DNA of 64,000 nucleotides from an uncultured Candidatus Saccharibacteria bacterium. Lineage in GTDB: Bacteria; Patescibacteriota; Minisyncoccia; Phycocordibacterales; G965230995. Position 1 is the first letter of the stretch. The number at the start of each line of letters is the position of its first letter. The translations under genes and the position numbers were made by a program. Below the pieces are notes generated by a model. That model made no database searches. It worked only from the letters and a program-made list of their open reading frames with translations, and was not told where the DNA came from. Below, one piece after another: positions 1 to 64,000 of the stretch. The DNA is taken from contig OZ246398.1 in the NCBI GenBank assembly GCA_965230995.1, positions 144,227 to 208,226 of the forward strand. The letters are read 5' to 3'.

Positions 1-201
1 AAAGTCCCATGGAAAACTCCGTAAGTCCGACCAGACACTTTGTCCTGGTCTGAACCCTGTGTTTTCCAGAACTTTCCTGGCTCTTTCCTTGATTTCGTTC
101 TTGCTCATCGAACCTGCCCCTGTTGGGTTGTGAAGTGAAGACACAGAATTTACATCTTCTGTTCCTTATATATTATAACATATAATTGCAATAATAGCAA
201 T

Positions 202-1068
202 TTACAACTCATACTTCCCCACCAAACCCTTGGGGCGGTAGAGCATAAATAGAATAAGCAAAACTCCGTATGTAAACTGACGCATTTGGGCAGCGATGTC
301 GGATGGAAAGCCGACAAAACGTAAAATCTCTGGAAGCAAAATCATAAACAAAGCACCGACAAACGCCCCTTCATGGTTAGCAAGCCCACCAACAATAATT
401 AAAGCCAAAATAAATATCGATTCGCCAAGGGCAAAAGATGAAGGATCTATGTATGTGATATATGTTGCATAGAGTGCCCCCGCAACAGATGCCATCATTG
501 CGCTTATGACAAAAATCGCCAACTTGTAAATAACAGTATTGTAACCAAAGACTCTTATGGCTTCTTCGTCTTCGCGGATAGCACGGAGAACCCTACCGAA
601 TGGTGATGTGGTTATAAAATTTGAAACAAACCAAACTACGGCGAGAAAAATCGCACATAAAATTAGAAAAGCGATATTAGAAGAAAATTCAAAACCAAAC
701 ATTTCTGGTCTGCCGATAGCTGGTATTCCAAGAGGTCCTCTCGTCACATCCTGCCAATTCAAAAATATACTGAAAACAATAGTCGCAAAACCCATTGAAA
801 CTAAAGCGTAAAAATCATCTCTGAATCGTGAGAGAACTATACCAAATAGAAATGCGAGCACTGCAGTCAAAACAATGGCAAGCATCACTGCTGGAAAAAA
901 CCCAACGCCGTAACCAACAAGCAATATCGCGACAACATACGCACCAATACCATAAAAAGCCGCATGTGCAACAGAAAGAAGCCCAGTAAAACCGACAACA
1001 AGATCAAGCGATAGCCCAAGTATCCCGTATATGCCGACTAATATTCCAATGTGAACTAAATATTCCAT
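202..1068 (-). CDS. livM: branched-chain amino acid ABC transporter permease (LivM-like)
   Basis: 288 aa polytopic protein; LivM-type permease motifs; immediately downstream of a LivH-like gene in the same orientation. Confidence 0.8.
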   Translation of the reverse strand: MEYLVHIGILVGIYGILGLSLDLVVGFTGLLSVAHAAFYGIGAYVVAILLVGYGVGFFPAVMLAIVLTAVLAFLFGIVLSRFRDDFYALVSMGFATIVFSIFLNWQDVTRGPLGIPAIGRPEMFGFEFSSNIAFLILCAIFLAVVWFVSNFITTSPFGRVLRAIREDEEAIRVFGYNTVIYKLAIFVISAMMASVAGALYATYITYIDPSSFALGESIFILALIIVGGLANHEGAFVGALFMILLPEILRFVGFPSDIAAQMRQFTYGVLLILFMLYRPKGLVGKYEL

Positions 1069-1070
1069 TT

Positions 1071-1931
1071 CTATTTTTTAAATAATCCTTGTGGACGCAC
1101 CAATAGAAAGATAATGAGCAAACCGAAAGCAATAGCGTCTTTCCATTCGCCAGATATTTTCCAAATACCAAAGTTTTCAACAAAGCCAAGGATCAAACCC
1201 CCAGCTACCGCACCATATACATTACCAATACCACCAATTATTGAAGCGATAACACCTTTCATCAAAAGCGAAAGGCCCATTGTTGGTTCAAGTCCAACAT
1301 CATAACCAATGAGAACACCCGCAAGGCCTGCTATTGCTGAACCGATAAAGAAAACTTGTCTAATAATTTTTTTTGTATTGATACCAACAATTGTAGAAAC
1401 TTCTTCATCGTCCCCTATCGCTCTCACTGCTTTTCCAAACATTGTGAATTTAAGAAGAAGCACGAGAAAAATAGTAATGAGCAAAACCGAAAGCATAACC
1501 ATCAATTGCACGTCGGTAAAAACAGCACCAAATATTTCAAATACTCGTGATTGCCCAACAGAGAGCGTCTGAAATTGGCTTGTAAATATCATCGCTATTA
1601 CTGCTTGCATTGCCGTGAAAGCGCCCAGAGAAGCAATAAGAAGCACCATACCAGAGGCTTTTTTCTTTCTAAGGGGCGCATAGATAAAACGATCCAAAAG
1701 ATATCCTAAAAGTCCTGCGCCAAGAATAGAAATAACCACAGCAAACCAAGTCGGGCTCGCAGTTGCTTTGAGAACATAGAGCATAATATATCCGCCAGCC
1801 ACTGCTACTGTGCCGTGCGCAAGATTAAAAAATCTTGTCGTGCCATAAATGAGATTGAAGCCAAGAGCAAGAAGAGCGTAAATAGAACCCGCTATCAAAC
1901 TGTTTGCTACAAGCTGAGGAAATATTCCCAT
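1071..1931 (-). CDS. livH: branched-chain amino acid ABC transporter permease (LivH-like)
   Basis: 286 aa multi-TM protein with LivH-like conserved blocks; 3-nt gap to livM. Confidence 0.8.
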   Translation of the reverse strand: MGIFPQLVANSLIAGSIYALLALGFNLIYGTTRFFNLAHGTVAVAGGYIMLYVLKATASPTWFAVVISILGAGLLGYLLDRFIYAPLRKKKASGMVLLIASLGAFTAMQAVIAMIFTSQFQTLSVGQSRVFEIFGAVFTDVQLMVMLSVLLITIFLVLLLKFTMFGKAVRAIGDDEEVSTIVGINTKKIIRQVFFIGSAIAGLAGVLIGYDVGLEPTMGLSLLMKGVIASIIGGIGNVYGAVAGGLILGFVENFGIWKISGEWKDAIAFGLLIIFLLVRPQGLFKK

Positions 1932-2064
1932 AGTGATTAAGTATATAGCAATAGCGAGAAAGGATAAAGGAAAATAGCATTAGAAACTATCTTGATAAGA
2001 GATTAATTATCAATTTATTTGTTCTATAACCAACTGACAATATAACATCGAGATTGTAATACTC

Positions 2065-2261
2065 TACATGCATGTCTTGTCATCTTTATCAGTTGTTGCA
2101 TTTTTTGCACATACTGAATCAGCATCTAATTCTCTATCTTTTAGAACATTCCTTATGTGTTTTGTGACAACGGAACGCTCAATTTGAAATAAATCGGCAA
2201 TTTGCTCCTGCATAGCCCAAATCGTGTCGTGCTTTAGATCCCCTTTAAATTCAATCGTACC
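2065..2261 (-). pseudogene. N-terminal fragment of a RhuM-family (virulence RhuM-like) gene, truncated
   Basis: minus-strand translation GDLKHDTIWAMQEQIADLFQIERSVVTKHIRNVLKDRELDADSVCAKNATTDKDDKTCM then stop; resembles the conserved N-terminal block of RhuM-family proteins but is only about 65 codons. Confidence 0.35.
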
Positions 2262-2280
2262 TTACAAGAATTTGATTTTA

Positions 2281-2835
2281 TTAATCAAAGAAATAGGCAA
2301 CAGAATAAAATACAGTAATAGCGATAGGAACAATACTTAGAGTTTTTAGTACCTTTATATATGCAGTGCTTTTTATCTTTAAAAACAAGGCAATTACACT
2401 AAACAAAAGAGAAATAATTGAATAAGAACAAATTAAAACTAAAATGAAAAACAAAACAAACACGGTCGTATTATTATAATTTTCATACATATAAGCGAGG
2501 GTCTGGAATATGGCAAGAGTGCTAAACATTGATATATATGCAAAAAATAAAACACCCAAAGACTTGAATTGCAACACTAACAAACCATCAGTATCCGCAA
2601 TTCTCGTCTTATTTTTAAATATAAAATACAAACCAACTGAAAAAAGGACCAAAAAAATAATCAGAGGCAGCAAAAATGTATTCAGTATTGCAAATGGAGG
2701 TAAACTTGAAAGATATTTTAATTCCTTTGGTAAAGAAATAAATAAACTAAATGACAACAGAAAACTAAAGACTACACTTATCCAACCATAGATTATGTTT
2801 TTCATAAGTGAACTATAACATAATATTCTAATCAT
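2281..2835 (-). CDS. hypothetical polytopic membrane protein
   Basis: 184 aa, 5-6 hydrophobic helices; terminator hairpin immediately downstream. Confidence 0.5.
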   Translation of the reverse strand: MIRILCYSSLMKNIIYGWISVVFSFLLSFSLFISLPKELKYLSSLPPFAILNTFLLPLIIFLVLFSVGLYFIFKNKTRIADTDGLLVLQFKSLGVLFFAYISMFSTLAIFQTLAYMYENYNNTTVFVLFFILVLICSYSIISLLFSVIALFLKIKSTAYIKVLKTLSIVPIAITVFYSVAYFFD

Positions 2836-2837
2836 AA

Positions 2838-2868
2838 AAAAACCGCCCTTACGGGCGGTTTTTTGGTG
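2838..2868. terminator. bidirectional rho-independent terminator
   Basis: aaaaaaaccgccctt acgg gcggttttttgg: GC stem flanked by A and T runs. Confidence 0.6.
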
Positions 2869-2887
2869 GTTTGCTCCTTATTTGCCT

Positions 2888-3604
2888 TTATTTTGCCACT
2901 GATCCTCCTTCTATACTTTTTGCTAATTCATTAAATTCAGCAAACAGTTTAGATATTTTTTCATTATCTGGATTATCTAACCTAAGTTCTTGCATTATTT
3001 TTAATGATAATTCTTGTAATTTATCAGTTTTTGTTTTAATTTCTTGCTGTTTAATTTGTCCTTCAACTGCATTGTTAGCCTTATCTATAGCGTCAGAAAA
3101 GGCTTCGTCGGATTTAATAGCGATTTCATTCATCTTATTACCCGCTTCAAGTAATATTTGCATATATTCTTCTAATGTTATGCTTTCTTGTTCTTTCTCC
3201 TCTAAATTCACTCCGGATGTTTCTGGTTTTGGTTGTTCAGGAGCTTTCGCCGTTGACTCTGGCGTCTTTTGAGTATTTTTTTCCTCCGTTTTTGCAATCT
3301 TATTTTGGCTAATATCCTTTAATGCCTCTACTCCATCCTTAAATTCAGCCACTTTTTGTTCTCTTGTTTTTTCTGGAGCTCTTTCTGTTTGTTTTTTTGC
3401 TTCTGCATCTTTCAAAATCTGAACAAAACCTTTTACATCATTAATTGCGGGTTCTCGGTCTTTTTCTTTTGCTTCTGTGTCTTGGTTCATAATAAAAGCT
3501 GCCGAAAGAGCGAGGAGAGCTCTAACAACAGGCCTTCTTAAATTTTCAAAAACATTTCTTTTTGCTTCAGTATTTTCAACAGGTTTTCTTGGAATTTCAA
3601 ACAT
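2888..3604 (-). CDS. hypothetical K/E-rich helical protein with N-terminal hydrophobic segment
   Basis: 238 aa; first gene (3' end) of a 4-gene minus-strand operon of unknown proteins. Confidence 0.55.
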   Translation of the reverse strand: MFEIPRKPVENTEAKRNVFENLRRPVVRALLALSAAFIMNQDTEAKEKDREPAINDVKGFVQILKDAEAKKQTERAPEKTREQKVAEFKDGVEALKDISQNKIAKTEEKNTQKTPESTAKAPEQPKPETSGVNLEEKEQESITLEEYMQILLEAGNKMNEIAIKSDEAFSDAIDKANNAVEGQIKQQEIKTKTDKLQELSLKIMQELRLDNPDNEKISKLFAEFNELAKSIEGGSVAK

Positions 3605-3608
3605 AAAA

Positions 3609-3878
3609 TTATTTTTTTATCATATCTTTAATAACTGATAATCTGTCATCGGCTGTCATAATTCTGCCATTAGCCTTGTTTTCCGCCTCAAATTTTAAAT
3701 AGTTAGTCAAAAGAGAAATGTCTTCATAACTTCCAGCGAGGCCGTTTTTTATATCTTCTAATAGTAAGTCATTTATTTCTTTTGAAAGAAATTCTTGCCA
3801 GATTGCTCTATCTGTTTCTGGGATTTTTTGATTGATAAGACTAGTAATTTCTGCTTTTAGGTCTTGTGTATTAGACAT
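3609..3878 (-). CDS. hypothetical protein
   Basis: 89 aa ORF, 4-nt spacing to neighbours, same operon. Confidence 0.5.
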   Translation of the reverse strand: MSNTQDLKAEITSLINQKIPETDRAIWQEFLSKEINDLLLEDIKNGLAGSYEDISLLTNYLKFEAENKANGRIMTADDRLSVIKDMIKK

Positions 3879-3897
3879 TGGTATATTATACCACTTT

Positions 3898-4194
3898 TTA
3901 GTTTTGTTTTAATCGAAGTCTAGCCGAGGCGATTGCCAGTTCTTCTTCTACTCTTCTTTCGGAATTTTCTATTTCCTTTAATTTGGCTAAAAGCTCGTCC
4001 ATTAAAGCTATTTTTTCCTCATCAACAACATTTTGTAATTGAACAGAAATGAAAGCCAATTCGGTATAAAAAGCACCTTTTTCTTGTTCGGATAATTCTT
4101 CGACTGCTATATCAGAAATAATTCTCTGAGCTTCTTCATATTCACCCAAATCAAGCAAATTTTTTATCTCTTCAAATTTATTTGTGTCGGTCAT
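3898..4194 (-). CDS. hypothetical helical protein
   Basis: 98 aa, acidic, coiled-coil-like; same operon. Confidence 0.5.
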   Translation of the reverse strand: MTDTNKFEEIKNLLDLGEYEEAQRIISDIAVEELSEQEKGAFYTELAFISVQLQNVVDEEKIALMDELLAKLKEIENSERRVEEELAIASARLRLKQN

Positions 4195-4198
4195 AGAT

Positions 4199-5458
4199 TT
4201 ATTTGAATTTGTTTAATCTATTAGAAGCTAAAAATTGTCCTATAAGGAGCTTGTTTGCGCCAGATATTCTTTTATCAGCCAAAGTTTTTCTCAGTATTTT
4301 TTCCAAAGCCTCTCGTGCACGATCTCCCTTTTCTGTGCCAATTACAGCATTTTCTGCTAAATACACTGATAATTCCTCCTGTATCTTTCCAATATTAGTT
4401 GTGCTTGTACCAATCTTTTCTACAACCGCACCAATTATGAGCTTGCTTGCTTTTTCGTTTATTTCATTTTTCAAAGCCTCTGCGTCAACGCCAAAATAAC
4501 CAGAGCCTTCCTCTGCTATGTTTTCTACTATTTTAGTTGCATTTGCCAAATCTTCTGGTTTTTTTGAACCTGCAATTAATTCTGAGACTTTTTCTCTAAT
4601 TGCCTTAGAAACCATATTAGAAACAGCGACCTCACCTGCAAAACCCGCTACAGCTTCCCTTTTAGCCTGTTTATAGATATCTCTCTGAGTTAATCTCTCG
4701 GCTTCGAGTCCTTGTATGCTTCTTATTCCTTCGACTTTCTTTTTTGTCTCTGCAATCTTTGCGTCTAGATCACCACGTTTTAGTCTGACACCCATTTCTT
4801 TTGCCTGAGCTCGAGCTTTTCTCTTTTCACCAAACAAAGTAAGTCTTCCTGCTCCGGTCCAGAAATTGAGGCTCTCTCTTGCTTTTTCTAGTATCTCTGC
4901 TTTCTTTTCGCCATCCTGTTTCTCGGCATCTATATCATCAGATATTCCCAATTCTGCTTTTTTGTCGGCAATCAATTTTTCACGAAGCAACATATCGGCT
5001 TTGTTGGTCGTCATCTTTTGGTATTCTGCAAGCATTTGCAACACTCTCTCTGGATTAGAATAGGCAAGACTAGTTATATATGTGTCTACTGAAGGCGACA
5101 CATCTGTGCTAGTAGGACCTGCTTTTTCTTGCATTTCACCCAAAACAAAAAATTTTACATTTTCTGCTAGCTCTTTTGTTTGTTTGAATAATTCAAAAAA
5201 TCTGTTTGTTTCTCTTATATCTTCAGCATCAAAATTGGTATCTGGGTTTGCTTGCAAAAAATCTGAAAAACCATCTGTATTAATTGCTGTATCGAATGTT
5301 TGTCTCTCTTCGTCTGATATTAATTCCAAAGCATTTCCAGTCTTATCTGGTACCGGCACAGACTCAGCCGGTGGAACTTGGTTTTGAATATGTTCTGGTC
5401 CAGTATCACCTTCATTTGGCACTCCATATGGAAATTCTTTTAGTGGTCCTTCACCCAT
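4199..5458 (-). CDS. hypothetical protein, no TM, predicted helical
   Basis: 419 aa ORF; first gene of operon; no recognisable catalytic motifs. Confidence 0.55.
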   Translation of the reverse strand: MGEGPLKEFPYGVPNEGDTGPEHIQNQVPPAESVPVPDKTGNALELISDEERQTFDTAINTDGFSDFLQANPDTNFDAEDIRETNRFFELFKQTKELAENVKFFVLGEMQEKAGPTSTDVSPSVDTYITSLAYSNPERVLQMLAEYQKMTTNKADMLLREKLIADKKAELGISDDIDAEKQDGEKKAEILEKARESLNFWTGAGRLTLFGEKRKARAQAKEMGVRLKRGDLDAKIAETKKKVEGIRSIQGLEAERLTQRDIYKQAKREAVAGFAGEVAVSNMVSKAIREKVSELIAGSKKPEDLANATKIVENIAEEGSGYFGVDAEALKNEINEKASKLIIGAVVEKIGTSTTNIGKIQEELSVYLAENAVIGTEKGDRAREALEKILRKTLADKRISGANKLLIGQFLASNRLNKFK

Positions 5459-5542
5459 AGTAGTTAATTAATTATATACAGTGAATTATACAGCACGAGA
5501 GAGCTGAAACAAAATTATATAGATAGAAAATATCTTAAAAAA

Positions 5543-6652
5543 TTATTCGAGAGCTTTTATGCCAGGCAAAGTTCCGTTTGCGAGAAAATCGAGCATAGCA
5601 CCGCCTCCGGTTGATATATGATCAAAAGCAGATAGAAGTCCGAGCTCGGCTACCATAGCAACAGTATCACCCCCACCAATTACTGATCTGGAATTTGAAC
5701 TTGCAATTGCTTTTGCAATGATATTTGTTGGTTCTTTAAAGCCTTTTTCGTAAAATCCTAGCGGACCGTTCCATAGGATAAAATCTGCTTTTGAAATTCT
5801 TTCAACCAAATCTTTGATAGTTTTTGTACCAGCATCAAAAATCGTGTCGTTTTTTTGTATATCCTGAACAAGTTTTTCGCATACTTCGTCGTTATTTTGA
5901 ACAACAACGTCAACAGGGATTACAAATTCTCCAAAATCTTTTTTCGGAAGAGAAAACTTGCCTTTATCATAGCTTGATTTGCCTATTTCGATATCTCTGC
6001 TTTTGAAAACAGTGTTTGCGAGAGCACCACCGATGAAAATATCTTTGTATATTGGTGCAAATTTTTCTACCAAAGGCATTTTTGTATCGAATTTTGCACC
6101 ACCTAATATAAAGAGAGAATTCTCACCCGGTTTAAATGCTCGAGACAGTTCTCGTAGCTCAGATTCAAAAACTAGCCCAATGTAACCAGGTAAATATTTT
6201 GGTACACCTACAATAGAAGCGTGTTCTCTATGTGAAGAAGAAAATGCTTCGTTTACATAAATATCCGCTAGAGAAGCCAATTTTTTAGCAAAAGAATCTG
6301 AATTGGCTTTTTCGCCTTTGTTGTCTCTCAAATTTGATAACAAAACTATTCCTGACGGACTGTCGTCTAATTTCTTTAATACATCCTCTTTTTCGTATGA
6401 TTCGCAATATGAAATTGGCATAGATTGCATTACCCTTTCAGCGACAATACGGAAATCAGAATTTTCTTCATTTTCAAAATGAGAAACAATTATTATTTTT
6501 GCTCCCTTTGAATGTAATTCTCTGATTGTTGGTAATGTTTTTACAATTCGAAAGTCATCGGTGACCTTACCCCCCGAAACAGGGACATTAAAATCCACCC
6601 TGAGAAGAACTGTTTTTCCGGAAATATCGTTTAGATCATTGATGGTTTTCAT
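5543..6652 (-). CDS. pgk: phosphoglycerate kinase
   Basis: 369 aa; N-terminal LLRVDFNVP and overall PGK signature blocks. Confidence 0.9.
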   Translation of the reverse strand: MKTINDLNDISGKTVLLRVDFNVPVSGGKVTDDFRIVKTLPTIRELHSKGAKIIIVSHFENEENSDFRIVAERVMQSMPISYCESYEKEDVLKKLDDSPSGIVLLSNLRDNKGEKANSDSFAKKLASLADIYVNEAFSSSHREHASIVGVPKYLPGYIGLVFESELRELSRAFKPGENSLFILGGAKFDTKMPLVEKFAPIYKDIFIGGALANTVFKSRDIEIGKSSYDKGKFSLPKKDFGEFVIPVDVVVQNNDEVCEKLVQDIQKNDTIFDAGTKTIKDLVERISKADFILWNGPLGFYEKGFKEPTNIIAKAIASSNSRSVIGGGDTVAMVAELGLLSAFDHISTGGGAMLDFLANGTLPGIKALE

Positions 6653-7422
6653 ATACGAGATTCGTTTGCAATTTTTATTATCTCTCCAAAACTATCTGGA
6701 TAAAGACTCTGTCTGCCGACCAAAAATCCGTCGACTTTTCCATTTTCAAGAATATCACCTGCGTTTACCGGCGAAACTGAACCTCCATATAGTATCTTTA
6801 ATTTTTTTACAGATTCTTTTCCGAATGCATCATTAAAAATTCTTTGTATAAAAATAGTCATTTCGTGCATATCAACACCTTTCATAGCTTCAAGCTCGCT
6901 TTTGCCGATTGCCCAAACAGGTTCATAAGCAATGATAATGTTAGAAATATCTTTTTTTGTGACATCTCCAAGACTGTGCCTCAGCTGATCATGAACAAAA
7001 GCCAAATAATTACCGTCCACGTCTCTTTCTTGTTCTCCAATGCACAAAATAACCTTCATTTTGTTATCCAAAACCGCCCTGAGCTTCTTTGCGACATCTT
7101 GTTCTGTTTCGCCCATTGCTCTTCTTTCAGAATGGCCAACAATCACATAATCTGTGCCAATTTCTCGGATCATATCAACTGTTACTTCCCCTGTATGTGC
7201 TCCTGTATTATCAGAAAAAGCATCTTGCGCCCCTATCGCGACTGTTTTTTCCATTTGCATTTTTGATATCTCTTCGATATGTAAATGTGAAGGACACAAA
7301 ACAACATCTACATTTTTATATTTCTTTGAATTTTTGATAATTCCTTTTGCGATGTTTTTTGCTTCTTTAAGAGTAAGTGGATTTGCTTTCCAATTGGCGA
7401 CAATAAGTTTTTGTTTAGACAT
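6649..7422 (-). CDS. tpiA: triosephosphate isomerase
   Basis: LIVANWKAN and VGHSERR motifs; start taken at internal MSKQKL; 4-nt overlap with pgk. Confidence 0.9.
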   Translation of the reverse strand: MSKQKLIVANWKANPLTLKEAKNIAKGIIKNSKKYKNVDVVLCPSHLHIEEISKMQMEKTVAIGAQDAFSDNTGAHTGEVTVDMIREIGTDYVIVGHSERRAMGETEQDVAKKLRAVLDNKMKVILCIGEQERDVDGNYLAFVHDQLRHSLGDVTKKDISNIIIAYEPVWAIGKSELEAMKGVDMHEMTIFIQRIFNDAFGKESVKKLKILYGGSVSPVNAGDILENGKVDGFLVGRQSLYPDSFGEIIKIANESRI

Positions 7423-7483
7423 AATGATAAGTATATGAAAAAAGACACAATGTGTCACCCGTATTTTGTGTTAGAATATTAAA

Positions 7484-7933
7484 ATGAATAGAGCATTCAC
7501 TTTAATTGAAATACTTGTTGTGATAGCAATCATCGCAATCCTTGCTGTGGTTGCAACTGTCGGATTTGCTAATACTCGTATTAATAAAACGATAGATATT
7601 ACGACTAAAAACATACTGTTTTCGCTCGAAGAAGCAAAAAGCAACTCCCTATCCGGAAAAGGCGGAACATCACACGGCATTTATTTTTCATCCAGCTCTT
7701 ACACAGTCTTCAGCGGGACTTCTTATGTAGAAAATAATCCTGACAACAAAATCACGACAATAGATTCTGCAATTGAAATCACAACAACAATTCCAAACGG
7801 CTATGTAATTTTCTCTAGACTAAATGGAAACGTAACAAACACAGGGACAATTACTGTGAGAGAAAAAGCTGACACATCCAATAGCAAAACAATTTCTATC
7901 GGCTCACTTGGTGATATCAATATGGTACAATAG
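7484..7933 (+). CDS. type IV pilus minor pilin (GspH/FimT-like), prepilin-type N-terminal methylation domain
   Basis: N-terminus MNRAFTLIEILVVIAIIAILA = prepilin cleavage/methylation motif. Confidence 0.7.
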   Translation: MNRAFTLIEILVVIAIIAILAVVATVGFANTRINKTIDITTKNILFSLEEAKSNSLSGKGGTSHGIYFSSSSYTVFSGTSYVENNPDNKITTIDSAIEITTTIPNGYVIFSRLNGNVTNTGTITVREKADTSNSKTISIGSLGDINMVQ

Positions 7934-7937
7934 ATAT

Positions 7938-8408
7938 ATGCGATCGAACGGATTTAGTATTATTGAAATAATAATATCCGCATCAATCATTATGGCGACA
8001 GTTGTTGCCACAATGACGGTTTTTGAATCATATCTAAAAATTGCTTTTAAAAGCTCTGAAAAAACATACAGCGCCCTACTTGCCGAAGAAGGAGCTGAAA
8101 TAATACAAGTTCTAAGAGACAACGGTTTCGGACAAAACATAGCACCTCTCGCTGTTTCTACTGCATACTATTTGTATTGGAATGGTACATCATTTGGAGC
8201 AACTACAACTCCGCAAATAATAAACGAGCAGTATCTACGAACAATTCAGTTCGAAAATATTTATCGTGATGCAAACAGCGATATTGCGGAAACAGGCACA
8301 CTCGATGAAAATACAAAGAAAGTTTCAATTACGGTATCCAAAACATCTGCAACAAACACTCCGATATTCTATACAGAAAGCTTAATTCACAATACATATG
8401 AAAATTAA
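7938..8408 (+). CDS. type IV pilus minor pilin (PilV-like)
   Basis: MRSNGFSIIEIIISASIIMA prepilin motif; start moved to internal Met. Confidence 0.65.
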   Translation: MRSNGFSIIEIIISASIIMATVVATMTVFESYLKIAFKSSEKTYSALLAEEGAEIIQVLRDNGFGQNIAPLAVSTAYYLYWNGTSFGATTTPQIINEQYLRTIQFENIYRDANSDIAETGTLDENTKKVSITVSKTSATNTPIFYTESLIHNTYEN

Positions 8409-8910
8409 CACCGAAAAAGGTTTTACAATGGTGGAATTGGTTATGTATATAGCCGGGATGACTGTTCTTTTGATTGCAATCGGTACTTTGATTTATAGTA
8501 TGTATGACTTTTACAAAGACGCAACAATCGGCCCTCGAGTAGACCGCGTTGGCCTTTCTGTGATAGACAGAATAACAAAAGACGTTCGAACCGGTGTTTC
8601 TATTAATACAGAACAAAGCAAATTCGGTGTTCCGACCGGTGCAATATCTCTAAATGCTCAGAACGATACGACACTTCTCACAAAATATTTTGAATTAAAA
8701 GACGGCAGAATTATCTACAATGAAAATGGTTCTGGCGAACAGTTCCTAACCCCCGACGACCTTTCTGTTTCAAATTTTGAAATAACACAAATAAACACAC
8801 CAATTTCTATCGCTCTCAAATACACAATAGGTATTAATTACACAAATGACGGAGAAGAAAAATTAAAAAGCTACAGTGGAGTTGCAATATTAAGACATTC
8901 TTATGAATAA
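8398..8910 (+). CDS. type IV pilus minor pilin (PilW-like)
   Basis: MKINTEKGFTMVELVMYIAG prepilin motif; overlaps previous gene by 11 nt. Confidence 0.65.
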   Translation: MKINTEKGFTMVELVMYIAGMTVLLIAIGTLIYSMYDFYKDATIGPRVDRVGLSVIDRITKDVRTGVSINTEQSKFGVPTGAISLNAQNDTTLLTKYFELKDGRIIYNENGSGEQFLTPDDLSVSNFEITQINTPISIALKYTIGINYTNDGEEKLKSYSGVAILRHSYE

Positions 8911-10675
8911 AAAGAATACACAAGGCGGTTATGTTGTGATAATAAATACTTTGTTTTTCCTTGTCCTAACTGGATTGCTAACTTTTGGTGTTATCAAACC
9001 AACTATATCAAGTTTTAATTCTGCCAATGCATTTTCACATTCGAAACAATCTTTTCTTTTAGCAAACAGTGCTCTCGAAGAAGGCTTGTATCGATTAAAA
9101 AACAGTATTCCTATTTCTTCTTCGGAAAATATATCGCTCAATTCTCAAAATGCAACCATTGCTGTTTCTGACACAAATGACGGAAAAATATTATCTGTAA
9201 ACGCAGACGTTAATGATTTTCAAAGAGATTTGGAGGTTTCTATAATCCAAGGTGTCGGTGTAAGTTTTAATTATGGTTTACAAGCCGGCCAAGGAGGATT
9301 TGATTTGAGCGGTGGTGCCTACATAATTGGAAATGTCTACTCAAATGGTGATGTAACGGGCAGTGGTGGCCCATATATTACCGGATCTGCAACAGTTGCA
9401 AACGCAACAGACCCAAGCGCAATAATATCCCACATGGGAACTATCCCTCCTCCGTACGCAATTGGTTTTGCAGAAGATACTTGGCCAGCTAACGACGCTC
9501 GAGATTTTGCACAAAGCTTTACCTACCCAAGTGACACAACAATAAACAGTGTAAAGTTTTATATGAAGAAAACTGCGAATATTTCGATGGAAAATTTAAC
9601 TTTCTATATAACAAACAATTCTAACGGCTCACCAGGGAAAAATATTCTTGCAACAGGATTCCTCAGCGCATCACAAGTAACCACTTCTTATAATTATTTA
9701 ACAATTCAACTATCTAGCCCAGCCTCCATATCCGCTGGAACTACATACTGGATGGTTTTTACAAATGTAAAAAGAACCTGGGGTTCACAATATGTAATAG
9801 GGGCAAGCCAAAACACATATCCAGGAGGATTTGCAAAAACTGGGGCTTGGTCAAATTCAAACGGAGGAAATTGGTCTTCAACATCACCTGCTGGACTGGA
9901 TGCATATTTTGAAATATTTACAGGCGGTGACTCTGGTAGTATATCTGGAATGGCAATACACGGTGATGCTTGGGCTCATGAAATAAACAGCTCTAATATA
10001 TCTGGCTCTGCCTATTGTCAGGCATCAAACAGCAATAACAAACCTTGCGATTCAACGAGACCCGACCCAGCTACAGTAGCAATGCCAATATCTGATGGAA
10101 ATATAGAGGAATGGAAAGCCGCAGCAGAAGCTGGCGGTGTGATAACAGGTGATCTTTCATACGGAAGCCAGGACACAGAATATATTGGACCTAAAAAAAT
10201 TATCGGCAATCTAGATGTCGGAGCTGGAGCAACTCTTTATGTCACTGGCACACTATATGTAACTGGTAATGTTTCTGTATCAGGTGGAGGAAAAATTATG
10301 CTCTCGACCAGTTATGGAAACAATAGCGGAATAATAGTAACAGATGGAAAGATTTATGCCGGCGGAGGAGGATTCTTTGAGGGAAATGGTTTTACTGGAA
10401 GTTATATATTACTAGTCACGACAAGCACCTGCCCAACAAATTGTGGAAATAACGATTACGCTGTAGACATAAGTGGTGGGGCCGGTGCTGTAATCGTCAA
10501 TGCGCAAAAAGGAACAATTGTATTTACTGGAAGCGGACAGGCAAAACAAGCTACAGGTTACAGAATTGTTTTGAGTGGTGGAGCAAGTGTTCGCTACGAA
10601 ACTGGAATTGCGGATATGTCATTTAATAGCGGTCCATCGGGAACTTGGAATATCTCAAAATGGGACGAAAAATAA
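8903..10675 (+). CDS. large pilus-associated protein (PilX/PilY1-like tip or adhesin candidate) with Gly-rich repeats
   Basis: 590 aa, N-terminal hydrophobic pilin-like anchor (degenerate prepilin, no Glu5), Gly/Ser/Thr-rich repetitive C-terminal half; last gene of minor-pilin operon. Confidence 0.5.
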   Translation: MNKKNTQGGYVVIINTLFFLVLTGLLTFGVIKPTISSFNSANAFSHSKQSFLLANSALEEGLYRLKNSIPISSSENISLNSQNATIAVSDTNDGKILSVNADVNDFQRDLEVSIIQGVGVSFNYGLQAGQGGFDLSGGAYIIGNVYSNGDVTGSGGPYITGSATVANATDPSAIISHMGTIPPPYAIGFAEDTWPANDARDFAQSFTYPSDTTINSVKFYMKKTANISMENLTFYITNNSNGSPGKNILATGFLSASQVTTSYNYLTIQLSSPASISAGTTYWMVFTNVKRTWGSQYVIGASQNTYPGGFAKTGAWSNSNGGNWSSTSPAGLDAYFEIFTGGDSGSISGMAIHGDAWAHEINSSNISGSAYCQASNSNNKPCDSTRPDPATVAMPISDGNIEEWKAAAEAGGVITGDLSYGSQDTEYIGPKKIIGNLDVGAGATLYVTGTLYVTGNVSVSGGGKIMLSTSYGNNSGIIVTDGKIYAGGGGFFEGNGFTGSYILLVTTSTCPTNCGNNDYAVDISGGAGAVIVNAQKGTIVFTGSGQAKQATGYRIVLSGGASVRYETGIADMSFNSGPSGTWNISKWDEK

Positions 10676-10694
10676 AAGCCCCTTCGGGGCTTTT
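10674..10694. terminator. bidirectional terminator between convergent pilus operons
   Basis: aaaagcccc ttcg gggcttttatttttc. Confidence 0.6.
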
Positions 10695-10703
10695 ATTTTT
10701 CTT

Positions 10704-11915
10704 TTATATTTTATCTGCGAGTGAATACATAGGAGACATCATCGACAAAGCAAAGAACCCCACCGCCCCACCGATAAGTATCATTAGAAATGGTTCGATT
10801 ACAGTAGACATATCTTTTGTTTTTTGCTCGACTTCTTCTTCGTAAAATTTTGCAACCTCAAGCAACATTTCAGATAATTTTCCTGTTTCCTCGCCTACCT
10901 TTGCCATTTCTGAAACATACAATGGGTACAAATTTACCCTGGAAGAAAATATTTCAGAGATGCTTCCACCTTTTACTATCACCTCTCCCGCTTCTTTGAG
11001 AACACTTTTATAATATGAATTTTGCAAAACATCTTCTGTTATTCCAACCGCAATAGTATATTCAACCCCTGAAGAAAGTAGTGAAGAAAGTGTTCTGGCA
11101 GTCCTTGCAGAATTAACTTTTTTTGTGATATCACCTATTAATGGGGTCTTTAAAAAAACATAATCTAAAACTCTCTTTCCATTTTTAGTTCTAAAGTACA
11201 TTCCACCCAAAACAACGACACAAATTACAGCAAATAATGTGAGCAAAAGATTGTTATTTATAAATTCGCTCACATAAATAATTATTTTTGTACTCATCGG
11301 AAGATCAACGCCCAGACCTTTAAATGTTGCAGTAAGAGTTGGCACCACAAAAATAAGCATAAGAGTAGCAATAAGTATCATTGCAAAAAGGATTATGCCA
11401 GGATACATCATCGCGCCTTTGATTTTTTTCTTTAGAATATATGTCCTTTCCATCTGGCCAGAAACAATCTCTAGAGATTCGCTCAAATTACCGCTTTCCT
11501 CGCCTGCTCTAACCATCGAAACAAAAAGCGTAGAAAATACTTCTTTATGTTCAGACAAACATTCGCTTATTGTTTTACCTTTACTCACTCCGTCGTTTAT
11601 ATCAACCAAAACCTTTTTAAATTTACCTTCTTTTGCCTGCTTTTCCATTATTTCCAGAGCTCTGACAACGGGCAAACCAGAGGCAATCATTTTGCCCAAG
11701 TTTCTCGCAAATACAATCAAATCTTGTTCTTTTACTCTACCAAAAGAGAAAGAAATATTAGAAAAAAGTTTTCTACCTGTCTTTTCTTCGACATATATTG
11801 CGGTTAAACCCTGAGATGCAATTTCTGTCGAGATAGCTTCTTTGCTTTCGCCTGTTTTTTCGCCTTCGACTATTTCGCCTTGCTTATTTACAGCCTTATA
11901 AAAATAAGTTTTCAT
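10704..11915 (-). CDS. pilC: type IV pilus assembly platform protein PilC (GspF family)
   Basis: 403 aa, three TM segments, duplicated GspF-type cytoplasmic domains. Confidence 0.85.
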   Translation of the reverse strand: MKTYFYKAVNKQGEIVEGEKTGESKEAISTEIASQGLTAIYVEEKTGRKLFSNISFSFGRVKEQDLIVFARNLGKMIASGLPVVRALEIMEKQAKEGKFKKVLVDINDGVSKGKTISECLSEHKEVFSTLFVSMVRAGEESGNLSESLEIVSGQMERTYILKKKIKGAMMYPGIILFAMILIATLMLIFVVPTLTATFKGLGVDLPMSTKIIIYVSEFINNNLLLTLFAVICVVVLGGMYFRTKNGKRVLDYVFLKTPLIGDITKKVNSARTARTLSSLLSSGVEYTIAVGITEDVLQNSYYKSVLKEAGEVIVKGGSISEIFSSRVNLYPLYVSEMAKVGEETGKLSEMLLEVAKFYEEEVEQKTKDMSTVIEPFLMILIGGAVGFFALSMMSPMYSLADKI

Positions 11916-11942
11916 TACTATAATTGTAGCACAATAAAAATA

Positions 11943-13694
11943 TTATTCTGAAACGACTCGCAAAACTTCTTCTATTGTTGTAACACCAAGGACGGATTTG
12001 AATATTCCGTCTTCAAGCATAGTGAGCATTCCTTCTTTTTTAGCTTGAGCTTCTATTTCTTTTTCTTGAGCACCCTTTATTATCAAATCTTTTATGGATG
12101 GAGTAACTTTTAGAACTTCGTGTATTCCAAGTCTTCCGCTATATCCGTCTTCGGATGTGGCTGTTGGTTTTGGTTTGTAAAAAGTAACTTTCTCCCAAGG
12201 AGTCCCTTCTTTCACGACTTTTTCTTTTACCAAAAACGACATTATTCTATCCAAATCTACTTTTTTCGAAAGTTCGGCAAGCTCGTCTTTTGAAAGAAAA
12301 TATTTATCTTTTCCTTCAAGCCTTCTGATGAGCCTCTGTCCGATTACAATATCTAATGTAGAGACGAGTAAAAAAGGTTCGACTTTCATATCAAGAAGTC
12401 TTGGTATCGCACCAGCAGCTGAATTTGTGTGTAATGTAGATAACACCAAGTGACCTGTGAGAGAAGCGTTTATCGCAAGCGATGCTGTTTCGTTGTCTCG
12501 GATTTCACCAACCATAATTATATCTGGGTCTTGTCTAACTAATGTTCGGAGCCCAGATACAAAAGTAAGCCCAATTTCTGGTCTAACCTGTGTTTGGTTC
12601 ACACGTTTTAATTGATATTCAACAGGATCTTCAATAGTAGAAATATTTACATCGGGTGTATTTAAAATATCGAGCACTGTATAAAGAGTAGTTGTTTTAC
12701 CAGAACCTGTTGGTCCGGTTGTAAGTATCATTCCAGTTGTGGCTTTTGTGGCTTCGTGGATTCTTTCGAGGCTCTCCCCGTGAAAACCAAGAGTTTCTAG
12801 CGTGAGAACGCTAATATTTTCTCGCAAAAGTCTCATCACGATTTTTTCTCCGTAATATGTCGGCAAAGTAGAAACACGGAATGCTACCCTTTCGTTGTTT
12901 AATTCTATTTTGAAACGTCCGTCTTGTGGTAATCTTTTCTCATCGAGCTTTAGGCTAGAAAGCACTTTAATTCTGGCACTGATGCTGGGTCCGGTATTTT
13001 TTGGCAAAACCATCGCATCGTGCAAAAGACCATCAATCCTGTATCTCACCAAAACCTGTTCTTCCATTGGTTCTATATGGATATCTGATGCGTCTTGTAA
13101 AATGGCGTGCTTGAGGAGCGTATCAACAATACGGACAACCGGAACATCATCGGCAAGTTTTTTTAAATCTTTTTCTGATATTTCTTCGTCGTCTGTCTTT
13201 TCAAGAATTGTCTTTATCGCTCCTGCTTCTTTTTGGATAATATCTCCGAATTCAGCTTTTAGGCTCTTTTGATATTGGAGTAAAACGCTTTTCATTGATT
13301 CGCTATCAGTAAGCCTAGGCAAAATCCTGAGACCTGTTTTTTTCTTTACGAAATCAATGGCTGTGAGGTCTTCTGTTTCGAGCATTGCAACTTCTAGCCC
13401 TTTGTCTGTCTTTTTGAAAGCCACAATATTGTGGTTTCTGGCAATTGGTTCTGGTATCAAAGAAAGAATTTCAAAACCGATTTTTTGTGTCTTTAAATCA
13501 ACAAAAGGTATACCTAGAATATAGGCTTGCATTCGTCTCAAGTCGTCTTCGGATATTTTTCCTTGGCTTACGAGTACATCACCAAGTTTTTGTTTTTTGC
13601 TTTCAGCGGTCTTCTTTGCATTTTCAAGATCTAATCTTGAAACAAGTCCAGAGTCATTAATAAAATCTACTAATTGAGTTTCATCTATGTGCAT
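11943..13694 (-). CDS. pilB: type IV pilus assembly ATPase PilB (GspE family)
   Basis: 583 aa; Walker A GPTGSGKTTT; GspE N-terminal domain; Walker B and His boxes present. Confidence 0.9.
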   Translation of the reverse strand: MHIDETQLVDFINDSGLVSRLDLENAKKTAESKKQKLGDVLVSQGKISEDDLRRMQAYILGIPFVDLKTQKIGFEILSLIPEPIARNHNIVAFKKTDKGLEVAMLETEDLTAIDFVKKKTGLRILPRLTDSESMKSVLLQYQKSLKAEFGDIIQKEAGAIKTILEKTDDEEISEKDLKKLADDVPVVRIVDTLLKHAILQDASDIHIEPMEEQVLVRYRIDGLLHDAMVLPKNTGPSISARIKVLSSLKLDEKRLPQDGRFKIELNNERVAFRVSTLPTYYGEKIVMRLLRENISVLTLETLGFHGESLERIHEATKATTGMILTTGPTGSGKTTTLYTVLDILNTPDVNISTIEDPVEYQLKRVNQTQVRPEIGLTFVSGLRTLVRQDPDIIMVGEIRDNETASLAINASLTGHLVLSTLHTNSAAGAIPRLLDMKVEPFLLVSTLDIVIGQRLIRRLEGKDKYFLSKDELAELSKKVDLDRIMSFLVKEKVVKEGTPWEKVTFYKPKPTATSEDGYSGRLGIHEVLKVTPSIKDLIIKGAQEKEIEAQAKKEGMLTMLEDGIFKSVLGVTTIEEVLRVVSE

Positions 13695-13732
13695 ATCATA
13701 AATATTATATCACAATACAAAATACAGACACA

Positions 13733-13765
13733 AAAAAACCGACACTTGCGTGTCGGTTTTTTTGT
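13733..13765. terminator. rho-independent terminator
   Basis: aaaaaaaccgacac ttgc gtgtcggtttttttg. Confidence 0.6.
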
Positions 13766-13766
13766 T

Positions 13767-14501
13767 TTATTTTCTATATCCGTGAATCTTAATGGTTGTA
13801 TACTGAACCGCCGTGTTAGAGAAATCTTCGGCTATAATACCTGAACAATTTTGTGAACTTACACCTGATCCATCTGTGTTACATTTGACTATCCTAATCT
13901 CCAAGCGTCCATTACTATCGAGAGGTAGCCATGTTGTATCTGACATACCATAATAAGCGTTCCCAACAAATATATTCTTCCAACTGCTCTGGCTAGGCCA
14001 CTTATACTGAATCGCATACCTAGTAGCGCTACCGTCAAAGCTACTTTCTATTAATAGTGCCTTTGCACCAGATGGAACCGAATTCAAACCTGAACCGACT
14101 GTAAACCTTGCAGGATATGTTATTCCATCAGTAGTTTCAATGATAACACTTGGTGTACTAAATAATGTTTCAGTAAAAATAGAATCCTGCCAAGTAGCAT
14201 TCCCTTCTGCATCAGAAGTGAGAACCTTGCCATTACCTGCGTTTGTAGGGATTTTTAATAGTCCATTAAATATTGAACCACCATTTACAAGCAGAGAACC
14301 AAGGGAAAGGCCACCTTCTTTTACTTGGGAAGATGGGCCAACATTAATTGGTGCAAATGTATTTGAATTCGGAGCCTCTGCAATTGGTCCTTGCCATACA
14401 CTATCTTCGTCATATATGTCTTCAGCTTGAAGATAAGAAACTCCAATAACAGAAAGAACGGAAAGTGTGATTATGGATAAATAATGAAGTGTTTTTTTCA
14501 T
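13767..14501 (-). CDS. secreted protein, paralog A of a tandem pair
   Basis: signal peptide MKKTLHYLSIITLSVLSVIGVSYLQA identical to neighbour; shared block GGLSLGSLLVNGGSIFNGLLKIPTNAGxGKVLTSDAEGNATWQ. Confidence 0.6.
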   Translation of the reverse strand: MKKTLHYLSIITLSVLSVIGVSYLQAEDIYDEDSVWQGPIAEAPNSNTFAPINVGPSSQVKEGGLSLGSLLVNGGSIFNGLLKIPTNAGNGKVLTSDAEGNATWQDSIFTETLFSTPSVIIETTDGITYPARFTVGSGLNSVPSGAKALLIESSFDGSATRYAIQYKWPSQSSWKNIFVGNAYYGMSDTTWLPLDSNGRLEIRIVKCNTDGSGVSSQNCSGIIAEDFSNTAVQYTTIKIHGYRK

Positions 14502-14520
14502 ATTGCTAATATTTTTTAAA

Positions 14521-15306
14521 CTACATAGCCGGACAAATTGTCATTGTCCAAACATAATCAAAGTTATCTGCTCTAATAGTCCATTCGTTTTCAGAATTTT
14601 CTGAATAGCTACCTTCGGAATAGTCGTCGTAGACATAAAAATTATTTCCATAATTTACAAAGTATTTTGCAACACCATCTCCATTTATTCCACGTTGTGA
14701 CCCAGTATCGTCTGTCCAATCTTCACTTGTCGCAATACTTTTTAATTGCCTATAGAAATAGTTTGTACTTCCGTACATTGACTGAGTGGTGATTGCCTCA
14801 TATAGATCTGATTTTAATCGCCACACAGTATAACTACATCCTGAGTTAAGATAAGGACCAGAAGTTGAACCTACACAGATATTTCTTCCAGCAGAGTTTA
14901 TAAGACTAACTCTCCAAAAACGCTTTCCACTGTCGTTCATATAGTCTTCTCGTCTATTATTTCGGTTGGTGGAAGCAACAACACATTGGCTCGCCAAGAC
15001 ATCTGAACTTGATGACTCCTGCCAGGTAGCATTTCCTTCTGCATCAGAAGTGAGAACTTTTCCGTCTCCTGCGTTTGTAGGGATTTTTAATAGTCCATTA
15101 AATATTGAACCACCATTTACAAGCAAAGAACCAAGGGAAAGACCACCTTCTTTTACCTGAGAGGCGTCGCTCACATTTATAGGAGCTGGTGTATTTCCAT
15201 CGGGTGGTGTGGCACTTGGACCATCCCAGGCTTGGAGATACGAGACCCCGATGACAGAAAGAACAGATAGTGTGATTATGGATAAATAATGAAGTGTTTT
15301 TTTCAT
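14521..15306 (-). CDS. secreted protein, paralog B of a tandem pair
   Basis: same signal peptide and about 45-aa conserved block as 13767..14501 (nucleotides near-identical), divergent C-terminus. Confidence 0.6.
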   Translation of the reverse strand: MKKTLHYLSIITLSVLSVIGVSYLQAWDGPSATPPDGNTPAPINVSDASQVKEGGLSLGSLLVNGGSIFNGLLKIPTNAGDGKVLTSDAEGNATWQESSSSDVLASQCVVASTNRNNRREDYMNDSGKRFWRVSLINSAGRNICVGSTSGPYLNSGCSYTVWRLKSDLYEAITTQSMYGSTNYFYRQLKSIATSEDWTDDTGSQRGINGDGVAKYFVNYGNNFYVYDDYSEGSYSENSENEWTIRADNFDYVWTMTICPAM

Positions 15307-15307
15307 G

Positions 15308-15577
15308 CTATTTTTGTTCTTTAAGTTGCTCCAATAAATTTATCTGTTCTTCTTTTGATATATTCTCTGGGCTATTTTTCTTAAGTGAATCGAGCATTTT
15401 TTTTCTTTCTTCAACTGATGGGGTGTTCGTGGAGGTAGAAAGTAATTCTTGCAATATTTCTCTGTCGGTTTTTTTCTGCTCTGTGATTTTATTTTTTTCT
15501 GGAAGCAAGAAATAAGAAACGACACCTAGCACAATCAGGAGCAAAACAACAATAATTATTTTTTTAGAATTCAACAT
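15308..15577 (-). CDS. small membrane-anchored protein
   Basis: start taken at MLNSKKIIIVVLLLIVLG; single TM then charged helical tail. Confidence 0.4.
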   Translation of the reverse strand: MLNSKKIIIVVLLLIVLGVVSYFLLPEKNKITEQKKTDREILQELLSTSTNTPSVEERKKMLDSLKKNSPENISKEEQINLLEQLKEQK

Positions 15578-16760
15578 AGTTTGGATTCTTTTGAATAGTA
15601 ATTGAACATGTAGCTGTTTTTTCGCTTTCTGCAACAGAAACTAGCATATTTCTTGTTCCAACAGTGCTGTATGTTCTTTCTATAGACGAACCGCTACCGA
15701 CGTCTGTTCCGTTTTCCTGCCAATTAACAGTGTAAGAACCTACTGGCGAAATATTTGCAGCCCAGGTTACTACTTCCCCAGTTTTAGCTGATGTTGGATT
15801 AGCAGAACAAGTTATTGAATTAACAGCATCTGAAACAGGTATACTGACAGTAAATGGATGCTTTTTTACTTCTCCTGAGGCACTAGTACCGACAAGGAAA
15901 ACATCATAACCCTTTCCCTCTTCTACCAGATTTGTAGTTTTTACCCGAAATCCTTTTGTGCAATCATCTGCCGATGTGGGCGTGCATTTTGTACCATTAG
16001 GAAATCCAGCTGATTTTATCCAATCAGTTTCCTCGATCGAAAATGTTATTTCTTCAGGAGTACCAGCGAGCCATACTGCGGTAGCATCTAGAGGATCAGA
16101 AGAGTCATCCTTACCGAGACTAATTTCTGTTGGTCCTTCAACCGCAAACTCAAAACCATCTCCTATTTGCACACCACCAAATTCTGGTTTCCACTCGCTC
16201 CAACCCACAACTGTACTACCCCATATATAACCTTGAATAATAGAATAATATCCATCATCTGAATCTGAAACGGTTCCGCTTAGACTGACCCAGCCATCCC
16301 AACCATCTGGATGGTTAGTCATTGAAGTACAGTCACCATTTATTGTACCAGCACAAAAACGAGCCCAGCCTTCTATGTTGTTTCCAGAAAGTTTAGCGTT
16401 AGATTGAACAGAGCCACCAGATGGAAAACTGGATAGGCCGCCGAATTTTAACCAACCAACATTATCAGACCAAGCGAAGCCAGTTAGGTTATTTGAACCG
16501 TCTATATAAACACCATAATCAACAGAACCACAACTGTTCGTATCTTCACAGCTGAAACTAACCCATCCAATATTATCAGACCAGGCCCAACCTGTTATTG
16601 ATCTTTCTGGAGATTGTGCATTTACACTTTCATTTTTAATAAACGGGAATTCAATCCCAACTATTCCATATAGAAATAGAAACATAGTCATTGAACCGGC
16701 AAGAAGCAACTTGCGGAGTTTTTTATGACCGTGCATTGAAAAATCTTTTACGTGTACCAT
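15564..16760 (-). CDS. secreted protein with Trp-rich tandem repeats and C-terminal PKD-like domain
   Basis: 398 aa; signal anchor; repeats GWAWSDNIGWVSF / GFAWSDNVGWLKF / GYIWGSTVVGWSEW; C-terminal Ig-like (PKD-type) segment. Confidence 0.55.
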   Translation of the reverse strand: MVHVKDFSMHGHKKLRKLLLAGSMTMFLFLYGIVGIEFPFIKNESVNAQSPERSITGWAWSDNIGWVSFSCEDTNSCGSVDYGVYIDGSNNLTGFAWSDNVGWLKFGGLSSFPSGGSVQSNAKLSGNNIEGWARFCAGTINGDCTSMTNHPDGWDGWVSLSGTVSDSDDGYYSIIQGYIWGSTVVGWSEWKPEFGGVQIGDGFEFAVEGPTEISLGKDDSSDPLDATAVWLAGTPEEITFSIEETDWIKSAGFPNGTKCTPTSADDCTKGFRVKTTNLVEEGKGYDVFLVGTSASGEVKKHPFTVSIPVSDAVNSITCSANPTSAKTGEVVTWAANISPVGSYTVNWQENGTDVGSGSSIERTYSTVGTRNMLVSVAESEKTATCSITIQKNPNYVEF

Positions 16761-16859
16761 TTGTTGTAATTATACAACAATTTTCATTATATTTTTTTCA
16801 AAAAATGTGTTTATCGCAATAACTGTGGATAAATCGATTTTTGTGTTATTTTTAATCTA

Positions 16860-16913
16860 GTCACCCTGCTTCCCATTACTGGGAAATGGCATGCGGTAGG
16901 GTGACTTTTTTAT
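16860..16913 (+). promoter_or_regulatory. terminator-like compound hairpin in the nusA leader (attenuator or small-RNA 3' end candidate)
   Basis: GTCACCCT gc TTCCCA ttac TGGGAA atggcatgcggt AGGGTGAC then TTTTTT; a second small hairpin plus T-run follows at 16970-16995. Confidence 0.4.
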
Positions 16914-17033
16914 ATTTTTACAAATTTGACCTTTTATGTGGAAATGCTATAATAGCTAGATACAGGAATTCGCCACTCGGCGGATTTATTTTTTTAAAAA
17001 GTAGATTATTAACAAAAAATTAAGCAAAATACA

Positions 17034-18224
17034 ATGTTTGATCTGAAAGTCATCCATTCCGTACTTGACCAATTGGAACAAGAACGCGGAATTCCAAAAG
17101 AAAAGATTCTCGAAGCCATAGAAATGGCTCTTGCAACTGCATACAAAAAAGAATACGGCAAAAAAGGCCAGATTTTAAGGGCTAAATTCGACCTAAATTC
17201 AGGTGGAGTCTCCTTTTCACAGGTAAAAATAGTGGTAGATACTGATTCTGTGATAATGCCAGAGGATAGAAAAGAAGAAAATACTGAAAAAAGGCCAGAA
17301 AGGCACGAAAACAACGAGTCTGTACAAGAAAAAGTCGGAGAAAAGGTATATTTTAACCCAGAACATCACATTTTCATCGAGGATGCCAAAAGAATGAAAA
17401 AAGACGTTGTTTTAGGCGAAGAAATCATCTTTCCTCTCGAAGACAAGGCTGATTTTGGGCGAATTGCCGCTCAAACCGCAAAACAAGTTGTTATCCAAAA
17501 GATCAGAGAAGCAGAAAAGGTCTCTGTTTTGGGAGAATATGGCAAAAAAGAAGGCGATATTGTCAGTGGAATCGTCCAGAGGGTAGAAAGAGGTACTATT
17601 TTCATTGATATGGGACGAGCTACTGGCGTAATTCCATTCGAAGAACAGATTCCGGGTGAAAAATACCGACCCGCAGAGAGAATAAGAGCTTTGCTTTTCA
17701 AGGTAGAAGAAAGCCCAAGAGGAGTTTTCCTAAAACTTTCAAGATCACATCCAAAATTCCTTGCAAAATTGTTTGAACAAGAAGCTCCAGAAATTGCGAG
17801 CGGGGTTGTAGAAATAAAATCAGTAGCCAGAGAAGCCGGCGGTAGATCAAAAATCGCTGTACAGTCACACGATGAACACATTGATCCTGTTGGTTCTCTT
17901 GTTGGACAGAGAGGTGTCCGTGTAAATACTGTTATGAGCGAGCTCGGTGGAGAAAAAATAGATATTATAGAATGGTCTTCCGATGTAAAATTGTTTATCG
18001 AAGACGCACTTTCTCCTGCAAAAATACTTTCAGTTGAAATTAAAAATGAAGAAGAAAAAGAAGCTGTGGTTACAGTAGCAGAAGATCAGCAATCTCTTGC
18101 AATCGGAAAAGGCGGACAGAACGTTAGACTTGCAGCAAAATTAACTGGCTGGAGAATTGATATCAAATCAACCGCTTCAGAAAAAGAAACAGAGGAAACA
18201 GAGGATGAAGAAATAGCAGAGTAA
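17034..18224 (+). CDS. nusA: transcription termination/antitermination factor NusA
   Basis: 396 aa; NusA N-terminal domain, S1 and tandem KH regions recognisable. Confidence 0.9.
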   Translation: MFDLKVIHSVLDQLEQERGIPKEKILEAIEMALATAYKKEYGKKGQILRAKFDLNSGGVSFSQVKIVVDTDSVIMPEDRKEENTEKRPERHENNESVQEKVGEKVYFNPEHHIFIEDAKRMKKDVVLGEEIIFPLEDKADFGRIAAQTAKQVVIQKIREAEKVSVLGEYGKKEGDIVSGIVQRVERGTIFIDMGRATGVIPFEEQIPGEKYRPAERIRALLFKVEESPRGVFLKLSRSHPKFLAKLFEQEAPEIASGVVEIKSVAREAGGRSKIAVQSHDEHIDPVGSLVGQRGVRVNTVMSELGGEKIDIIEWSSDVKLFIEDALSPAKILSVEIKNEEEKEAVVTVAEDQQSLAIGKGGQNVRLAAKLTGWRIDIKSTASEKETEETEDEEIAE

Positions 18225-18260
18225 CAAGGAATTATATAAATTAAAATTAATAAAATATAT

Positions 18261-18785
18261 ATGAACTATTTACACGAAGTTGCTCCTGGAGAAGAAACAA
18301 AAATGAACGTTATCATCGAGATTCCTCGAGGTTCAAAAAACAAATACGAGATCGACAAAGAAACAGGACTCATTGCTCTCGACCGTGTATATCACACAAC
18401 ACAGGATATGCCTTTTGATTATGGTTTTGTGCCACAGACCCTTTGGGATGATGGTGACGCTCTTGATGTTATTGTTCTCACAACACATCCTTTGCACCCT
18501 GGAATCCTTGCAAGAGTAAGACCAGTTGGAATAATGGATATGATTGATTCTGGAGACTCTGATTCAAAGGTCATCGCAGTTCCAACAGACGATGCAAGAT
18601 GGGAAGATGTCAAAGACATTTCTGATGTAAACAAACACACAATAAAGGAAATGGAACACTATTTCTCTACTTACAAGAAAATCCAGAATAAAGTAGTAGA
18701 AGTAAAGGGTTTTGCAGGAAAAGACAAAGCAATAGAAGCCTTTAGACGATCAAGGGAAATGTACATACAGAAACATTCAAAATAA
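18261..18785 (+). CDS. ppa: inorganic pyrophosphatase (family I)
   Basis: NVIIEIPRGSKNKYEIDKETG and DGDALDVIVL motifs. Confidence 0.9.
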   Translation: MNYLHEVAPGEETKMNVIIEIPRGSKNKYEIDKETGLIALDRVYHTTQDMPFDYGFVPQTLWDDGDALDVIVLTTHPLHPGILARVRPVGIMDMIDSGDSDSKVIAVPTDDARWEDVKDISDVNKHTIKEMEHYFSTYKKIQNKVVEVKGFAGKDKAIEAFRRSREMYIQKHSK

Positions 18786-18788
18786 AAC

Positions 18789-18820
18789 AAAAACCGCCGA
18801 TAAATCGGCGGTTTTTGTTT
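18789..18820. terminator. rho-independent terminator
   Basis: aaaaccgccga taaa tcggcggtttttg. Confidence 0.6.
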
Positions 18821-18884
18821 TATCAAAAGATGATATAATTGATATGTAATAGAAACGACGCACATGCGTCTTAATAAAAACAAT

Positions 18885-19472
18885 ATGAAAAAAACTAGCA
18901 TTTCATTAATCATTGTACTCAGTTTATTGGCTACTCCAGTATTTGTAGGAGCAGAGTCGAGAGAAAATCCAGAAAGAAAAACCGAGATGGAGAGAGAAAG
19001 AGAAGAAGTACAAGAACGATTGCAAGAAAAAAGAACCGAGAAACAAGAAAAAATTGAGGAAAGAAAAGAAAAAAAAGAAACTAAACTGAAAGAAAAAACA
19101 AAAGAGAACGTAGAAAGGATACTGGGCAAATCAAAAGAGAACCTTGAAAAAACAGTCGCTAGATTGGAAAAGCTAGCAGACAAAGTAGAGTCCAGAATAG
19201 AAAAATTTAATGAAAATGGATCAAACGTAGAAGATTCATTAGCTCTCCTTGCGACAGCAAGAGCAGAAATAGAGAAAGCTAAAACAGCCGTAACAGGAAT
19301 AAACCCTGACAACATTGTTTACGGAGAGATTCCAAAAGATGCATATATAGAAATAAAAAAAGAAATCGCTGATGCAAAACTTGCAATAAAAAATTCAAAA
19401 ACAGCACTGACAGAAGTGGTAAAAAGCCTAAAAGCAAATGACGAGGAGGAAAAAACAGAAGAAAACAATTAA
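18885..19472 (+). CDS. secreted K/E-rich coiled-coil protein
   Basis: signal peptide MKKTSISLIIVLSLLATPVFVGA then charged heptad-like sequence. Confidence 0.5.
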   Translation: MKKTSISLIIVLSLLATPVFVGAESRENPERKTEMEREREEVQERLQEKRTEKQEKIEERKEKKETKLKEKTKENVERILGKSKENLEKTVARLEKLADKVESRIEKFNENGSNVEDSLALLATARAEIEKAKTAVTGINPDNIVYGEIPKDAYIEIKKEIADAKLAIKNSKTALTEVVKSLKANDEEEKTEENN

Positions 19473-19489
19473 GAACATAATCTAAAAAA

Positions 19490-19723
19490 ATGGAAAGCGA
19501 AAAATCATATGGACCAATAATAGGACTAGTCATAATCATCCTCGTTATTGCTCTTGGAAGTGTATATTTCCTACAAAAAAGAGAAGAAGCTCCTACTCCA
19601 AAAATACAGGACACAGAGCAGGTATCTGAAAATGACGACATAGAAACCCTAGAATCAGAAATTGACGCCACTGTTACCGAAGATCTAGATGCAGAAATAG
19701 ACGGACTTGAAGCGCAGTTATAG
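19490..19723 (+). CDS. small single-TM protein with acidic tail
   Basis: 77 aa; followed directly by a GC hairpin terminator. Confidence 0.4.
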   Translation: MESEKSYGPIIGLVIIILVIALGSVYFLQKREEAPTPKIQDTEQVSENDDIETLESEIDATVTEDLDAEIDGLEAQL

Positions 19724-19730
19724 AAGATAG

Positions 19731-19761
19731 AAAGCGGGCGCCCGCTGGGCGCCCGTTTTTC
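19731..19761. terminator. rho-independent terminator
   Basis: aaagcgggcgcccgctgggcgcccgtttttc. Confidence 0.55.
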
Positions 19762-19813
19762 TTTTCTTGCCATTTTCTCTGTTTTTGTTAGTCTTCGTGT
19801 ATAAAATAAAACT

Positions 19814-20950
19814 ATGACAAACAAAGACACAACAAAGAAAGACGACAAAAAGCATTATCAGAACATCAAGGTTACAAAGCTTCCAAAATCAAAAGTAGAG
19901 ATAGAGGGAGAAATCAGCTCTGAAAAAATGGATTCGGTTTGGAAAAAGGCTGTAGCCAAAGTGAGCGAAAATATAGAATTGCCAGGTTTCCGAAAAGGAA
20001 AAGCACCAGAAAATGTCCTAATCCAAAAAGTCGGAGAAATGCCGATTCTAGAAGAAGCAGGAGAAATTGCTCTCTCCGAAGTTTATGCTGACATATTGAT
20101 TGATCACAGTGTCGATGCAATCGGACGACCACAAGTCTCTATTACAAAACTTGCAAAAGGAAATCCTCTTGGTTTCAAAATTATTACTTCAATCGTACCT
20201 ACAGTAACTCTCAAGGACTACAAAAAAGAAGTCGAAAAAATTGCAAAAGAAAAAGATGATGTAAATGCAACCGACGAGGACGTAAACAAAGTCATAGACA
20301 GTATTCAAAACAACAGAAAGCAAATCGAAAGACAAAAATTAGAAAAAGAAGCAAAGGAAAAAGGAGATAGTGCAGAAATAAAAGACGAGGATATTACCGT
20401 TCCGGCTTTTGATGATGACTTTGTAAAAACACTTGGCGACTTTAAAGACGTTGCTGATTTCAGAGAAAAAATTCTTGCAAACATAAAAAAAGAAAAAGAA
20501 CGCGAAGCAAAAGATAAAAAGCGATCAAAAATAATAGACGTTCTCGTCGAAAAAACAGAAGTCGATATGCCAGATATTCTAATTGAAAGTGAAATGGAAA
20601 AAATGATGGCGCAATTTTCTGACGACCTTGCTAGAGCGAGAATTACAATGGAAGATTATCTAAAACAAATCGGCAAGACAATTGAAGACATCAAAAAGGA
20701 ATGGCTTCCAAGCGCAGAGAAAAGAGTCAAAGTCCAGCTCGCACTAAACAAAGTAGCCGAAGAAGAAAAAATAAAACCAACAGAAGAAGACATCAAAAAA
20801 GAAGTCGCTCATCTAACATCACATTACAAAGATGCAGATCCAATAAGGGCAAGAATGTATATTGAATCTGTGCTCGTAAATGAAATGGTATTGCGAAATC
20901 TTGCCGGAGAATCAATGGAAGATATCAAAACTCACGATCACGATCATTAA
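19814..20950 (+). CDS. tig: trigger factor
   Basis: 378 aa; ribosome-binding signature GFRKGKAP; PPIase-like middle region. Confidence 0.85.
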   Translation: MTNKDTTKKDDKKHYQNIKVTKLPKSKVEIEGEISSEKMDSVWKKAVAKVSENIELPGFRKGKAPENVLIQKVGEMPILEEAGEIALSEVYADILIDHSVDAIGRPQVSITKLAKGNPLGFKIITSIVPTVTLKDYKKEVEKIAKEKDDVNATDEDVNKVIDSIQNNRKQIERQKLEKEAKEKGDSAEIKDEDITVPAFDDDFVKTLGDFKDVADFREKILANIKKEKEREAKDKKRSKIIDVLVEKTEVDMPDILIESEMEKMMAQFSDDLARARITMEDYLKQIGKTIEDIKKEWLPSAEKRVKVQLALNKVAEEEKIKPTEEDIKKEVAHLTSHYKDADPIRARMYIESVLVNEMVLRNLAGESMEDIKTHDHDH

Positions 20951-20951
20951 G

Positions 20952-20975
20952 AAAGCGGGCCCTTTGGCCCGCCTC
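20952..20975. terminator. terminator hairpin
   Basis: aaagcgggccc tttg ggcccgcctct. Confidence 0.5.
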
Positions 20976-20977
20976 TG

Positions 20978-21337
20978 CTACCCCCTTCCTGCCCATTTGT
21001 TGTTTAAAGTGATTACGTACCACTCCTCGAAACGATCGAGGGCAACTTTCAGCATAGGGAACTGTTCTCCATGCCTCAGGCATTGCTGGTACCGCACCCA
21101 AACTTCTGAAAGATCAATCTCTCCTCTAGTGTATTCCCCGATGGAGCTACACAGACTGGAGATTTCTTTCCTCAGGTCTTTCCTCTTGTCGATAAGCCTC
21201 CCGTGGCTCCGCTCCAGTTCGTCCATTGCATTCCAAAAATGACGCTGAGCTTCAGATTGGAAGAACTTCACCATTGCAAAAACAATCACAATGACCATGA
21301 GAAATAGCGTGGCTTTTTCAAACAAAAAGGCAACCAT
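20978..21337 (-). CDS. hypothetical N-terminally anchored protein (moderately GC-enriched ORF)
   Basis: 119 aa; N-terminal TM; local GC near 48% against about 35% background. Confidence 0.4.
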   Translation of the reverse strand: MVAFLFEKATLFLMVIVIVFAMVKFFQSEAQRHFWNAMDELERSHGRLIDKRKDLRKEISSLCSSIGEYTRGEIDLSEVWVRYQQCLRHGEQFPMLKVALDRFEEWYVITLNNKWAGRG

Positions 21338-21357
21338 ATGCCACCTCGCTTTCTCGG

Positions 21358-22044
21358 CTAGTCTAACAGAAGAACAGACGAAATTGCAATAGACGCTGTT
21401 TCGGCACGCAAAACTTGTTTGCCCAAAGAAACTATTTTTATATTTTTTCTTTTCAAGATATTTAAATCATTTTGATCAAACCCCCCTTCTGGTCCTATTA
21501 TCACCGAAACATCTTTTTGGTTTTTTATTTCTGTTTTTTGTATTTCTTCACCATTCATATCCAAAGCAAAAATATTTTCTGGCACTTCTTCGATTGAAAT
21601 TGTTTCTCCGAGCAAAAGCAAATTCCCCCGCTCTGATTGTTCAGAAGCTTCTTTGATTATTTTTTCCAATCTTTCTTTTTTGAAATTTTGTTTTTCTGTT
21701 CTGTTTGAAATAACAGGGACGATTTTTGTCACACCCAATTCAGTTGCTTTTTCACAAACTGTTTCAAATTTATCTTTCTTTGGAATACACACAAACAAAG
21801 TGACTTTTTTTGTTGGCAAGAAAACAGAAACAGGAACGGCAGAAACGTCAAAAGAAACTTCGTCTTTTCCGAAACTTGCGACTGTAGCCTCGAGAGCCTG
21901 ACCATTTTTATCGAGCAAACCAACTTTATCGCCTGCTTTCATGCGAAAAACTTTCCTTATCTGATGCGTTAGTTCTTTATCTGAAACATTCAAACTTTCA
22001 CCTGCTACTATTTTTTCATTTATAAAAAATCTTTGTAATTTCAT
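21358..22044 (-). CDS. rsmE: 16S rRNA (uracil1498-N3)-methyltransferase RsmE
   Basis: 228 aa; RsmE N-terminal PUA-like and C-terminal SPOUT-like blocks. Confidence 0.8.
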   Translation of the reverse strand: MKLQRFFINEKIVAGESLNVSDKELTHQIRKVFRMKAGDKVGLLDKNGQALEATVASFGKDEVSFDVSAVPVSVFLPTKKVTLFVCIPKKDKFETVCEKATELGVTKIVPVISNRTEKQNFKKERLEKIIKEASEQSERGNLLLLGETISIEEVPENIFALDMNGEEIQKTEIKNQKDVSVIIGPEGGFDQNDLNILKRKNIKIVSLGKQVLRAETASIAISSVLLLD

Positions 22045-22097
22045 ACTTCAAATATATAGAGCGAAGCCACTGCACGCAAGCGCGCAGTGGCTCGTCC

Positions 22098-22292
22098 CTA
22101 GAAACATGATGAGACTGCCTTCTCCAAGCCGGCAATCATCTTTGTTATGCGTCCGGGGATACGAACTCTATATGTGACGAGAACCTTGTGGGCATTAATC
22201 AAGTCCTGTTCGAGCGTTTCTGTGTACACAGGGATACTGACCCCGTATGTTTCCGCAGTTGAGCGAAAGTACTTCCACAATTCTTGATCCAT
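22098..22292 (-). CDS. hypothetical small protein (uncertain)
   Basis: 64 aa ORF in a GC-elevated patch; overlapping alternative-frame ORF 22199..22414 makes a frameshifted longer gene possible. Confidence 0.25.
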   Translation of the reverse strand: MDQELWKYFRSTAETYGVSIPVYTETLEQDLINAHKVLVTYRVRIPGRITKMIAGLEKAVSSCF

Positions 22293-22471
22293 AAGGTCTC
22301 CGAAGAGGTGAGAATGTTCAAAAAAGAGCCCAAAGCCTCTAATATTTTATCTTTTATCATTATCTTTTTCACCATTGCCATATCCCCAAAAATACGTACA
22401 ATGTTTGGAGCCACAAAACGTGGCGTGGTCGATCTTTAACAGAAAAAGCCTTTATTTGGCTTGTTAATTAC

Positions 22472-22810
22472 GTGAACATCATGCTTATATTTTTTATAGG
22501 CATGGCCGAAATGATGGTAACTACACTGTGGACAAAATACGTTTCAGAGAGAAAGATTGTCGCGAGCACTTTTGTGACGATGATCAATATCTTTATGTGG
22601 TATTTCGTTCTTAGCGTTATTATCAAAGACATTAACAACACAGCGATTATCTTTTTGTACGCTCTAGGATGCGGAGCAGGAACAATGGTTTCCCTCGCCC
22701 TCCCAGAACTCACAAAGCGATTTCGCAAGGTCATGCGAACAAGAAAAAAAGTCGCGACTCGGAACACGCCGATAACCCGCGCAACCCACATATATGCAAT
22801 ACACAAGTGA
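22472..22810 (+). CDS. hypothetical small membrane protein
   Basis: 112 aa with 3 hydrophobic helices; long inverted-repeat terminator downstream; competing antisense ORF exists. Confidence 0.35.
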   Translation: MNIMLIFFIGMAEMMVTTLWTKYVSERKIVASTFVTMINIFMWYFVLSVIIKDINNTAIIFLYALGCGAGTMVSLALPELTKRFRKVMRTRKKVATRNTPITRATHIYAIHK

Positions 22811-22837
22811 AGATCCACTGAGTATCAACTGAAAACC

Positions 22838-22880
22838 GCCTCGTTTTACAAAAAACTTAGGCGGTTTTCAGTTGGTATCT
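22838..22880. terminator. long inverted repeat / bidirectional terminator
   Basis: ctgaaaaccgcc ...20 nt... ggcggttttcag. Confidence 0.5.
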
Positions 22881-22900
22881 TTCACAAATTATTATTAAAA

Positions 22901-23416
22901 TCACAGAAATCTTAAATAATAATATAGCGCCACTACAGCAATAACCATCAACAAAACTAAGAGATTATCTCTTATTCTTTTATTTTTTTCTGTTTCAGTT
23001 GGTAAAATAGCATTATCTATAATTTGAGGCTTTCCAAACAAAAGCCCGCCGACGGCAGACAAAAGAACGATAACATATGGTACAGAGAATAAGACCAGAC
23101 CAAATATATCACCAAATGATTCAGAATGTGGTATTTCATAATTGAACATATTTTTTACCGCAGAAAAAGCAAACCAGATAATTATAAATTGTGCAAAAGA
23201 TGAAACGGTAAAATAATTTGAACCCAAAACTTTTTTCTTTTTGGCTATAAATTTTATTATTACAAACAACATCACCACAAAAATACTAAACACCAAACCA
23301 AAAACAGAAAAATCCTTATCTCCTATCACGAAAGCAAGACCGTGCGCAATAGCTAAAACAAAATAAGAGACGACAGTAATAAATATTATTAACTCATTAA
23401 AACTAGATTTTTTCAT
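22901..23416 (-). CDS. hypothetical polytopic membrane protein
   Basis: 171 aa, 4-5 TM helices. Confidence 0.5.
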   Translation of the reverse strand: MKKSSFNELIIFITVVSYFVLAIAHGLAFVIGDKDFSVFGLVFSIFVVMLFVIIKFIAKKKKVLGSNYFTVSSFAQFIIIWFAFSAVKNMFNYEIPHSESFGDIFGLVLFSVPYVIVLLSAVGGLLFGKPQIIDNAILPTETEKNKRIRDNLLVLLMVIAVVALYYYLRFL

Positions 23417-23500
23417 AAAAGATATTATAGCATAGCATTTTTTCTTTACATCTCCCCTTTTTATCTATATCGTATAGTCATTAATCTTTAAAAGAAAACA

Positions 23501-24085
23501 ATGTTAATTCCAACAGTAATAGAAAAATCACAATTTGGTGAAAGAGCCTATGATATCTATTCGAGACTCCTACGAGAGCGAATAGTTTTTCTCGGCGGAC
23601 CAATCAATGACGACGTTGCGAATATTATAATCGCACAGCTTCTCTTTCTCACATCCGAGGATCCAAAGAAAGACATTTCTCTGTACATAAATTCACCGGG
23701 CGGATCAGTTTCTGCTGGGCTTGCGATAGTAGACACAATGAATCACATCAAGCCAAAAGTTTCGACAGTATGTGTCGGTATTGCCGCTTCGATGGGTGCA
23801 GTCATTCTTTCAGCCGGAGAAAAAGGTATGCGATTTGCACTACCTAATTCCGAAGTTATGATTCACCAACCGCTCGGTGGTGTCGAAGGTCAAGCAACTG
23901 ACATTGAGATCACAGCGAAACATATTATAAAAACAAGAGAGAGATTAAATAAAATACTTGCAAAAAATACCGGCAAGACCCTACCGCAAATTGACAAAGA
24001 TGTAGACCGAGACTTTTTTATGGATGCAGAAGAAGCAAAAAAATACGGCATCATCGACAAAGTCCTCAGCGGAAAAGAAAAATAA
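23501..24085 (+). CDS. clpP: ATP-dependent Clp protease proteolytic subunit
   Basis: 194 aa; catalytic Ser context GxASMGA, His-Gln-Pro and Asp blocks typical of ClpP. Confidence 0.9.
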
Positions 24086-24103
24086 AAAAAGCCCCACAAA
24101 TAG

Positions 24104-24135
24104 CCCCGCCTCTGGCGGGGCTTTAACATTTTTGT
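24104..24135. terminator. rho-independent terminator
   Basis: gccccgcc tct ggcggggc then tttaacattttt. Confidence 0.55.
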
Positions 24136-24356
24136 GAAAAAAATCTGTAAGCTTTACAAATGGCGAGTTTTCTTATACTATGCGTATATTAGCCATTTTA
24201 CATTTAGTGTCGCTTTTTGACTCTCCGCACGACAGAAACTTCAGCCACTACCGAGGCTAATTGCACCAAATTATGTTTTCTATAAAAACTCAAACGTCTA
24301 ATAGATCACCCTATTTTGGCGCTTAAAAAAGCCAAAAAGCGATTTTATTCGCACAT

Positions 24357-25886
24357 ATGTCAATAAAGATAGTATTACTGCTTGCTGGTTTTGCCGGCCT
24401 AGTGGGTACTGCCTTTGGTTATTTCTTGCGATGGATCATTTCACTCGGACAAAAAGGTTCGATGGAACTCGAGATCAAGCAAATGATGCTCGAAGCAAAA
24501 GACGAAGCAAAGAAAATAATTGATGGAGCAGAAGCCAAAGCAGAAGAAACATTAAAAGAAGCTAGAAAAGAAGCCAAAGAGAAGGATGAACAGAACAAGA
24601 AGAACGAAGATCGTTTAATTAAAAGAGAGGAATTTCTCGACGAACGACAGCGAGATATAGATCGTGATGCCGAAGAATTAAAGAAAAAGATTGTCGAAGT
24701 AAAGACAATAAAAGAAAAGGTAGACAAAATGGAGGCGGACAAAAAATCCGAACTCGAAAAAATTGCTGGTCTATCTAGCGAAGACGCAAAGAATATCCTC
24801 GTAAAGAAAATCGAAGAAGAATCCGAGGAAGATTTGATGGTTAGATTGCAAAAACTGGATATTGCAGGCGAAGAAAGAGTTGAAAAGAAAGCTCAAGAAA
24901 TTCTCGCTCTCTCAATCCAAAGACTTGCAAACTCTGTTGCATCCGATGCTATGTCTACTATCGTGTCTATTCCTTCTGACGAAATAAAGGGAAAGATTAT
25001 CGGAAAGGAAGGACGAAATATCAAAGCATTTGAACGTGCAACTGGAGTCGAAGTCATTGTCGATGATACTCCAGGTACAATTACAATCTCTTCTTTTGAT
25101 CCTGTACGAAGGCAGGTCGCAAAAACAGCTCTCGAAGAATTAATCCGAGACGGCAGAATACAGCCAGTTAGAATCGAAGAAATTGCAGAAAAAGCAAAAC
25201 AAGAAATAAATAAGATTATAAAAGAGAAAGGAGAAGCTGCTGTTTATGAATGTGGAATACTCAATCTCGATCCTCGCATAATCTCAATACTTGGACGATT
25301 ACATTTCAGAACAAGCTACGGACAAAATGTTTTGCAACACTCTATCGAGATGTCACACATAGCCGGAATGATTGCAACAGAAATCGGCGCAAACGTAATG
25401 GTGGCAAAAGCTGGTGCCCTGCTTCACGATATAGGTAAAGCCCTAGACCACGAAGTAACAGGAACACACGTTGAAATCGGAAGAAGAATACTTCAAAAAT
25501 TCGGTGCAAAAGAAGAAATCATAAGGGCAATGGAAGCACACCACGAAGAATACCCATATAGCACAATTGAATCTAGAATCGTTCAGGCAGCTGATGCAAT
25601 ATCTGGTTCAAGACCAGGAGCGCGAAGGGACAGTGTAGAAAATTATCTAAAGAGACTCGAAGAATTGGAAGCGGTTGCTACATCATTTAAAGGAGTCGAT
25701 AAAGCATACGCTTTGCAAGCAGGTCGTGAGATACGAATATTCGTAACTCCAAGCGAATTAAATGACATTGAATCAAGAAAACTCGCACGAGAGATCGCTC
25801 TCAGAATTGAAGCAGAATTAAAATATCCTGGTGAAATAAAAGTAAACGTCATAAGAGAAACAAGATCAATAGAATACGCGAGATAA
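24357..25886 (+). CDS. rny: ribonuclease Y
   Basis: 509 aa; N-terminal TM, coiled-coil, KH domain and HD domain (HDIGK). Confidence 0.9.
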   Translation: MSIKIVLLLAGFAGLVGTAFGYFLRWIISLGQKGSMELEIKQMMLEAKDEAKKIIDGAEAKAEETLKEARKEAKEKDEQNKKNEDRLIKREEFLDERQRDIDRDAEELKKKIVEVKTIKEKVDKMEADKKSELEKIAGLSSEDAKNILVKKIEEESEEDLMVRLQKLDIAGEERVEKKAQEILALSIQRLANSVASDAMSTIVSIPSDEIKGKIIGKEGRNIKAFERATGVEVIVDDTPGTITISSFDPVRRQVAKTALEELIRDGRIQPVRIEEIAEKAKQEINKIIKEKGEAAVYECGILNLDPRIISILGRLHFRTSYGQNVLQHSIEMSHIAGMIATEIGANVMVAKAGALLHDIGKALDHEVTGTHVEIGRRILQKFGAKEEIIRAMEAHHEEYPYSTIESRIVQAADAISGSRPGARRDSVENYLKRLEELEAVATSFKGVDKAYALQAGREIRIFVTPSELNDIESRKLAREIALRIEAELKYPGEIKVNVIRETRSIEYAR

Positions 25887-25894
25887 TAAAAACA

Positions 25895-25919
25895 AAAAAT
25901 GCCGAAAGGCATTTTTTGT
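25895..25919. terminator. rho-independent terminator
   Basis: aaaaaatgcc gaaa ggcattttttg. Confidence 0.6.
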
Positions 25920-26108
25920 TTTAACGGCTTTATAGAGCCATCAGAAAATATGACACATTTATTTTTTTTGTAAAATACATATCGTTATTTAAAGCCCTAT
26001 TTTGCCCTTGCACCAAAAAAGCGTTGATATATAATGGTATAAGGACGAAAAAGACAGAAGCATATCTATGCGGAAGTCAAAATTATTAAGTAATAGATAA
26101 CTATTCAT

Positions 26109-26381
26109 ATGAATAAGGTAGCATTAGTTGAGGCAGTGCACGAAGTAGTAGGCGGAACAAAAGTTCAAGCTGAGCAAGTAGTGGACAAAGTTATCGACTC
26201 AATAGTCGCAACTCTAAAGAAAGGAGAGGAAGTTTCAATCGCAGGTCTTGGAATCTTTTCAGTAAAGACAAGAGCAGCAAGAACAGCTCGAAACCCACGA
26301 ACAGGAGAAATGGTTCAAGTTCCTTCAATGAAAGTTCCAAAGTTCCGAGCAGCAAAAGCTCTAAAGGATGCCGTAAAATAG
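26109..26381 (+). CDS. hup: DNA-binding protein HU
   Basis: 90 aa; RNPRTGE arm motif. Confidence 0.9.
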   Translation: MNKVALVEAVHEVVGGTKVQAEQVVDKVIDSIVATLKKGEEVSIAGLGIFSVKTRAARTARNPRTGEMVQVPSMKVPKFRAAKALKDAVK

Positions 26382-26402
26382 TATTCCAACCACTATTTAA
26401 AA

Positions 26403-26430
26403 CAAAAAAACCGCGTTAGCGGTTTTTTTG
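26403..26430. terminator. bidirectional terminator
   Basis: aaaaaaaccgcg tta gcggtttttttg. Confidence 0.6.
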
Positions 26431-26436
26431 TTTTAG

Positions 26437-26540
26437 TGCGGGTGGGGAGAATCGACCCTCACAGGGTCAGTACCCCGATTGGATTTTTCTGTTCGTTTCA
26501 CTCCAGAAAAATGCTCAATCGGGCTTCGATTCTCCCACAC
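26437..26540. repeat. tRNA-linked repeat element copy 1: duplicated 3' end of tRNA-Gly + 62-nt conserved hairpin + inverted T-arm copy
   Basis: 26437-26455 repeats the last 19 nt of tRNA-Gly(TCC) (antisense on the plus strand); 26468-26529 is 62/62 identical to 28978-29039; 26521-26536 is an inverted near-copy of the tRNA-Gly T-arm. Confidence 0.6.
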
Positions 26541-26580
26541 AAGGTCTCCCAGACCTTGCTCATACCCGTATAGACATAAA

Positions 26581-26612
26581 CAAAAGCCGTCCAAGAAGAG
26601 GACGGCTTTTGT
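26581..26612 (-). terminator. terminator of tRNA-Gly(TCC)
   Basis: aaaagccgtcc aagaaga ggacggcttttgttt. Confidence 0.5.
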
Positions 26613-26620
26613 TTATGTTG

Positions 26621-26691
26621 TGCGGGTGGGGAGAATCGAACTCCCGTTTACACATTGGAAGTGTGTCATTCTACCACTAAACTACACCCGC
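26621..26691 (-). tRNA. tRNA-Gly (anticodon TCC)
   Basis: minus-strand gcgggtgtagtttagtggtagaatgacacacttccaatgtgtaaacgggagttcgattctccccacccgca; cloverleaf with acaca/tgtgt anticodon stem and loop cttccaa. Confidence 0.85.
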
Positions 26692-26735
26692 AGACTCAAA
26701 TAATATATCACAAAACTATATTTTGCCAAGCAGTT

Positions 26736-27050
26736 TTATTTATCTTTAATTGGCAATTTGCTCACTTTTATTACTTCACTAAAATCGTCTTTTTCAGAGA
26801 CACCGTTCTTTATTCGATAACCACATTTAATGCATTCGTGCAAAATTACATCTTTGCCTTTTTGTTTTAAAACTCCAATTGGTTTCATTGCTCCTTTGCA
26901 TGGCTCGAGTCTATCTCCCGGAAAAATATCGACATGCTTGCTCCACAAACATTTTGGACAATGATTAGTAAAACCATCACCAACAACGGATGTCTGACAT
27001 TGATCACAAATAAAATCTTCTTTTCTTTTTTGAAACTTTTTTACGTTCAT
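26736..27050 (-). CDS. RNHCP-domain zinc-ribbon protein
   Basis: CDQC...NHCPKC...HECIKCGY Cys clusters typical of the RNHCP domain; start taken at MNVKKF. Confidence 0.5.
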   Translation of the reverse strand: MNVKKFQKRKEDFICDQCQTSVVGDGFTNHCPKCLWSKHVDIFPGDRLEPCKGAMKPIGVLKQKGKDVILHECIKCGYRIKNGVSEKDDFSEVIKVSKLPIKDK

Positions 27051-27063
27051 TAGGTATGTGTAA

Positions 27064-28077
27064 TTAGAGAACTTTGACAATAACGTCCTTCAAATATCCA
27101 TTTTGAAAATTTGTTTTTTCTCCTATCTTTGCAACTCCATCCGAGACAAATCTTACAGAAAGAGGCTTGCTGTATTTATTACTAAGCTGTTGTATTAGTT
27201 TCAATATTTCAACTACCCTCTTTTTATCTTGATCAATTGCAATAGGATAAGTATCAATACCTAACCCTGAATGTAAACTCAAAAATATGTTTCTTTCAAT
27301 ACTAAAGTTTCCTTTTTCATATTCATCGGCTAATTCAAAATCTTCGAGACACGGAAACATAAGCCCGCAGAGGCCAACGGGGTTTGGGTTTTCACTCTTG
27401 ATAAATTTAGAAATAGTTGTATATGTATCTGTTGTAACAGAGTGATTAAAATCTAGCCCAATTCTTTTTATAAAATTAACTAAACTGCTTGAACCACTAA
27501 AAAGCGGAGCAATTGAAGAGTCTATTCCTAGATAACCATCTATATTTTTTAACAACAAATCAAGTTCTATCCAAACTTTTTTCATTTCCTCCAACCACTC
27601 ATTTAGATTTTTGCTTTCTTCTGATAAATCAGTCGGCTGTAAACCAACAGAAAAACCTTTCTGTTTAAATTTAGCAGATGGAAAATATGGACTTGAAAAT
27701 GGAGTATTGAATCCATAGGTAAAACGAAAAGTATTCTCAGGCTTTTTGTTTATAATTTTAAAAAGGACGTCAACATGTTTTTCAGAAATTTCCTCCTTTG
27801 TTAAATCAAGACTAATCGATTTGTTGTCAGATACTAAAAAGTCTGCAAGATTTTTATCTATCTTATCAAAACTTTGCTCTCCTAGGGACAACAAGATATT
27901 TTTATCTGTAAGCTCATTCTTATCAAAAACAGTATTGTATTCTGGCAGGCAAATTCTTCTAGTTTGTAAAGTAAAACCGTTATCTCTAAGGACACTGGAG
28001 ATCATCTCAATTTTTTTAATTTCATCTGGAGTAACCCTATCCGAGAAAAGACAAACTGTGCGAACTATTTTTTTCAT
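27064..28077 (-). CDS. hypothetical protein
   Basis: 337 aa soluble ORF; overlaps the RNHCP gene by a few codons, so probably co-transcribed. Confidence 0.5.
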   Translation of the reverse strand: MKKIVRTVCLFSDRVTPDEIKKIEMISSVLRDNGFTLQTRRICLPEYNTVFDKNELTDKNILLSLGEQSFDKIDKNLADFLVSDNKSISLDLTKEEISEKHVDVLFKIINKKPENTFRFTYGFNTPFSSPYFPSAKFKQKGFSVGLQPTDLSEESKNLNEWLEEMKKVWIELDLLLKNIDGYLGIDSSIAPLFSGSSSLVNFIKRIGLDFNHSVTTDTYTTISKFIKSENPNPVGLCGLMFPCLEDFELADEYEKGNFSIERNIFLSLHSGLGIDTYPIAIDQDKKRVVEILKLIQQLSNKYSKPLSVRFVSDGVAKIGEKTNFQNGYLKDVIVKVL

Positions 28078-28125
28078 ATTTAGTTGATTTAGTTATGAAT
28101 ACTTGAAGCAATATAAAACCACTAT

Positions 28126-28447
28126 TACTCACAGCTTAACACTTCCCTAATCATTTCCTCAAGTAACTCTTGATTATCTATAAGCTCGTCCGGAACCTGC
28201 CAATAGTTCATATGCACAGTCTTCCCATTAGACTTTTTATAATCGAATTTTCTCCAGCCAAGTGACGTGAGTTTTTTGCCACCTTTCCTTTTGCTTTTAA
28301 ATACAGTTGATTACCAATAATTGCCGAAAATGGAATTTTGTTCGAATAAATACACCAACCACTCATCATCGGCCTAGAAGAAATATCTGGGAGCCTGTTC
28401 ATGAGATCATAGACAATAAAATCGTGGTAGGAAGTGTCTTTTTTCAT
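28126..28447 (-). pseudogene. TfoX N-terminal-domain protein interrupted by a 1-nt frameshift in an A6/T6 homopolymer
   Basis: frame A gives ...PMMSGWCIYSNKIPFSAIIGNQLYLKAKGK; frame B continues ...KFDYKKSNGKTVHMNYWQVPDELIDNQELLEEMIREVL; together a full TfoX_N-like domain; junction at T6 run 28271-28276. Confidence 0.5.
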
Positions 28448-28453
28448 ACTAGA

Positions 28454-28915
28454 TTATTTTGATATATTCTTCTCCCATTCAGAAACAATTTCTAGCGAAG
28501 CATTTTCAAATTCTGGTATCTGAACAATTTCAATTTTTCTCAAAAAAGTATCTACCACATCAGAAGTCTTGTAATTTCCTCCATAATATTCTGCGGACAC
28601 TTTTTCTTTACCGCATGCATAAACTATTTTTGAAACACTTGCCCACATTGATGCTGTTAAACACATCATACATGGCTCGAGCGAAGAGTATATGATTGCC
28701 CCTTCCAAAATTTTACTATTAGTGTTTTTACACGCCCCACGTATTGCGTCTACCTCTCCATGGCTTGTTGGGTCGTGAATAATATTTCCAATACTTACAC
28801 CTTTTGAGATAATTTTCCCTTCTTTAACAATTATTGTTCCAGCAGGAAAACCTCCCTGGCTAACAGATTCTTTTGCTTGATTTATTGCCTGAATGAGAAA
28901 ATCTTTGTCATCCAT
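28454..28915 (-). CDS. CMP/dCMP-type nucleoside deaminase (TadA/guanine-deaminase-like)
   Basis: zinc motifs HGEVDAI and EPCMMC. Confidence 0.75.
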   Translation of the reverse strand: MDDKDFLIQAINQAKESVSQGGFPAGTIIVKEGKIISKGVSIGNIIHDPTSHGEVDAIRGACKNTNSKILEGAIIYSSLEPCMMCLTASMWASVSKIVYACGKEKVSAEYYGGNYKTSDVVDTFLRKIEIVQIPEFENASLEIVSEWEKNISK

Positions 28916-28930
28916 AACGAATGTTTTAAT

Positions 28931-29047
28931 CTAAAAGGAATTTTTGCCTTAGTGCCGGGATTCGAACATTACATGTTCAGTACCCCGATTGGATTTTTCT
29001 GTTCGTTTCACTCCAGAAAAATGCTCAATCGGGCTTCGAATCCCTGA
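28931..29047. repeat. tRNA-linked repeat element copy 2: duplicated 3' end of tRNA-Pro plus flank + 62-nt conserved hairpin + inverted T-arm copy
   Basis: 28931-28967 is a direct imperfect repeat of 29091-29127 (terminator flank plus last 16 nt of tRNA-Pro); 28978-29039 identical to copy 1; 29031-29046 is an inverted near-copy of the tRNA-Pro T-arm. Confidence 0.6.
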
Positions 29048-29105
29048 CAAACAGTATGTTTATACTGTTTGTCCACTCCTCCAAAATTTCCTAAAGGAAT
29101 TTTTG

Positions 29106-29178
29106 TCGGAGTGCCGGGATTCGAACCCGGAGTCGCTCGCTCCCAAAGCGAGAATGTTAGCCGTTACACCACACTCCG
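29106..29178 (-). tRNA. tRNA-Pro (anticodon TGG)
   Basis: minus-strand cggagtgtggtgtaacggctaacattctcgctttgggagcgagcgactccgggttcgaatcccggcactccga; anticodon loop tttggga. Confidence 0.8.
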
Positions 29179-29225
29179 ATATAACGTGGCTATCATAGCA
29201 TAAAAAAATGATATGTACACCCTCG

Positions 29226-29600
29226 CTAGGAATTAATAACGGGAATCATTTCTACTTTTGCTTTTTTCTGAACTGATGAGTATTTTACTGTCACAAGAAA
29301 TACTCCCCACTCCCCTTTTATGTTTCTTTGAGAAATATAAATATCTATTATCCTATAGAACTTTCGTAATTTATCACTATGCAAATTTTCTTCCGGTCTG
29401 AAACCAAAATCAGAATCAATATTTGTCCGAGAAACACTTTTTACCTCACAAAAATAGATTTTGCCATTTTTTTCAGCAACGATGTCTATTTCACCTAAAA
29501 AATGTCTAAAATTTCTTTCGATAATCTTAAAGCTATTCTTCTCTAAATATCTTCCAGCAATTTCCTCCCCTATTTTTCCAATTTCATTATGTCTGGCCAT
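29226..29600 (-). CDS. YraN-family (UPF0102) endonuclease
   Basis: 124 aa; GEIDIVA ... FCEVK motif typical of YraN. Confidence 0.75.
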   Translation of the reverse strand: MARHNEIGKIGEEIAGRYLEKNSFKIIERNFRHFLGEIDIVAEKNGKIYFCEVKSVSRTNIDSDFGFRPEENLHSDKLRKFYRIIDIYISQRNIKGEWGVFLVTVKYSSVQKKAKVEMIPVINS

Positions 29601-29661
29601 TTTTACTAATTATACGCCAAAAAGACACTTTTTGTCCTTGTTATACACACTATCCCCATAG

Positions 29662-29702
29662 TTATCCACAGTTTGGGGACAAAAGTCCTATATTATCCAC
29701 AC
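29662..29702 (+). promoter_or_regulatory. pair of perfect DnaA boxes (TTATCCACA x2, same orientation, 32 bp apart) in the yraN upstream region
   Basis: exact 9-mers at 29662-29670 and 29694-29702; a 2-mismatch variant tgttatacaca lies about 20 nt upstream. Confidence 0.45.
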
Positions 29703-29892
29703 CTTTGTCCAGTCTTTAATATAAAAAACAATACCTGTAACATCTTTTATGAGCCAAAATTAATATTGCCCGTTAGGTAAAGTAGTCTCTGGTGTTTATA
29801 AAAAAGTCTTTTGGCTTTTAATGCTCTACCTACAGCAAGTCTGAAAACAAAGAACCTCGATACACATTTGTGTCGAGGTTCTTTGTTTCTTG

Positions 29893-29963
29893 TGCGGATA
29901 GGGAGAATCGAACTCCCATCTGCCCCATGGCAAGGGGCCATTTTACCACTAAACTATATCCGC
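29893..29963 (-). tRNA. tRNA-Gly (anticodon GCC)
   Basis: minus-strand gcggatatagtttagtggtaaaatggccccttgccatggggcagatgggagttcgattctccctatccgca; strong hairpin terminator at 29850-29885. Confidence 0.85.
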
Positions 29964-30065
29964 GATTTGCCTAATTGTATATGAATGTTCATTAAAATCA
30001 AGTTTATCAATCTGTTCGTTGATTAATTGTAAAAATAATGTATTATTACGTCACATAGCCATAAT

Positions 30066-30140
30066 GCTCCCGTGGTGAAATGGATATCACATCGGTCTTC
30101 GGAACCGCTGTTCTGGGTTCGAGTCCTGGCGGGAGCACCA
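30066..30140 (+). tRNA. tRNA-Arg (anticodon TCG), CCA encoded
   Basis: gctcccgtggtgaaatggatatcacatcggtcttcggaaccgctgttctgggttcgagtcctggcgggagcacca; acceptor gctcccg/cgggagc; one U-C mismatch at the top of the anticodon stem. Confidence 0.65.
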
Positions 30141-30305
30141 GAAAGGAAATTGCAAGTCGGAGCTCGCCGCCTAAAACCACAAAAGAGCCCGGGGGAATAT
30201 CGGTGCGAACAATGTTTTGAATTGAGGGGGAAAAAAAATTTTTAATCCAATACGGAAACTCAGAAAAGACCCTAAAATATCGGCTTTTTTTGTTTGCCGC
30301 TTACA

Positions 30306-30334
30306 CTTGACTTCAAGGTATATATATGATATGC
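30306..30334 (+). promoter_or_regulatory. sigma70-like promoter for the GC-rich small ORF
   Basis: TTGACT - 17 nt - TATGCT. Confidence 0.45.
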
Positions 30335-30423
30335 TATTGGTGTCGTCGGAATTCCAAAAACCCGCTGACCTTGACGGTATCGTGCCGTCTAGAACATCAC
30401 ATCCCGAAGAAGGAGCGTTATTC

Positions 30424-30576
30424 ATGAAAAAAAATCTGGTGCTCGTCGGCAAGGCCGTCGCGCTCATCTGTTCGGTCGCGGGTCTGTATTTCACCGCGAT
30501 GGGGCAGCACGAGGCCTCATCGATCGCGTGGAACAGTGCCGCTATCGCACTATGGGCCGTTTCGTTCGCCGCGTAG
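30424..30576 (+). CDS. small two-helix membrane peptide (50 aa) in a ~60% GC islet
   Basis: RBS GAAGGAG 8 nt upstream; MKKNLVLVGKAVALICSVAGLYFTAMGQHEASSIAWNSAAIALWAVSFAA; composition sharply different from flanks. Confidence 0.4.
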   Translation: MKKNLVLVGKAVALICSVAGLYFTAMGQHEASSIAWNSAAIALWAVSFAA

Positions 30577-30655
30577 CGTCGCTCGTCACACGGCCCCATC
30601 ACCGCGCTATTCTCCGGAGTAGTGCGGCTTTTCTTTTTTATTTAGGATTAAAAAA

Positions 30656-31669
30656 TCATCTCTCCATTTTCTTTAGCAGTTCCAAATATAGGTCTTCTAC
30701 TATTTTTTTCTGCTCCTCCCCTGATTTTGCATAGTGATCTAATCCAGGAGAAGAATTAATCTCCAACACATAATATTCATTGGGTTTTTCTGTAATATCT
30801 CCATTTACCATAATATCTACACCGCAAATTCTGAGACCCATCCCCTTTGTAATATTAATCGCTATATCCTTGAAATCTTGGTTGATTTCACGTGTAACAT
30901 CGACGCTCTCCCCTCCTGTCGATAGATTTGCATTGTCCAAAAGAAAGACTTTCTCACCAGATCGCAAAACATCTGACATTTTTAAACCAAGTCTATTTAA
31001 TTTGTTTGATATTCTAATATCATTCAAATCAATAATATTTCCTTTGCCCTGCTTTTTAAAAAACTCCTTTTTATTCTTTACTAGGCTTTCTATATCAAAA
31101 ACACCATCTCCGATAACAGAAAAAGGTTCTCTGGTATAGGCGGAAATGACTTTGTCGTCGAGAACAACAATTCTGCAATCCACGCCAGAAACAACGCTTT
31201 GGACTAATATTATCCTGTCATATTGAAATATTTCCTCCCCTGCTTTGTAGAATTCGTCTTTATTCGAAACAAAAAACACACCCTTGCCCTGACTTCCACT
31301 ATTTGGCTTCACAATTACTGGAAATCCTATTGATTCTGCATATTTATAGGCATTATCTAATTTTCTATCATACACCCCTATTATTTCCGACCATTCGTCC
31401 GAGAAAAAAGTCTTGCTATTTGGGACAACAGGAAAACCAAGCTGTTTTAAAAAGAAATTTGTGTAATCTTTGTCGACAGCAATTTTTACCGAGCCCGCGT
31501 GGTTTAGATCAAAAGAATTATATTTAAAATATGAAAAAAGACCGCTTTTCCATTTTATTCTTCCGCAAACTCCCCACTCTGGTTCAATCAAAACCTCTGC
31601 CCCTATTTTGGAAGCAAGTTTTTTAATCAGATCTCGCGAAGTTAGTGGATAGTATTCTTTTTCGTTCAT
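30656..31669 (-). CDS. ATP-grasp domain protein (RimK/cyanophycin-synthetase-like ligase)
   Basis: ATP-grasp blocks FPVIVKPNSGSQGKGV and EINSSPGL; start ambiguous (MNEKEY chosen; the longer N-terminus is encoded by a palindromic motif). Confidence 0.6.
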   Translation of the reverse strand: MNEKEYYPLTSRDLIKKLASKIGAEVLIEPEWGVCGRIKWKSGLFSYFKYNSFDLNHAGSVKIAVDKDYTNFFLKQLGFPVVPNSKTFFSDEWSEIIGVYDRKLDNAYKYAESIGFPVIVKPNSGSQGKGVFFVSNKDEFYKAGEEIFQYDRIILVQSVVSGVDCRIVVLDDKVISAYTREPFSVIGDGVFDIESLVKNKKEFFKKQGKGNIIDLNDIRISNKLNRLGLKMSDVLRSGEKVFLLDNANLSTGGESVDVTREINQDFKDIAINITKGMGLRICGVDIMVNGDITEKPNEYYVLEINSSPGLDHYAKSGEEQKKIVEDLYLELLKKMER

Positions 31670-31742
31670 TTGCGTATTATACACATAATCAAAGAAAATG
31701 TTTCGCGTGTAACATTCCATAAAATGATATATAATTATCAAA

Positions 31743-33230
31743 ATGAAAAAAGCCTCAATTGACCCAAAAACCTTTAATATTCCGGAGGTTGTTTCGCGTG
31801 TAACATCTGTTTTACAAGATAATGGCTATGAAGCCTATATTGTCGGCGGTTGTGTTCGTGACCTTTTCCTTGGAAAAACGCCTAAAGATTGGGATATAAC
31901 AACAAATGCCACTCCTGAACAGATTATTTCCCTATATCCAGAAACATTTTACGAAAATTCTTTTGGAACGGTTGGTGTCGTGACAGAATCAGAAGAGCCT
32001 ACACTAAAGGTTATCGAAATAACCACATATCGAATAGAATCGGGCTACAGCGACAAAAGAAGACCTGACAATGTATCTTTTAGTGTAAACATACACGACG
32101 ACCTAATGAGACGCGATTTTACGATAAACGCAATGGCTTTTGATCCGAAGTCCGGGACTCTCATTGATTCCTTTGGCGGAATTGAAGATTTACACAAAAA
32201 ACAAATAAAAACAGTTGGAAATCCCGAGGATAGGTTCAACGAAGATGGTCTACGGATATTGCGTGCGATACGACTTAGCTCTGAACTTGGTTTTGATATC
32301 GAAGAAAAAACAGAAAAAGCCATAAAGGACAATTCTTCCCTACTCAATCATATTTCTGCAGAAAGAATCCGCGATGAATTCATAAAAGTCATTTCTTCAC
32401 AGAACGCTCTGCAAGGTATTGTAAACAGTCACAGATTAGGTGTTCTGTCCTTTATAATCCCAGAATTAGAAGAAGGAATTGGTGTGGAACAAACTGCTAC
32501 ACACGCTTATGATGTATGGACACACCTATTAAAAAGCCTAGAACATTCAATAAACAAAGAATATCCGTTACACGTGAAACTGGCTGCCTTGTTACACGAT
32601 ATAGGAAAGCCACGTTCAAGGAGATTTTCAACAGGTAAAGAAAAATATACCTTCTACGGTCACGAAGTTTCAGGGGCTAAAATAGCCAAAAGCATACTAG
32701 AAAGGCTTAAATTTCCAAAAGAAACGGTAGAAAAAGTAACAAAATTGGTTAGATGGCATATGTTTTTCTCGGATACCGAACAAATTACATTGTCTGCAGT
32801 AAGAAGAATGATAGTAAATGTAGGAAGTGATCTAGTCTGGGATTTAATGAACGTTAGAATATGTGACAGAATTGGAACAGGAAGACCAAAGGAAAACCCT
32901 TACAGATTAAGAAAATACAAAGCAATGGTTGAAGAAGCTCTACGAGACCCTATTTCTGTCCAGATGTTAAATATCGATGGTAAAAGGATTATGGATGTTA
33001 CACGTGAAAACCCTGGACCAAAGATTGGCTATATTTTAAATGCCCTACTTGAAGAGGTTTTGGACAATCCAACCCTAAATACAGCCGAATATCTAGAAAA
33101 AAGAACACTGGAGCTGTCAAAATTAGATGAAAAAGAGCTTAGAAAGATTTCAGATAAAGGAAAAGAAAAGAAAGACGAAGAAGAAAAGAAAGAACTAAAA
33201 AAGATTCACGCGAAACATAAAGTAGATTAG
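31743..33230 (+). CDS. cca: CCA-adding tRNA nucleotidyltransferase with C-terminal HD domain
   Basis: GGCVRDLFLGKTPKDWDITT Pol-beta NTase motif; HD domain LLHDIGK. Confidence 0.85.
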   Translation: MKKASIDPKTFNIPEVVSRVTSVLQDNGYEAYIVGGCVRDLFLGKTPKDWDITTNATPEQIISLYPETFYENSFGTVGVVTESEEPTLKVIEITTYRIESGYSDKRRPDNVSFSVNIHDDLMRRDFTINAMAFDPKSGTLIDSFGGIEDLHKKQIKTVGNPEDRFNEDGLRILRAIRLSSELGFDIEEKTEKAIKDNSSLLNHISAERIRDEFIKVISSQNALQGIVNSHRLGVLSFIIPELEEGIGVEQTATHAYDVWTHLLKSLEHSINKEYPLHVKLAALLHDIGKPRSRRFSTGKEKYTFYGHEVSGAKIAKSILERLKFPKETVEKVTKLVRWHMFFSDTEQITLSAVRRMIVNVGSDLVWDLMNVRICDRIGTGRPKENPYRLRKYKAMVEEALRDPISVQMLNIDGKRIMDVTRENPGPKIGYILNALLEEVLDNPTLNTAEYLEKRTLELSKLDEKELRKISDKGKEKKDEEEKKELKKIHAKHKVD

Positions 33231-33261
33231 TTACACGCGAAACATAGATAATACTACAAAA

Positions 33262-33292
33262 CACAAAAACGGCTTTATAAAGCCGTTTTTGT
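33262..33292. terminator. bidirectional terminator
   Basis: aaaaacggcttt ataa agccgtttttgtg. Confidence 0.55.
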
Positions 33293-33355
33293 GTTTTTGT
33301 TCCACGTGTAACACTGTATTTTGTTTCTTGTGAAACATTTTATTGTATAAAAAGG

Positions 33356-33555
33356 TAGGGGCGGAGAGTAAACGGTACTCTACTACGCCCCTTTCTGTGG
33401 TTGGGTGGTACGAGGTGGCATTACTGCCGGTACCCACCATTTCGAAGCCTGGAAAGACGACAGCCAATCGCCCGCCGGATCGCTTCGAGGTTAGGTTATT
33501 TGACACTGGTTGTCAAAATTAACCTTCGCAAGGAACTAAGTCCACAAACACAGAG
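33356..33555 (+). ncRNA. GC-rich structured RNA-like segment of unknown identity (possible upstream part of an ssrA precursor)
   Basis: TATAAA -10-like box at 33346; nested GC helices (aggggcg...cgcccct; ttcgaagc...gcttcga); contains ...ggtacccACCA at 33430-33440; no credible ORF. Confidence 0.3.
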
Positions 33556-33840
33556 GGGGTATGATTCAGTTCGATACGGACAACGAGTGGAGAGTCTGTG
33601 TAGTGGACGAGAATAAAATATCATAATGTATCATTTATGTCAACAAAAAACCGCGCCTCACAAATTGGTACGCTGGTCGGACGAAAACTAGCGAAACAAT
33701 GCGATTTGACGCGGTGTATATCATTCTGCTGTTGCTGTGGAGTATATGCAACAGACAGAAAGACAGCGTATGTAAGAACCTGGCCAGGCCCTCTATGCTA
33801 AGGAACTAATTCTTTGAACATTCAGCCGGTTTTTGTCTTT
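33556..33840 (+). ncRNA. ssrA: tmRNA-like RNA (ssrA candidate): canonical 5' tRNA-like domain, 3' boundary and tag unresolved
   Basis: GGGGGTATGATTCAGTTCGATACGGAC matches the tmRNA 5' consensus GGGGnnGATTCnGGATTCGAnnGG; downstream GTCGGACGAAAACTAGCG resembles the resume region; no TTCGA T-loop or CCA acceptor found downstream. Confidence 0.4.
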
Positions 33841-33945
33841 TATCTTCTCGACTACCACCAACTGATCTGTTGTCCATTATAGCAACATATAAAGGACACG
33901 CAAATAAAAGTTGTGGATAAGTGTCCTTTAAGGTGTAAAGGACAA

Positions 33946-34716
33946 TTATAAATTAATATCGAGCGAAATAGGGCAGTGGTCGGATCCTGTTATATCTGTG
34001 TGTATTTCAGCGCTTTTTACTTTTGGAATAATCTCTTTGTTTATAAAAAAATAGTCAATTCTCCAGCCAACATTTCTCTCTCTTGCACTGGTTTTTGTAT
34101 CCCAATATGAATAAACATTTTTCTTTTCTGTATTTAAAAATCTCCAAATATCTACATAACCATTTGAAATGACCTCGTCGATCCATGCCCTCTCGATAGG
34201 GAGAAAACCTGTACTTTCCATATTTTCTTTTGGTCTTGCAAGGTCAATTTCTGTATGTGCAGTATTTACATCACCACAAAATATGACGTTTTTGCCTTGT
34301 TTCTTGAAAAAATTCATTTTTTCAAGAAATGCCTTATAAAATCTAAGTTTGTAATCTAACCTGACAGGACCACCGCCCCCGTTTGGAAAATAGGCGTTAA
34401 CTACAATGTATTTTCCAAAATCGACAATTAGAGTACGGCCTTCCTTATCAAATTCTTCAATTCCGAGACCTTCATATACCTTTTCTGGCTTGATTTTTGT
34501 ATAGATAGCGACACCACTGTAGCCTTTTTTCTCTTTAGAATGGTCAAAATATGCAAAAAAACCGAGGGGATTACGCACTTCTTCGGGCATTTGATCTGGA
34601 TGTGCCTTTGTTTCTTGTAAACAAAAAATGTCTGGCGAATCGCTTATTAGCCAGTTCCAGGCCCCTTTTTTGTAATTAGCTCTCACTCCGTTTACATTCC
34701 AAGAAACAATTCTCAT
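33946..34716 (-). CDS. xth: exodeoxyribonuclease III
   Basis: 256 aa; MRIVSWNVNG start and EEP-family catalytic blocks. Confidence 0.9.
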   Translation of the reverse strand: MRIVSWNVNGVRANYKKGAWNWLISDSPDIFCLQETKAHPDQMPEEVRNPLGFFAYFDHSKEKKGYSGVAIYTKIKPEKVYEGLGIEEFDKEGRTLIVDFGKYIVVNAYFPNGGGGPVRLDYKLRFYKAFLEKMNFFKKQGKNVIFCGDVNTAHTEIDLARPKENMESTGFLPIERAWIDEVISNGYVDIWRFLNTEKKNVYSYWDTKTSARERNVGWRIDYFFINKEIIPKVKSAEIHTDITGSDHCPISLDINL

Positions 34717-34774
34717 ATTATTATCATAGCATAAATGGTGCGGGGGCCGGATTTGTTAGATCTCGGCCCCCAAA

Positions 34775-35035
34775 TCACCTGCAAAGAGCCAGCGCCCGAG
34801 TCACGAGCGAATCATCTTGCTTGCCGAGAGGTCGAGGCAAACTCAAGAGTTCCTGCCTTCGGGCCAAAATCGTTTCTCTGGCCCTGCTCTGAAAACCCTT
34901 GAAATATCGTCCGCCCCTGTTCTCGGCGTACAAAAGGAGTCTTTCTAGCTTGGAGAGCAAATCACCCTCTTCGGCAAGAATCGCATCGATTGGGTTATCC
35001 ATATGACCTCCTTGTGTGGAAGTGAAAGAACCCAC
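34775..35035 (-). CDS. hypothetical small protein (75-86 aa) in a ~60% GC islet
   Basis: strong AAGGAGGT site just upstream of the internal Met at 35002; GC-rich hairpin gggggccg...cggccccc downstream; start ambiguous. Confidence 0.35.
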   Translation of the reverse strand: MGSFTSTQGGHMDNPIDAILAEEGDLLSKLERLLLYAENRGGRYFKGFQSRARETILARRQELLSLPRPLGKQDDSLVTRALALCR

Positions 35036-35094
35036 TTACATTTATTGTACCATATATATTTGAAACATCTTCTTTCTGGTGTACTATTCATATT

Positions 35095-36045
35095 ATGGAA
35101 TTTTTTAAAAAAACTATCGAAACAATAAAGGAAGGGGAGAGACAAAGTAAAATAATCGTTCTACTTTGTCTAATGATATTTGTGATTTCTGGTCTTTCTG
35201 TAAATAATGAAATCCGTGCAAGAAGAGTTATTTCGGAACTAGAAAAACAAAATCTATCACTCGGAGAAATAAAATCTGATTTATCTTCAACTACTACAAA
35301 ACTTGGACTTGCAATATCAAATTCTCATCTTTCACTTTCTGAAGAATTAACAAAAGAAAAAGAAAAGGCAAGTGTTCTAGAAAACAAATTGGGAACATTC
35401 GAGGAAAAAGTAGGGACTATATCTGGTACTGTTACAACTTTGGAAAAATTGAGCAAAACAGATCCAGAACTTTTGCAAAAATATTCAAAAGTATTTTTTC
35501 TAAACGAACATTACGCACCTGAAAGACTTGTACAAATTGAAGAGCAATACGAATATTCTAAAACCAAGACAAATAAAATTCACGCTGGAGTTTGGCCTAA
35601 TCTACTCAGACTACTCGTACAATCAAAAATCGATGGAGTAGATATTTTTATTCTCTCAGCATTTAGATCTTTTGAAGAACAAAAGAGTCTCAAGGGACAA
35701 TATTCTGTTACATACGGAGCGGGAACTGCAAATCAATTTTCTGCTGATCAAGGATATTCTGAACACCAGCTAGGGACTGCTGTAGATTTTATGACAACTG
35801 GAATAGGTGGTTCTCTAACGACTGCTTTCGACAAAACAAAAGCATACGAGTGGCTGACAAATAATGCATATCGATATGGTTTTACACTTTCATATCCAAA
35901 AGGTAATTCATACTATGTTTACGAACCATGGCACTGGAGATTTGTCGGAGTGTCTCTTGCAACATATCTGCATAATAACCAAAAGAATTTTTACGATATG
36001 GACCAAAGAGATATCGATACATATTTAGTTAGTATGTTTGATTAA
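35095..36045 (+). CDS. peptidase M15B (VanY-like D,D-carboxypeptidase) with N-terminal anchor and coiled coil
   Basis: SEHQLGTAVD and EPWHWRF zinc-binding motifs. Confidence 0.75.
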   Translation: MEFFKKTIETIKEGERQSKIIVLLCLMIFVISGLSVNNEIRARRVISELEKQNLSLGEIKSDLSSTTTKLGLAISNSHLSLSEELTKEKEKASVLENKLGTFEEKVGTISGTVTTLEKLSKTDPELLQKYSKVFFLNEHYAPERLVQIEEQYEYSKTKTNKIHAGVWPNLLRLLVQSKIDGVDIFILSAFRSFEEQKSLKGQYSVTYGAGTANQFSADQGYSEHQLGTAVDFMTTGIGGSLTTAFDKTKAYEWLTNNAYRYGFTLSYPKGNSYYVYEPWHWRFVGVSLATYLHNNQKNFYDMDQRDIDTYLVSMFD

Positions 36046-36049
36046 ATAA

Positions 36050-36085
36050 CAAAACAGCCCCGCGCGAAGCGCGGGGCTGTTTTTG
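36050..36085. terminator. bidirectional terminator
   Basis: aaaacagccccgcgc gaa gcgcggggctgtttttg. Confidence 0.6.
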
Positions 36086-36088
36086 TAA

Positions 36089-36985
36089 TTATCTTTTGTT
36101 GTGAAAGTTTTTGTGAACATCACGAAGATGTTTATCTGTAACGTGAGTATATATCTGTGTAGTGCCAATATTGGCATGGCCAAGCAGAGCTTGGACGGAA
36201 CGGAGATCGGCCCCGTTCGATAAAAGGTCGGTTGCAAAGGAGTGTCTGATTACATGTGGCGTCACTTTTTTTGTAATTCCTGCTTTGATTGCGTAATGTT
36301 TGATTATTCTCTGTACTGCTCTTGACACCAAACCAGAAACATCTTTGTCTTTTTTAAAGATCTGAACAAACAGAGGTTCTGCCATATCTTTTCTTACTTT
36401 TAAATATTTTTCAACTGCATCTTTTGCTTCGTCAGACACAAAGACTACTCGGACTTTTTCTCCTTTTCCACGTACTGATAATTCTTTTGCTTTTAGATTT
36501 ACATCACGTGAGAGAGAACACAATTCAGAGACTCGAAGGCCGGTTGAAAATAGCATCTCTAAAATTGCCCTGTCGCGAAGCGATCTTTCGCTATCACCTG
36601 TTGGAGCATTAAGAAGTCTGATTAATTCATCGTGGGTTATCAAATCAAGACTTCGCTCGGCAACTTTTGCGAGTTCTATCTTGTCTGGAGGTAGGGAAGT
36701 CACACCTCTTTTCATTGCATATTTAAGAAGCGATCTCAGAGCGATTAGATAATAATTCTGTGTTTTTCTCTTTAGAGTATCGTTGCCTTTGCCACTAGAC
36801 TGTCTATTTAACCACAATCTGAATTCTCTGATTGTTTCATCGGAAATATCCTTCGGATCTTTGATTTTTGTATGTTCGATAAAGCGAGAAATATACCTAT
36901 CGTAGTTTTCTACAGTTTTTAGACTGCGTCCTTTTTCAATTTCTACATATTCTAGAAACTGCCTCTTTAGGGTTTGCATATCCAT
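36089..36985 (-). CDS. xerC: tyrosine recombinase XerC/XerD family
   Basis: 298 aa; phage-integrase fold with R...HxxR...Y (HVIRHSFAT, GHANIGTTQIYTH). Confidence 0.8.
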   Translation of the reverse strand: MDMQTLKRQFLEYVEIEKGRSLKTVENYDRYISRFIEHTKIKDPKDISDETIREFRLWLNRQSSGKGNDTLKRKTQNYYLIALRSLLKYAMKRGVTSLPPDKIELAKVAERSLDLITHDELIRLLNAPTGDSERSLRDRAILEMLFSTGLRVSELCSLSRDVNLKAKELSVRGKGEKVRVVFVSDEAKDAVEKYLKVRKDMAEPLFVQIFKKDKDVSGLVSRAVQRIIKHYAIKAGITKKVTPHVIRHSFATDLLSNGADLRSVQALLGHANIGTTQIYTHVTDKHLRDVHKNFHNKR

Positions 36986-37105
36986 ACCTCTAATTTTAGC
37001 ATATATTTTGCGACATAAGCTATGGAAAAGTATCTATTTGGTCTTTAGATTGAGCCATATAAAGCACTTGCATTTTTGCGGTATATGTGATACCATATCG
37101 GAACC

Positions 37106-37378
37106 ATGTTAACAAAGGCAAAAACGAAAAAGGTAATAAAAGATGCCCAGACACACGACAAAGACACAGGTTCTGCGCATGTTCAGATCGCCCTCCTCAC
37201 AAAACAGATAGAGGAACTTGCCGATCACCTAAAGAAAAACGCAAAAGACAAGCATTCTCGAAGAGGTCTTTTACAGAAAGTTGCAACCAGACAAAAGCAT
37301 ATGCGATACCTAAAAAAGACTGACCCTAGAGGTTTCAATTCTCTTGCAAAGAAACTAGGAATGAAAAAAACAGCTTAA
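37106..37378 (+). CDS. rpsO: 30S ribosomal protein S15
   Basis: 90 aa; GSAHVQIALLTKQI and HSRRGLL motifs. Confidence 0.9.
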   Translation: MLTKAKTKKVIKDAQTHDKDTGSAHVQIALLTKQIEELADHLKKNAKDKHSRRGLLQKVATRQKHMRYLKKTDPRGFNSLAKKLGMKKTA

Positions 37379-37410
37379 CAAAAAATCCCTTACGGGATTT
37401 TTTGTTTGTA
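37379..37410. terminator. rho-independent terminator
   Basis: aaaaaatccctt acgg gattttttg. Confidence 0.6.
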
Positions 37411-37441
37411 TTTAAACTTTAACGTACTATAATTAAAATAT

Positions 37442-37972
37442 ATGGCAGTAATAAAACATAAAGAACAAAGAGTTGCAGTTTTTATAGATACACAAAATCT
37501 TTACCACACAGCAAAGCATCTTTACAAAGCTAAAGTTAATTTTGGTAAAGTAGTAGAAGACGCAGTGGGCGACAGAGCCCTCATTCGTGCGATTGCTTAT
37601 GTTATCACGACTGAATCTGGAGATGAGCAAGGTTTTTTTGAAGCACTAGAAAAATCAGGAATAGAAACAAAAACAAAGGATTTACAGGTTTTTGAAGGAG
37701 GTTCAAAAAAAGCCGATTGGGATGTCGGTCTTGCTGTTGACGCCATAAAAATGGCACCTAAATTGGATACCGTTATTTTAATTTCTGGAGACGGAGATTT
37801 TGCTCCGCTTGTACAATATTTACAAATAAATGAAGGTTGCCAGGTCGAAGTCGTATCATTTGGAAAATCTACATCTGGCAAATTGAGAGAAGTCGCCGAC
37901 GAATTTTTTGATCTTGATTTGACTCCTAAAAACTATTTGATTACGAACAACAAATTCTGGAATAGGGAATAA
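37442..37972 (+). CDS. NYN-domain (LabA-like) protein
   Basis: VAVFIDTQNLYH and ILISGDGDFAPLV motifs. Confidence 0.75.
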   Translation: MAVIKHKEQRVAVFIDTQNLYHTAKHLYKAKVNFGKVVEDAVGDRALIRAIAYVITTESGDEQGFFEALEKSGIETKTKDLQVFEGGSKKADWDVGLAVDAIKMAPKLDTVILISGDGDFAPLVQYLQINEGCQVEVVSFGKSTSGKLREVADEFFDLDLTPKNYLITNNKFWNRE

Positions 37973-38144
37973 ACGAACTGGCCCCGCGCTTCGCGCGGGC
38001 CTAAACGGAATCAAAAATAACATCCGTCAAGCTATGAATTTGACATATTTTGTGATATATTGGCTGTATTAATAGTTAATTTCGCCTCTGCATAGGAAGA
38101 TTTGAATTTTTTTCAAGTCTTAAATGCAGAGGGGATACAAAAAT

Positions 38145-40259
38145 ATGAAGAAGAAAGAATATTCTGTCGAACTTGCTGGTAAAACTCTTACCGCGCAATT
38201 TAGTGACCTCGCAGAACAAGCCGATGGTTCTGTGATTATCACTTATGGAAACACCAGCGTCCTCGCGACTGCTGTGATGGGTAAAAATGCAGAAGGAGGG
38301 GACTGGTTCCCTTTGACTGTCGATTACGAAGAAAGATTCTATGCGGCAGGACAAATTTTGGGTAGCCAATACACAAGGAGAGAAGGCAAGCCAAGCGACG
38401 ACGCAATTTTGTCTGGAAGAATAGTCGACCGAACAATTCGTCCTTTGTTTGATCAAAGAATTAGAAATTCTGTACAGGTAATCATAACTGTACTTTCAAT
38501 CGAAGAAGACGACCCAGATGTTCTGTCAGTTCTCGCAGCATCTCTTGCACTTGGAACATCAGACATTCCATGGAACGGACCAGTTTCTGCCGTTCGAATT
38601 GGAAAACAAAAAAATGATGGCTTTGTTGTAAACCCAACATATCTTTTTAGAGATGATGAAAACTTTGAGACAGACATCGTTGCTTGCGGAAAAGATGGAA
38701 AGATAAATATGATTGAAGTGGGAGCCGAAGAAACAAAAGAGGAAGACCTTATGAACGGTCTTTCTCTTGCTGTAGAAGAAATAGAAAAATTGCAGGCTTT
38801 CCAAAATAAAATAATTGCTGAAATTGGCAAACCAAAAAGAGCAGTTGAAATAAAAGAGACAGATGAAGCAACGATAGAACTTTTCAAAAAAGAAATCGAA
38901 TCAAAACTTCCTGAATACGTAATGAGCGGACAGCCAGGAAAAGAAAAAATAGAAACATTAAAAGACGAATGGAAAAATATTTTTGTAAATACTTTTCCAG
39001 AAGGAAATGTGTCGCTTGCAATGGATTATTACGAACACAGAGTTGATGAGATAATCCACCGAGAAGCAATCGAAAATAACAAGAGACCAGATGGTAGGGG
39101 AATGGACGAAGTGAGACCTCTGTATGCACAGGCAGGTGGTATCTCAAATATTTTGCACGGATCAGGAATATTTTATCGAGGAGGAACACATATTCTTTCT
39201 GTTTTGACTTTAGGAGGGCCGGGTGACGCACAGACAATAGAAGGTATGGAAAACAAAGAAGACAAAAGATATATGCACCATTACAACTTTCCACCTTTCT
39301 CGGTTGGAGAAACAGGAAGACTTGGTGGATTAAACAGAAGAATGATCGGGCACGGAGCCCTAGCTGAAAAAGCACTGATACCTGTTTTGCCAACAAAAGA
39401 AAATTTTCCATACACAATCAGAATTGTTTCAGAATCTATGGCATCGAACGGATCGACATCGATGGGTTCTGTTTGTGGTTCTACTATTGCTCTTATGGAT
39501 GCCGGAGTTCCAATCAAAGCGCCAGTTGCAGGTATTGCATCTGGCCTTATGATAAAAGACGACAAGACCTATAAAGTCCTAACTGATATCCAAGGACCAG
39601 AAGATCATCACGGAGATATGGATTTCAAGGTTGCCGGAACAAAAGACGGTGTAACCGCAGTTCAAATGGATGTAAAAGTTTCTGGAATTCCACTACATAT
39701 CTTGAAAGAGGCTTTCGAGAAAGCAAAAAATGCTCGTATGCATATTATGCAAACAATTCTTTCTGCAATTCCGGCTCCAAGAGAAAACATTTCTCCAAGG
39801 GCACCAAAAATTGTGATTGTAAAAATTGAACAAGATCAAATAGGAATGGTTATTGGTTCTGGTGGAAAGACTATTAAAGAAATAAAAGAAAAGACAGGGG
39901 CTGAAATTGACATCGAAGATGATGGCTCCGTCTTTATAACAGGAAAAGAAGGCTCGGCAGAAAAAGCAGCAGAAATTATCAAAGCTATGACAAAGATATT
40001 CATAAAGGGTGAAAAAGTTATGGATGCAGAGGTCGTCAAAGTCACAGACTTTGGAGCTTTTGTGAGATTAAATTCAAGCACAGAGGGATTGGTTCATATT
40101 TCTGAACTTGCTCCATTTAGAGTAGAGAACATAAATTCATTTATAAAAGTAGGAGACAAAGTACCGGTAGTTGTAAAAGATATTGATGAAATGAAGAGAT
40201 TGAAACTCTCAATCAAAGATATCGATCCTACTAGATTTAAGAAACCAGAGGTTAAATAA
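38145..40259 (+). CDS. pnp: polynucleotide phosphorylase
   Basis: two RNase PH domains, KH and S1 domains; start taken at MKKKEY, which has a GAGGGGA RBS. Confidence 0.9.
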   Translation: MKKKEYSVELAGKTLTAQFSDLAEQADGSVIITYGNTSVLATAVMGKNAEGGDWFPLTVDYEERFYAAGQILGSQYTRREGKPSDDAILSGRIVDRTIRPLFDQRIRNSVQVIITVLSIEEDDPDVLSVLAASLALGTSDIPWNGPVSAVRIGKQKNDGFVVNPTYLFRDDENFETDIVACGKDGKINMIEVGAEETKEEDLMNGLSLAVEEIEKLQAFQNKIIAEIGKPKRAVEIKETDEATIELFKKEIESKLPEYVMSGQPGKEKIETLKDEWKNIFVNTFPEGNVSLAMDYYEHRVDEIIHREAIENNKRPDGRGMDEVRPLYAQAGGISNILHGSGIFYRGGTHILSVLTLGGPGDAQTIEGMENKEDKRYMHHYNFPPFSVGETGRLGGLNRRMIGHGALAEKALIPVLPTKENFPYTIRIVSESMASNGSTSMGSVCGSTIALMDAGVPIKAPVAGIASGLMIKDDKTYKVLTDIQGPEDHHGDMDFKVAGTKDGVTAVQMDVKVSGIPLHILKEAFEKAKNARMHIMQTILSAIPAPRENISPRAPKIVIVKIEQDQIGMVIGSGGKTIKEIKEKTGAEIDIEDDGSVFITGKEGSAEKAAEIIKAMTKIFIKGEKVMDAEVVKVTDFGAFVRLNSSTEGLVHISELAPFRVENINSFIKVGDKVPVVVKDIDEMKRLKLSIKDIDPTRFKKPEVK

Positions 40260-40263
40260 AGGA

Positions 40264-40293
40264 AAAAGCCCCGCCTACGGCGGGGCTTTTTTA
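40264..40293. terminator. rho-independent terminator
   Basis: aaaaagccccgcc tacg gcggggcttttttatg. Confidence 0.6.
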
Positions 40294-40308
40294 TGCTACA
40301 ATAAAAAA

Positions 40309-41163
40309 ATGGAGTCCCCTATAAAAAACATAAAAGACTTGGATCGACTAATTGCCGAAGCAAGAGAAAAGGCAAAAAATGAAGCTGTAATAAAAAAAGC
40401 TTCTTCGATTGAACTTGCTGTAAAACCAGAAAATGACACCGCGAAACTTTCTGCAATCAGAACATATTCTTATGATGCAAACGAAGCAATAAAAAGAGAA
40501 AACGCTTCTATCGCTCGTATAAAATTAGCCGAAGAAAAAAGCGGGCGAATAAAAAATTACGCCACCACAAATTCATATTTCTGGATTATTCTAATTTTAT
40601 TTCTTTTGATTGGTGTCGGCGCTGGAACGTATTTTCTTATTTCAAAAAGAGAACCAAAAACAGAAGCAGAGCCGGTATTTGTAAAACCAACTACTATTAT
40701 TTCTTATGACAATTACGTTTCATCGCAGATAGAAAATCTTGAACAAAACATAATTGAAGTCAGAGCGGGAATATCTTTCATAGATTTAAAAGCTTCACAA
40801 GGCAATATAATCAAAAGACTAGTTCCTGAAATTATTTCTACTATGCCAAACGTACTCGAAAGAAACCTTTCTTCTGATTTTATGATTGGAACAATAGAAA
40901 AAAACGCAATTTCTAATCCTTTCATTATTTTGAAAGCCCCATATTCATATGCTTTTGTTGGAATGACACAGTGGGAAGCGACATTGCAAGATTCAGTCAC
41001 AAATATTTTTGGTAATACCACAAAAGAAACATTCAAGGATATCTGGACAGAAAAGGGGACATCCAGAGGAAATGATGAAATTTCTTATCTAATCACAAAG
41101 GAAGGCTATATTATAATCTCGACAGACATATCAATTTCCGAAGAAATTTACTCTAAAATATAG
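40309..41163 (+). CDS. hypothetical single-TM protein
   Basis: 284 aa; TM YFWIILILFLLIGVGAGTYFLI. Confidence 0.5.
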   Translation: MESPIKNIKDLDRLIAEAREKAKNEAVIKKASSIELAVKPENDTAKLSAIRTYSYDANEAIKRENASIARIKLAEEKSGRIKNYATTNSYFWIILILFLLIGVGAGTYFLISKREPKTEAEPVFVKPTTIISYDNYVSSQIENLEQNIIEVRAGISFIDLKASQGNIIKRLVPEIISTMPNVLERNLSSDFMIGTIEKNAISNPFIILKAPYSYAFVGMTQWEATLQDSVTNIFGNTTKETFKDIWTEKGTSRGNDEISYLITKEGYIIISTDISISEEIYSKI

Positions 41164-41199
41164 CTTTGATAGGTTACCTAAATCTGATAATATATAGTT

Positions 41200-41556
41200 A
41201 TGAAAAATACAGAAAAATACAAAGCACAGCTTGAAGCAGAATATGCTGACATTATCGAACAGCTAAAAACTATTGGTAGGGTAAACCCCGACAACCCAAT
41301 AGACTGGGAAGCCTTGGAACCAGAACATCCCGAAACACAGGCTGATGATAACGAAGTAGCAGATAATATCGAGGAATACGAAAATAACACTGCCGTTTTG
41401 AAACAACTTGAAATTCGTTTCAACGAAATTAAAAATGCTCTCGAAAAAATTAAAAATGCTAGCTATGGCCTCTGTGATGTTTGCAAAAAGGAGATAGAGT
41501 CTGAAAGACTCGAAGCCAATCCAGCAAGCACAACTTGCAAAGAGCATATGAATTAA
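41200..41556 (+). CDS. DksA/TraR-family C4 zinc-finger protein
   Basis: C-terminal CDVCKKEI...TTCKEH zinc finger. Confidence 0.7.
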   Translation: MKNTEKYKAQLEAEYADIIEQLKTIGRVNPDNPIDWEALEPEHPETQADDNEVADNIEEYENNTAVLKQLEIRFNEIKNALEKIKNASYGLCDVCKKEIESERLEANPASTTCKEHMN

Positions 41557-41557
41557 T

Positions 41558-43096
41558 ATGTCATTTGCAAAAGTTCACAGTGCACAAAATTACTTGCTTA
41601 GATCACATATAGTCGACATTGAAGTAGACCTCTCTCGAGGTCTATATTCATTTTCTATTGTCGGCCTACCAGATAAATCCGTAGAAGAATCTCGCGACAG
41701 AATTTCATCTGCAATAAAAAACTCTGGCTTTGAATCTCCAAAACAAAAAAATGAAAAGGTTGTTATTTCTCTTGCGCCGGCTCATATAAAAAAAGAAGGG
41801 GCCCATTTTGATCTTGCGGTCGCAATTGCATATTTAATTGCGTCGGGAGAACTTGTTTTAAGAGAGCAAACAAAATCTGTTTTTATCGGCGAACTTTCTC
41901 TCGACGGTACTGTTCGTCCTGTTTCAGGAATACTGCCTCTCGTTTGTGAAGCAAAAAAATCAGGTTTTGATTGTGTTTTTGTACCAAAAGAAAATGCAAA
42001 CGAAGCGGGTATAGCAAGAGGAATAAAAATATATCCGGTAGGGAGCCTACGAGAATTATTTGAGCACCTTTCACAAAATGGAAAATTAAAAATAGTAGAA
42101 TCTCCAGAAACAGAATTACCGGACCAAGAACAAAACAATGCAATAGACCTTTCTTTTATAAAAGGGCAGGAGACTGCAAAGAGAGCTTTAATAATTGCAT
42201 GCGCAGGAGGTCATAATTTGAATTTTTACGGACCGCCAGGTACAGGAAAAAGTATGCTTGCAAAAGCGTGTTGTGGTATTTTGCCAAAATTATCTTATGA
42301 AGAAGTCCTAGAAGTGACAGGCATACATTCAGCTTCGGGTGTTCTCGAAAGTAATTTCATAACAACGCCACCCGTTAGATCTCCGCATCATACTTCGTCT
42401 TATGTTTCTTTGGTTGGCGGTGGAGCAAATCTAAAACCCGGTGAAATAACTTTGGCACACAGAGGAATACTTTTCCTCGATGAGTTTCCGGAATTCGACA
42501 GGAAAGTTCTCGAGGCCTTGCGTGAACCGCTCGAAGAAAAAACTGTCAGAATATCCAGGGCAAAGGGAAGTGTAATCTTTCCCGCGGATATAATGCTCAT
42601 ATCTGCAATGAACCCATGCCAATGTGGATATTTTGGATCAGAGCACAGACAATGTACTTGTTTACCGCATATGAGAGAAAAATATCTCAAAAAAATATCT
42701 GGACCGATTATGGATAGAATAGATATATGGACATCAGTTGAAAATATTCCGCACGAAAAGTTAATGTCTAAATCAACAGAAGGAATAACAAGTGCCGAAG
42801 CAAGAGAGATGATAAAGTCTGCTAGAAAAAAACAAAAAGAAAGATTTGAATCTCTAAATATTAAAATAGACAAAAACAGTAGGATACCATCGAATGAAAT
42901 TGAAAGGGCAGTAAGATACACAAAAGGAGCGTTGGATACATTAAATATAGCAAGTGGAAAATTGGGACTATCGCCTCGTTCATACCACAGAATGTTACGG
43001 CTGGCTCGAACGATTGCTGATTTAGATGAAAAGACAGAAGTCGAGACCCCTCATATCTTGGAAGCTCTACAATATAGACCAAAACTTGAAGTATAA
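41558..43096 (+). CDS. comM: YifB/ComM family Mg-chelatase-like AAA+ ATPase
   Basis: 512 aa; Lon-like N-domain, Walker A GPPGTGKS, Mg-chelatase ChlI blocks. Confidence 0.85.
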   Translation: MSFAKVHSAQNYLLRSHIVDIEVDLSRGLYSFSIVGLPDKSVEESRDRISSAIKNSGFESPKQKNEKVVISLAPAHIKKEGAHFDLAVAIAYLIASGELVLREQTKSVFIGELSLDGTVRPVSGILPLVCEAKKSGFDCVFVPKENANEAGIARGIKIYPVGSLRELFEHLSQNGKLKIVESPETELPDQEQNNAIDLSFIKGQETAKRALIIACAGGHNLNFYGPPGTGKSMLAKACCGILPKLSYEEVLEVTGIHSASGVLESNFITTPPVRSPHHTSSYVSLVGGGANLKPGEITLAHRGILFLDEFPEFDRKVLEALREPLEEKTVRISRAKGSVIFPADIMLISAMNPCQCGYFGSEHRQCTCLPHMREKYLKKISGPIMDRIDIWTSVENIPHEKLMSKSTEGITSAEAREMIKSARKKQKERFESLNIKIDKNSRIPSNEIERAVRYTKGALDTLNIASGKLGLSPRSYHRMLRLARTIADLDEKTEVETPHILEALQYRPKLEV

Positions 43097-43097
43097 A

Positions 43098-43125
43098 CAA
43101 AAAATGCCTTTCGGCATTTTTTGTT
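43098..43125. terminator. bidirectional terminator
   Basis: aaaaaatgcc tttc ggcattttttg. Confidence 0.6.
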
Positions 43126-43144
43126 TGGGAGCAAAAAACGACTC

Positions 43145-44116
43145 TTAAAATGGATTTACAGCACCTCGAATTTCAAAATGTAGATGTGGGCCAGTAGAGT
43201 TTCCTGTGTTTCCAGAATATCCGATTATCTGTCCTTGCAAAACTTCTTCGCCAGCATTGACTGCTGTTTTATCCAAATGAGCGTAAAGAGTTTGAGAATT
43301 ATTTCCGTGTTTTATAACAACATATTTTGCATAACCTCCATTCCAACCTTCTTCTCGACTAACCGCAACAATTCCCGAAGCAGATGCATAGACAGGTGTT
43401 CCGATTGGGGCAGCAAGGTCAATTGCATTATATCCGTGTATGCCTTGTGTCTTTCGATATTTTGCCATTGGCGGTATGTAATATCCCAAAGATTCTTTAG
43501 ATGAACCTTTTATGTTTATGACTCTTGTTGAAGAATCCTTTGAAGGTTTTGCATCACCATCCGGAATTATTATTGTTTCACCAACAGAAAGTATGGCTTT
43601 GTTTGAAATATTATTATAATCCATTATTTCTTTAACATCTGCATGGTATGTTGTAGCAACAGAATCAACAGTGTCTCCTTTTTTTACTATATGTTTTACT
43701 CCTGAAATAGGGAGAATAACCAAAGTCTGACCTGGTCTTATTTTACTTCCAGAAATATCATTACCCCACAAAATAGTATTCACGCTAACTTTAAACATTT
43801 CTGCAATTCCTGAAATAGTGTCACCTTCGCGAACTACATAAACGCTAATTTGGTCTGTTTCAATGTTATGAGAAACAGAGGAAAGGGAGGATGGCCCTGA
43901 TTCAGACAGAAGAGCGCTTCCGTCTATTACTGTTATATCCCCACCGCCAATATCATTTCTAGGATTTAGAGACGCACTAAGCAAAGCCATATTCTGAGCA
44001 TTTTCATATACTATAGGCTTTGTCTGTTCTGATTTTCCCGAAATCAAATCAGCAACAAAAGAAAATATGCTCGCCTCGGCTTTAGCAGGCATTGATATTG
44101 AAAATATGGCAATCAA
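43145..44116 (-). CDS. M23 family metallopeptidase with two LysM domains
   Basis: LysM repeats (YVVREGDTISGIAEMF; HIVKKGDTVDSVAT) and M23 motifs HGYNAIDLAAP ... GPHLHFEIR. Confidence 0.8.
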   Translation of the reverse strand: MIAIFSISMPAKAEASIFSFVADLISGKSEQTKPIVYENAQNMALLSASLNPRNDIGGGDITVIDGSALLSESGPSSLSSVSHNIETDQISVYVVREGDTISGIAEMFKVSVNTILWGNDISGSKIRPGQTLVILPISGVKHIVKKGDTVDSVATTYHADVKEIMDYNNISNKAILSVGETIIIPDGDAKPSKDSSTRVINIKGSSKESLGYYIPPMAKYRKTQGIHGYNAIDLAAPIGTPVYASASGIVAVSREEGWNGGYAKYVVIKHGNNSQTLYAHLDKTAVNAGEEVLQGQIIGYSGNTGNSTGPHLHFEIRGAVNPF

Positions 44117-44375
44117 TATTATCGATAGAGAAGACAGTCTCTTTCGAAAATCTCGTATGTCATTTAAGGATTCTTTTGATCCATTGTCCTTAAAATCACG
44201 TGGTTTTCTTAAAATAGCTTTTTTGTTATTTTGTAACTCTTTCGCTCGGAAATGGCTTTATTTAGCCATATTTATGTGGTATTCCATACAGAATATCCGT
44301 CTATTATACGCTGGGGCACCCCCTAGTCAATCGACAAAATATAGCATTTGTGGTTTAAAAATTTAGCAAAAAATA

Positions 44376-44404
44376 TTGCTTTGCCATTCAATATGTGTTA
44401 TTAT
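44376..44404 (+). promoter_or_regulatory. sigma70-like promoter for the GC-rich ORF
   Basis: TTGCTT - 17 nt - TATTAT. Confidence 0.45.
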
Positions 44405-44452
44405 ATTAAAAGGTACGAAACATTGTTCTAACAGCAACTTGGGAGAGACACA

Positions 44453-44776
44453 ATGATTGACTTTGCCAACGAGGCACAGATCCTTCTTAGTGGGATGAAG
44501 AAGGGAGTTCCCATGATGATCGACCACGACCTCATGGCTGAACTGACACGGACGAACGGCAAGATGACGGCGAAGGCATGGCTGTCCCGCGCCTTCGCCG
44601 CCTACAAGGACGGCAGGATCAAGGACTCCCTCCTGTGCCTGCAAGGCGCCGTGGGCAAGGAGAAATTCCCCGAGAAGGAATTTCGGCGCCTGCGGGCGCT
44701 CCGCATCCTCTGTGCGAAGGACCTCGAGCCGGCGTCGGTGCATTCCGAGGGTGGAATGACGACGGCCAAGGACTAA
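44453..44776 (+). CDS. hypothetical soluble protein (107 aa) in a ~60% GC islet
   Basis: own promoter and a GC-rich terminator (cccggcgcgcgcgtagcgtgtgccggg + T7); codon composition unlike flanking genes. Confidence 0.35.
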   Translation: MIDFANEAQILLSGMKKGVPMMIDHDLMAELTRTNGKMTAKAWLSRAFAAYKDGRIKDSLLCLQGAVGKEKFPEKEFRRLRALRILCAKDLEPASVHSEGGMTTAKD

Positions 44777-44800
44777 CCCGACCGAGGGGACAAACTCGGT

Positions 44801-44838
44801 GCCCGGCGCGCGCGTAGCGTGTGCCGGGCTGGTTTTTT
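44801..44838 (+). terminator. rho-independent terminator
   Basis: gtgcccggcgcgcgcgtagcgtgtgccgggctggttttttta. Confidence 0.55.
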
Positions 44839-44893
44839 TATATCCCCAAAAAACAAATTTTGATAATACAGAAAGACAAGCTAATATTGGACG

Positions 44894-46867
44894 ATGCCAG
44901 AACCAATTTCATATTTAGAAACTCTAAACCAAGAACAAAAAGATGCAGTGCTCTATACTGATGGGCCGTTACTAATTCTCGCCGGTGCAGGAGCAGGAAA
45001 AACAAAAACAATTACTCATCGAATATTACATTTAATACACAAAGGTATCGCCCCACATAGAATCCTCGCTATAACTTTTACAAACAAAGCCGGCAATGAA
45101 ATGAAAGAGAGGGTAGAAAAATTGATCAGAGAAGATAAAACTTTGAATCTACCCGTCGAAATGAATGAACATCCTTTCGTGAGCACTTTTCACTCTCTCG
45201 GTGTACATATTTTAAGAGAACAAGCAGGAAGAATCGGACTTCCAAAACATTTTTCAATTTTTGATAGAGATGATTCAAAAAAAGCAGTGAAAGAAGCCAT
45301 CGCAAAAGCCGGCCTCGATCCAAAACAATTTGAACCAGGAAAAATATTATCTGCCATATCAAAACAAAAAGGGAATATGGTCACAGCAAAGAGCTTCGCG
45401 CGGAGCGCTAATCAAAGCTATTTTGCCGACATAATAGGAAAAGTTTGGATGGAATATGAAAAAATTCTTGAGAGAGAAAAGGCTCTTGATTTTGATGATT
45501 TGATTTTAAAGACGGCTCTTTTATTAAAAGAAAATGCCGAAGCAAGAGAATATTACCAAAATATTTGGACTCATATACATATCGACGAATATCAAGATAC
45601 AAACAAGGTTCAGTACGAAATAGCAAAACATCTCGCAGACAAAACAAAAAATATTTGTGTCGTCGGCGATATCGATCAAAACATTTACAGCTGGAGAGGT
45701 GCGGATATAAAAAATATTTTAAATTTTGAAAAAGATTATCCTCAAGCAAAAACAATTTTACTCGAAAGAAATTACAGATCAACCCAAACAATACTCACCG
45801 CTGCCAATAGAATTATAGAAAAAAATATTCATCGAAAAGAAAAAAATCTTTACACAGAAAATAATGAAGGAGAGAAAATTTCTCTCTTTGATGCGTACAA
45901 TGAAAATAGTGAAGCGAGATTTGTCGCAAACAAAGCAAAAGAACTTCTCGCAAATAACGTCCCGGGTGAAGAAATTGCAATTTTGTATAGGACAAACTTT
46001 CAATCGAGAGCACTCGAAGAAGCTTGTATCTCTATGCAAGTTCCATATCAGATGCTCGGAGTGAAATTCTTTGAGAGAAAAGAAGTAAAAGATGTTTTGT
46101 CTTATATAAGAGCGAGTCTCAATCCAGATTCTATTTCTGATATAAAAAGAATTATCAATAGCCCGAAGAGGGGAATTGGAAAAACAACTATTTTAAAAAT
46201 ATTTGAAGGAAAAAAAGAAGAGCTTCCTTCTGCTACAAAAAAGAAAGTTGATTCATTCTTTTTGCTACTTTCAAAAATACAAAAAGTTGCTACGACTTCA
46301 AAACCAAGCGATACAGTAAAATATGTAATCAAAGAGACAGGTATTGAAACAGAACTTTCAACAGGTAGCGAAGAAGATATGGAAAGACTTGGAAACGTAA
46401 AAGAGCTCGCAACAATTGCAAGCAACTATGATTTACTTTCTCCCGAAGAGGGAATAGAAAAGCTCTTGTCTGAAAGCGCTCTTGCGACCGATCAAGACAG
46501 TTTGGACACGGAAAAGACAAACAAAGGCATCAAAATGATGACAATCCACGCCTCGAAGGGTCTAGAATTTGATTATGTTTTTATAACCGGTCTTGAAGAC
46601 GGGCTTTTTCCTTCACATAAAGACAATATTCCAAAAGATAGCGAAGAGGGGGAGGAAGAACGAAGACTATTTTATGTTGCTCTCACAAGAGCGAGAAAAA
46701 AGATTTTTCTTTCTTATGCCCAAATGCGGACAATATATGGCTCAAAACAAATGAATATTCCGTCTGAATTCGTATATGATATAGATGATGATTTGGTAGA
46801 AAGAGAAGAAACAGACAGAGAAACACACTATTTGGATGATAAACCGCTATTTAGAATAGATTTTTAG
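44894..46867 (+). CDS. pcrA: ATP-dependent DNA helicase PcrA/UvrD
   Basis: 657 aa; Walker A AGAGAGKTKT and SF1 helicase motifs (TFHSLG, VVGDIDQNIYSWRGA). Confidence 0.9.
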   Translation: MPEPISYLETLNQEQKDAVLYTDGPLLILAGAGAGKTKTITHRILHLIHKGIAPHRILAITFTNKAGNEMKERVEKLIREDKTLNLPVEMNEHPFVSTFHSLGVHILREQAGRIGLPKHFSIFDRDDSKKAVKEAIAKAGLDPKQFEPGKILSAISKQKGNMVTAKSFARSANQSYFADIIGKVWMEYEKILEREKALDFDDLILKTALLLKENAEAREYYQNIWTHIHIDEYQDTNKVQYEIAKHLADKTKNICVVGDIDQNIYSWRGADIKNILNFEKDYPQAKTILLERNYRSTQTILTAANRIIEKNIHRKEKNLYTENNEGEKISLFDAYNENSEARFVANKAKELLANNVPGEEIAILYRTNFQSRALEEACISMQVPYQMLGVKFFERKEVKDVLSYIRASLNPDSISDIKRIINSPKRGIGKTTILKIFEGKKEELPSATKKKVDSFFLLLSKIQKVATTSKPSDTVKYVIKETGIETELSTGSEEDMERLGNVKELATIASNYDLLSPEEGIEKLLSESALATDQDSLDTEKTNKGIKMMTIHASKGLEFDYVFITGLEDGLFPSHKDNIPKDSEEGEEERRLFYVALTRARKKIFLSYAQMRTIYGSKQMNIPSEFVYDIDDDLVEREETDRETHYLDDKPLFRIDF

Positions 46868-46902
46868 GTGATTTTTTGGTTAAACTGCTGTACTATTATT
46901 AT

Positions 46903-47691
46903 ATGTTTCAAAAGAAATCACTCGGACAGAATTTTCTGAATAATCCTGTTATTTTGGACAAAATTGTAACAGCAGGAGAAACTCAAAAAGGCGATATTAT
47001 CTTGGAAATAGGCCCTGGAAAGGGAACTCTAACAGAAAAACTCTTGGAAAAGGGGGCAATTGTCTATGCTGTAGAAAAAGATGACCGTTTAATACCATTT
47101 CTAGAGGAAAAATTCAAAAAATATGCTGATAATAAACACTTTTTTCTAATAAGTGGGGATATCGCAGAAATGGATATTGATGATATTGGTATAAAAACAG
47201 ATTATAAAATAATCGCAAATATTCCGTATTACATTACAGGTCTAATAATCAGAAAATTCCTCGAAAGCCAAAAACAGCAAAAAACAATGGTTATTTTGGT
47301 TCAAAAAGAAGTAGCCGACAGAATTTGTGCCAAAGACGGCAAGGAAAGTCTTCTTTCTGTTTCAATAAAGGCTTATGGCGAACCTTTTTCTCTTGGAACA
47401 GTCAAAAAAGGCAATTTTTCACCAGCACCAAAGGTTGATTCGGCAATTCTTGCCATAAAAAACATATCGAGAGACTTCTTTACACGGGAAAATATCTCCG
47501 AAGAAGATTTTTTTAGTGTAATTAAGACTTGTTTTGCCGGAAAAAGAAAAATGCTCCGCGGAAAAATAAAAGACTTTTCGAAAGAAAAAAATGCGGAGGA
47601 AATTCTCCAAAAAATAAATATCAAAAGTGACGCTAGGGCAGAGGATCTGTCTCTTTTAGATTGGGCAAATCTCACAAAAAATTTGCTTTAA
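46903..47691 (+). CDS. rsmA: 16S rRNA (adenine1518/1519-N6)-dimethyltransferase
   Basis: SLGQNFL and LEIGPGKGTLT motifs; start taken at MFQKKSLGQNFL. Confidence 0.85.
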   Translation: MFQKKSLGQNFLNNPVILDKIVTAGETQKGDIILEIGPGKGTLTEKLLEKGAIVYAVEKDDRLIPFLEEKFKKYADNKHFFLISGDIAEMDIDDIGIKTDYKIIANIPYYITGLIIRKFLESQKQQKTMVILVQKEVADRICAKDGKESLLSVSIKAYGEPFSLGTVKKGNFSPAPKVDSAILAIKNISRDFFTRENISEEDFFSVIKTCFAGKRKMLRGKIKDFSKEKNAEEILQKINIKSDARAEDLSLLDWANLTKNLL

Positions 47692-47729
47692 TTTTGTAGG
47701 ACAGAGTTTGGGGTGATATAATTGTATTT

Positions 47730-48653
47730 GTGAAATATCTAAAATACACAATCTATATTTTGATAATCTGTGCAATAATTTTTGGCGGATGGTTTCTATA
47801 TGGAAGAAAGCAACAAGAAAATATTTACAAATCAAACTTTATTGCAATAGACACAAAAACTCTCACTACAGAAACAGACACTGATAGCGATGGACTCAAA
47901 GATTGGGAAGAGATTCTTTGGAAAACAAACCCATCTATTGCCGACACAGATGAAGACGGAACAGACGACGGGACAGAAATCAAAGACGGCAGGGACCCAA
48001 CAATAAAAGGCCCAGCTGATACATTAAAGAGAGCAGTTAGTTCTCAAACCAGTGATCTTGCAGAAAATCTTTTCGGTTTCTATCTAAACGAAAGAAAAAC
48101 AGCGGGGGATATTTTACCTGGAACAAGTGAAAAATTGGTAGCAGAAGCCCTCGCAAAAGCCTCAAAACCCAATGAATATAGCCTTATTTCAGAAAAGAAC
48201 ATTAAAACAAATTCTGATAACACAGTAGCAGGGTATAAAGAATACGGAAAAAATATAGCTACGATTATGTCCGAAGTCTCAGCCCAACCAAACGAAGTCC
48301 TAATATTAGCAAAGGCGCTAGAAATGAAAGATGAAAATGTTCTTGCCGAATTGGATCCTTCGATAAAAATGTACAGAAAAATACTTGGGGAAATAACAAA
48401 TACACCAGTACCGAGCAAACTCGCATCAAAACATTTAGATCTCATAAATACAACTATAAAAGTAGTCACTGATATCGAAGGGATAAGAGGTGTTTTCTCT
48501 GATTCTCTTTTGGCATTTTCATCAATCACTTCATATTCACAAAATATTATAAGTCTTGAAAGTTCTCTAAGGGTAATTGGATCTGCTCTAAAACAAAAAG
48601 GTGTCGAGTATTCCACAGATGAAATTGGTTATGGTCTTGTAAATGTTCTATAA
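47730..48653 (+). CDS. membrane-anchored protein with thrombospondin-type-3-like calcium-binding repeats (first gene of T4SS-like operon)
   Basis: N-terminal TM; DTDSDGLKDWEE and DTDEDGTDDGTE repeats. Confidence 0.5.
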   Translation: MKYLKYTIYILIICAIIFGGWFLYGRKQQENIYKSNFIAIDTKTLTTETDTDSDGLKDWEEILWKTNPSIADTDEDGTDDGTEIKDGRDPTIKGPADTLKRAVSSQTSDLAENLFGFYLNERKTAGDILPGTSEKLVAEALAKASKPNEYSLISEKNIKTNSDNTVAGYKEYGKNIATIMSEVSAQPNEVLILAKALEMKDENVLAELDPSIKMYRKILGEITNTPVPSKLASKHLDLINTTIKVVTDIEGIRGVFSDSLLAFSSITSYSQNIISLESSLRVIGSALKQKGVEYSTDEIGYGLVNVL

Positions 48654-48663
48654 TAGATAAAGG

Positions 48664-50013
48664 ATGTCAGGACGAAATCCTTACGCGTTTGGTTTTGCAA
48701 AAGCCAGCATTATTGTTGGAGTTTTCTGTTTGGTTTTTTCTCCACTTTTTCCTATGCCCGAGAAAAAAGCCGAGGCACAAATTGCATCTGCAGTTGGGAG
48801 CATAGCTGCTTGTTTCGGAATCAGTGCTCTTTTTAATATCGCAAGTGGTGCCGCTACTGTTGCTAACGCTGTTCTAGCTGTTCCCGTCAGCGATGCAGTA
48901 ACACAAATGAACACAAACCTCACACAGGGCAACACTGCAAGCTCTCTCAACAAGGAATGTTCTCTAGACACAATCGGTTTTGCTATTGCAAAAGTCATAT
49001 TGGAAGATATGGCGAATAATTTTATAAACTACATAAACAACGGCTTCGAAGGTGATCCTTTCTTTATCTCTTCACCTGGCGAATATTTCAAAGGGTTGGC
49101 TGACGAAATAGTAGGGGAATTTCTTTCACAGGCAGGTCTAGATTTTCTCTGTAAACCATTCCAACTGCAATTACGAAATGCTCTCAAAATACAATATGGT
49201 GGCGGAGGTAAAGCAAAATACAGAGAAAAAGGTTGTACTCTTACAGATATTGTCGGCAACGTCGATGGCTTTATCGAAGGTAATTTTGAAGATGGAAACT
49301 GGCTCGGCTTTATCGAAATAACACAAAATCCAAACAACAACCCCGTCGGAGCATTCCTTTCAATCCAAGGTGAAATCGACGATAGAATCGCTGCTAAATT
49401 GGGAGTTGAAAACAAATTGCTCGATTGGAATATGGGATTCTTTTCACAAAAGGTAAAGGGACCAGACGGCGTCGAGAGAATTGTCACACCAGGAAGCCAG
49501 ATAGAGAATCAGCTCGCACTGCATCTCGGAAGTGGGGTAAGACAACTTGAACTCGCAGACGAATTCAACGAAATATTGAGCGCCCTTTTCACTCAGCTTC
49601 TAAAACAGGCTTTCTCAAAAGAAGGTATAGCAGGTTATGTTAAACCAGCAGACGACACAGCGACATACGAAGAAGATATGGCTGAACTAAAAATCGAAGG
49701 TGAAGGATTGATCGAAGAAGCAAGATTCCTCGTTACAGATAATCCGGGTAGACTTTCTACAGTAGATATCGCTAACCTCGATTACTATTCAAGAGCAATA
49801 AACGACGCAATTGCAAAAAACAATAGAATCGACCTAAGCAATGCAAATGTGTTTATGGCACAAAAGATCAAAGAAATAAAAGACAGAATCGCAGAGGAAG
49901 ACGGAACACCTCCTCCACCAGAAGACAATCCTGATGATCCGCCCGAAGAAGAAGATGACCCAGGAGACATTGGTGACGCCCCAGAACAAAACCCATTTGG
50001 TGACGATGAATAA
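48664..50013 (+). CDS. membrane-anchored protein with acidic Pro-rich C-terminus (T4SS-like operon)
   Basis: 449 aa; N-terminal hydrophobic helices; tail EDGTPPPPEDNPDDPPEEEDDPGD. Confidence 0.5.
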   Translation: MSGRNPYAFGFAKASIIVGVFCLVFSPLFPMPEKKAEAQIASAVGSIAACFGISALFNIASGAATVANAVLAVPVSDAVTQMNTNLTQGNTASSLNKECSLDTIGFAIAKVILEDMANNFINYINNGFEGDPFFISSPGEYFKGLADEIVGEFLSQAGLDFLCKPFQLQLRNALKIQYGGGGKAKYREKGCTLTDIVGNVDGFIEGNFEDGNWLGFIEITQNPNNNPVGAFLSIQGEIDDRIAAKLGVENKLLDWNMGFFSQKVKGPDGVERIVTPGSQIENQLALHLGSGVRQLELADEFNEILSALFTQLLKQAFSKEGIAGYVKPADDTATYEEDMAELKIEGEGLIEEARFLVTDNPGRLSTVDIANLDYYSRAINDAIAKNNRIDLSNANVFMAQKIKEIKDRIAEEDGTPPPPEDNPDDPPEEEDDPGDIGDAPEQNPFGDDE

Positions 50014-50016
50014 AAA

Positions 50017-52329
50017 ATGAAAAAAATATTATCCGCATTTGTAATATCAATAGTAACAGCAGTTTCATTGCTTTTGCCTTTTAGTGCAAATATTTCCGGA
50101 CACAATCTAAGCATCGGAATCGGATATCAGAGCGCTTCTGCACAAGATACAACCAATCAACCTGAACCGAGTTTTGCAGAATCAGTTGCATCATACATTA
50201 CAAAAGGATTGTCAGTATGGCTCACACAACAATTGTATGTTTTATATGCAATCTGCGCACTGCTTATGTTTATTGCTGGTTTTATATTAAACCTCGTAAT
50301 TGAACTTACAATTGTAGACCCAGAATTATTATTACCGAGAACTGTTATATCGAGCCTGTGGGTAATATTCCGCGATATTGCAAATGCTACTTTCCTTTTT
50401 GTGCTCCTTTACGGTGCCATTCAAACAATGCTTGGCCTTGCTGGTGCGGGTGTTAAAAAATTAATACTAAATGTCGTTATCGTTGCTATTGTTGTGAACT
50501 TTTCTCTCTTTGCTACCCGAGTTGCCATAGATTTTTCAAATATTTTGACTTTGGCTGTTTACAATCAAATAATGGGAAAAACAGAAAAAGCTCCATCTAA
50601 AGGTTTAAATCCTCTTACTGGTGACTTCAGTTTGAAGAACGCAGAATCAAAAATGGCAGAGATGGCACAGGAGCTCGGTGGTGGACTCTCAGGAAAATTT
50701 ATAAGTGCAACTGGTCTCCTAAAATCATTAACACTATCTGTGGATCTCAAAGCAGATATTGCGAACTTCGTTACAATACCAGTAAAAATCGTGGTTTACA
50801 GTATCTTCCTCCTTATCTCTGCAGCAATGCTGTTTTCAGTGTCGGTAGTATTTTTGATTAGATTCGTGGTAGTTGTATTTTTGATGGTCTTATCACCGAT
50901 AGCGTTTGTCGGTTTTATACTGCCTTCGCTCAGAAGTAAACTGACCAGCAAATGGACGGATTATCTAATGAACGCAATGTTCTTTCCGCCTTTGTTTTTC
51001 CTTTTAACGTATTTGTCGCTAAAGATAATTGATGGTCTGAACAAAAGCTGGACTGTAGGTTCAAGTAATAATTTTGCAATAGAAATTGTTTCTATCGGTT
51101 TTTCACTATTTATATCAGGATTCTTTTTGATGACACCCCTACTAGCGGCTACTATATTTAGCGCAAAGGGAACCGAATTTATGAGTAGCTTTACAAAAGG
51201 AGTGAGTGGAAAGATAAAAGGTTTTGCAGGACAAGGAGCAAATATTGCTTCAAGGAATACTCTTGGAAGAGGTGGAAGATGGATGGAATCTAAATTTAAA
51301 GATTCAAAGTTTATGAATCTAGCCCCAATGAGAGACCTACGTGCTGCCACAACACAAAGATTAGAGGGTATAAAATTTGGCGGTGGAAGATCTCTTGAAG
51401 AAGCTGAAAAAGAAAGCCGAACGACTGCAAAATTACAATCAGAAATTAACGACAGAAGCAAATTTGCAAGCAATCAAGCAAATTATGCTAATGCGAAGGC
51501 AGAATACGATAGAATCGACAGAATGCCAGATAAGACAGACGCAGAAAAAGCAGCAAAAGAAAGCGCATTTGAGACGTTCAGAGGTACGGACAACGCAAAA
51601 ATTCTACGAGAGACAAGAGAATATGTTGAAGGTTGGGGAGCAAATGATATCAAGGATAACAAAGATGATATTAAAAGAAATAGCGCCGACGAAGCCATTC
51701 ACATTAAAGACTCCGCTCTCGAGGCTTACGCCAAAACAGACGACCCAGAAGCAAAAAGTTTTGTTGACGAAATTTACAAAAAGAAACTACAGAATCTACG
51801 GACCGTCCTTGGTACTCCAGGGGTTACTTCGGACAACATAAAGAAAGCAGTCTCTGGTTTGTCAAACGAAGCATTAAAACGTTTGGAATTCAATGAATTG
51901 CGTACGATAATGACAAAAGCAGGAGGGGCAATCAAAGGGGAAAAACTAAAAGATATAACGAAGTCACTCCCTCCTGAAGACAAAAAATTACTCCAGGCAG
52001 ATCGTGAAAAACATTTTAAAGAAGAGGCGGTAAAGGCCAACGGAAAGGCGGTAGCTTCTGGAATTGATGTTAGTGAGATTGAAAATTTTAGTGATAACTT
52101 CTTGGAAAGTAACGAGATTGTTCCGTACCTTTCACCCGCAATGCTTCAGAGGCTCGTTAATGAAAAAAACACAACTAACTTTCTAGAAATTGGTAAAATA
52201 CTAGTAGGCATTGACAGCGGGACAATACCACCAACTCCGATGGATACAGCTGGGGCAGCAAAAGCTGGGGCAGCAAAACTTCTTAAGTTTTTGAGAGGTA
52301 AACCGGTAGGTGGAACATTTGGATTATAA
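50017..52329 (+). CDS. VirB6/TrbL-like polytopic membrane protein with long charged C-terminal extension
   Basis: 770 aa; signal peptide; about 7 TM helices across residues 60-390, then a 380-aa K/E-rich helical tail. Confidence 0.55.
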   Translation: MKKILSAFVISIVTAVSLLLPFSANISGHNLSIGIGYQSASAQDTTNQPEPSFAESVASYITKGLSVWLTQQLYVLYAICALLMFIAGFILNLVIELTIVDPELLLPRTVISSLWVIFRDIANATFLFVLLYGAIQTMLGLAGAGVKKLILNVVIVAIVVNFSLFATRVAIDFSNILTLAVYNQIMGKTEKAPSKGLNPLTGDFSLKNAESKMAEMAQELGGGLSGKFISATGLLKSLTLSVDLKADIANFVTIPVKIVVYSIFLLISAAMLFSVSVVFLIRFVVVVFLMVLSPIAFVGFILPSLRSKLTSKWTDYLMNAMFFPPLFFLLTYLSLKIIDGLNKSWTVGSSNNFAIEIVSIGFSLFISGFFLMTPLLAATIFSAKGTEFMSSFTKGVSGKIKGFAGQGANIASRNTLGRGGRWMESKFKDSKFMNLAPMRDLRAATTQRLEGIKFGGGRSLEEAEKESRTTAKLQSEINDRSKFASNQANYANAKAEYDRIDRMPDKTDAEKAAKESAFETFRGTDNAKILRETREYVEGWGANDIKDNKDDIKRNSADEAIHIKDSALEAYAKTDDPEAKSFVDEIYKKKLQNLRTVLGTPGVTSDNIKKAVSGLSNEALKRLEFNELRTIMTKAGGAIKGEKLKDITKSLPPEDKKLLQADREKHFKEEAVKANGKAVASGIDVSEIENFSDNFLESNEIVPYLSPAMLQRLVNEKNTTNFLEIGKILVGIDSGTIPPTPMDTAGAAKAGAAKLLKFLRGKPVGGTFGL

Positions 52330-52331
52330 AA

Positions 52332-53165
52332 ATGAAAAACATTCCAAAAGATTTATTGAAAAAAATTACGTCCGATGAAACAAATTCATTTATAGATGAA
52401 ATGATAGTTTCAAATGGCTTTACCGAAGAGCAAGGATCTGCTCTCGGTAATGAAACTGGTAGATACATGTTAGGAAAAACAAAATCTGATCGTTTTGTTC
52501 CTAATTTGATGTATAGAATGGATATAAACAGAACTACGGCAGAAGCAATAAAAGAAAAAATAGATCAGGAGCTTGTCGCGCCAGTACGGGCTTCATTTGA
52601 ATTTGCTCAAGCAAATGATTTATTTTCTGAAAACACCAATGAAGTCAAAGTGTCTGTTTCAAATCAAAATACAGAAGAAGACAATGGGGGAGTCGATATA
52701 ATGAAAGAATCTCCAGAAAAACAAGAGAGCACTGAAACTAATCCTAAAAAGGAACAGATAGTAAGCGATATAGAAAACCCTCTACACAAACAAGAATCTG
52801 CCACAGCAAAAGAAAATGATTCATATTCTAACTACACACCACTTAATGTAATTAAGGACGATGTCTTGAAGGGAATAGAAGACCCTGTAAAAGAGACCCC
52901 GCCAGCACCAGAAGAAAGCGAGGCAACAGAACTTGATTTGGAACTGGATGCCATATTAAAAAAACCTAGAGTATCAAGCCAAATCGAGCCAGATTTACCA
53001 ACAGAAAACCCTCGGGATATTCCAAAATTTACTGAAAGCCACACACAAACACCGCCCGTAACAGCATCAAAAAATCCTGAACAAAAAAGACCAGCAATTG
53101 ATATTAGACCATCGTCTGGTTCAGCTTATAAAAGTGGGGACCCGTACAGAGAACCAATAGAATAG
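52332..53165 (+). CDS. hypothetical acidic soluble protein (T4SS-like operon)
   Basis: 277 aa ORF, 3-nt spacing. Confidence 0.5.
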   Translation: MKNIPKDLLKKITSDETNSFIDEMIVSNGFTEEQGSALGNETGRYMLGKTKSDRFVPNLMYRMDINRTTAEAIKEKIDQELVAPVRASFEFAQANDLFSENTNEVKVSVSNQNTEEDNGGVDIMKESPEKQESTETNPKKEQIVSDIENPLHKQESATAKENDSYSNYTPLNVIKDDVLKGIEDPVKETPPAPEESEATELDLELDAILKKPRVSSQIEPDLPTENPRDIPKFTESHTQTPPVTASKNPEQKRPAIDIRPSSGSAYKSGDPYREPIE

Positions 53166-53202
53166 ATTTCGTGTTTTTTGATTTAGGTTCTATACTATAT
53201 GT

Positions 53203-53631
53203 ATGCAATTTCAAGTTCCTCAATATATAGAAGAAGATGACAAAATATTTTGGATGCTTTCTTTCAAACAAGCAATTTATATTGCCGGCGGTTTGGGTAT
53301 ATCTTTTGTAATCTACTACTTTTTAGGTTCACTATTATTTTCAATTCCTTTTATTGTACCGGTTCTTGTATTATCAGGATTACTAGCTTTCTACAGACAT
53401 AACAATAGACCCTTTATTTTCCTACTGGAAGCAATGTTCTACTATATGCTTAGCGACAAATTGTTCATCTGGAAAAAGATTCCAAAATATAATAATGAAA
53501 AAAGTACAGAAAAAGTAGAAAAAACAACAGACGAATTATCTATACCACGAGTAACCCAAGGTAACATCCATAATCTTTCTTGGAAACTGGATATGAATAT
53601 CGATGAAAAAAATGTGGATAAGCGAATATGA
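53203..53631 (+). CDS. small two-TM protein (PrgI/VirB3-like candidate)
   Basis: 142 aa; two adjacent TM helices; immediately upstream of the VirB4 ATPase, as VirB3-type proteins usually are. Confidence 0.45.
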   Translation: MQFQVPQYIEEDDKIFWMLSFKQAIYIAGGLGISFVIYYFLGSLLFSIPFIVPVLVLSGLLAFYRHNNRPFIFLLEAMFYYMLSDKLFIWKKIPKYNNEKSTEKVEKTTDELSIPRVTQGNIHNLSWKLDMNIDEKNVDKRI

Positions 53632-53643
53632 TATAATTAACTC

Positions 53644-54273
53644 ATGGCAATATCTTCAAAAACAGCACAAGAATTTGTACCGATAAAAGAAATCCGAAAC
53701 GAAACTGTCATAATGAAAGACGGATCTCTTCGTGGCGTTGTTTTGTGTTCTTCAATAAACTTTGCCCTCAAATCCGAGGATGAAAGAATGGCTGTTTTGG
53801 CGCAGTTTCAAAACTTTCTGAACTCACTCGATTTTGAAGTCCAGATATCAGTACAATCGAGAAAACTTGATATAAAATCATATCTTTCATTACTTGAAAC
53901 AAGAGAGGGGCAACAGATTAATGACCTGATGAGGATACAATTGAAAGAATATGTTGCTTTCATAAAGGATCTCACCGAAAAGATAAACATAATGACAAAG
54001 AATTTCTTTATTGTCGTTACATACAAACCATCAATCACAAGCGGGGAATCGGGGGTAGGAATACTAAAATTCGGTAAAAAACAAAGCGCCGAAGAAAAAA
54101 ATCAAACATTCGGAGAATCAAAATCACAGCTCGACGAAAGAATATCATTCGTGATGCAGGGTATTACCAGAACTGGAGTACGTGCAGAAAGACTTGGAAC
54201 CGAAGAGTTAATAGAATTGTATTATAGAACATTTAACCCAGGGGATACACAAGACCCTGCCAGAGCAATGTAA
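53644..54273 (+). pseudogene. VirB4/TraE-type conjugation ATPase, N-terminal portion (split from the C-terminal portion by a frame change)
   Basis: 209 aa resembling Gram-positive VirB4 N-domains; the next ORF starts 2 nt later in a different frame; 209 + 601 aa equals typical VirB4 length. Confidence 0.5.
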
Positions 54274-54274
54274 T

Positions 54275-56080
54275 ATGTCTTTATTAGATTTTTTCAAAAA
54301 AAATAAAACGACAACAGAACCCGTTTTGCCACAGGATATTTATGATGCGTCTGTTTTGGAATTGCAGGATGTCATTGCCCCAAGCGCACTCAAAATAAAT
54401 TCAAAAGAGACAATGATTTCTGGGATGATGGTTAGATCATATTTTGTCGTTTCATATCCTAGATTTGTTGGGGAAGACTGGCTTTCTCCTATTGTAAACC
54501 TAGACAAAGTATTTGATATTTCAATTTTTGTACATCCAATAGATACTTCTGTTATTCTAAAAAAATTCCAGAAAAAAGTAGCTGAAGTAGAAAGCCAAAT
54601 AAATGAACGCCAAGAAAAAGGACTCGTTAGAGATCCAAAACTAGAAATTGCATATCAAGACCTCGAAAATCTTAGAGATCAATTACAGCAAGCATCAGAA
54701 AAAATGTTTGATGTTGGTTTGTACATTTCTTTGTACGGAAAAGACGAAGCAGAAATAGATAAAGTAGAATTGGAAATAAAATCAATTTTGGAATCAAAAC
54801 TTATCTATGTTAAACCTGCTCTATTCCAACAAAAAGAGGGTTTTCTTTCTATGATTCCAACTGCTGACGATGCCTTGATGGTGCATACAAAAATGAATTC
54901 CTCTCCACTCTCGAGCACCTTTCCTTTTGTATCGTTTGACCTCACGTCTGATAGGGGAATATTGTATGGACTAAACAGACATAATTCAGGTCTTATACTT
55001 TTTGATAGATACTCGCTTGAAAACTACAATTCTATTACTTTTGCAAAATCTGGTTCAGGAAAATCTTATGCAACAAAACTAGAAATCCTTCGAACTTTGA
55101 TGTTTGATACCGAGGTTATAGTAGTTGACCCAGAAAAAGAATATCAGTACCTCGCCGAAGCAGTGGGGGGCAGATTCTTTAATATTTCTCTTAACTCTGA
55201 ACACCACATAAATCCATTTGAATTACCAACTCCAGGAGAAGACGAATCGGCAGAAAGCGTTCTTCGTTCAAACATCATAAACCTTGTTGGTTTGTTTAGA
55301 ATTATGCTTGGTGGTCTTTCTCCAGAAGAAGACGCAATAATCGACCAAGCCATAATGCAAACTTATGCATTAAAAGACATTACACCTGATTCAGATTTCA
55401 GAAATATCGAACCTCCACTTATGTCAGACTTTGAATTGGTGCTCTCTGGTATGCAAGGCGGAGAATCTCTCGCACAGAGACTCACAAAATATACAAAGGG
55501 TACTTGGGCTGGGTTCATAAACCAACCATCAAATATTGATATGAACAAAAAGCTTGTTGTATTTTCACTTCGAGATATGGAGGACGAGCTAAAGCCTATT
55601 GCAATGTATATTATTATGCATTACATCTGGAACACAGTCAGAAAGGATATCAAAAAGAGACTTCTTGTTATTGATGAAGCGTGGTGGATGATGAAATCCG
55701 AAGACACCGCATCATTTTTGATGGGACTTGTTAAAAGAGGGCGAAAATATTATCTTGGTGTATCTACAATCACACAAGACGTCGAAGACTTTTTGCGATC
55801 ACCATATGGAAAACCTATTATCACAAACTCTTCAATACAAGTCTTACTCAAACAATCTCCGTCAGCTGCCGACGTTCTACAAAATGTTTTTAATCTAACA
55901 GATGAAGAAAAATACACATTGCTTGAATCTGGAGTAGGAGAGGGGATTTTCTTTGCTGGAATAAAACACGCAGCTATAAAAGTCTATGCTTCTTATACAG
56001 AAGACCAGATTATTACATCTGACCCATCACAGTTACTTGCTATAAAAAAAGCAAAAGAAGAATTAAGAAATAGCCTTTAA
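54275..56080 (+). CDS. VirB4/TraE-type type IV secretion ATPase (C-terminal ATPase portion)
   Basis: Walker A FAKSGSGKSY; Walker B RLLVIDEAWWMM; motif GRKYYLGVSTITQDVEDF. Confidence 0.8.
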   Translation: MSLLDFFKKNKTTTEPVLPQDIYDASVLELQDVIAPSALKINSKETMISGMMVRSYFVVSYPRFVGEDWLSPIVNLDKVFDISIFVHPIDTSVILKKFQKKVAEVESQINERQEKGLVRDPKLEIAYQDLENLRDQLQQASEKMFDVGLYISLYGKDEAEIDKVELEIKSILESKLIYVKPALFQQKEGFLSMIPTADDALMVHTKMNSSPLSSTFPFVSFDLTSDRGILYGLNRHNSGLILFDRYSLENYNSITFAKSGSGKSYATKLEILRTLMFDTEVIVVDPEKEYQYLAEAVGGRFFNISLNSEHHINPFELPTPGEDESAESVLRSNIINLVGLFRIMLGGLSPEEDAIIDQAIMQTYALKDITPDSDFRNIEPPLMSDFELVLSGMQGGESLAQRLTKYTKGTWAGFINQPSNIDMNKKLVVFSLRDMEDELKPIAMYIIMHYIWNTVRKDIKKRLLVIDEAWWMMKSEDTASFLMGLVKRGRKYYLGVSTITQDVEDFLRSPYGKPIITNSSIQVLLKQSPSAADVLQNVFNLTDEEKYTLLESGVGEGIFFAGIKHAAIKVYASYTEDQIITSDPSQLLAIKKAKEELRNSL

Positions 56081-56082
56081 TT

Positions 56083-56694
56083 ATGGCTGAAAATACAGAC
56101 ATCGAGGTAATACCAAAAAGGTCTGAGCAAGAACCAGGCATAGAAAGAGTTCCTAAAAGACCGCCGAGAATAAAGACTTGGGTTTTTTGTGCAATGCTCA
56201 TTGTCGCAATCATACTTGATTTAGTTAGCCTCATTCCAGCAGCAAATGACATTACGCTCGTAATTGCCGGTATTCTTTTTGGATTATGGTGGTGGAAACT
56301 CGGACTTGGTTTCCTTAATTTAAAGAAAATAATCACATACTCTCTTTCTGTAATAGTCGAAGCTGTCCCTATTTTGGCCGTTTTGCCCGCTGTTACACTG
56401 GCTGTTGTCGTAACCTTTGTTATTTCTAGGGGAGAAGATAAATTGGGCATTAGCATTATGCCTGGAAAATTTGGCATAGACGCAGGAAAAAATCCAAAAA
56501 GAATTGGCTTAAAAGAGAGATTCAACTCACTTAAAAAAGAAACTAAATGGACCGAGGACGAGAAAAAAATCTTTAAAAGAAAAGATGATACAGCAAGAAA
56601 AGATAAGAACCCACTAGCCTTTGTACCAGGGGAGTATTCAAAAGAAACTGGTTCGCTCGAGGACACAGACAAAGAATACGATATTGACGAATAG
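56083..56694 (+). CDS. polytopic membrane protein (T4SS-like operon)
   Basis: 203 aa, 3-4 TM helices then K/E-rich tail; preferred over the antisense ORF 56040..56705 because it continues the plus-strand operon with 3-nt spacing. Confidence 0.5.
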   Translation: MAENTDIEVIPKRSEQEPGIERVPKRPPRIKTWVFCAMLIVAIILDLVSLIPAANDITLVIAGILFGLWWWKLGLGFLNLKKIITYSLSVIVEAVPILAVLPAVTLAVVVTFVISRGEDKLGISIMPGKFGIDAGKNPKRIGLKERFNSLKKETKWTEDEKKIFKRKDDTARKDKNPLAFVPGEYSKETGSLEDTDKEYDIDE

Positions 56695-56747
56695 TTTTTA
56701 TTCACACCCCGCTTTAATAATTAGTACTAAAAGGCTATAATGTAGTT

Positions 56748-57734
56748 ATGCAAAGAATCTTTTTCTTTTTATCCTTGTTCTTGTTATTTTTTGTTTTTGC
56801 ATCTAATACAAAAGCTCAGAGCAATGCTGTCACTCCTTTTGATATTAAAAACGAAACTAACATTTATGTTTCTCCACAAAACCCTCAGAAAGGCCAAGAT
56901 TTTGAAGTATCCATTGAAAGCTATTCGCTCAACTTGGACGCCTCGACAATATCTTTTTATGCAAATGATGTTTTAATCCAAAAAGAACTTGGAAATAAAA
57001 AGGCTATAATACCAAACAAAAGCACAGTAACTGTTGTGAGGATTTTGATTGAAACATCGCAAGGAAATTTTATAGAAAAAGAAAAAATAGTTTATTCAAA
57101 TTCACTTTCATTAGTCTGGAATGCACAGACAACTGTACCGCCTTTTTACAAAGGCAAAGCTCTTCTTTCAGACGGATCAGAAGTCATAATATCAGCAATT
57201 ACAGAAATCACAGACGAAAACAACAAACAAATTCCACAGGAGCTTTTGATTTTTACATGGAAAGTCAACGGAAAAACAAAATTGGATTTATCGGGAATAG
57301 GAAAGAGTGAAATCGTGATAAGTGATGTTGTGGTAGATGATAAATACAAAATATTTGTAACTGCTGAATCTCGAGATCAAAAATATACTGCCACAAATTA
57401 TCTTGAAATTTCTTTTAGCAACCCAAAGGTTTTGCTTTACGAAACAGACCCTCTCTTTGGACCCTCAAGCTATGCTCTGTCTAATTCTAAAACTACAAAA
57501 AACGAATTGGGAGTAGTTGCTGTCCCTTTCTTTTTCAAAAAAGGAGCGCAAGATAATGTTGTATCTTTTACATGGAGAGTCAACGGCGAAACAGCAAAGA
57601 CAAAGTCGAACCGAATATCGCTACGAAACGAAAAGGGAGGGGAGGGCTATATTGAAATATCAATCCTAGCCGAGAGTCTTCTCGATAAATTTCAAAGATT
57701 CAGTAAAAAAATAACGCTCGAAGCAATAAAATGA
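56748..57734 (+). CDS. secreted protein (T4SS-like operon)
   Basis: signal peptide MQRIFFFLSLFLLFFVFASNTKA; beta-rich. Confidence 0.5.
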   Translation: MQRIFFFLSLFLLFFVFASNTKAQSNAVTPFDIKNETNIYVSPQNPQKGQDFEVSIESYSLNLDASTISFYANDVLIQKELGNKKAIIPNKSTVTVVRILIETSQGNFIEKEKIVYSNSLSLVWNAQTTVPPFYKGKALLSDGSEVIISAITEITDENNKQIPQELLIFTWKVNGKTKLDLSGIGKSEIVISDVVVDDKYKIFVTAESRDQKYTATNYLEISFSNPKVLLYETDPLFGPSSYALSNSKTTKNELGVVAVPFFFKKGAQDNVVSFTWRVNGETAKTKSNRISLRNEKGGEGYIEISILAESLLDKFQRFSKKITLEAIK

Positions 57735-58984
57735 TAAGAAAGAATTTTAAAATAATCTTGTTGTCTATCATAATAGTTTTATGTTTTGCTTTTGTAAAAA
57801 TTACTTTTGCAGCAGACGATAGCGGACTACTCACCTATACACCAATGGAAGTGATAGACGGCCTTACACCGGAAAAAATGCCAGTTAATCTGTCAGATTA
57901 CCTCAATCGGCTTTATGTATTTCTAATTGCATTTTCTTCTGTTATCGCCGTTGTAATGATAACAATTGGTGGTTTTACTTATATTCTATCTGCAAGTTCC
58001 GGTGGAAAAGAAGACGGCAAGGGGATGATAAAAAATGCAATTTTTGGTCTTTTGTTAATGTTTCTTAGCTATCTAATCGTAAATACAGTTAACCCAAGCG
58101 CTCTGGATTTTAATATTTTCAAAAATGCAACTCCTATAAAACCGGTAAGTTTGGAAATTAATACTTCAGGAGAAGGTCAAACCGCTCTAGAAGGGCTCGA
58201 CCCGACCAAAAAAGGACAGTGGGCACTTAGAGTTGTCTCACCAGAAAATTCAGAAATTAGATATTATGATACACAAGTTAAATGTTTATCTGAAAAAGAA
58301 TCGCTTTCTGAAGCAACAACTGCAAAATACAAGATGCCGGCAACAAGTCAATGCACAGCAAAGACTATGAATGTAGATAAAGTATATTATTTTACTTATG
58401 ACTATAAGGATTGGCCGGATAGAAATGTCGTCGAGACGACCAGCTGGTCTGCAACTGGAAAAACAAATTCTATTGCTACAACAGAGATTTCAGAGACAAC
58501 AATGGAAGCCTGTAAACAAAAAAAAGAAGAGGTTATCGCAAAAGCATTAGACAGAAAACCTTATCGTCCAACAACTGCCTGTACATCTCTCCATAATTCT
58601 GAAAATACAAATCAATTTAATTTTAGTTTTATATATCCTTACGGAGAAACGGAAGCAAGAGAATTTGCTACAAAATCATACTCAACAAAAGAATGTGTAC
58701 AAAAATATAAGTTTATCTCAACATACTATGAACCTTATAAGAACATATCGGAATGTAAGGAAAAAAAACCTACCAATTCGACTCAGAAAGCAACCTACTA
58801 TTGCCAAGAGGGGATAGAAATGTATTTGGACGGAAATAATGTGGGGGAACAATCTAAAGGAACAAATAAAACTTCTGGTAATGATTGTTTCAGGACAAAA
58901 TCAGAATGTGAACAAAACTTCAACGAAAAAAAGGTTCAATTAATGCCAAGATATAATTTATCATCATGCATACTGGTAAAATAA
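57731..58984 (+). CDS. VirB2/TrbC-like pilin domain fused to a 270-aa Cys-rich extracellular domain
   Basis: signal peptide then two hydrophobic helices LYVFLIAFSSVIAVVMITIGGFTYILSA and GMIKNAIFGLLLMFLSYLIVNTVNP (T4SS pilin topology), then a C-terminal region with at least 12 Cys. Confidence 0.5.
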   Translation: MIRKNFKIILLSIIIVLCFAFVKITFAADDSGLLTYTPMEVIDGLTPEKMPVNLSDYLNRLYVFLIAFSSVIAVVMITIGGFTYILSASSGGKEDGKGMIKNAIFGLLLMFLSYLIVNTVNPSALDFNIFKNATPIKPVSLEINTSGEGQTALEGLDPTKKGQWALRVVSPENSEIRYYDTQVKCLSEKESLSEATTAKYKMPATSQCTAKTMNVDKVYYFTYDYKDWPDRNVVETTSWSATGKTNSIATTEISETTMEACKQKKEEVIAKALDRKPYRPTTACTSLHNSENTNQFNFSFIYPYGETEAREFATKSYSTKECVQKYKFISTYYEPYKNISECKEKKPTNSTQKATYYCQEGIEMYLDGNNVGEQSKGTNKTSGNDCFRTKSECEQNFNEKKVQLMPRYNLSSCILVK

Positions 58985-60165
58985 AATTAATACTACTTAC
59001 TCTCGGAGCAATATTGGTAATTGCAATTATTGCTTTGTTCACGTATGGTTATTTTGAATCAAAAAATAATGGTAAAACGCTAACACAAACAGTTGTAGAT
59101 ATTTTTCCAAGATCTTCTAAAACAGAAAATACTCCAAATACAGAAGAACCAGCGGAACAACCCCCAGTAGAAATTCCAACAAACACCACCGATATTTACA
59201 CTAAAAAAATTAGAAAAATAGCTAGCGGTCCTATTTCTGGTTCATTTTTTACTGGTACATCAACAGTAAGATACGTAGATAAAGGAACAGGAAATGTGTA
59301 TGAATATTCCTATTACACTAACACAACAAAAAAATTAACATCAACTGTCATCCCGGGAATAAACGATACATTTTGGGTAAACAACAATACTTTTTTTGGT
59401 AGATATGCAGATACAGACTCTGAAATAATTCGTACATTTTTAGGAACAATATCAAATCCCGGAGAGTCTGGCGTTCTTTCAATTGAATTCTTTGAACAAA
59501 ATATAAAAGCAATGACTGTTTCTCCAAAAGGGGATAGAGTCGCTTATCTAGTGGAAAGCGGTCAATACGGAGTTGTTGCAATATATGACATAAAGAAAAA
59601 AACGATTGCTAGAATATCTACAATACCAGGAAGCGAATATTCATTACACTGGAACGAAAATGGATTATACGCTCAAAGCAATGCATCATTTAATCTACCA
59701 GGGTATCTCTTAAAACTATCCCTGACTGGAGAACAGCCAAAAATTGTTATACCTTCTGTTCTAGGTTTACTTTCAAAACCAATCAAAGCAGGTTTCATCG
59801 TATCGTCTTTTAGTACCACACAAGGATATTCTTATATAATGACAAATTCACAAAAGGTAAGTCTGGAAAATCTTGTTATCCCTGAAAAATGCGTAGAAGC
59901 AAAAGAAAATATCTATTGTGCAGTATCTTCTTTAAACAATGAATCTGGTATGCCAGACTCATGGTACAGCGGGGAAACTAGATTGATAGACCGATTAGAA
60001 AAAATAAATATCAAAAATCCACTTGAAAAAGAAGTCGTTTATACATCAGCACTTGGAGAAGACGGCTCGTTTGATATGATCAATCTTCAGATTTCTCAAG
60101 ATTACGAAACACTTATATTTACAGAAAAGGGAACAGGCGATCTCTGGAGTATAGACATAAGATAA
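58966..60165 (+). CDS. membrane-anchored secreted protein (last gene of T4SS-like operon)
   Basis: 399 aa; N-terminal TM; overlaps previous gene; terminator follows. Confidence 0.5.
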   Translation: MHTGKIKLILLTLGAILVIAIIALFTYGYFESKNNGKTLTQTVVDIFPRSSKTENTPNTEEPAEQPPVEIPTNTTDIYTKKIRKIASGPISGSFFTGTSTVRYVDKGTGNVYEYSYYTNTTKKLTSTVIPGINDTFWVNNNTFFGRYADTDSEIIRTFLGTISNPGESGVLSIEFFEQNIKAMTVSPKGDRVAYLVESGQYGVVAIYDIKKKTIARISTIPGSEYSLHWNENGLYAQSNASFNLPGYLLKLSLTGEQPKIVIPSVLGLLSKPIKAGFIVSSFSTTQGYSYIMTNSQKVSLENLVIPEKCVEAKENIYCAVSSLNNESGMPDSWYSGETRLIDRLEKINIKNPLEKEVVYTSALGEDGSFDMINLQISQDYETLIFTEKGTGDLWSIDIR

Positions 60166-60170
60166 TAAAA

Positions 60171-60198
60171 CAAAAAAACCGCTTTGGCGGTTTTTTTG
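60171..60198. terminator. bidirectional terminator
   Basis: aaaaaaaccgc tttg gcggtttttttg. Confidence 0.6.
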
Positions 60199-60199
60199 T

Positions 60200-60652
60200 T
60201 TATATCTGAGAATATTTTATCACCACTCTTCTTTCTTTACCCTCACCAATAGACGATGTTTCGATTCTAATATCGTCACCGAACATATTGTGTATGAGTA
60301 GTCTCTCGTAAGAATTCATCGGCCTTAGCTCTATTGTTTTTTTGGTTTTTACAACTTCTTCGACTGTCTTTCTGACTTCTGCTATAAGCTGATTCATCTC
60401 GTCTTGTTTGTAACCATTTATATCTATATTGAATTTTGCTTCGCTCTTTGTCTTTTGTTTGATTATGAGGCTGAGCAAATGGTGATATGCGTCTATATGT
60501 TCTCCTCTTTTTCCAATAGCCCTTCCAGAATCGTTCGTTCTCACGTTATAAACGATAATATCGCCCTGTTTTACAATTTCTACGTCTATTACATGGACGT
60601 CTAATTTTGCAAAAAAATCTTTTATTAAGGCTATAGTTTCTTCTTGTGTCAT
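60200..60652 (-). CDS. jag: Jag/KhpB RNA-binding protein (KH + R3H domains)
   Basis: 150 aa; GRAIGKRGEHIDAYHHL KH block; R3H-like C-terminus; downstream of yidC as usual. Confidence 0.8.
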   Translation of the reverse strand: MTQEETIALIKDFFAKLDVHVIDVEIVKQGDIIVYNVRTNDSGRAIGKRGEHIDAYHHLLSLIIKQKTKSEAKFNIDINGYKQDEMNQLIAEVRKTVEEVVKTKKTIELRPMNSYERLLIHNMFGDDIRIETSSIGEGKERRVVIKYSQI

Positions 60653-60653
60653 A

Positions 60654-61370
60654 CTATTTCTTTAGGTGTTTCCTGATATAAAGCTCCTGACCTATAGTAA
60701 ATAGATTACTCGTTATCCAATAAAGTGCAATAACCCCAGAAATACTGTAAGCAATGAAATATACGATGACTGGAAAGACATATCTCATCTGAATATTCAT
60801 ACTTCGAGCAAGGTCGTCCTTGAAAGATTCGCCCGGTTTGCCTTTTGGTGTATGTGGTGGTATAGAATATCGCATTTGAAAGAAACTTGAAACAGCAGCT
60901 AGGATGGCTAGAATGTGACTTTTATTTGAAATACTTTCAATCCAAAAGAAGCTCATATTTAAATTTTCTGGCATCTTAACAAAAGAATACAAGAAGCCAG
61001 CATCAATAGAAGGAAATCCTTTTAGAAAAACATAGTAGAGGCTTATGATGATTGGAATCTGGATGATAGTAAGGAGCAGAGTAGAGAAGGGGTTGATATC
61101 ATTTTCTTTGTACAACTCTAATATCTTGCGAGCATATTCTTGTTGATTGTCTTTATATTTTTCTTTTAGCTCGTCCATTTTAGGCTGGAGAGCCTTCATT
61201 CCGATCTGTGTCTTTACAGCCTTTTTAGAAAGAGGGAAGAGGAGTAGCTTGATTATTACCGTAAAAACGATTACCGCAAAGCCAGCATTCATAAAAGGAA
61301 AACTATCTATGAGAAAAACCAGTCCATTGTACAGAGGTTTATAAATCGTTATTTTAAAAAATGAAAACAT
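60654..61370 (-). CDS. yidC: membrane protein insertase YidC (short form)
   Basis: 238 aa; 5 TM; YidC/Oxa1 conserved hydrophilic groove residues. Confidence 0.85.
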   Translation of the reverse strand: MFSFFKITIYKPLYNGLVFLIDSFPFMNAGFAVIVFTVIIKLLLFPLSKKAVKTQIGMKALQPKMDELKEKYKDNQQEYARKILELYKENDINPFSTLLLTIIQIPIIISLYYVFLKGFPSIDAGFLYSFVKMPENLNMSFFWIESISNKSHILAILAAVSSFFQMRYSIPPHTPKGKPGESFKDDLARSMNIQMRYVFPVIVYFIAYSISGVIALYWITSNLFTIGQELYIRKHLKK

Positions 61371-61379
61371 TTATGAATT

Positions 61380-61712
61380 TTAGCTTATTTTTTTGTGTAT
61401 CTCAACCATAACTTGAGCTACATCGTTTTTAATTAATTCTTTATCTGCATTTTTAATTGTTGGTTTAACAAAAAAAATAACATCACAAACACTATCTAGT
61501 ATGTGATTTTCGATTGCATCAAAAACCTGCCTTCGTATTCTATTTCTATCGTGGGCAAGCTTATAAACCTTTTTTGGGACAACAACGGCAAAACGAGGCT
61601 TTTCTTCCGCCTTTTTTGCCCTTATGGCAAAAAGATTAGTGCTAAAAACCTTTGAGCCCTTGAAAACAAGATCAAATTTATCCTTTTGAAGTCTTCTTTG
61701 CTTTGAAAGCAT
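61380..61712 (-). CDS. rnpA: ribonuclease P protein component
   Basis: 110 aa; RNR motif NRIRRQ; positioned between rpmH and yidC. Confidence 0.85.
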   Translation of the reverse strand: MLSKQRRLQKDKFDLVFKGSKVFSTNLFAIRAKKAEEKPRFAVVVPKKVYKLAHDRNRIRRQVFDAIENHILDSVCDVIFFVKPTIKNADKELIKNDVAQVMVEIHKKIS

Positions 61713-61764
61713 ATAAAGACACTACACCTAAAAAACAAAAAAGAACAGCTTTTGGCTGTTCTTT

Positions 61765-61902
61765 TTAGACTGTTGTTATTCTCTTTCTTCCTTTTTGTCT
61801 CCTTCGCTTTAGAGTGTTTTGTCCAGTTTTTGTTTTGCTTCTTACGAGAAAACCGTGTGTCTTTGCTCGTTTTTTCTTTTTTGGTTGATATGTAATCGAC
61901 AT
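61765..61902 (-). CDS. rpmH: 50S ribosomal protein L34
   Basis: minus-strand translation [45 protein letters not shown]; not in the supplied ORF track (under 60 aa); hairpin 61735-61768 downstream. Confidence 0.8.
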
Positions 61903-62125
61903 ACTGTTTGTTTACGTTTATAGATAGAGGAACTTTACATTAAAAAAATAAAAAGCGCAATAGGGGAGAGTAGCCAAAAACTTACTCCACACTTTATGCA
62001 CAGCTTATCAACATATAAGCTGTTTTTCCGCAAGTTCACGAACACACTACAGAGTATATAATGGATTTACTACAGAGAGCGATTGGGACAATTTTTTTTG
62101 AAACTTTAGTAATAAACATTGGAGT

Positions 62126-63472
62126 ATGGACTACAAACAACTTTGGGATGGAGTGTTGGTGGAAGTAGAGATGACGGTCTCAAAGGCAAGTTTTAATACT
62201 TGGTTCAAAGACACTTTTATTTCAGGTTGGAGCGACGGGGCAATAATCCTCAGTGTTCCTAATACATTCGTAAAAGAATGGCTCTCAAACAAATACCACA
62301 ACGTAATTCTCAAATCTCTACGAAAAATAAACCCTGAAATCCGTGCTCTCGAATACACAATATCCAAAGACGGAGCAAAGAAAGCCCCAGACAAGCCCCA
62401 AAACAAAATGGGGGACACAGGTATTTTGCCACTTGTTGAACAACACATAAACAAAGAAGATAATCTAAACCCAAAATACACTTTCGATACATTTGTCGTC
62501 GGACCTTTCAACGAATTAGCCCACGCAGCATCTCAAGCTGTCATAAATAGGCCAGGTCTTGCATACAACCCATTGTTTATCTATGGAAACACAGGACACG
62601 GAAAGACTCATCTAATCCAAGCAATCGGAAATCAAATAAAAAAACTATATCCTCAAAAATTAGTCTACTATGTTACCTCTGAAAAATTTGCTCAGGACTT
62701 GATTAATTCCATAACAAGCCAAAAAGTAAATGCCTTCAAGGAAAAGTATCGAAGATATGATGTCATCATAATGGACGACATTCAGTTTCTTTCAAACAAA
62801 GAAAAAACCCAAGAGGAATTGTTCCATATTTTTAATTCTCTGTATGAAAACAACAAACAAATAGTATTTTCTTCTGATACACACCCTCATTACATACCAA
62901 ATCTCGAGGACAGACTAAAATCACGCTTTGCTGCTGGTATGACAGTGGATATTCCAGCGCCCGATCACGAATCCCGAACCGCGATTTTGAACGCAAAAGC
63001 AAGACAACTAGGGCTTGATGTAACACCAGAGATCATAAATTTCCTCGCCACAACTATTCCGGGTAACATTAGGGAACTAGAAGGTGTCTTAAACACAGTT
63101 CTATGCCAAGTTCAGCTAAAAAAGAGACCTCTTTCTCTAAACGAAATTAGAGATCTTATAAAAAATGCTTCTAAACCAAAAAAACTTATCTCTACAAAAG
63201 AAGTAATAAAGATTGTTGCTGATTTTTATGGAATAGAAGAATCAAGCATATATGAAAAAACCCGCAGAAAGGACATTATAAGGCCAAGACAAGTCTTGAT
63301 GTATATTTTGCGTGAAGATTTTAATATCTCTTTCCCTTCAATCGGACAAAAGATTGGGGGCAGGGATCACACAACCGTAATTCACTCTTGTGAAAAGATA
63401 AAAGGGGACATAAAAGAAGATAACGCCTTAAACCAAGAGATAAACCAGCTCCGAGCACTGCTTGGAAGCTAG
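62126..63472 (+). CDS. dnaA: chromosomal replication initiator DnaA
   Basis: 448 aa; AAA+ Walker A GNTGHGKTHL; C-terminal DnaA-box-binding helix-turn-helix. Confidence 0.9.
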   Translation: MDYKQLWDGVLVEVEMTVSKASFNTWFKDTFISGWSDGAIILSVPNTFVKEWLSNKYHNVILKSLRKINPEIRALEYTISKDGAKKAPDKPQNKMGDTGILPLVEQHINKEDNLNPKYTFDTFVVGPFNELAHAASQAVINRPGLAYNPLFIYGNTGHGKTHLIQAIGNQIKKLYPQKLVYYVTSEKFAQDLINSITSQKVNAFKEKYRRYDVIIMDDIQFLSNKEKTQEELFHIFNSLYENNKQIVFSSDTHPHYIPNLEDRLKSRFAAGMTVDIPAPDHESRTAILNAKARQLGLDVTPEIINFLATTIPGNIRELEGVLNTVLCQVQLKKRPLSLNEIRDLIKNASKPKKLISTKEVIKIVADFYGIEESSIYEKTRRKDIIRPRQVLMYILREDFNISFPSIGQKIGGRDHTTVIHSCEKIKGDIKEDNALNQEINQLRALLGS

Positions 63473-63704
63473 TGTGGATAAATTGTTAATAACTGTCTTA
63501 AAACCAGTTAAAAAGTAATAACAAATAGTGAATAAAATAAGGTTATAGACAAGAAAAAAGAAAACAAAATCAGATATCCACAGAATATAAAAAATGAAAA
63601 ACCAGAAAAAACCATTACAGACAAACATATTTCATTTCTAATCCACATATCCACCATCCTAATAAGTAATAACAATAATATATTAAAAGAATAAGTAATC
63701 TATA
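63473..63704. promoter_or_regulatory. candidate oriC: DnaA-box cluster and AT-rich unwinding region between dnaA and dnaN
   Basis: perfect box tgtggataa at 63474-63482; 1-mismatch boxes at 63574-63582 and 63639-63647; AT-rich 63660-63700. Confidence 0.5.
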
Positions 63705-64000
63705 TGAAATTTGAAATCCTCAAAGAGAATATATCGAGAGAACTTTCCAAAGCAGAAAAGATGACAGGAAAGAATCTAAGTCTTCCTGTTCTTTCTGCTG
63801 TTTTTCTTGAGGCAGATAAAAACTCTCTCTGCATCAGAGCAACCAATCTTGATTTAGGAATCGAGATTAGACTACCCGCTGTTGTTTCAAAAGAAGGCAA
63901 GGTTGCTGTTTCAGCTCGGGTCATACTGTCTTTCTTGAATAATGTAAAAGACGGCGAGAAGCTCAAATTTGAGCTAAAGGAAGGAGTACTGAATATTAGT
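63705..64000 (+). CDS. dnaN: DNA polymerase III beta sliding clamp (5' part; runs off window end)
   Basis: MKFEILKENISRELSKAEKMTGKNLSLPVLSAVFLEADKNSLCIRATNLDLGIEI typical DnaN N-terminus. Confidence 0.85.

Follow-up and report, generated by a model that had tools for sequence, protein, structure and literature searches.

Closest described systems

Phage CTX integrates as a single-stranded DNA hairpin and often forms tandem arrays; integration leaves a regenerated site, followed by the element, an inverted site and another site (PMC3442271). The DNA analysed here, a stretch of 64 kb referred to as the window, contains one gene-less, non-coding unit at each of two tRNA loci, 184 nt long at tRNA-Gly and 159 nt long at tRNA-Pro. 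These units and their relatives appear to be miniature site-specific mobile DNA of a kind not described before, the mode of movement of which we infer from its architecture. The units share with CTX-phi and other IMEX a stem that is built from a pair of inverted target-like sites and imitates the chromosomal site in its double-stranded form, and the likeness extends to the integrated order, the rod-like fold, a tandem pair of units and the presence of an Xer-type gene. IMEX target dif via XerC/D, whereas the targets here are tRNA T-loops and a gene end; the tRNA loci lie on the replication-origin side of the chromosome, with dnaA within the window. Moreover, IMEX measure kilobases, whereas the units span 95–184 nt and carry no genes, and the stem bears a large conserved side branch in place of the small unpaired overlap region of IMEX. 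A last difference is that the units are known as integrated DNA, with no single-stranded form observed.

A second point of comparison is the integron attC site. Like attC sites, imperfect palindromes that are recognised in their folded single-stranded form, with structure counting rather than sequence, the units are palindromic and can be arrayed. Integron recombination takes place at a GTT triplet, and the repeats described here begin at G/TT of the T-loop (the slash marks the boundary). Integron cassettes can be very small. However, the R'/R'' consensus GTTRRRY/RYYYAAC is not matched, as GTTCGAA, GTTCAAT and G-TCGAT do not fit RRRY. Furthermore, there is no IntI: the recombinase encoded at 36089-36985 scores 134 bits on TIGR02249, for which the cutoff is 265. 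The units also differ in that they come without an attI platform and in that their arms are copies of the target gene.

Two tRNA genes followed by units of the same design

At tRNA-Gly(TCC), the following features make up copy 1 and its surroundings (window positions, in tRNA orientation):

26620/26621-26691, minus strand: tRNA-Gly(TCC) (ARAGORN and Rfam, 73.8 bits)
26621-26639, minus strand: proximal repeat X, the final 19 nt of tRNA-Gly from T-loop to discriminator
26574-26618, minus strand: T1, a perfect 19-bp palindrome immediately past tRNA-Gly
26563-26569, minus strand: ACGGGTA, an imperfect inverted copy of the tRNA-Gly acceptor 3' strand that pairs with ACCCG of both X copies
26541-26557, minus strand: hairpin H, AAGGTCT-GGG-AGACCTT, 7 bp, unique in the window
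26526-26539, minus strand: X', T-loop and T-stem 3' strand inverted, TGTGGGAGAATCGA
26468-26525, minus strand: conserved core, copy 1 (block identical to copy 2: 26467-26527)
26455-26467, minus strand: tip hairpin ACCCT-GTG-AGGGT
26437-26455, minus strand: distal direct repeat X, TCGATTCTCCCCACCCGCA, 19/19 identical to the tRNA-Gly 3' end (26621-26639)
26398-26435, no strand: T2, a perfect 17-bp palindrome, an ordinary bidirectional terminator common to the convergent HU gene

The original prediction had listed a tRNA-Gly(TCC) followed by a terminator-style palindrome, a 7-bp hairpin, an inverted T-arm, a core and a 19-nt direct repeat, and all of these are located as given above. T1 is styled like the usual A-tract/T-tract terminators of this genome and, when the 184-nt unit is folded, closes the rod at its far end. 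A reading of T1 as a fold-back junction was dropped because T1 matches the style of the ordinary terminators. T2 is probably the native sequence downstream of tRNA-Gly. Many long perfect palindromes are tolerated by this genome. Hairpin H is confined to copy 1, where it splits the inverted arm at the boundary between acceptor and T-stem. The small tip hairpin and the inverted T-arm are the two halves of one target-derived palindrome, which is interrupted by the core; the tip hairpin forms its tip and differs from that of copy 2 in two pairs, both fully compensated.

Copy 2, at tRNA-Pro(TGG), follows the plan of copy 1 with sequences matched to tRNA-Pro:

29105/29106-29178, minus strand: tRNA-Pro(TGG) (ARAGORN and Rfam)
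29091-29126, minus strand: proximal repeat X of tRNA-Pro, comprising the T-loop, the tRNA end and then 15 nt downstream
29083-29103, minus strand: hairpin AAAATTCC-TTTA-GGAAATTTT
29047-29072, minus strand: hairpin H2, a perfect palindrome of 11-12 bp
29036-29046, minus strand: X' of copy 2, CAGGGATTCGA, tRNA-Pro T-loop and T-stem inverted, with 1 mismatch
28978-29035, minus strand: conserved core, copy 2 (identical block 28977-29037)
28965-28977, minus strand: tip hairpin AACAT-GTA-ATGTT
28931-28967, minus strand: distal direct repeat of copy 2, GTTCGAATCCCGGCACT-AAGG-CAAAAATTCCTTTTAG

In the rod of the 159-nt unit, the hairpin with the TTTA loop sits at the far end; it is missing past the distal repeat. 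H2 splits the inverted arm, with GGAGTG (29074-29079) on one side and CAGGGATTCGA on the other, and thus corresponds in relative position to H in copy 1. What had been taken for an inserted C in the inverted T-arm of copy 2 is a mismatch to tRNA-Pro. The direct repeat of tRNA-Pro is about 36 nt long (29091-29126 versus 28931-28967) and includes a 4-nt patch that reads CCGA in the tRNA and AAGG in the distal copy; beyond this patch, the inverted arm is complementary to the proximal copy only.

In the chromosome, the target is thus followed by the body, the inverted target that holds the core, the tip and a second target copy. Of the three parts of a unit, the first is a target copy that starts with the first T-loop base, and the second is the same stretch inverted, so that, paired with each other, they give a long duplex with the sequence of the target DNA. 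The third part, the branched core hairpin, is set in the inverted arm 4–5 nt before the GTR tip loop. The left repeat boundary coincides with the T-loop start at 3/3 filled sites (tRNA-Gly, tRNA-Pro and L009, a Kaiserbacteria contig described below). Downstream tail copies are present at 2/45 tRNA genes in the DNA examined, tRNA-Gly(TCC) and tRNA-Pro(TGG) only. A 57-nt core pattern occurs exactly twice in the 64-kb window (26468-26524 and 28978-29034, minus strand, 0 mismatches) and in 0/100 shuffles. The identity of the core next to tRNA-Pro, as claimed in the original prediction, holds at 100% over a block of 61 nt. Within these 64 kb, just two copies exist and each adjoins a tRNA, so that the core does not look like a repeat of the generic dispersed type.

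When a unit is read as a circle, it folds into an almost fully paired, branched rod, the stem of which reproduces the target duplex. The circular folds contain 70, 61 and 35 pairs for the 184-, 159- and 95-nt units, and G-U accounts for 1/166 pairs. With single-stranded DNA parameters, the two window units reach z = -11.7 and -12.1, and both strands of a unit fold about equally well; for RNA folding, z = -5.6. Assemblies break at the units, and contigs of this organism from metagenomes end inside the core. The units also create pseudo-tRNA 3' halves and extra hairpins that are able to mislead annotation.

Comparison with integration scars and small repeats

Islands that integrate into tRNA genes, and CIMEs, share with the units direct repeats of the tRNA 3' end that start in the T-loop (19 nt and about 36 nt here) and a supplied 3' end that keeps the gene intact. 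The T-loop is the classical crossover region of tRNA-targeting tyrosine integrases. Each unit might be the scar of a conventional island or prophage, with attL and attR joined by near-total deletion into a CIME-like remnant; the tRNA-Pro repeats run past the gene, as attP/attB homology often does. We consider this very unlikely. Between the repeats, there are only spurious antisense ORFs that have no protein relatives, and neither an integrase nor an integrase fragment. Independent deletions would not leave one 61-nt core at two tRNAs, and an inverted target copy enclosing a structured conserved core is foreign to ordinary att scars, as is the recurrence of the design where a protein gene ends. 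The homologous tandem units of 95 nt found in another CPR lineage, missing from syntenic relatives and endowed with covarying stems and an invariant loop (see below), likewise contradict the decayed scar of a large island that the original prediction had suggested.

The second suggestion made there, a miniature inverted-repeat element, does not hold in the sense of a classical MITE. Like MITEs, REPs, REPINs and PATEs, the units are small gene-less intergenic hairpin repeats that would rely on an enzyme acting in trans. However, MITEs are expected to share terminal inverted repeats and to be flanked by a 2–10 bp duplication, whereas the copies here share the core alone, the inverted repeats of each copy reproduce the target at its own locus, and the duplications measure 18–36 nt. 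In the 64 kb examined, the copy number (2) is very low.

Structure and relatives of the core

The core is a nested hairpin, as first described, with the layout AAG, 8-bp outer stem, internal loop, 9-bp inner stem, 12-nt loop GAGUGAAACGAA and GUACUG linker. The bases flanking the hairpin, (A)AG on the 5' side and RTAC on the 3' side, are conserved. A covariance model (R1) matches two copies in the Kaiserbacteria contig L009 (E 2e-12 and 1e-9) and one in a Saccharibacteria contig, L003 (E 2e-9). In the alignment, 94% of the cells are paired as opposed to 62% in shuffles; double changes are seen in 17/22 pairs, and one-sided changes of the G-U type number 0 in 177 paired cells. Double changes in the absence of one-sided ones fit pairing that is selected or templated in DNA. 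No variation is seen in the 12-nt loop. Written as CUGG-AGU-GA-AAC-GA-ACAG, the loop can presumably be read as a K-loop, the type of motif that L7Ae-family proteins bind, with a 3-nt bulge and tandem GA/GA.

The units fall outside the standard annotated feature classes, and no Rfam family covers them, in line with the original prediction: at the Rfam gathering threshold, four tRNAs and nothing else pass in the window region, relaxed thresholds add only terminator-type noise, and a scan of the homologous loci gave no match. The stop-free reading frames of the core, used as queries for spurious ORFs annotated over other copies, had no match in the protein database. An exact 28-mer scan of viral contigs found no match and an 18-mer scan one chance match within a phage ORF, and phage and plasmid collections, searched with the unit by blastn, contained none. 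Scans of genomes and metagenomes with the 18-mer of the loop gave at least 17 and 19 matches, approximately the chance expectation, and among those listed only L003, L009 and Balneolales-type loci are structurally related. Literature searches by topic and by loop sequence returned no description of such units. In Balneolales polysaccharide loci, the same hairpin and loop lie within a conserved non-coding unit of about 230 nt upstream of a NusG paralogue. This unit looks like a leader RNA, and the presence of the module in a leader-like RNA implies that the module may act as RNA.

The units might be structured RNAs that are co-transcribed with the upstream gene and work as a 3' trailer or small RNA, with mobility secondary or absent. 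A three-way junction of X'/X stem, core hairpin and tip hairpin, together with the acceptor-like end, would then mimic a tRNA minihelix, or the invariant loop would bind a conserved protein. Every CPR copy is co-oriented with its upstream gene and located before a terminator, promoters are predicted for both tRNAs, and no promoter-like site lies between tRNA and unit. The RNA folding score, the strong covariation with an invariant loop, the possible K-loop and the Balneolales leader-like unit are also in favour. Nevertheless, this reading is unlikely to be the primary explanation: G-U pairs and one-sided changes are practically missing from the stems, the antisense strand folds equally well, and the arms are perfect copies of neighbouring DNA, which goes beyond mere complementarity. 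The units are, moreover, insertions, tandemly repeated in one case, behind genes as unrelated as tRNAs, a 104-aa protein gene and ftsZ, which argues against a gene-specific function. At tRNA-Gly, a strong terminator-type palindrome separates the tRNA from the unit, and the tRNA would unfold if X' paired with it. A function as RNA is nonetheless compatible with mobility.

Three further assignments were dropped. Hammerhead, hairpin and other ribozymes and group II domain V/VI do not fit the junction strands, and Rfam is silent on them. Guide RNAs of the H/ACA or C/D type are not bacterial, and there is no pairing between the tip arm and the real tRNA. For a second, degenerate tRNA with an insert in the T-loop, the pieces that resemble acceptor and T-stem read equally well as the inverted 3' end; a protein gene, moreover, carries the same design.

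Units in other lineages and unfilled sites

In L009, two tandem 95-nt units directly follow the stop codon of a protein gene. The order of the 104-aa gene, a flavodoxin-like gene and YchF is kept in three Kaiserbacteria relatives (L052, L053 and L054), which have spacers of 62–123 nt and no core. The L009 spacer is about 190 nt longer, which equals two 95-nt units. With gene order maintained in relatives that have no units, the units are insertions. The target in L009, GGTTCAATTC / GGTTTGATTC, is T-loop-like despite lying in a protein gene. The inverted arm pairs 12/12 with the proximal copy, and the distal copy has 3 differences in this stretch. The distal copy keeps G-L-I-R-R-stop in frame, with TAG changed to TGA, as expected of a displaced native gene end. 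On the other hand, the proximal copy is closer to the orthologues than the distal one, which also fits the opposite model, i.e., a native proximal copy and a distal copy that is a sloppy duplicate. A type III antitoxin repeat was considered for L009 and dropped, as no toxin gene follows.

In L003, the core and GTA-tipped palindromes copied from ftsZ are located after this gene; the core has no surrounding stem and the locus no T-loop-like target. The insertion-like unit bounded by repeats of the tRNA 3' end, as originally predicted, therefore stands, whereas targeting of tRNA genes alone does not, given the protein-gene end in L009 and the position after ftsZ in L003. For the window loci themselves, no circle, excision junction or empty allele was seen. 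The closest DUF711 homologues among the matches listed are about 72% identical and not syntenic with the window.

The order X, X', X is also that of an inverted triplication. It might stem from template switching of replication forks at hairpins, a process that would produce direct, inverted and direct target copies with no dedicated machinery, and the core would either provoke or mark such events. The arms are perfect Watson–Crick copies, the clustered multi-base differences (the two compensated pairs of the tip hairpin and the CCGA/AAGG patch) look templated, and the genome's tolerance of long palindromes would be permissive. We give this explanation only a slim chance because it leaves unaccounted for the identical core at two loci, the homologous core and 12-nt loop in other phyla, the constant T-loop breakpoint and the fixed distance of 4–5 nt between core and GTR tip at three sites.

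Proposed integration as a folded single strand

It is quite possible, if still short of probable, that the units are a non-autonomous element that integrates at T-loop-like sites as a folded single strand. We infer a single-stranded intermediate, the involvement of a recombinase and the direction of exchange from the anatomy of the filled sites. A transient, folded single-stranded circle would present a stem that mimics the double-stranded target. Strand exchange with the T-loop-like sequence GG/TTYRAWTC would take place at the T-stem/T-loop boundary, the unit would provide the interrupted gene with a new 3' end, and the native 3' end would be shifted downstream. In favour of this model are the identical cores with different target-matched flanks, the branched rod, the covariation of the DNA type, the insertion of a tandem pair in L009, the constant T-loop boundary, the weaker pairing of the inverted arm with the distal copy than with the proximal one and the CTX-like order. 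The enzyme would be supplied in trans. A Xer-type tyrosine recombinase gene 7 kb away (36089-36985) is a candidate by its presence; it looks like the housekeeping type, and this counts against the model.

Other observations are at odds with this mode of integration. It fits no more than three filled sites, and two copies were examined in this genome. The lack of any observed circle, excision junction or empty allele at the window loci, the deviating L003 locus, the closeness of the L009 proximal copy to the orthologues and the hairpin module in the leader-like Balneolales unit weigh on the same side. Left of the T-loop, the stem comprises just 5 bp, a short length for the half-site of a tyrosine recombinase, and the fact that 100% identical cores stand beside arms matching two different tRNAs stays unexplained. 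Under the model, the empty tRNA-Pro site would be tRNA-Pro directly joined to AAGGCAAAAATT... or its CCGA form. A displaced native end predicts CACTCCGA at the distal tRNA-Pro copy, and CACTAAGG is observed, so that an extra event is needed. Our guess is a clustered change that created complementarity to the downstream CCTTTTAG.

Movement by an HUH single-strand nuclease, as in PATEs derived from IS200/IS605 or in REP/RAYT systems, would assign the core the role of recognition structure, with TCGA/TTGA and GTAC as cleavage contexts. An imperfect conserved hairpin with conserved flanking bases, left flanks that read TCGA, TCGA and TTGA at three sites, pairing that appears to be maintained at the DNA level with no G-U, and GTAG/CTAC around the L009 loop are consistent with this route. 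We nevertheless give it only a slim chance. PATE/RAYT families do not duplicate their target, in contrast to the repeats of 18–36 nt, and depend on a pair of conserved subterminal hairpins, whereas the units have a single conserved one. A Pfam scan of 38 ORFs with 150 aa or more, out of 59 listed, revealed no Y1_Tnp or other HUH transposase, and the target-derived palindrome is not accounted for.

More doubtful than the basic model of folded single-strand integration is a fuller version of it. Here, the units would be minimal gene-less CPR cassettes (95–184 nt) that integrate as single strands at tRNA T-loops and look-alikes. The hairpin copy of the target would serve as attachment site and the core would recruit the recombination machinery. 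The arms could be re-templated, so that one core might serve different tRNAs.

Implications

The invariant 12-nt loop common to the CPR units and the leader-like Balneolales RNA points to a conserved binding partner. If the model of folded single-strand integration holds, the units would rank with the smallest known site-specific integrative elements, and they would provide the first folded single-stranded attachment sites aimed at tRNA genes, as opposed to dif or integron platforms. The combination of a constant structured core with target-copying arms would raise the question of how an element that carries no genes changes its target specificity. The units would then also offer a handle on the recombination enzymes of CPR bacteria, in which mobile DNA is almost unexplored.

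Architecture of the Two tRNA Loci

The window is low in GC (about 37%) and carries genes for ClpP, RNase Y, HU, YraN, the CCA-adding enzyme and DnaA. The closest relatives of its DUF711 protein belong to Parcubacteria/Patescibacteria, which places the source among CPR bacteria. ARAGORN and Rfam agree on four tRNAs, two of which are followed by the units discussed here:

26621-26691, minus strand, tRNA-Gly(TCC), ARAGORN and Rfam
29106-29178, minus strand, tRNA-Pro(TGG), ARAGORN and Rfam

In tRNA orientation, both loci share one layout: first the tRNA, then a hairpin region, next an inverted copy of the T-loop and T-stem of the adjoining tRNA (X'), the core, a 5-bp hairpin with the loop GTG or GTA, and finally a direct repeat (X) that covers the tRNA from T-loop to 3' end. 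X measures 19 nt at tRNA-Gly (copy 1) and about 36 nt at tRNA-Pro (copy 2), including a differing 4-nt patch. A 57-nt core pattern is found at 26468-26524 and 28978-29034 and nowhere else in the window, and shuffled sequence never yields it; the block identical between the two copies spans 61 nt. The layout given in the original prediction is therefore accurate. Among 45 tRNAs in all fetched DNA, tRNA-Gly(TCC) and tRNA-Pro(TGG) are the only ones with downstream tail copies. Contigs that match the window at 100% identity in public read assemblies (Logan, SRR14271374 and SRR14271372) end inside the cores, and thus the repeat breaks assemblies of this organism. The contigs that start and end within the two cores are:

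26500-29004, Logan assembly contig
29010-33287, Logan assembly contig

A weak similarity links tRNA-Gly(TCC) to the 3' half of the core (26655-26620 against 26500-26455, minus strand). The resembling pieces are the D-loop AGTGGTAGAA and the anticodon loop TTCCAAT on the tRNA side and AGTGAAACGAA ... TCCAAT in the core; this may be chance, or part of the core may derive from tRNA-Gly. Separately, the minimum of cumulative GC skew falls near 31 kb (about 30000-32000), and genes diverge in orientation there as well (31741/31743); dnaA, yidC and jag are found 30 kb from this point, at 60-63 kb (62126-63472).

Fold of the Units

Identity between the copies ends directly after GTACTGA, which marks the small hairpin as the variable, target-linked part. 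Two pairs of its arms differ between the copies and both changes are fully compensated. X' together with the 5' arm of the small hairpin is the reverse complement of the 3' arm together with X. The target-derived sequence is a single long palindrome whose 5' arm houses the core at a distance of 4-5 nt from the GTR tip. Upstream, the inverted copy goes on to include acceptor-strand sequence (ACGGGTA in copy 1, GGAGTG in copy 2) and is split at the acceptor/T-stem boundary by a second perfect, copy-specific hairpin. Folded as circles, the 184-nt and 159-nt stretches between the direct repeats form almost fully paired branched rods of 70 and 61 pairs, with a G-U total of 1 and z-scores with DNA parameters of -11.7 and -12.1, respectively. 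The two strands fold about equally well.

About 15 long perfect palindromes (12-19 bp) of one style (A-tract, GC clamp, loop, T-tract) stand at gene ends in the window, two of them sharing the identical arm TAAAACAAAAAAACCGC. Examples are:

10667-10701, terminator-style palindrome
13730-13765, terminator-style palindrome
18782-18823, terminator-style palindrome
26398-26435, terminator-style palindrome
33258-33297, terminator-style palindrome
60168-60201, terminator-style palindrome

These appear to be the bidirectional terminators of this genome. The 19-bp palindrome after tRNA-Gly has this ordinary style and hence was not counted as evidence of duplication.

Relatives of the Core

An exact-word scan of collections with the 18-nt apical stem-loop of the core returned as many matches as chance predicts. 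The word lies inside the same type of hairpin in three groups: a contig of a Saccharibacteria MAG (L003), contig JBLIMJ010000012.1 (L009), and Rhodohalobacter/hypersaline contigs. L009 is labelled as an Acidimicrobiales MAG; its composition and a 104-aa protein family are those of Candidatus Kaiserbacteria (CPR), and the contig is probably mis-binned. A covariance model built from the two window copies alone matches L009 twice (E 2e-12 and 1e-9), L003 once (E 2e-9) and the Rhodohalobacter group weakly (E 0.003-0.05); about 170 kb of DNA from related Parcubacteria and Kaiserbacteria gave no match. In the resulting alignment, which was fitted to the model so that its pairing figures are inflated, 94% of cells are paired, against 62% in shuffles and 27-53% with slid partners, and 17 of 22 pairs show double-sided changes; one-sided, G-U-type changes occur in none. 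Double changes are plain in the raw sequences as well (CCCGATTG/CAATCGGG vs CTTTAG/CTAAAG vs ACCTTG/CAAGGT). Conservation extends to the 12-nt loop GAGTGAAACGAA, to the GTR tip and to the bases flanking the hairpin, (A)AG on its 5' side and RTAC on its 3' side.

In L003 the core is accompanied by two GTA-tipped palindromes and by an inverted stretch copied from ftsZ, which lies upstream; no stem surrounds the core, and there is no T-loop-like target. These parts belong to a chain of perfect hairpins downstream of ftsZ (7690-7950), in which 7751-7767 is the inverted copy of 17 nt within the ftsZ coding end (7697-7713). The chain also includes an inverted pair of 15 nt (7878-7892/7930-7944); the locus sequence stops at 8000, which truncates the structure.

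In Rhodohalobacter and hypersaline metagenome contigs, a conserved multi-hairpin non-coding unit of ~230 nt, several per locus, holds the two-part hairpin and 12-nt loop of the window core, with a compensatory swap of CUG/CAG to CAG/CUG:

L007/L015, L028, L031, L033 and L034 (e.g., L034 8298-8315, about 4550, and 375-392), minus strand, ~230-nt unit

It has no Rfam match. Its setting, ahead of a NusG paralogue in Balneolales clusters for polysaccharide biosynthesis (Wzz/tyrosine kinase, SLBB, GT2), suggests a leader RNA not yet described.

The 18-nt loop word also occurs, outside the family hairpin, in a Marinimicrobia contig (L011), about 110 nt after the first of two tRNA-like sequences and near a partial T-loop copy:

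246-298 and 4346-4398, L011, tRNA-like sequences, 5'-truncated, positions 8-63 of the Rfam tRNA model

ARAGORN calls no tRNA at either. Ahead of each lies a nearly identical stretch of about 100 nt, and the roughly 4.1 kb enclosed by the two looks like an island with att-type repeats; L035 carries the same sequence.

The strongest rival reading is that the units function as RNA, which is compatible with mobility. The invariant loop, the co-orientation of the units with the upstream gene, the lack of a promoter-like site ahead of them and the presence of the same hairpin and loop in the leader-like Balneolales unit all suit it. Upkeep of the stems at the RNA level is opposed by the complete absence of G-U pairs, the equal folding of both strands, arms that are perfect copies of adjoining DNA, and unrelated upstream genes.

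A Filled Site in a Protein Gene

L009 carries two 95-nt units in tandem, immediately behind the stop codon of a gene for a 104-aa protein whose family always ends in ...NG(S/T)IR(R/N/Q)*. Three relatives share the order of 104-aa gene, flavodoxin-like gene and YchF, with spacers of 62-123 nt that have no core, as compared to 256 nt in L009. These syntenic relatives represent empty sites. The plan in L009 is that of the window copies: GGTTCAATTCGTAGATAG as the native end, then a loop of 4 nt, CTACGAATTGAA as the inverted copy, the core, and AACCT-GTA-AGGTT continuing into a direct copy of the gene end. A diverged copy GGTTTGATTCGGAGATGAG and the native terminator follow the second unit. Despite its location in a protein gene, the repeated sequence is T-loop-like (GGTTCAATTC), and in each of the three filled sites the start of the repeat corresponds to the T-stem/T-loop boundary. 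The left breakpoint is thus constant; the right end of homology varies (19, 36 and 18 nt). Internal copies in L009 are all alike and only the last differs, keeping frame and stop position (TAG to TGA, CGT to CGG). We consider it likely that the unit is inserted, at least formerly mobile, DNA.

Comparison With Known Systems

Rfam 15 contains no match for the unit; phage and plasmid collections gave none either, and literature searches by topic and by loop sequence found nothing on such units. By analogy, the units seem to work most like CTX-type IMEX elements, which exploit Xer, or integron cassettes, whose logic is related to CTX single-strand integration. They belong to neither class: CTX-type elements target dif, which the units do not, and the units lack attC core sites and IntI. 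With tRNA-integrating islands they share T-loop repeats but have no integrase. The scar of a large tRNA-targeting island, in line with the attL/attR scars originally proposed, accounts for part of the data, as do an accident of template switching and a hairpin mobilised by HUH enzymes; the conserved core, the constant breakpoint or the long duplications speak against every one of them. The other initial reading, a miniature inverted-repeat element, does not hold in the usual sense of MITEs, because the inverted repeats copy the target instead of forming the element ends.

A Possible Route of Integration

CTX phage integrates through a hairpin that mimics dif, formed by its two inverted dif-like sites, with exchange of one strand pair (PMC3442271). 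The resulting prophage, often in tandem, has a regenerated site at one end and the inverted sites at the other (PMC3442271). We propose integration of the unit as a folded single strand, which accounts for the arrangement of parts (target, body, inverted target, tip and target again), the rod fold, the tandem pair, and a left breakpoint that stays constant while the right end varies. On this view the element would supply the proximal copy, beginning at the T-loop, and the distal copy would be the displaced native end. Three details fit this reading. Complementarity of the inverted arm is better with the proximal copy than with the distal one. In L009 the internal copies are alike and the last diverges, and the frame and stop retained in that last copy are as expected of a once-functional gene end. 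The window encodes a Xer-type enzyme:

36089-36985, minus strand, Xer-type tyrosine recombinase, 298 aa, passing the XerA/archaeal-type NCBIfam cutoff and below the XerC, XerD and IntI cutoffs

It looks like the housekeeping enzyme, and nothing ties it to the units. An NYN-domain protein adjoins it (37442-37972).

Several points speak against this route. The distal tRNA-Pro copy reads CACTAAGG, where a displaced native end is expected as CACTCCGA; we can only suggest a later clustered change, AAGG making CTAAGG complementary to CCTTTTAG just downstream. The proximal L009 copy is nearer to orthologues than the distal copy, which also suits a model with a native proximal copy, and L003, with neither the stem nor a T-loop-like target, does not fit. 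The contigs of this organism in public read assemblies showed no free circle, excision junction or empty allele of the window loci. Most importantly, the window units have identical cores and arms matched to different tRNAs, and such re-templating of the arms lies outside every step of the model. We are much less confident in this specific mechanism than in insertion, and the explanation as a whole is tentative, falling somewhat short of probable.

The finding is real and more structured than first described. The sample is very small and the mechanism is one that we infer; the architecture is unusual and lends itself to testing. A handful of CPR genomes are so far known to carry the units, for which the best description is small non-autonomous integrative DNA of a new variety, having a branched conserved hairpin and arms that copy the target.

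Follow-up and report, generated by a model that had tools for sequence, protein, structure and literature searches.

Introduction

Integron attC sites are made up of R''/L''-L'/R' boxes with the motif GTTRRRY and extrahelical bases and lie adjacent to an integron integrase gene, MITEs carry fixed terminal inverted repeats in common with an autonomous IS together with a short target-site duplication, REP/BIME sequences are palindromes of 20-40 nt with a conserved GTAG head that occur in hundreds of copies along with a RAYT gene, and elements of the IS200/IS605 type (PATE) combine subterminal hairpins with a Y1 HUH transposase and a tetranucleotide target. Here, a hairpin-forming element that lies beside two of the four tRNA genes in a 64-kb stretch of DNA (the whole of which is called the window) was compared with these systems. 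An attC site was ruled out, given that the T loop GTTCGAA does not fit GTTRRRY and that no integron integrase scored above the cut-off in the window. A MITE was ruled out by the tRNA-specific inverted repeat, a duplication of at least 19 nt and the lack of a transposase among the window proteins, and a REP/BIME-RAYT element by the copy number (two in 64 kb) and a different architecture. Hairpins, as in the IS200/IS605 (PATE) type, are present in the element; no HUH gene was seen among the scanned window proteins.

The tRNA introns described in Patescibacteria are self-splicing group I introns of more than 200 nt located in the anticodon loop at position 35/36 (PMC13011429). A group I tRNA intron was ruled out for the element, which lies outside an intact tRNA, has a core of about 75 nt and matches no Rfam intron. 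It is not a tRNA or a tRNA pseudogene either: ARAGORN and Rfam found four true tRNAs only, and the element matched no family at gathering score or at E values up to 10 in an Rfam 15 screen that included hammerhead, twister, pistol, hatchet, Y RNA and tmRNA. A hammerhead was also ruled out by eye, as the core CUGANGA...GAAA is absent (the GA after CUGA and the GAAA are missing). No description of a tRNA-gene-associated hairpin repeat was found in searches of the literature.

Results

Anatomy of the two copies in the window

The unit at tRNA-Pro (copy 2) comprises about 170 bases, and its features are listed in Table 1 together with those of a second unit at tRNA-Gly (copy 1). All features named in a preliminary description of copy 2 were present, with small corrections to coordinates and lengths. 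The direct repeat, described as 37 nt with 16 nt of tRNA, was found at 28934-28967 and 29093-29126 with a spacing of 159 nt and an identity of 31/34, and contains 22 nt of the tRNA-Pro 3' end and 12 nt of the trailer. Its three mismatches are grouped in the acceptor strand, where CCGA is replaced by AAGG in the downstream direct copy (pseudo-a); this cluster is complementary to a nearby CCTT and looks like a templated mutation. The inverted T arm of tRNA-Pro (a'T) was recovered as described, and the perfect hairpin next to it (P0) has arms of 12 bp instead of 10 bp. In this copy, as in the family described below, P0 separates the inverted acceptor segment from the inverted T segment; its site is the complement of the junction between nt 65 and nt 66. 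Helix P1 has a'T as its 5' strand and pseudo-a as its 3' strand, and the long hairpin P2 continues above its base with a G-C pair between two bulges and a 9-bp upper stem. The trailer hairpin of tRNA-Pro is the turn-around of a long inverted repeat that consists of 'a' and its inverted copy. The inverted acceptor strand (a'acc) had a best ungapped match of 10/12 in the family arm analysis and belongs to a degenerate inverted stretch of acceptor 3' strand and trailer that spans about 29074-29091. This stretch and the small hairpin P3 had been missed by the preliminary description.

Table 1. Positions of the tRNA genes and element features of both copies in the window.
Feature	Position	Strand	Basis and remarks
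Copy 2: tRNA-Pro(TGG)	29105/29106-29178	minus	ARAGORN; Rfam tRNA 61.4 bits; intact, without encoded CCA
Copy 2: sequence 'a', tRNA-Pro nt 54-73	29106-29125	minus	mirrored by both arms
Copy 2: trailer with weak hairpin AAAAATTCC-TTTA-GGAAATTTT	29082-29104	minus	sequence; DNA fold of tRNA-sense strand
Copy 2: a'acc, degenerate inverted acceptor 3' strand	29074-29081	minus	GGAGTG pairs with tRNA CACTCC; sequence, fold
Copy 2: P0 hairpin	29046-29073	minus	perfect 12-bp arms (29046-29057 / 29062-29073), 4-nt loop; repeat search
Copy 2: a'T, inverted tRNA-Pro nt 54-65 (T loop and T-stem 3' strand)	29035-29046	minus	11/12 to the complement
Copy 2: P2, long conserved hairpin, base CCCGAUUG..CAAUCGGG	28984-29033	minus	identical to copy 1
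Copy 2: GUACUG, single-stranded P2/P3 junction	28978-28983	minus	invariant or nearly so in 64 sequences
Copy 2: P3, 5-bp hairpin with GUA loop (AACAU-GUA-AUGUU)	28965-28977	minus	compensatory stem changes relative to copy 1
Copy 2: pseudo-a, direct tRNA-Pro nt 55-73 and 12-13 nt of trailer	28934-28965	minus	repeat search
Copy 1: tRNA-Gly(TCC)	26620-26691	minus	ARAGORN, Rfam
Copy 1: trailer with terminator-like palindrome, 19-bp arms	26574-26618	minus	sequence; between tRNA and element
Copy 1: P0 hairpin CAAGGUCU-GGG-AGACCUUG	26540-26558	minus	sequence unrelated to P0 of copy 2
Copy 1: a'T, inverted tRNA-Gly nt 54-65	26525-26536	minus	12/12
Copy 1: core	26455-26523	minus	P2 26474-26523, junction 26468-26473, P3 26455-26467 (ACCCU-GUG-AGGGU)
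Copy 1: pseudo-a, direct tRNA-Gly(TCC) 3' end	26436-26455	minus	repeat search

Alignment of the two loci, which the preliminary description had proposed as a check, gave 87% identity across 98 nt and an identical stretch of 63 nt (26467-26529 and 28977-29039). The stretch corresponds to the shared element of 62 nt named there and is only the core of a larger unit. P2 is perfectly common to both copies, P0 and P3 differ, and pseudo-a of copy 1 matches the T-stem 3' strand, the acceptor 3' strand and the discriminator of tRNA-Gly at 13/13 positions. With a covariance model of the family (see below) the two window copies scored 95.8 and 93.7 bits, the latter being the core of copy 1, and no further copy was found in the 64-kb window, where the copies' own reverse-strand echoes reached about 17 bits and the next best match 12.2 bits (E 0.22). 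The RNA folding z-score of the copy 2 region against shuffles was about -6.7 on either strand, and DNA folding gave -16.7 and -10.4, the second value being that of copy 2. Since the folding z-scores are strongly negative and the covariance scores far above all other matches in the window, the repeat, inverted and hairpin features of copy 2 are not due to chance.

The window itself is ordinary chromosome, with genes for glycolysis, a type IV pilus, NusA, ClpP, RNase Y, the CCA-adding enzyme, PNPase, UvrD and DnaA, and with one Xer-type tyrosine recombinase at a distance of 7 kb from the element. The contexts examined did not share a conserved neighbouring gene, and no recombinase or transposase tied to the element was found in the window and the loci followed up. 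A large serine recombinase beside one related locus (L074) was considered as the enzyme and rejected; it belongs to a very common family of proteins of roughly 440 aa, and its integration site is about 70 nt downstream of tRNA-Ser instead of in the T loop. At two further loci (L149 and L152) such a recombinase is part of a separate element inserted at this distance from tRNA-Ser, and the core is missing from the vicinity; the serine recombinase locus served as an orthologous empty site.

A family of tRNA-linked repeats in Patescibacteria

A genome collection and viral contigs were searched with the core pattern TACCCCGATTG-N(30-46)-CAATCGGGCTTCGA. In the genome collection it matched 87 stretches, all of them, by record title, in Patescibacteria MAGs (Parcubacteria/Paceibacterota, Taylorbacteria, Nomurabacteria, Lloydbacteria and others), with one to a few matches per MAG. 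With a covariance model built on 64 sequences and a threshold of 29 bits, 114 copies were found in the fetched loci, which total 644 kb. A tRNA on the same strand ends at most 120 nt upstream of 70 of these copies and at most 450 nt upstream of 88, while no copy (0/114) has a tRNA on the opposite strand within 120 nt. The neighbouring tRNAs span 17 amino-acid specificities. For the remaining 26 copies no tRNA was detected up to a distance of 450 nt; some of these copies lie at the ends of loci or contigs. These data describe a widespread Patescibacteria family of tRNA-gene-associated repeats that is apparently undescribed so far. Three patterns run against 2.9 million viral contigs did not find the core, nor did these searches yield a free circular or viral copy; a viral origin was rejected, as ten viral-contig matches to a 16-mer lacked the remainder of the element.

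The common architecture was derived by aligning the two window copies with 76 related loci. In tRNA direction, the unit runs from the tRNA with 'a' through a trailer, often with a terminator-like hairpin, to a'acc (inverted trailer and acceptor 3' strand), P0, a'T (the complement of nt 65-54), the core and pseudo-a (direct nt 55-73, at times with a few trailer bases). The P0 block consists of AG, the hairpin and CGU and is placed exactly between the complements of nt 66 and nt 65. The core is composed of AG, P2 with its conserved base and bulged G-C pair, GUACUG, and P3 with a 5-bp stem and a GUA loop, and the two junctions AG and GUACUG are conserved and unpaired in the 64 sequences. The whole unit of about 140-190 nt is non-coding and without an ORF. 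Two partners are open to a'T. Paired with pseudo-a, it builds helix P1, which meets P2 and P3 in a three-way junction; paired with the real tRNA end, as in DNA folding, it builds a hairpin of about 40 bp from which P0 branches off. Variant cores in which the P2 base covaries, at tRNA-Pro (L051), at tRNA-Lys (L008) and in L079, were missed by the pattern and caught by the model or by eye, and the slot between a'T and 'a' can also hold an unrelated type-2 core. A restriction-site idea was dropped: TCGA is found at both core junctions of type 1 and not in the type-2 core or in P3 variants.

The arms mirror the adjacent tRNA

Arm statistics were obtained from 54 loci with an adjacent tRNA. Pseudo-a was identical to the cognate tRNA at 12 or more of 13 positions in 46% of the loci, compared to 0% with non-cognate tRNAs; the corresponding values were 39% and 0% for a'acc (at least 11 of 12 positions) and 69% and 2.8% for the T-stem part of a'T (5/5). 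The complete a'T matched at 12/12 positions in 37 of the 54 loci, a measure scored with the cognate tRNA only. At all nine informative loci, which have a non-Watson-Crick pair in the T stem, a'T follows the complement of the tRNA 3' strand, and it also mirrors the variable loop positions 59-60; a'T is therefore a genuine inverted copy, and the idea that it is a remnant of a tRNA 5' half with a T-loop insert was rejected on the same grounds. The claim that the arms derive from whichever tRNA adjoins is thus borne out. The stronger statement that the element copies its target stands with respect to the tRNA origin of the arms and lacks support with respect to copying at insertion, the direct repeat fitting equally well what any tRNA-integrating element leaves behind, a displaced native tRNA end (L074 and L152, see below). 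The inverted arm could travel with the element or be renewed later by hairpin-templated correction. At one locus (L025) the left arms match the adjacent tRNA-Arg and pseudo-a is derived from another tRNA, a mixture that points to recombination through the core.

An intact pseudo-a and a perfect a'acc were anticorrelated (Spearman -0.58, p = 1e-5; Fisher p = 4e-4); as the loci lack phylogenetic independence, these p-values are indicative only. Perfect a'acc was found at longer spacers that carry a hairpin or terminator and intact pseudo-a at short ones, a pattern that could be read as selection against a transcribed anti-acceptor. An RNA intermediate was tried by a CCA test and rejected, the repeat ending near nt 73 without a consistent CCA.

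The order a / a' / a with a hairpin at each turn-around is the one expected if replication error alone had produced the locus, that is, if two template switches (at the terminator hairpin and at the T-loop palindrome TTCGAA) had triplicated the tRNA 3' end in direct-inverted-direct order without the participation of a mobile element. The exact Watson-Crick inverted arm and the templated appearance of the CCGA-to-AAGG cluster in the window are in line with such switches, but they leave unaccounted for a core that is conserved at more than 100 loci, in many genomes and at 17 kinds of tRNA, as well as the recurrent P0 module, and at many loci (e.g. L063 and L012) the a/a' hairpin is missing from the pseudo-a flank. 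As the sole cause, template switching is highly improbable and largely refuted by the conserved core; it may contribute to the making and upkeep of the arms.

Covariation at the level of DNA or RNA

In the 64-sequence alignment, 93.4% of the stem cells are paired, and both-sided changes were counted in 222 cells, compared to 57.6 in shuffles (0/500), with slid controls collapsing. Changes on both sides were seen at all five pairs of P3. One-sided changes of the G·U type amounted to about 10 of 1792 cells, and the G·U counts on the two P2 strands were 15 and 22, with no strand bias in P2 or P3. The tRNA-sense strand of P2 is more stable by 1.4 kcal/mol, probably owing to loop sequences. At many loci a perfect palindrome of 25-33 bp takes in the tRNA end, and many copies lie behind a strong terminator, where there is no room for a promoter of their own. 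Because covariation is strong yet G·U pairs are few, palindromes extend over the tRNA end and terminators lie upstream, inverted repeats at the DNA level that are upheld by templated copying fit better than an old structured RNA.

A functional RNA, either a 3' extension of the tRNA transcript or a read-through product, is weighed here as an unlikely reading. It would have the three-way junction as a scaffold and a bipartite antisense guide (a'acc and a'T, with P0 between) directed at the last 20 nt of its own tRNA; the sense copy would mask the guide, and the RNA could control tRNA folding, processing or decay or could guide a protein to the tRNA or its gene. The invariable position downstream of the tRNA on the same strand and the location of some copies within tRNA operons with no intervening terminator (e.g. 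L023, between tRNA-Lys and tRNA-Leu) suit such a transcript, but strong terminators and the missing promoter room speak against it at many other copies. Likewise, the covariation of P2 and P3, the unpaired AG and GUACUG and the slightly better folding of the P2 sense strand agree with an RNA, whereas the near absence of G·U pairs and of strand bias does not. The placement of P0 exactly at the nt 65/66 boundary would be in keeping with a bipartite guide and the anticorrelation of pseudo-a and a'acc with selection against a transcribed anti-acceptor; against these stand the presence of the element at only some tRNAs of a genome (2/4 in the window), its variable occupancy across genomes, the many decayed, tandem and tRNA-less copies, and the lack of an Rfam match and of a known associated protein gene.

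The distal part of P2 is more similar within genomes (0.825) than between genomes (0.668), which would be expected of an RNA that co-evolves with a trans factor; P3 has no such excess (0.66 within and 0.71 between genomes). In L008, two copies have P0 in common save for one compensatory change and differ in P2 and P3. As copies from the same genome differ in P0 and P3 (in L008, in P2 and P3), they are not fresh duplicates of one master, and the pattern would reflect either short-patch conversion that swaps modules or co-evolution of P2 with a partner specific to the genome.

Site occupancy and the displaced tRNA end

Empty sites in relatives, a check suggested by the preliminary description, were found between genomes for tRNA-Pro, tRNA-Leu(TAA) and tRNA-Ser(TGA). 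The tRNA-Pro site is empty in L026, where the next gene follows directly, and in L030, and is occupied by a variant element in L051. In the cluster Cys-Leu(TAA)-Lys(CTT)-Leu(TAG), L023 has only 30 nt after Leu(TAA) and an element after Lys, L008 has elements after both Leu(TAA) and Lys and one decayed copy, and L034 has three. The tRNA-Ser(TGA) site is empty in L152. Exact tandem units were found in L065 and L056, nested or mixed arrays in L058 and L073, and decayed or nested copies in L008 and L058. A same-species empty site was sought in a metagenome scan with the neighbouring deaminase, in which the best match had 62% identity and no synteny; a Logan contig with this deaminase stops inside the core. 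The HU protein, looked up in the search for such a site, is not on record.

The pair L074 and L152 bears on the origin of the direct repeat. L152 has an intact tRNA-Ser(TGA) followed by AAGTCGAGCTAG... as its flank. Pseudo-a and flank of L074 match the 3' end and flank of this tRNA at 98/108 positions (78/84 for the flank alone), and in L074 the element and a further stretch of 3.9 kb or more of other DNA, with an AIPR gene, lie before them on the tRNA-proximal side. The native flank of L152 thus sits after pseudo-a in L074, so that pseudo-a is the displaced native tRNA 3' end in this one pair of related genomes, and the inserted DNA can, judging from this locus, be long, with the structured module at its far end.

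Direct repeats from the T loop to the tRNA end are a classic signature of tRNA integration, and the copies could be att leftovers of larger tRNA-targeting prophages or islands, the core being their att-proximal arm and the miniature units the products of internal deletion, as in cis-mobilisable attL-attR elements (CIMEs). This origin, which we regard as doubtful, is consistent with L074, where at least 3.9 kb of foreign DNA is tRNA-proximal and the native flank is on pseudo-a, and with the tRNA-less copies, six of which were inspected: on their tRNA-proximal side those of L055 and L073 have a ParB-methylase gene, with a small terminase gene after it in L073, and AIPR adjoins that of L074. Accretion at a common att site would equally put islands beside older mini-elements, though, and 70 of the 114 copies are complete short units directly after a tRNA, with a regular architecture that includes their own hairpin or terminator and does not look like random deletion end points. 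At least two unrelated cores in one slot and the absence of the core from the 2.9 million viral contigs also argue against leftovers.

Discussion

The anatomy and distribution of the element family are solid. As the mechanism we favour, with a probability of roughly 0.45, a non-autonomous hairpin DNA element that integrates at the T loop/3' end of tRNA genes and whose arms are kept complementary by templated copying. The integrating DNA would enter the tRNA gene at the T loop/3' end, in the manner of tRNA-targeting islands, and leave the gene with a complete 3' end, while the native 3' end and its flank would be pushed downstream as pseudo-a. The insert would either measure about 140 nt and lack cargo or extend over several kilobases, in which case the structured module would occupy its distal end. 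The repeats of 'a' would then permit tandem duplication, deletion and accretion. On the tRNA-sense strand 'a' and a' form a long hairpin, and for this reason hairpin-templated (template-switch) copying could keep or restore the inverted arm as an exact Watson-Crick complement of the adjacent tRNA; P2 would be homogenised inside each genome, the attachment site would be presented as a hairpin, and the acting enzyme would perhaps be a host or phage recombinase supplied in trans. Within this scheme we infer that entry takes place at the T loop and not directly behind nt 73, that the intermediate is a single-stranded hairpin and that the arms are maintained by templating.

Several observations count against the integrating-DNA reading. 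The searches gave no recombinase or transposase tied to the element and no free circular or viral copy. The fixed orientation, the conserved single-stranded junctions and the covariation would also fit an RNA, and copies from the same genome differ in P0 and P3. The position of P0 exactly at the boundary of acceptor and T stem hints that tRNA architecture itself matters.

A decidedly unlikely alternative is a self-programming integration module, in which P0, P2 and P3 form a scaffold for sequences that match both strands of the last third of the tRNA gene. A folded single strand, of DNA or RNA, would find and enter the tRNA gene through these arms, and the arms would be rewritten from the neighbouring tRNA by templated copying, so that the scaffold could be retargeted to any tRNA. 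If true, this would be target-templated homing without a dedicated protein gene in cis.

The genomes of Patescibacteria are tiny and few mobile elements have been recognised in them, yet the element family is found widely in this group, on essential genes. If the integrating-DNA reading is true, a very short DNA would persist by borrowing the most highly conserved sequence at hand, the T arm and acceptor end of tRNAs, which would be landing site and structural arm at once, and the element would mark integration hot spots that gather prophages and defence islands. If an RNA or guide function is true, the element would represent a new kind of tRNA-directed regulator or targeting system. The elements break assemblies and can mislead the annotation of tRNAs and islands, and the covariance model is ready for charting genome rearrangement in uncultured Patescibacteria.

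Comparison with known systems

Among the systems considered, tRNA-integrating islands and the CIMEs derived from them by loss of cargo resemble the element in their direct repeat of the tRNA 3' end bounded by the loop and the tRNA end, in an intact tRNA beside a displaced partial copy, in tandem accretion and in variable occupancy. Of the features by which such islands are recognised, the direct tRNA 3' repeat, the displaced repeat with native flank and the empty site were found; a cognate integrase was not, as the unit has no ORF and the only recombinase in the window is the Xer-type one. Unlike islands and CIMEs, the element is about 150 nt long, lacks an integrase, has an inverted att copy and a three-way-junction core, and combines one core with tRNAs of 17 specificities, the arms being matched to each.

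With the hairpin forms of integron attC and CTX-phage attP the element has in common inverted target-like arms that fold with a spacer to imitate a double-stranded target, a structure more conserved than the sequence, and short units in arrays; it differs in having no GTTRRRY box, no integron integrase and arms derived from a tRNA, and recombination of a folded strand would here be an inference from the layout. MITEs, REP/BIME/REPIN, Correia and Rickettsia palindromic elements and mitochondrial double-hairpin elements are likewise short, non-coding, hairpin-forming, dispersed and intergenic, and they too break assemblies and promote rearrangement. In contrast to these miniature palindromic repeats, the element has a low copy number (two per 64 kb, one to a few matches per MAG), a strict linkage and orientation to tRNA 3' ends and outer arms that mirror the neighbouring gene, and no related transposase is known for it.

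Quasipalindrome correction and inverted triplication give rise to exact Watson-Crick inverted copies beside hairpins, to paired changes without G·U intermediates and to clustered templated substitutions, as seen here; template switching is a mutational process, not an element, and accounts for the arms but not for the conserved core. H/ACA guides, IS110 bridge RNAs and the dual-spacer RNAs of TIGR-Tas resemble the element in having a hairpin between guide segments and in matching both target strands within one structured molecule, whereas the arms of the element have 12-30 nt rather than a few nucleotides, and neither a partner protein nor the boxes and domains that define these RNAs were seen for the element. 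In its layout the element resembles folded-hairpin recombination sites, and in its behaviour a cargo-less tRNA-integrating element. The unusual property of the element is that direct and inverted copies of the last third of the adjacent tRNA surround a conserved scaffold of three hairpins.

Other core types in the tRNA slot

The slot between the inverted and direct copies of the tRNA T-arm, which holds the type-1 core (the conserved P2/GUACUG/P3 stretch), also accommodates a second core, TCGAA-AGACGGAGCGCG...GTGACC, unrelated to the first. It was seen at L058, one of the loci compared with the window, and likewise at loci L030, L022 and L019. At L058 the inverted arm is continuous and the P0 hairpin is absent, and one copy of the second core appears to have a type-1 element as its insertion target, entering it within the left arm. 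Pseudo-a, the direct tRNA copy, repeatedly carries an insert, AAGYGTACTCRCRG, of about 14 nt at its T-loop position; this insert forms a tiny hairpin with GTAC and may be the stump of a further core type.

Arm copies and element boundaries

Within the window, pseudo-a differs from tRNA-Pro by three mismatches grouped together (CCGA to AAGG), a change that gives complementarity to CCTT 12 nt downstream and looks like a templated quasipalindrome mutation. The sequence GGAGCTCGCCGCC, 3' of tRNA-Arg(TCG), bears a loose likeness to the inverted acceptor 3' end of that tRNA; in this flank the core is absent after it and the covariance model found no match. The only public contig encoding a deaminase identical to that neighbouring the window element (L001, Logan SRR14271374, 2505 nt) ends within the element core, 89 nt upstream of the deaminase gene, where the repeat has broken the assembly. 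At locus L062, a TspO/MBR-like ORF of 134 aa is flanked by two elements, both with tRNA-Asn arms, and could be either cargo or an original host gene trapped in the array.

Neighbouring genes and other repeats

The tRNA genes of the window cluster are without encoded CCA. Large serine recombinases of about 440 aa form a very common, highly conserved family in these bacteria (5981 matches), many of whose database entries are missing the N-terminal catalytic domain. Where the gene is full-length, it is found in DNA of prophage-like or island character, 1-3 kb downstream of tRNA-Ser(TGA); at locus L151 it is accompanied by a methylase, terminase genes, Thoeris genes and a type I restriction system. 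Elsewhere in the window, two adjacent ORFs, neither with a Pfam match, have 3' and 5' regions in common at 82-83% identity, and look like a tandem gene duplication. Far-apart sites also share near-identical terminator hairpins of bidirectional type (AAACAAAAAA-GC stem-TTTTTTGTTT), one pair showing 100% complementarity over 32 nt. A few kilobases from dnaA are type IV secretion system-like genes, for a T4SS pilin and a TraG/VirB4-like ATPase.

Locations of the features described
Feature	Location	Remark
Pseudo-a change	window 28947-28953	
GGAGCTCGCCGCC flank	window 30141-30175	
YraN-family (endonuclease-like) gene	window 29226-29600	directly upstream of tRNA-Pro
CCA-adding enzyme gene	window 31743-33230	1.6 kb from tRNA cluster
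Second core	L058:1740-2110	minus strand
AAGYGTACTCRCRG insert	L011:~640-665; L022; L073:~5040-5065	
Large serine recombinase family	L074:4170-5030; L149, L151, L152	proteins P0001-P0120
TspO/MBR-like ORF and elements	L062:5085-6024	
Adjacent ORFs	window 13767-14501; 14521-15306	
Regions in common	window 14182-14519 / 15014-15324	
Terminator hairpin pairs	window 25890-25921 / 43095-43126; 26400-26435 / 60166-60201	
T4SS-like genes	window 54275-58984

Follow-up and report, generated by a model that had tools for sequence, protein, structure and literature searches.

Nine parS-like palindromes clustered in and around cca, at a locus conserved among Parcubacteria

ParB (Spo0J) is a CTP-dependent DNA clamp, and in most bacteria parAB lies near both parS and oriC. 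In Bacillus subtilis, parS occurs as several imperfect copies, many of them within coding sequence and one inside spo0J; the sites are origin-proximal and act as the SMC loading point, with 8-10 of them spread over the origin-proximal ~20% of the 4.2-Mb chromosome and parAB beside oriC. The parS sites of Caulobacter crescentus, Corynebacterium glutamicum and Myxococcus xanthus are clustered within a few to tens of kilobases near the origin, forming one partition complex beside the parAB operon. The sites of Noc, termed NBS, are scattered, avoid the terminus and do not cluster. The origins of B. subtilis and Helicobacter pylori are bipartite, with DnaA-box groups in opposite orientation around dnaA. 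It has been documented that parS is ‘almost always’ near oriC (10.1101/724823; review PMC7333895), and its consensus, as given by Jalal et al. (bioRxiv 10.1101/724823), is TGTTTCAC-GTGAAACA. Noc, a ParB paralogue of Firmicutes only, recognizes a site built in the same way, the 16-bp palindrome TATTTCCC-GGGAAATA (10.1101/724823). According to the account of Minnen et al. 2011 given in PMC7333895, ParB-parS recruits SMC to the origin in Streptococcus pneumoniae, which has a small genome and no ParA.

We analyzed a 64-kb stretch of DNA, hereafter the window, in which a palindromic motif is concentrated in and around the cca gene. The element type is already known; what is fresh is its class-wide embedding in cca, together with a possible origin at cca, and our literature search found no paper describing parS or oriC in Parcubacteria. 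The 14-bp core of the motif, GTTWCRCGYGWAAC, occurs in the window four times perfectly, eight times with at most one mismatch and nine times with at most two. All nine matches are confined to positions 30885-33336. The other ~61 kb hold none, which bears out an earlier remark that no similar density of the motif is seen elsewhere in the window. A scan of the window with the 18-mer (≤3 mismatches) also gave nine matches, against 0.23 expected and a count reached by none of 100 shuffles. Eight of these lie inside the cluster, and the ninth, at 16743 with three mismatches, looks like a chance occurrence. The sites and the two genes that carry them are as follows.

30656 to 31720, minus strand: RimK-like ATP-grasp gene (Pfam), with sites 1 and 2 inside
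31743 to 33230, plus strand: cca, CCA-adding tRNA nucleotidyltransferase (Pfam PolyA_pol, PolyA_pol_RNAbd and HD), with sites 3-6 inside and sites 2 and 7 bracketing it
30884 to 30899: parS-like site 1, GATTTCACGTGTAACA, within the ATP-grasp coding sequence
31699 to 31714: parS-like site 2, TGTTTCGCGTGTAACA, at ATP-grasp codons 3-7, with the cca ATG 29 bp downstream
31790 to 31805: parS-like site 3, TGTTTCGCGTGTAACA, at cca codons 16-21 (VSRVT)
32566 to 32581: parS-like site 4, CGTTACACGTGAAACT, at cca codons ~275-280 (PLHVKL, HD domain)
32996 to 33011: parS-like site 5, TGTTACACGTGAAAAC, at cca codons ~418-423 (VTREN)
33202 to 33217: parS-like site 6, AGATTCACGCGAAACA, at C-terminal cca codons (KIHAKH), the weakest of the nine
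33229 to 33244: parS-like site 7, AGTTACACGCGAAACA, overlapping the cca stop codon
33298 to 33313: parS-like site 8, TGTTCCACGTGTAACA, immediately 3' of the cca terminator hairpin
33322 to 33337: parS-like site 9, TGTTTCTTGTGAAACA, 24 bp past site 8

A preliminary description of this DNA had listed nine sites, and all of them are present, displaced by 0-4 bases from its coordinates. It had also read the peptide MECYTRNIF at the ATP-grasp N-terminus, which is correct except that the ATG is at 31720 and not 31721, and VVSRVTSV near the N-terminus of cca, which corresponds to cca residues 16-23. The two inverted full sites that it saw bracketing cca are sites 2 and 7, which form a perfect 16-nt inverted repeat around the gene. 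A 27-bp tandem duplication spans 33193-33246, and its first unit contains site 6.

From their sequence, the nine palindromes are very probably chromosomal parS, the centromere-like loading sites of ParB (Spo0J). Their core equals the 14-bp parS core GTTTCACGTGAAAC, and they are 16-bp palindromes that match TGTTNCACGTGAAACA. Each window site differs from TGTTTCACGTGAAACA at 2-3 of 16 positions, or at 0-3 when the degenerate position 5/12 is ignored. Site 1 has three mismatches (two with that position ignored), site 2 has two mismatches to the consensus, and site 8 has none when position 5/12 is taken as N. The perfect consensus is found at none of the nine window sites and occurs exactly five times among relatives. 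Livny reportedly showed in 2007 that a single position is variable among known parS sites, and the W of GTTWCRCGYGWAAC coincides with what we take to be that sole variable position. Compared with Spo0J-parS of B. subtilis, the palindrome is the same 16-bp sequence (TGTTCCACGTGAAACA type), with site 8 matching at 15 of 16 bases, but here 2.5 kb accommodates nine sites, the gene that hosts them is cca, and no parAB lies nearby.

We extended the comparison to 80 related Parcubacteria genomes, whose cca genes are 58-65% identical; motif scans covered the 64-kb window and some 15 kb of each relative. The pooled profile of the relatives’ sites reads T-G-T-T-W-C-A-C-G-T-G-W-A-A-C-A. The bases flanking the core played no part in the search; across 211 relatives’ sites, T and A each reach 51% there, against a background of 28-32%, and this enrichment completes the 16-bp parS. 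At the two half-site positions by which parS and the Noc site differ, the bases are of the parS type, with G at position 2 in 85% and A at position 7 in 94% of the 211 sites. In the window, the left-position G is present in eight of the nine sites, and the A at position 7 is changed to G in sites 2 and 3. NBS itself (TATTTCCCGGGAAATA; A at position 2, C at position 7; Firmicutes) was considered and set aside, given G and A at these positions, a tight cluster and a Parcubacteria host. LexA/Cheo, CIRCE, Rex, NrdR, cre and RDRM boxes were also compared; none fits the motif, while parS does so exactly.

The cca-centred parS cluster is conserved across the whole class of Parcubacteria. At least one site is present in 72 of the 80 related loci. 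Of the 211 parS-like sites in these relatives, 210 are no farther than 2.5 kb upstream or 2 kb downstream of the cca start, with practically none in the other ~17 kb per locus. Sites with at most two mismatches number 384 in 321 kb inside the cca zone, compared with 19 in 903 kb outside it. Pairs of sites 23-26 bp apart recur among relatives, and within the gene there are recurrent hot spots at cca residues 17, 275, 295, 311, 324 and 419. Three of the window’s sites sit on them: site 3 on the hot spot at residue 17, common to 42 of 81 genomes (≤2 mismatches); site 4 on that at residue 275, common to eight genomes; and site 5 on that at residue 419, common to 27. Outside cca, many copies lie upstream (beside DnaA boxes and beyond tRNA genes), past the terminator and in an opposite-strand gene. 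A check proposed earlier, whether orthologous cca genes lack the motif, came out the other way: sites recur at the same cca codons among the related genomes. Like the clusters of C. crescentus, C. glutamicum and M. xanthus, the sites are concentrated, but here they are centred on cca with DnaA boxes flanking, and their intragenic positions are conserved class-wide. The cluster is a sequence landmark for the origin/centromere region in Parcubacteria, and could serve as a fixed point for genome finishing, for replication-rate (peak-to-trough) estimates and for the reading of metagenomic Hi-C data in uncultured Parcubacteria.

Intragenic copies are mostly in reading frame 0, where they encode V[ST]R[VE]T-like peptides; others occupy further frames and non-coding DNA. 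The frame-0 majority would fit a motif that arises as a by-product of coding a recurring cca peptide (V-S/T-R-V/E-T), and the preliminary description had proposed, as a refuting test, that the motif might simply reflect conserved protein sequence. We ran this test with 200 synonymous-codon shuffles, which preserve each protein and its codon usage. The 81 cca genes hold 128 intragenic sites, compared with 7.7 ± 2.5 (maximum 15) in the shuffles, and this ~17-fold excess indicates that what is selected is the DNA sequence, not the protein. With further copies in other frames and outside coding sequence, we regard the chance that the motif is a coding by-product as practically nil. The preference for frame 0 is explained by the risk of TAA/TGA stops in the other frames. 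The locus provides a clean natural case of a DNA-binding code overlaid on a protein-coding gene and held across deep divergence.

That many copies lie within the cca transcript, and that the palindrome can fold into a hairpin (stem 5 bp, loop 4 nt), also raises an RNA-level reading, in which a hairpin GUUUC-ACGU-GAAAC in cca mRNA would, for instance, mimic a tRNA minihelix through which the CCA-adding enzyme regulates itself. This is very unlikely. Many copies lie outside cca, one location being the gene on the opposite strand, and the stem shows no compensatory covariation: at its sole variable position, 77 of 219 sites carry T/T or A/A, which cannot pair, and window sites 1-3 and 8 are among them. 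The loop bases are, moreover, as invariant as the stem, as expected of protein-DNA contacts. An Rfam scan of the window returned four tRNAs and nothing else.

The preliminary description had raised an operator array for a dimeric regulator that it could not name. Its core idea, that a dimeric protein binds DNA at an array of sites, is retained; the anonymity of the protein and the role as a transcriptional operator are given up, the motif being canonical parS. As this motif is the universal bacterial centromere, there is no new regulator to seek. In its fullest form the operator proposal holds that a conventional dimeric transcription factor other than ParB co-regulates the divergent ATP-grasp and cca promoters and a downstream GC-rich RNA. 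Site 2 does lie over the ATP-grasp start, 29 bp upstream of the cca ATG, sites 8 and 9 have the cca terminator on one side and a GC-rich structured element on the other, and parB is absent nearby. However, most of the conserved copies sit deep in cca at fixed codons, away from promoters, and a promoter scan placed no sigma-70-like promoter over any site, with promoter counts equal to shuffle expectation. Relatives lack both the ATP-grasp gene and the GC-rich element yet still keep their sites, and the motif matches parS down to its flanks. We therefore consider a conventional operator array improbable. The GC-rich structured element downstream of cca is absent from the relatives’ loci and has no match among phages or plasmids, and a permissive Rfam scan of 33240-33960 gave no credible match.

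On sequence comparison, the ATP-grasp gene is an insertion specific to this genome, placed between tRNA-Arg and cca: tblastn detected no homologue in the 80 related loci, and against metagenome contigs the protein had one match, 27% identical. This insertion, the perfect inverted repeat around cca and a nearby recombinase gene could each be taken as traces of mobile or recombining DNA, whether REP/MITE-like repeats, the termini of an inserted element or sites at which a recombinase could invert cca. The recombinase gene is the following.

36089 to 36985: tyrosine recombinase, XerC/D-type (Pfam), ~3 kb from cca

It is a conserved, syntenic gene of the XerC/D type found in 64 loci. The orientation of cca relative to UPF0102, xth, xerC and rpsO is identical in all 80 related loci, which speaks against an invertible segment. 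The suggestion that a palindromic repeat family had invaded coding sequence fails on two counts, as similarity between copies ends at 16-17 nt and copies occupy the same, orthologous codons of cca in distant relatives at ~60% protein identity. Nor are the sites the ends of a past insertion event, because relatives without the ATP-grasp insertion carry sites around cca. Taken together, we give a mobile-element or recombination origin hardly any credence. A REP/MITE assignment was also judged by its usual features (more than 30 nt shared; dispersed, mostly intergenic, non-orthologous copies) and rejected, the copies here being clustered and mostly intragenic.

Returning to the parS reading, the copies are restricted to origin-proximal DNA as far as the window and the relatives’ flanks were scanned: the window’s other 61 kb hold none, and the 903 kb of flanks hold, apart from the looser two-mismatch matches counted above, a single site. 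The cluster is origin-proximal by three observations: dnaA is 29 kb away, DnaA boxes flank the sites, and the cumulative GC-skew minimum of the window falls at 30-36 kb, with a gene-strand switch at 31.7 kb. The features concerned are these.

62126 to 63472, plus strand: dnaA (Pfam), flanked on the left by rnpA, yidC and jag and on the right by dnaN
29641 to 29701, plus strand: upstream DnaA-box group, TTATACACA at 29641 and TTATCCACA at 29662 and 29693, between the UPF0102 gene and tRNA-Gly
33912 to 33920, minus strand: downstream perfect DnaA box, TTATCCACA, between cca and xth

Further DnaA boxes lie near dnaA, at 61994, 62005, 63473, 63574 and 63639, three of them in the dnaA-dnaN spacer. 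The plus-strand boxes upstream of cca are conserved among relatives, often paired 20-21 bp apart, and 40 of the 49 perfect downstream boxes in relatives are minus-oriented, ~320-500 bp past the cca stop. The boxes are few, about 2.2 upstream and 1.4 downstream per related locus, compared with a background of 0.31 per kb, and their orientation is fixed. In 29 of 33 relatives, the GC skew turns from negative to positive over this locus (p = 9e-7).

Tentatively, these features raise the possibility that Paceibacteria/Parcubacteria keep one conserved centromere and origin module around cca and not around dnaA/parAB. The opposed DnaA-box groups might then form a bipartite oriC, with parS held in the cca frame by selection over class-level divergence, a distant ParB gene and possibly no ParA. 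Compared with the bipartite origins of B. subtilis and H. pylori, the bracketed gene would here be cca, with only about 2 + 1 boxes per genome. If the origin is truly at cca, origin predictors keyed to dnaA would misplace it in this lineage.

Pfam, motif and tblastn searches for parB and parA covered the whole window, L081, a further 6 kb past dnaA and, in the 80 relatives, the DNA up to 10 kb from cca; neither gene turned up. This result weighs against the parS reading, as do the lack of an exact consensus among the window sites and the CGCG centres described below. Six-frame regular expressions for ParB box II and the ParA Walker A motif gave no match in the window or the 80 loci; the expression for DnaA was too strict, as it did not match even the real dnaA found by Pfam. 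With B. subtilis Spo0J and Soj as queries, tblastn against all DNA examined gave a best E value no lower than 2.9, and a homologous-protein search with Spo0J returned Bacillus proteins only and no CPR ParB. In other Parcubacteria, Supplementary Table 1 of Nelson & Stegen 2015 (PMC4508563) records COG1475 (the Spo0J/ParB family, which also takes in ParB-like proteins other than centromere binders) in 13 of 17 genomes, including C7867-006 (locus L033), and smc in 14 of 17. The entries of the core-gene table for Parcubacteria (PMC4508563) include COG1475 and smc and not COG1192/ParA. In this the table, which covers other Parcubacteria, resembles S. pneumoniae, likewise without ParA. Among the entries listed in the supplement of PMC10936435, the only candidate is a 131-aa ParB-like nuclease-domain protein.

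We infer that the sites are bound by this organism’s own ParB, whose gene would lie outside the window. Modelled on the established ParB-parS-SMC pathway, a ParB dimer would recognize each 16-bp site through its helix-turn-helix domains, bind CTP, close into a clamp and slide onto the DNA alongside. The nine sites in 2.5 kb could nucleate one large ParB-DNA complex beside the replication origin. By analogy, SMC condensin would probably be loaded by this complex at the cca cluster, so that newly replicated origins are separated; given a ParA partner, ParA would also pull the complexes apart. The ParB of this lineage would be expected to bind both TGTTTCGCGTGTAACA and TGTTACACGTGAAAC. An additional half-site, GTTACACG, is located at 32591. 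An unusual CGCG centre is present in four half-sites of the window, GTTTCGCG in sites 2 and 3 and CGCGAAAC in sites 6 and 7, and bases of this type are rare in relatives, where core position 6 is G in 7 and core position 9 is C in 6 of 219 sites.

We searched the window for the 18-mer of the preliminary description, ATGTTWCRCGYGWAACAT, allowing up to three mismatches, and compared the count with expectation and with shuffled sequence. Nine matches were found against 0.23 expected, a number reached by no shuffle; eight of the nine lie inside the cluster, and the remaining one, at 16743 with three mismatches, looks like a chance occurrence. The 14-bp core GTTWCRCGYGWAAC occurs four times perfectly, eight times at ≤1 mismatch and nine times at ≤2, always within 30885-33336, and at ≤2 mismatches it is absent from the remaining ~61 kb of the window. 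All nine sites originally named therefore exist, and the impression that no comparable density occurs elsewhere in the window was accurate. The same holds for the two coding statements, MECYTRNIF being the N-terminus of the ATP-grasp protein and VVSRVTSV lying within cca, while the inverted full sites said to bracket cca form a perfect 16-nt inverted pair. Sites 6 and 7 arose from a 27-bp tandem duplication (33193-33246, 78% identical) across the end of cca, and a half-site variant with a CGCG centre is specific to the window genome.

In sequence, GTTTCACGTGAAAC equals the core 14 bp of chromosomal parS. The 16-bp parS consensus is TGTTTCAC-GTGAAACA (bioRxiv 10.1101/724823), and the exact string recurs across the ParB literature. 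Window sites depart from the strict consensus at two to three of 16 positions, and the variation among them falls mostly at position 5/12. Livny et al. in 2007 reportedly gave this as the degenerate position of the classical parS consensus, TGTTNCACGTGAAACA. The pooled profile of 211 sites from relatives reads T-G-T-T-[T 62%/A 36%]-C-A-C / G-T-G-[A/T]-A-A-C-A, with the outermost T and A, which lie outside the search pattern, at 51% versus a background of 28-32%. The two bases that separate parS from the paralogous Noc site (bioRxiv 10.1101/724823) are G and A in the relatives' sites, which is the parS type. The element is of a textbook kind, and the GTTTCACGTGAAAC array a further case of known parS.

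The genes of this region are as follows.

Genes at and downstream of the site array in the window
30656-31720, minus strand: RimK-like ATP-grasp gene, adjoining cca
31743-33230, plus strand: cca
33946-34716, minus strand: exonuclease III gene (xth)
35095-36045, plus strand: VanY carboxypeptidase gene
36089-36985, minus strand: XerC/D-type recombinase gene

A UPF0102 gene, tRNA-Gly and tRNA-Arg are the upstream neighbors of this block. The closest relatives of cca among species-representative genomes are 58-65% identical and come from Parcubacteria/Paceibacterota MAGs, for example Zambryskibacteria and Taylorbacteria. In 80 related loci the order UPF0102(-) / tRNAs / cca(+) / xth(-) / xerC/D(-) / rpsO(+) / NYN(+) / pnp(+) is kept. 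The ATP-grasp gene, the 143-aa ORF beside it (the two together spanning 30171-31720; the ORF has no Pfam match) and VanY were found in none of the 80 syntenic relatives, and are thus insertions peculiar to the window genome. The ATP-grasp insertion, between tRNA-Arg and cca, nevertheless carries two parS-like sites, whereas at the ancestral intergenic positions close to the DnaA boxes parS has become degenerate in the window genome. The divergent starts of the ATP-grasp gene and cca are 22 bp apart (31720-31743); a TATAAT at 31730-31735, read by eye and not listed by the promoter scan, stands ~7 bp before the cca ATG, suggesting that cca mRNA may be leaderless or near-leaderless. Two contigs, one named 'Candidatus Nanoarchaeia archaeon' (L006, DATGWK010000109.1, which also has the UPF0102-xth-xerC-rpsO-NYN synteny) and one 'Nitrospira sp.' (L072, JBEBJM010000054.1), have parS-like sites beside a cca that shares 60-62% identity with that of the window; both are probably mis-binned.

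Across 1.22 Mb of relatives' sequence we counted 211 parS-like sites at ≤1 mismatch, 210 of them within -2.5 to +2 kb of the cca start, and no more than one falls in any of the remaining 500-bp bins within ±10 kb. At ≤2 mismatches there are 384 sites in the 321 kb inside this zone versus 19 in the 903 kb outside it. At least one site is present in 72 of 80 loci, with a mean of 2.8 per locus at ≤1 mismatch; pairs spaced 23-26 bp recur, and density is higher in the window, with nine sites in 2.5 kb versus about 3-5 in relatives. Intragenic sites recur at fixed columns of the cca alignment, corresponding to window residues 17, 275, 295, 311, 324 and 419, and window sites 3, 4 and 5 fall on three of these hot spots.

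The motif could simply reflect conserved protein sequence, one of the outcomes that the preliminary description had named as its own refutation. We shuffled synonymous codons within each of 81 cca genes 200 times, leaving protein sequences and codon usage unchanged. The genes contain 128 intragenic sites versus 7.7 ± 2.5 (maximum 15) in the shuffles, and seven perfect cores versus 0.4, which refutes that explanation. At ~60% protein identity synonymous positions are expected to be saturated, and the retention of the sites is thus selection on the DNA sequence. An invading palindromic repeat family, also proposed at the outset, was not borne out: likeness between copies ends at 16-17 nt, the sole longer unit is the local 27-bp tandem duplication, and a mobile repeat was rejected. 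We likewise rejected an RNA hairpin, as the single variable 'stem' position cannot pair (T/T or A/A) in 77 of 219 sites, 'loop' and 'stem' are equally invariant, and many sites lie outside any cca transcript. The T/T-A/A variability and invariant loop fit independent protein-DNA half-site contacts, not an RNA helix.

Cumulative GC skew in the window declines over the first ~32 kb and climbs thereafter, with its minimum at 30-36 kb. Genes also divide at 31.7 kb, those to the left being mostly on the minus strand and those to the right mostly on the plus strand. Skew is lower to the left of the locus than to its right in 29 of 33 relatives (-0.036 versus +0.022, Wilcoxon p = 9e-7), and the difference holds though left-flank genes there are not mainly on the minus strand. 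Such a polarity marks an origin rather than a terminus. The classical origin neighborhood, jag-yidC-rnpA, dnaA and dnaN (61994-63647), also lies at hand: dnaA is 29 kb right of the cluster, in a block at 60.2-63.5 kb with jag-yidC-rnpA on the minus strand and dnaA on the plus strand; dnaN, also on the plus strand, follows just past the window end; genes past dnaN (PBP, RuvC; locus L081) are on the minus strand. DnaA boxes occur at both places.

DnaA boxes in the window
29662 and 29693 (perfect) and 29641 (one mismatch), group 29641-29701, plus strand: upstream of cca
33912-33920 (perfect), minus strand: downstream of cca
61994 and 62005: upstream of dnaA
63473 (perfect), 63574 and 63639: dnaA-dnaN spacer

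The arrangement around cca is conserved among relatives: all 44 perfect upstream boxes (-1500 to 0 from the cca start) are on the plus strand, often paired 20-21 bp apart, and 40 of 49 perfect downstream boxes (+1500 to +2500) are on the minus strand, about 320-500 bp past the cca stop; the DnaA-box background is 0.31 per kb at ≤1 mismatch. The replication origin may lie at cca, or else within the dnaA-dnaN spacer, where there are three boxes too. The bracketing boxes and skew switch suggest an origin or DnaA-controlled element at cca rather than dnaA. Whichever place holds the origin, the cluster is origin-proximal, as expected of parS.

None of the window ORFs that we scanned has a ParB or ParA domain, none turned up in the 6 kb beyond dnaA, and motif search and tblastn gave none in 1.3 Mb (window plus relatives' loci); with B. 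subtilis Spo0J as the query, a protein database yielded Bacillus sequences only. A binding protein is supported indirectly by a table of the genes that 13 or more of 17 Parcubacteria genomes have in common: COG1475, the Spo0J/ParB family, is present there in 13 genomes, under its old COG name 'Predicted transcriptional regulators', and smc in 14 (Nelson and Stegen, 2015; PMC4508563). Those 13 include C7867-006 (PMC4508563), from which locus L033 of our comparison comes. Judging from the order of locus tags, the COG1475 gene is close to dprA/dnaX and away from cca. COG1192 (Soj/ParA) is missing from that table, which is limited to such widely shared genes (PMC4508563). Our literature search found no description of parS or oriC in CPR/Patescibacteria. 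Less ordinary here are the density, the fact that sites are embedded at fixed codons of cca class-wide, the bracketing of cca by DnaA boxes, the absence of parAB nearby and the CGCG-centered half-sites.

Following the established pathway (reviewed in PMC7333895), the nine sites would serve as nucleation points for ParB dimers, which would then spread onto adjacent DNA, and one partition complex would form beside the origin and load SMC. A ParA partner, if there is one, would add active movement of this complex. For this organism we infer ParB binding and SMC loading from that pathway; what the data show is that the sites are identical in sequence to parS in kind, clustered, conserved, under selection as DNA and close to the origin.

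Directly after the cca terminator and sites 8 and 9 lies a non-coding GC-rich element (33355-33625; ~52% GC versus 37% for the window). Scans for Rfam families, tRNAs and tmRNA gave no match, nor did phage or plasmid collections, and the element is missing from the cca-xth spacer in all 80 relatives; its plus strand folds at -92 versus -78 ± 4.7 kcal/mol for shuffles (z = -3.0). This could be a structured RNA of a new kind or what is left of a mobile element. The window also holds two surface-machinery clusters (7484-13694 and 53203-58984), with large ORFs near both, many lacking a Pfam match. One is type IV pilus/T2SS-like, with a pseudopilin bearing an N-methylation motif, T2SSF and T2SSE, and the other, a T4SS set of conjugation type, includes a PrgI-like protein, a T4SS pilin and an ATPase resembling TraG/VirB4.
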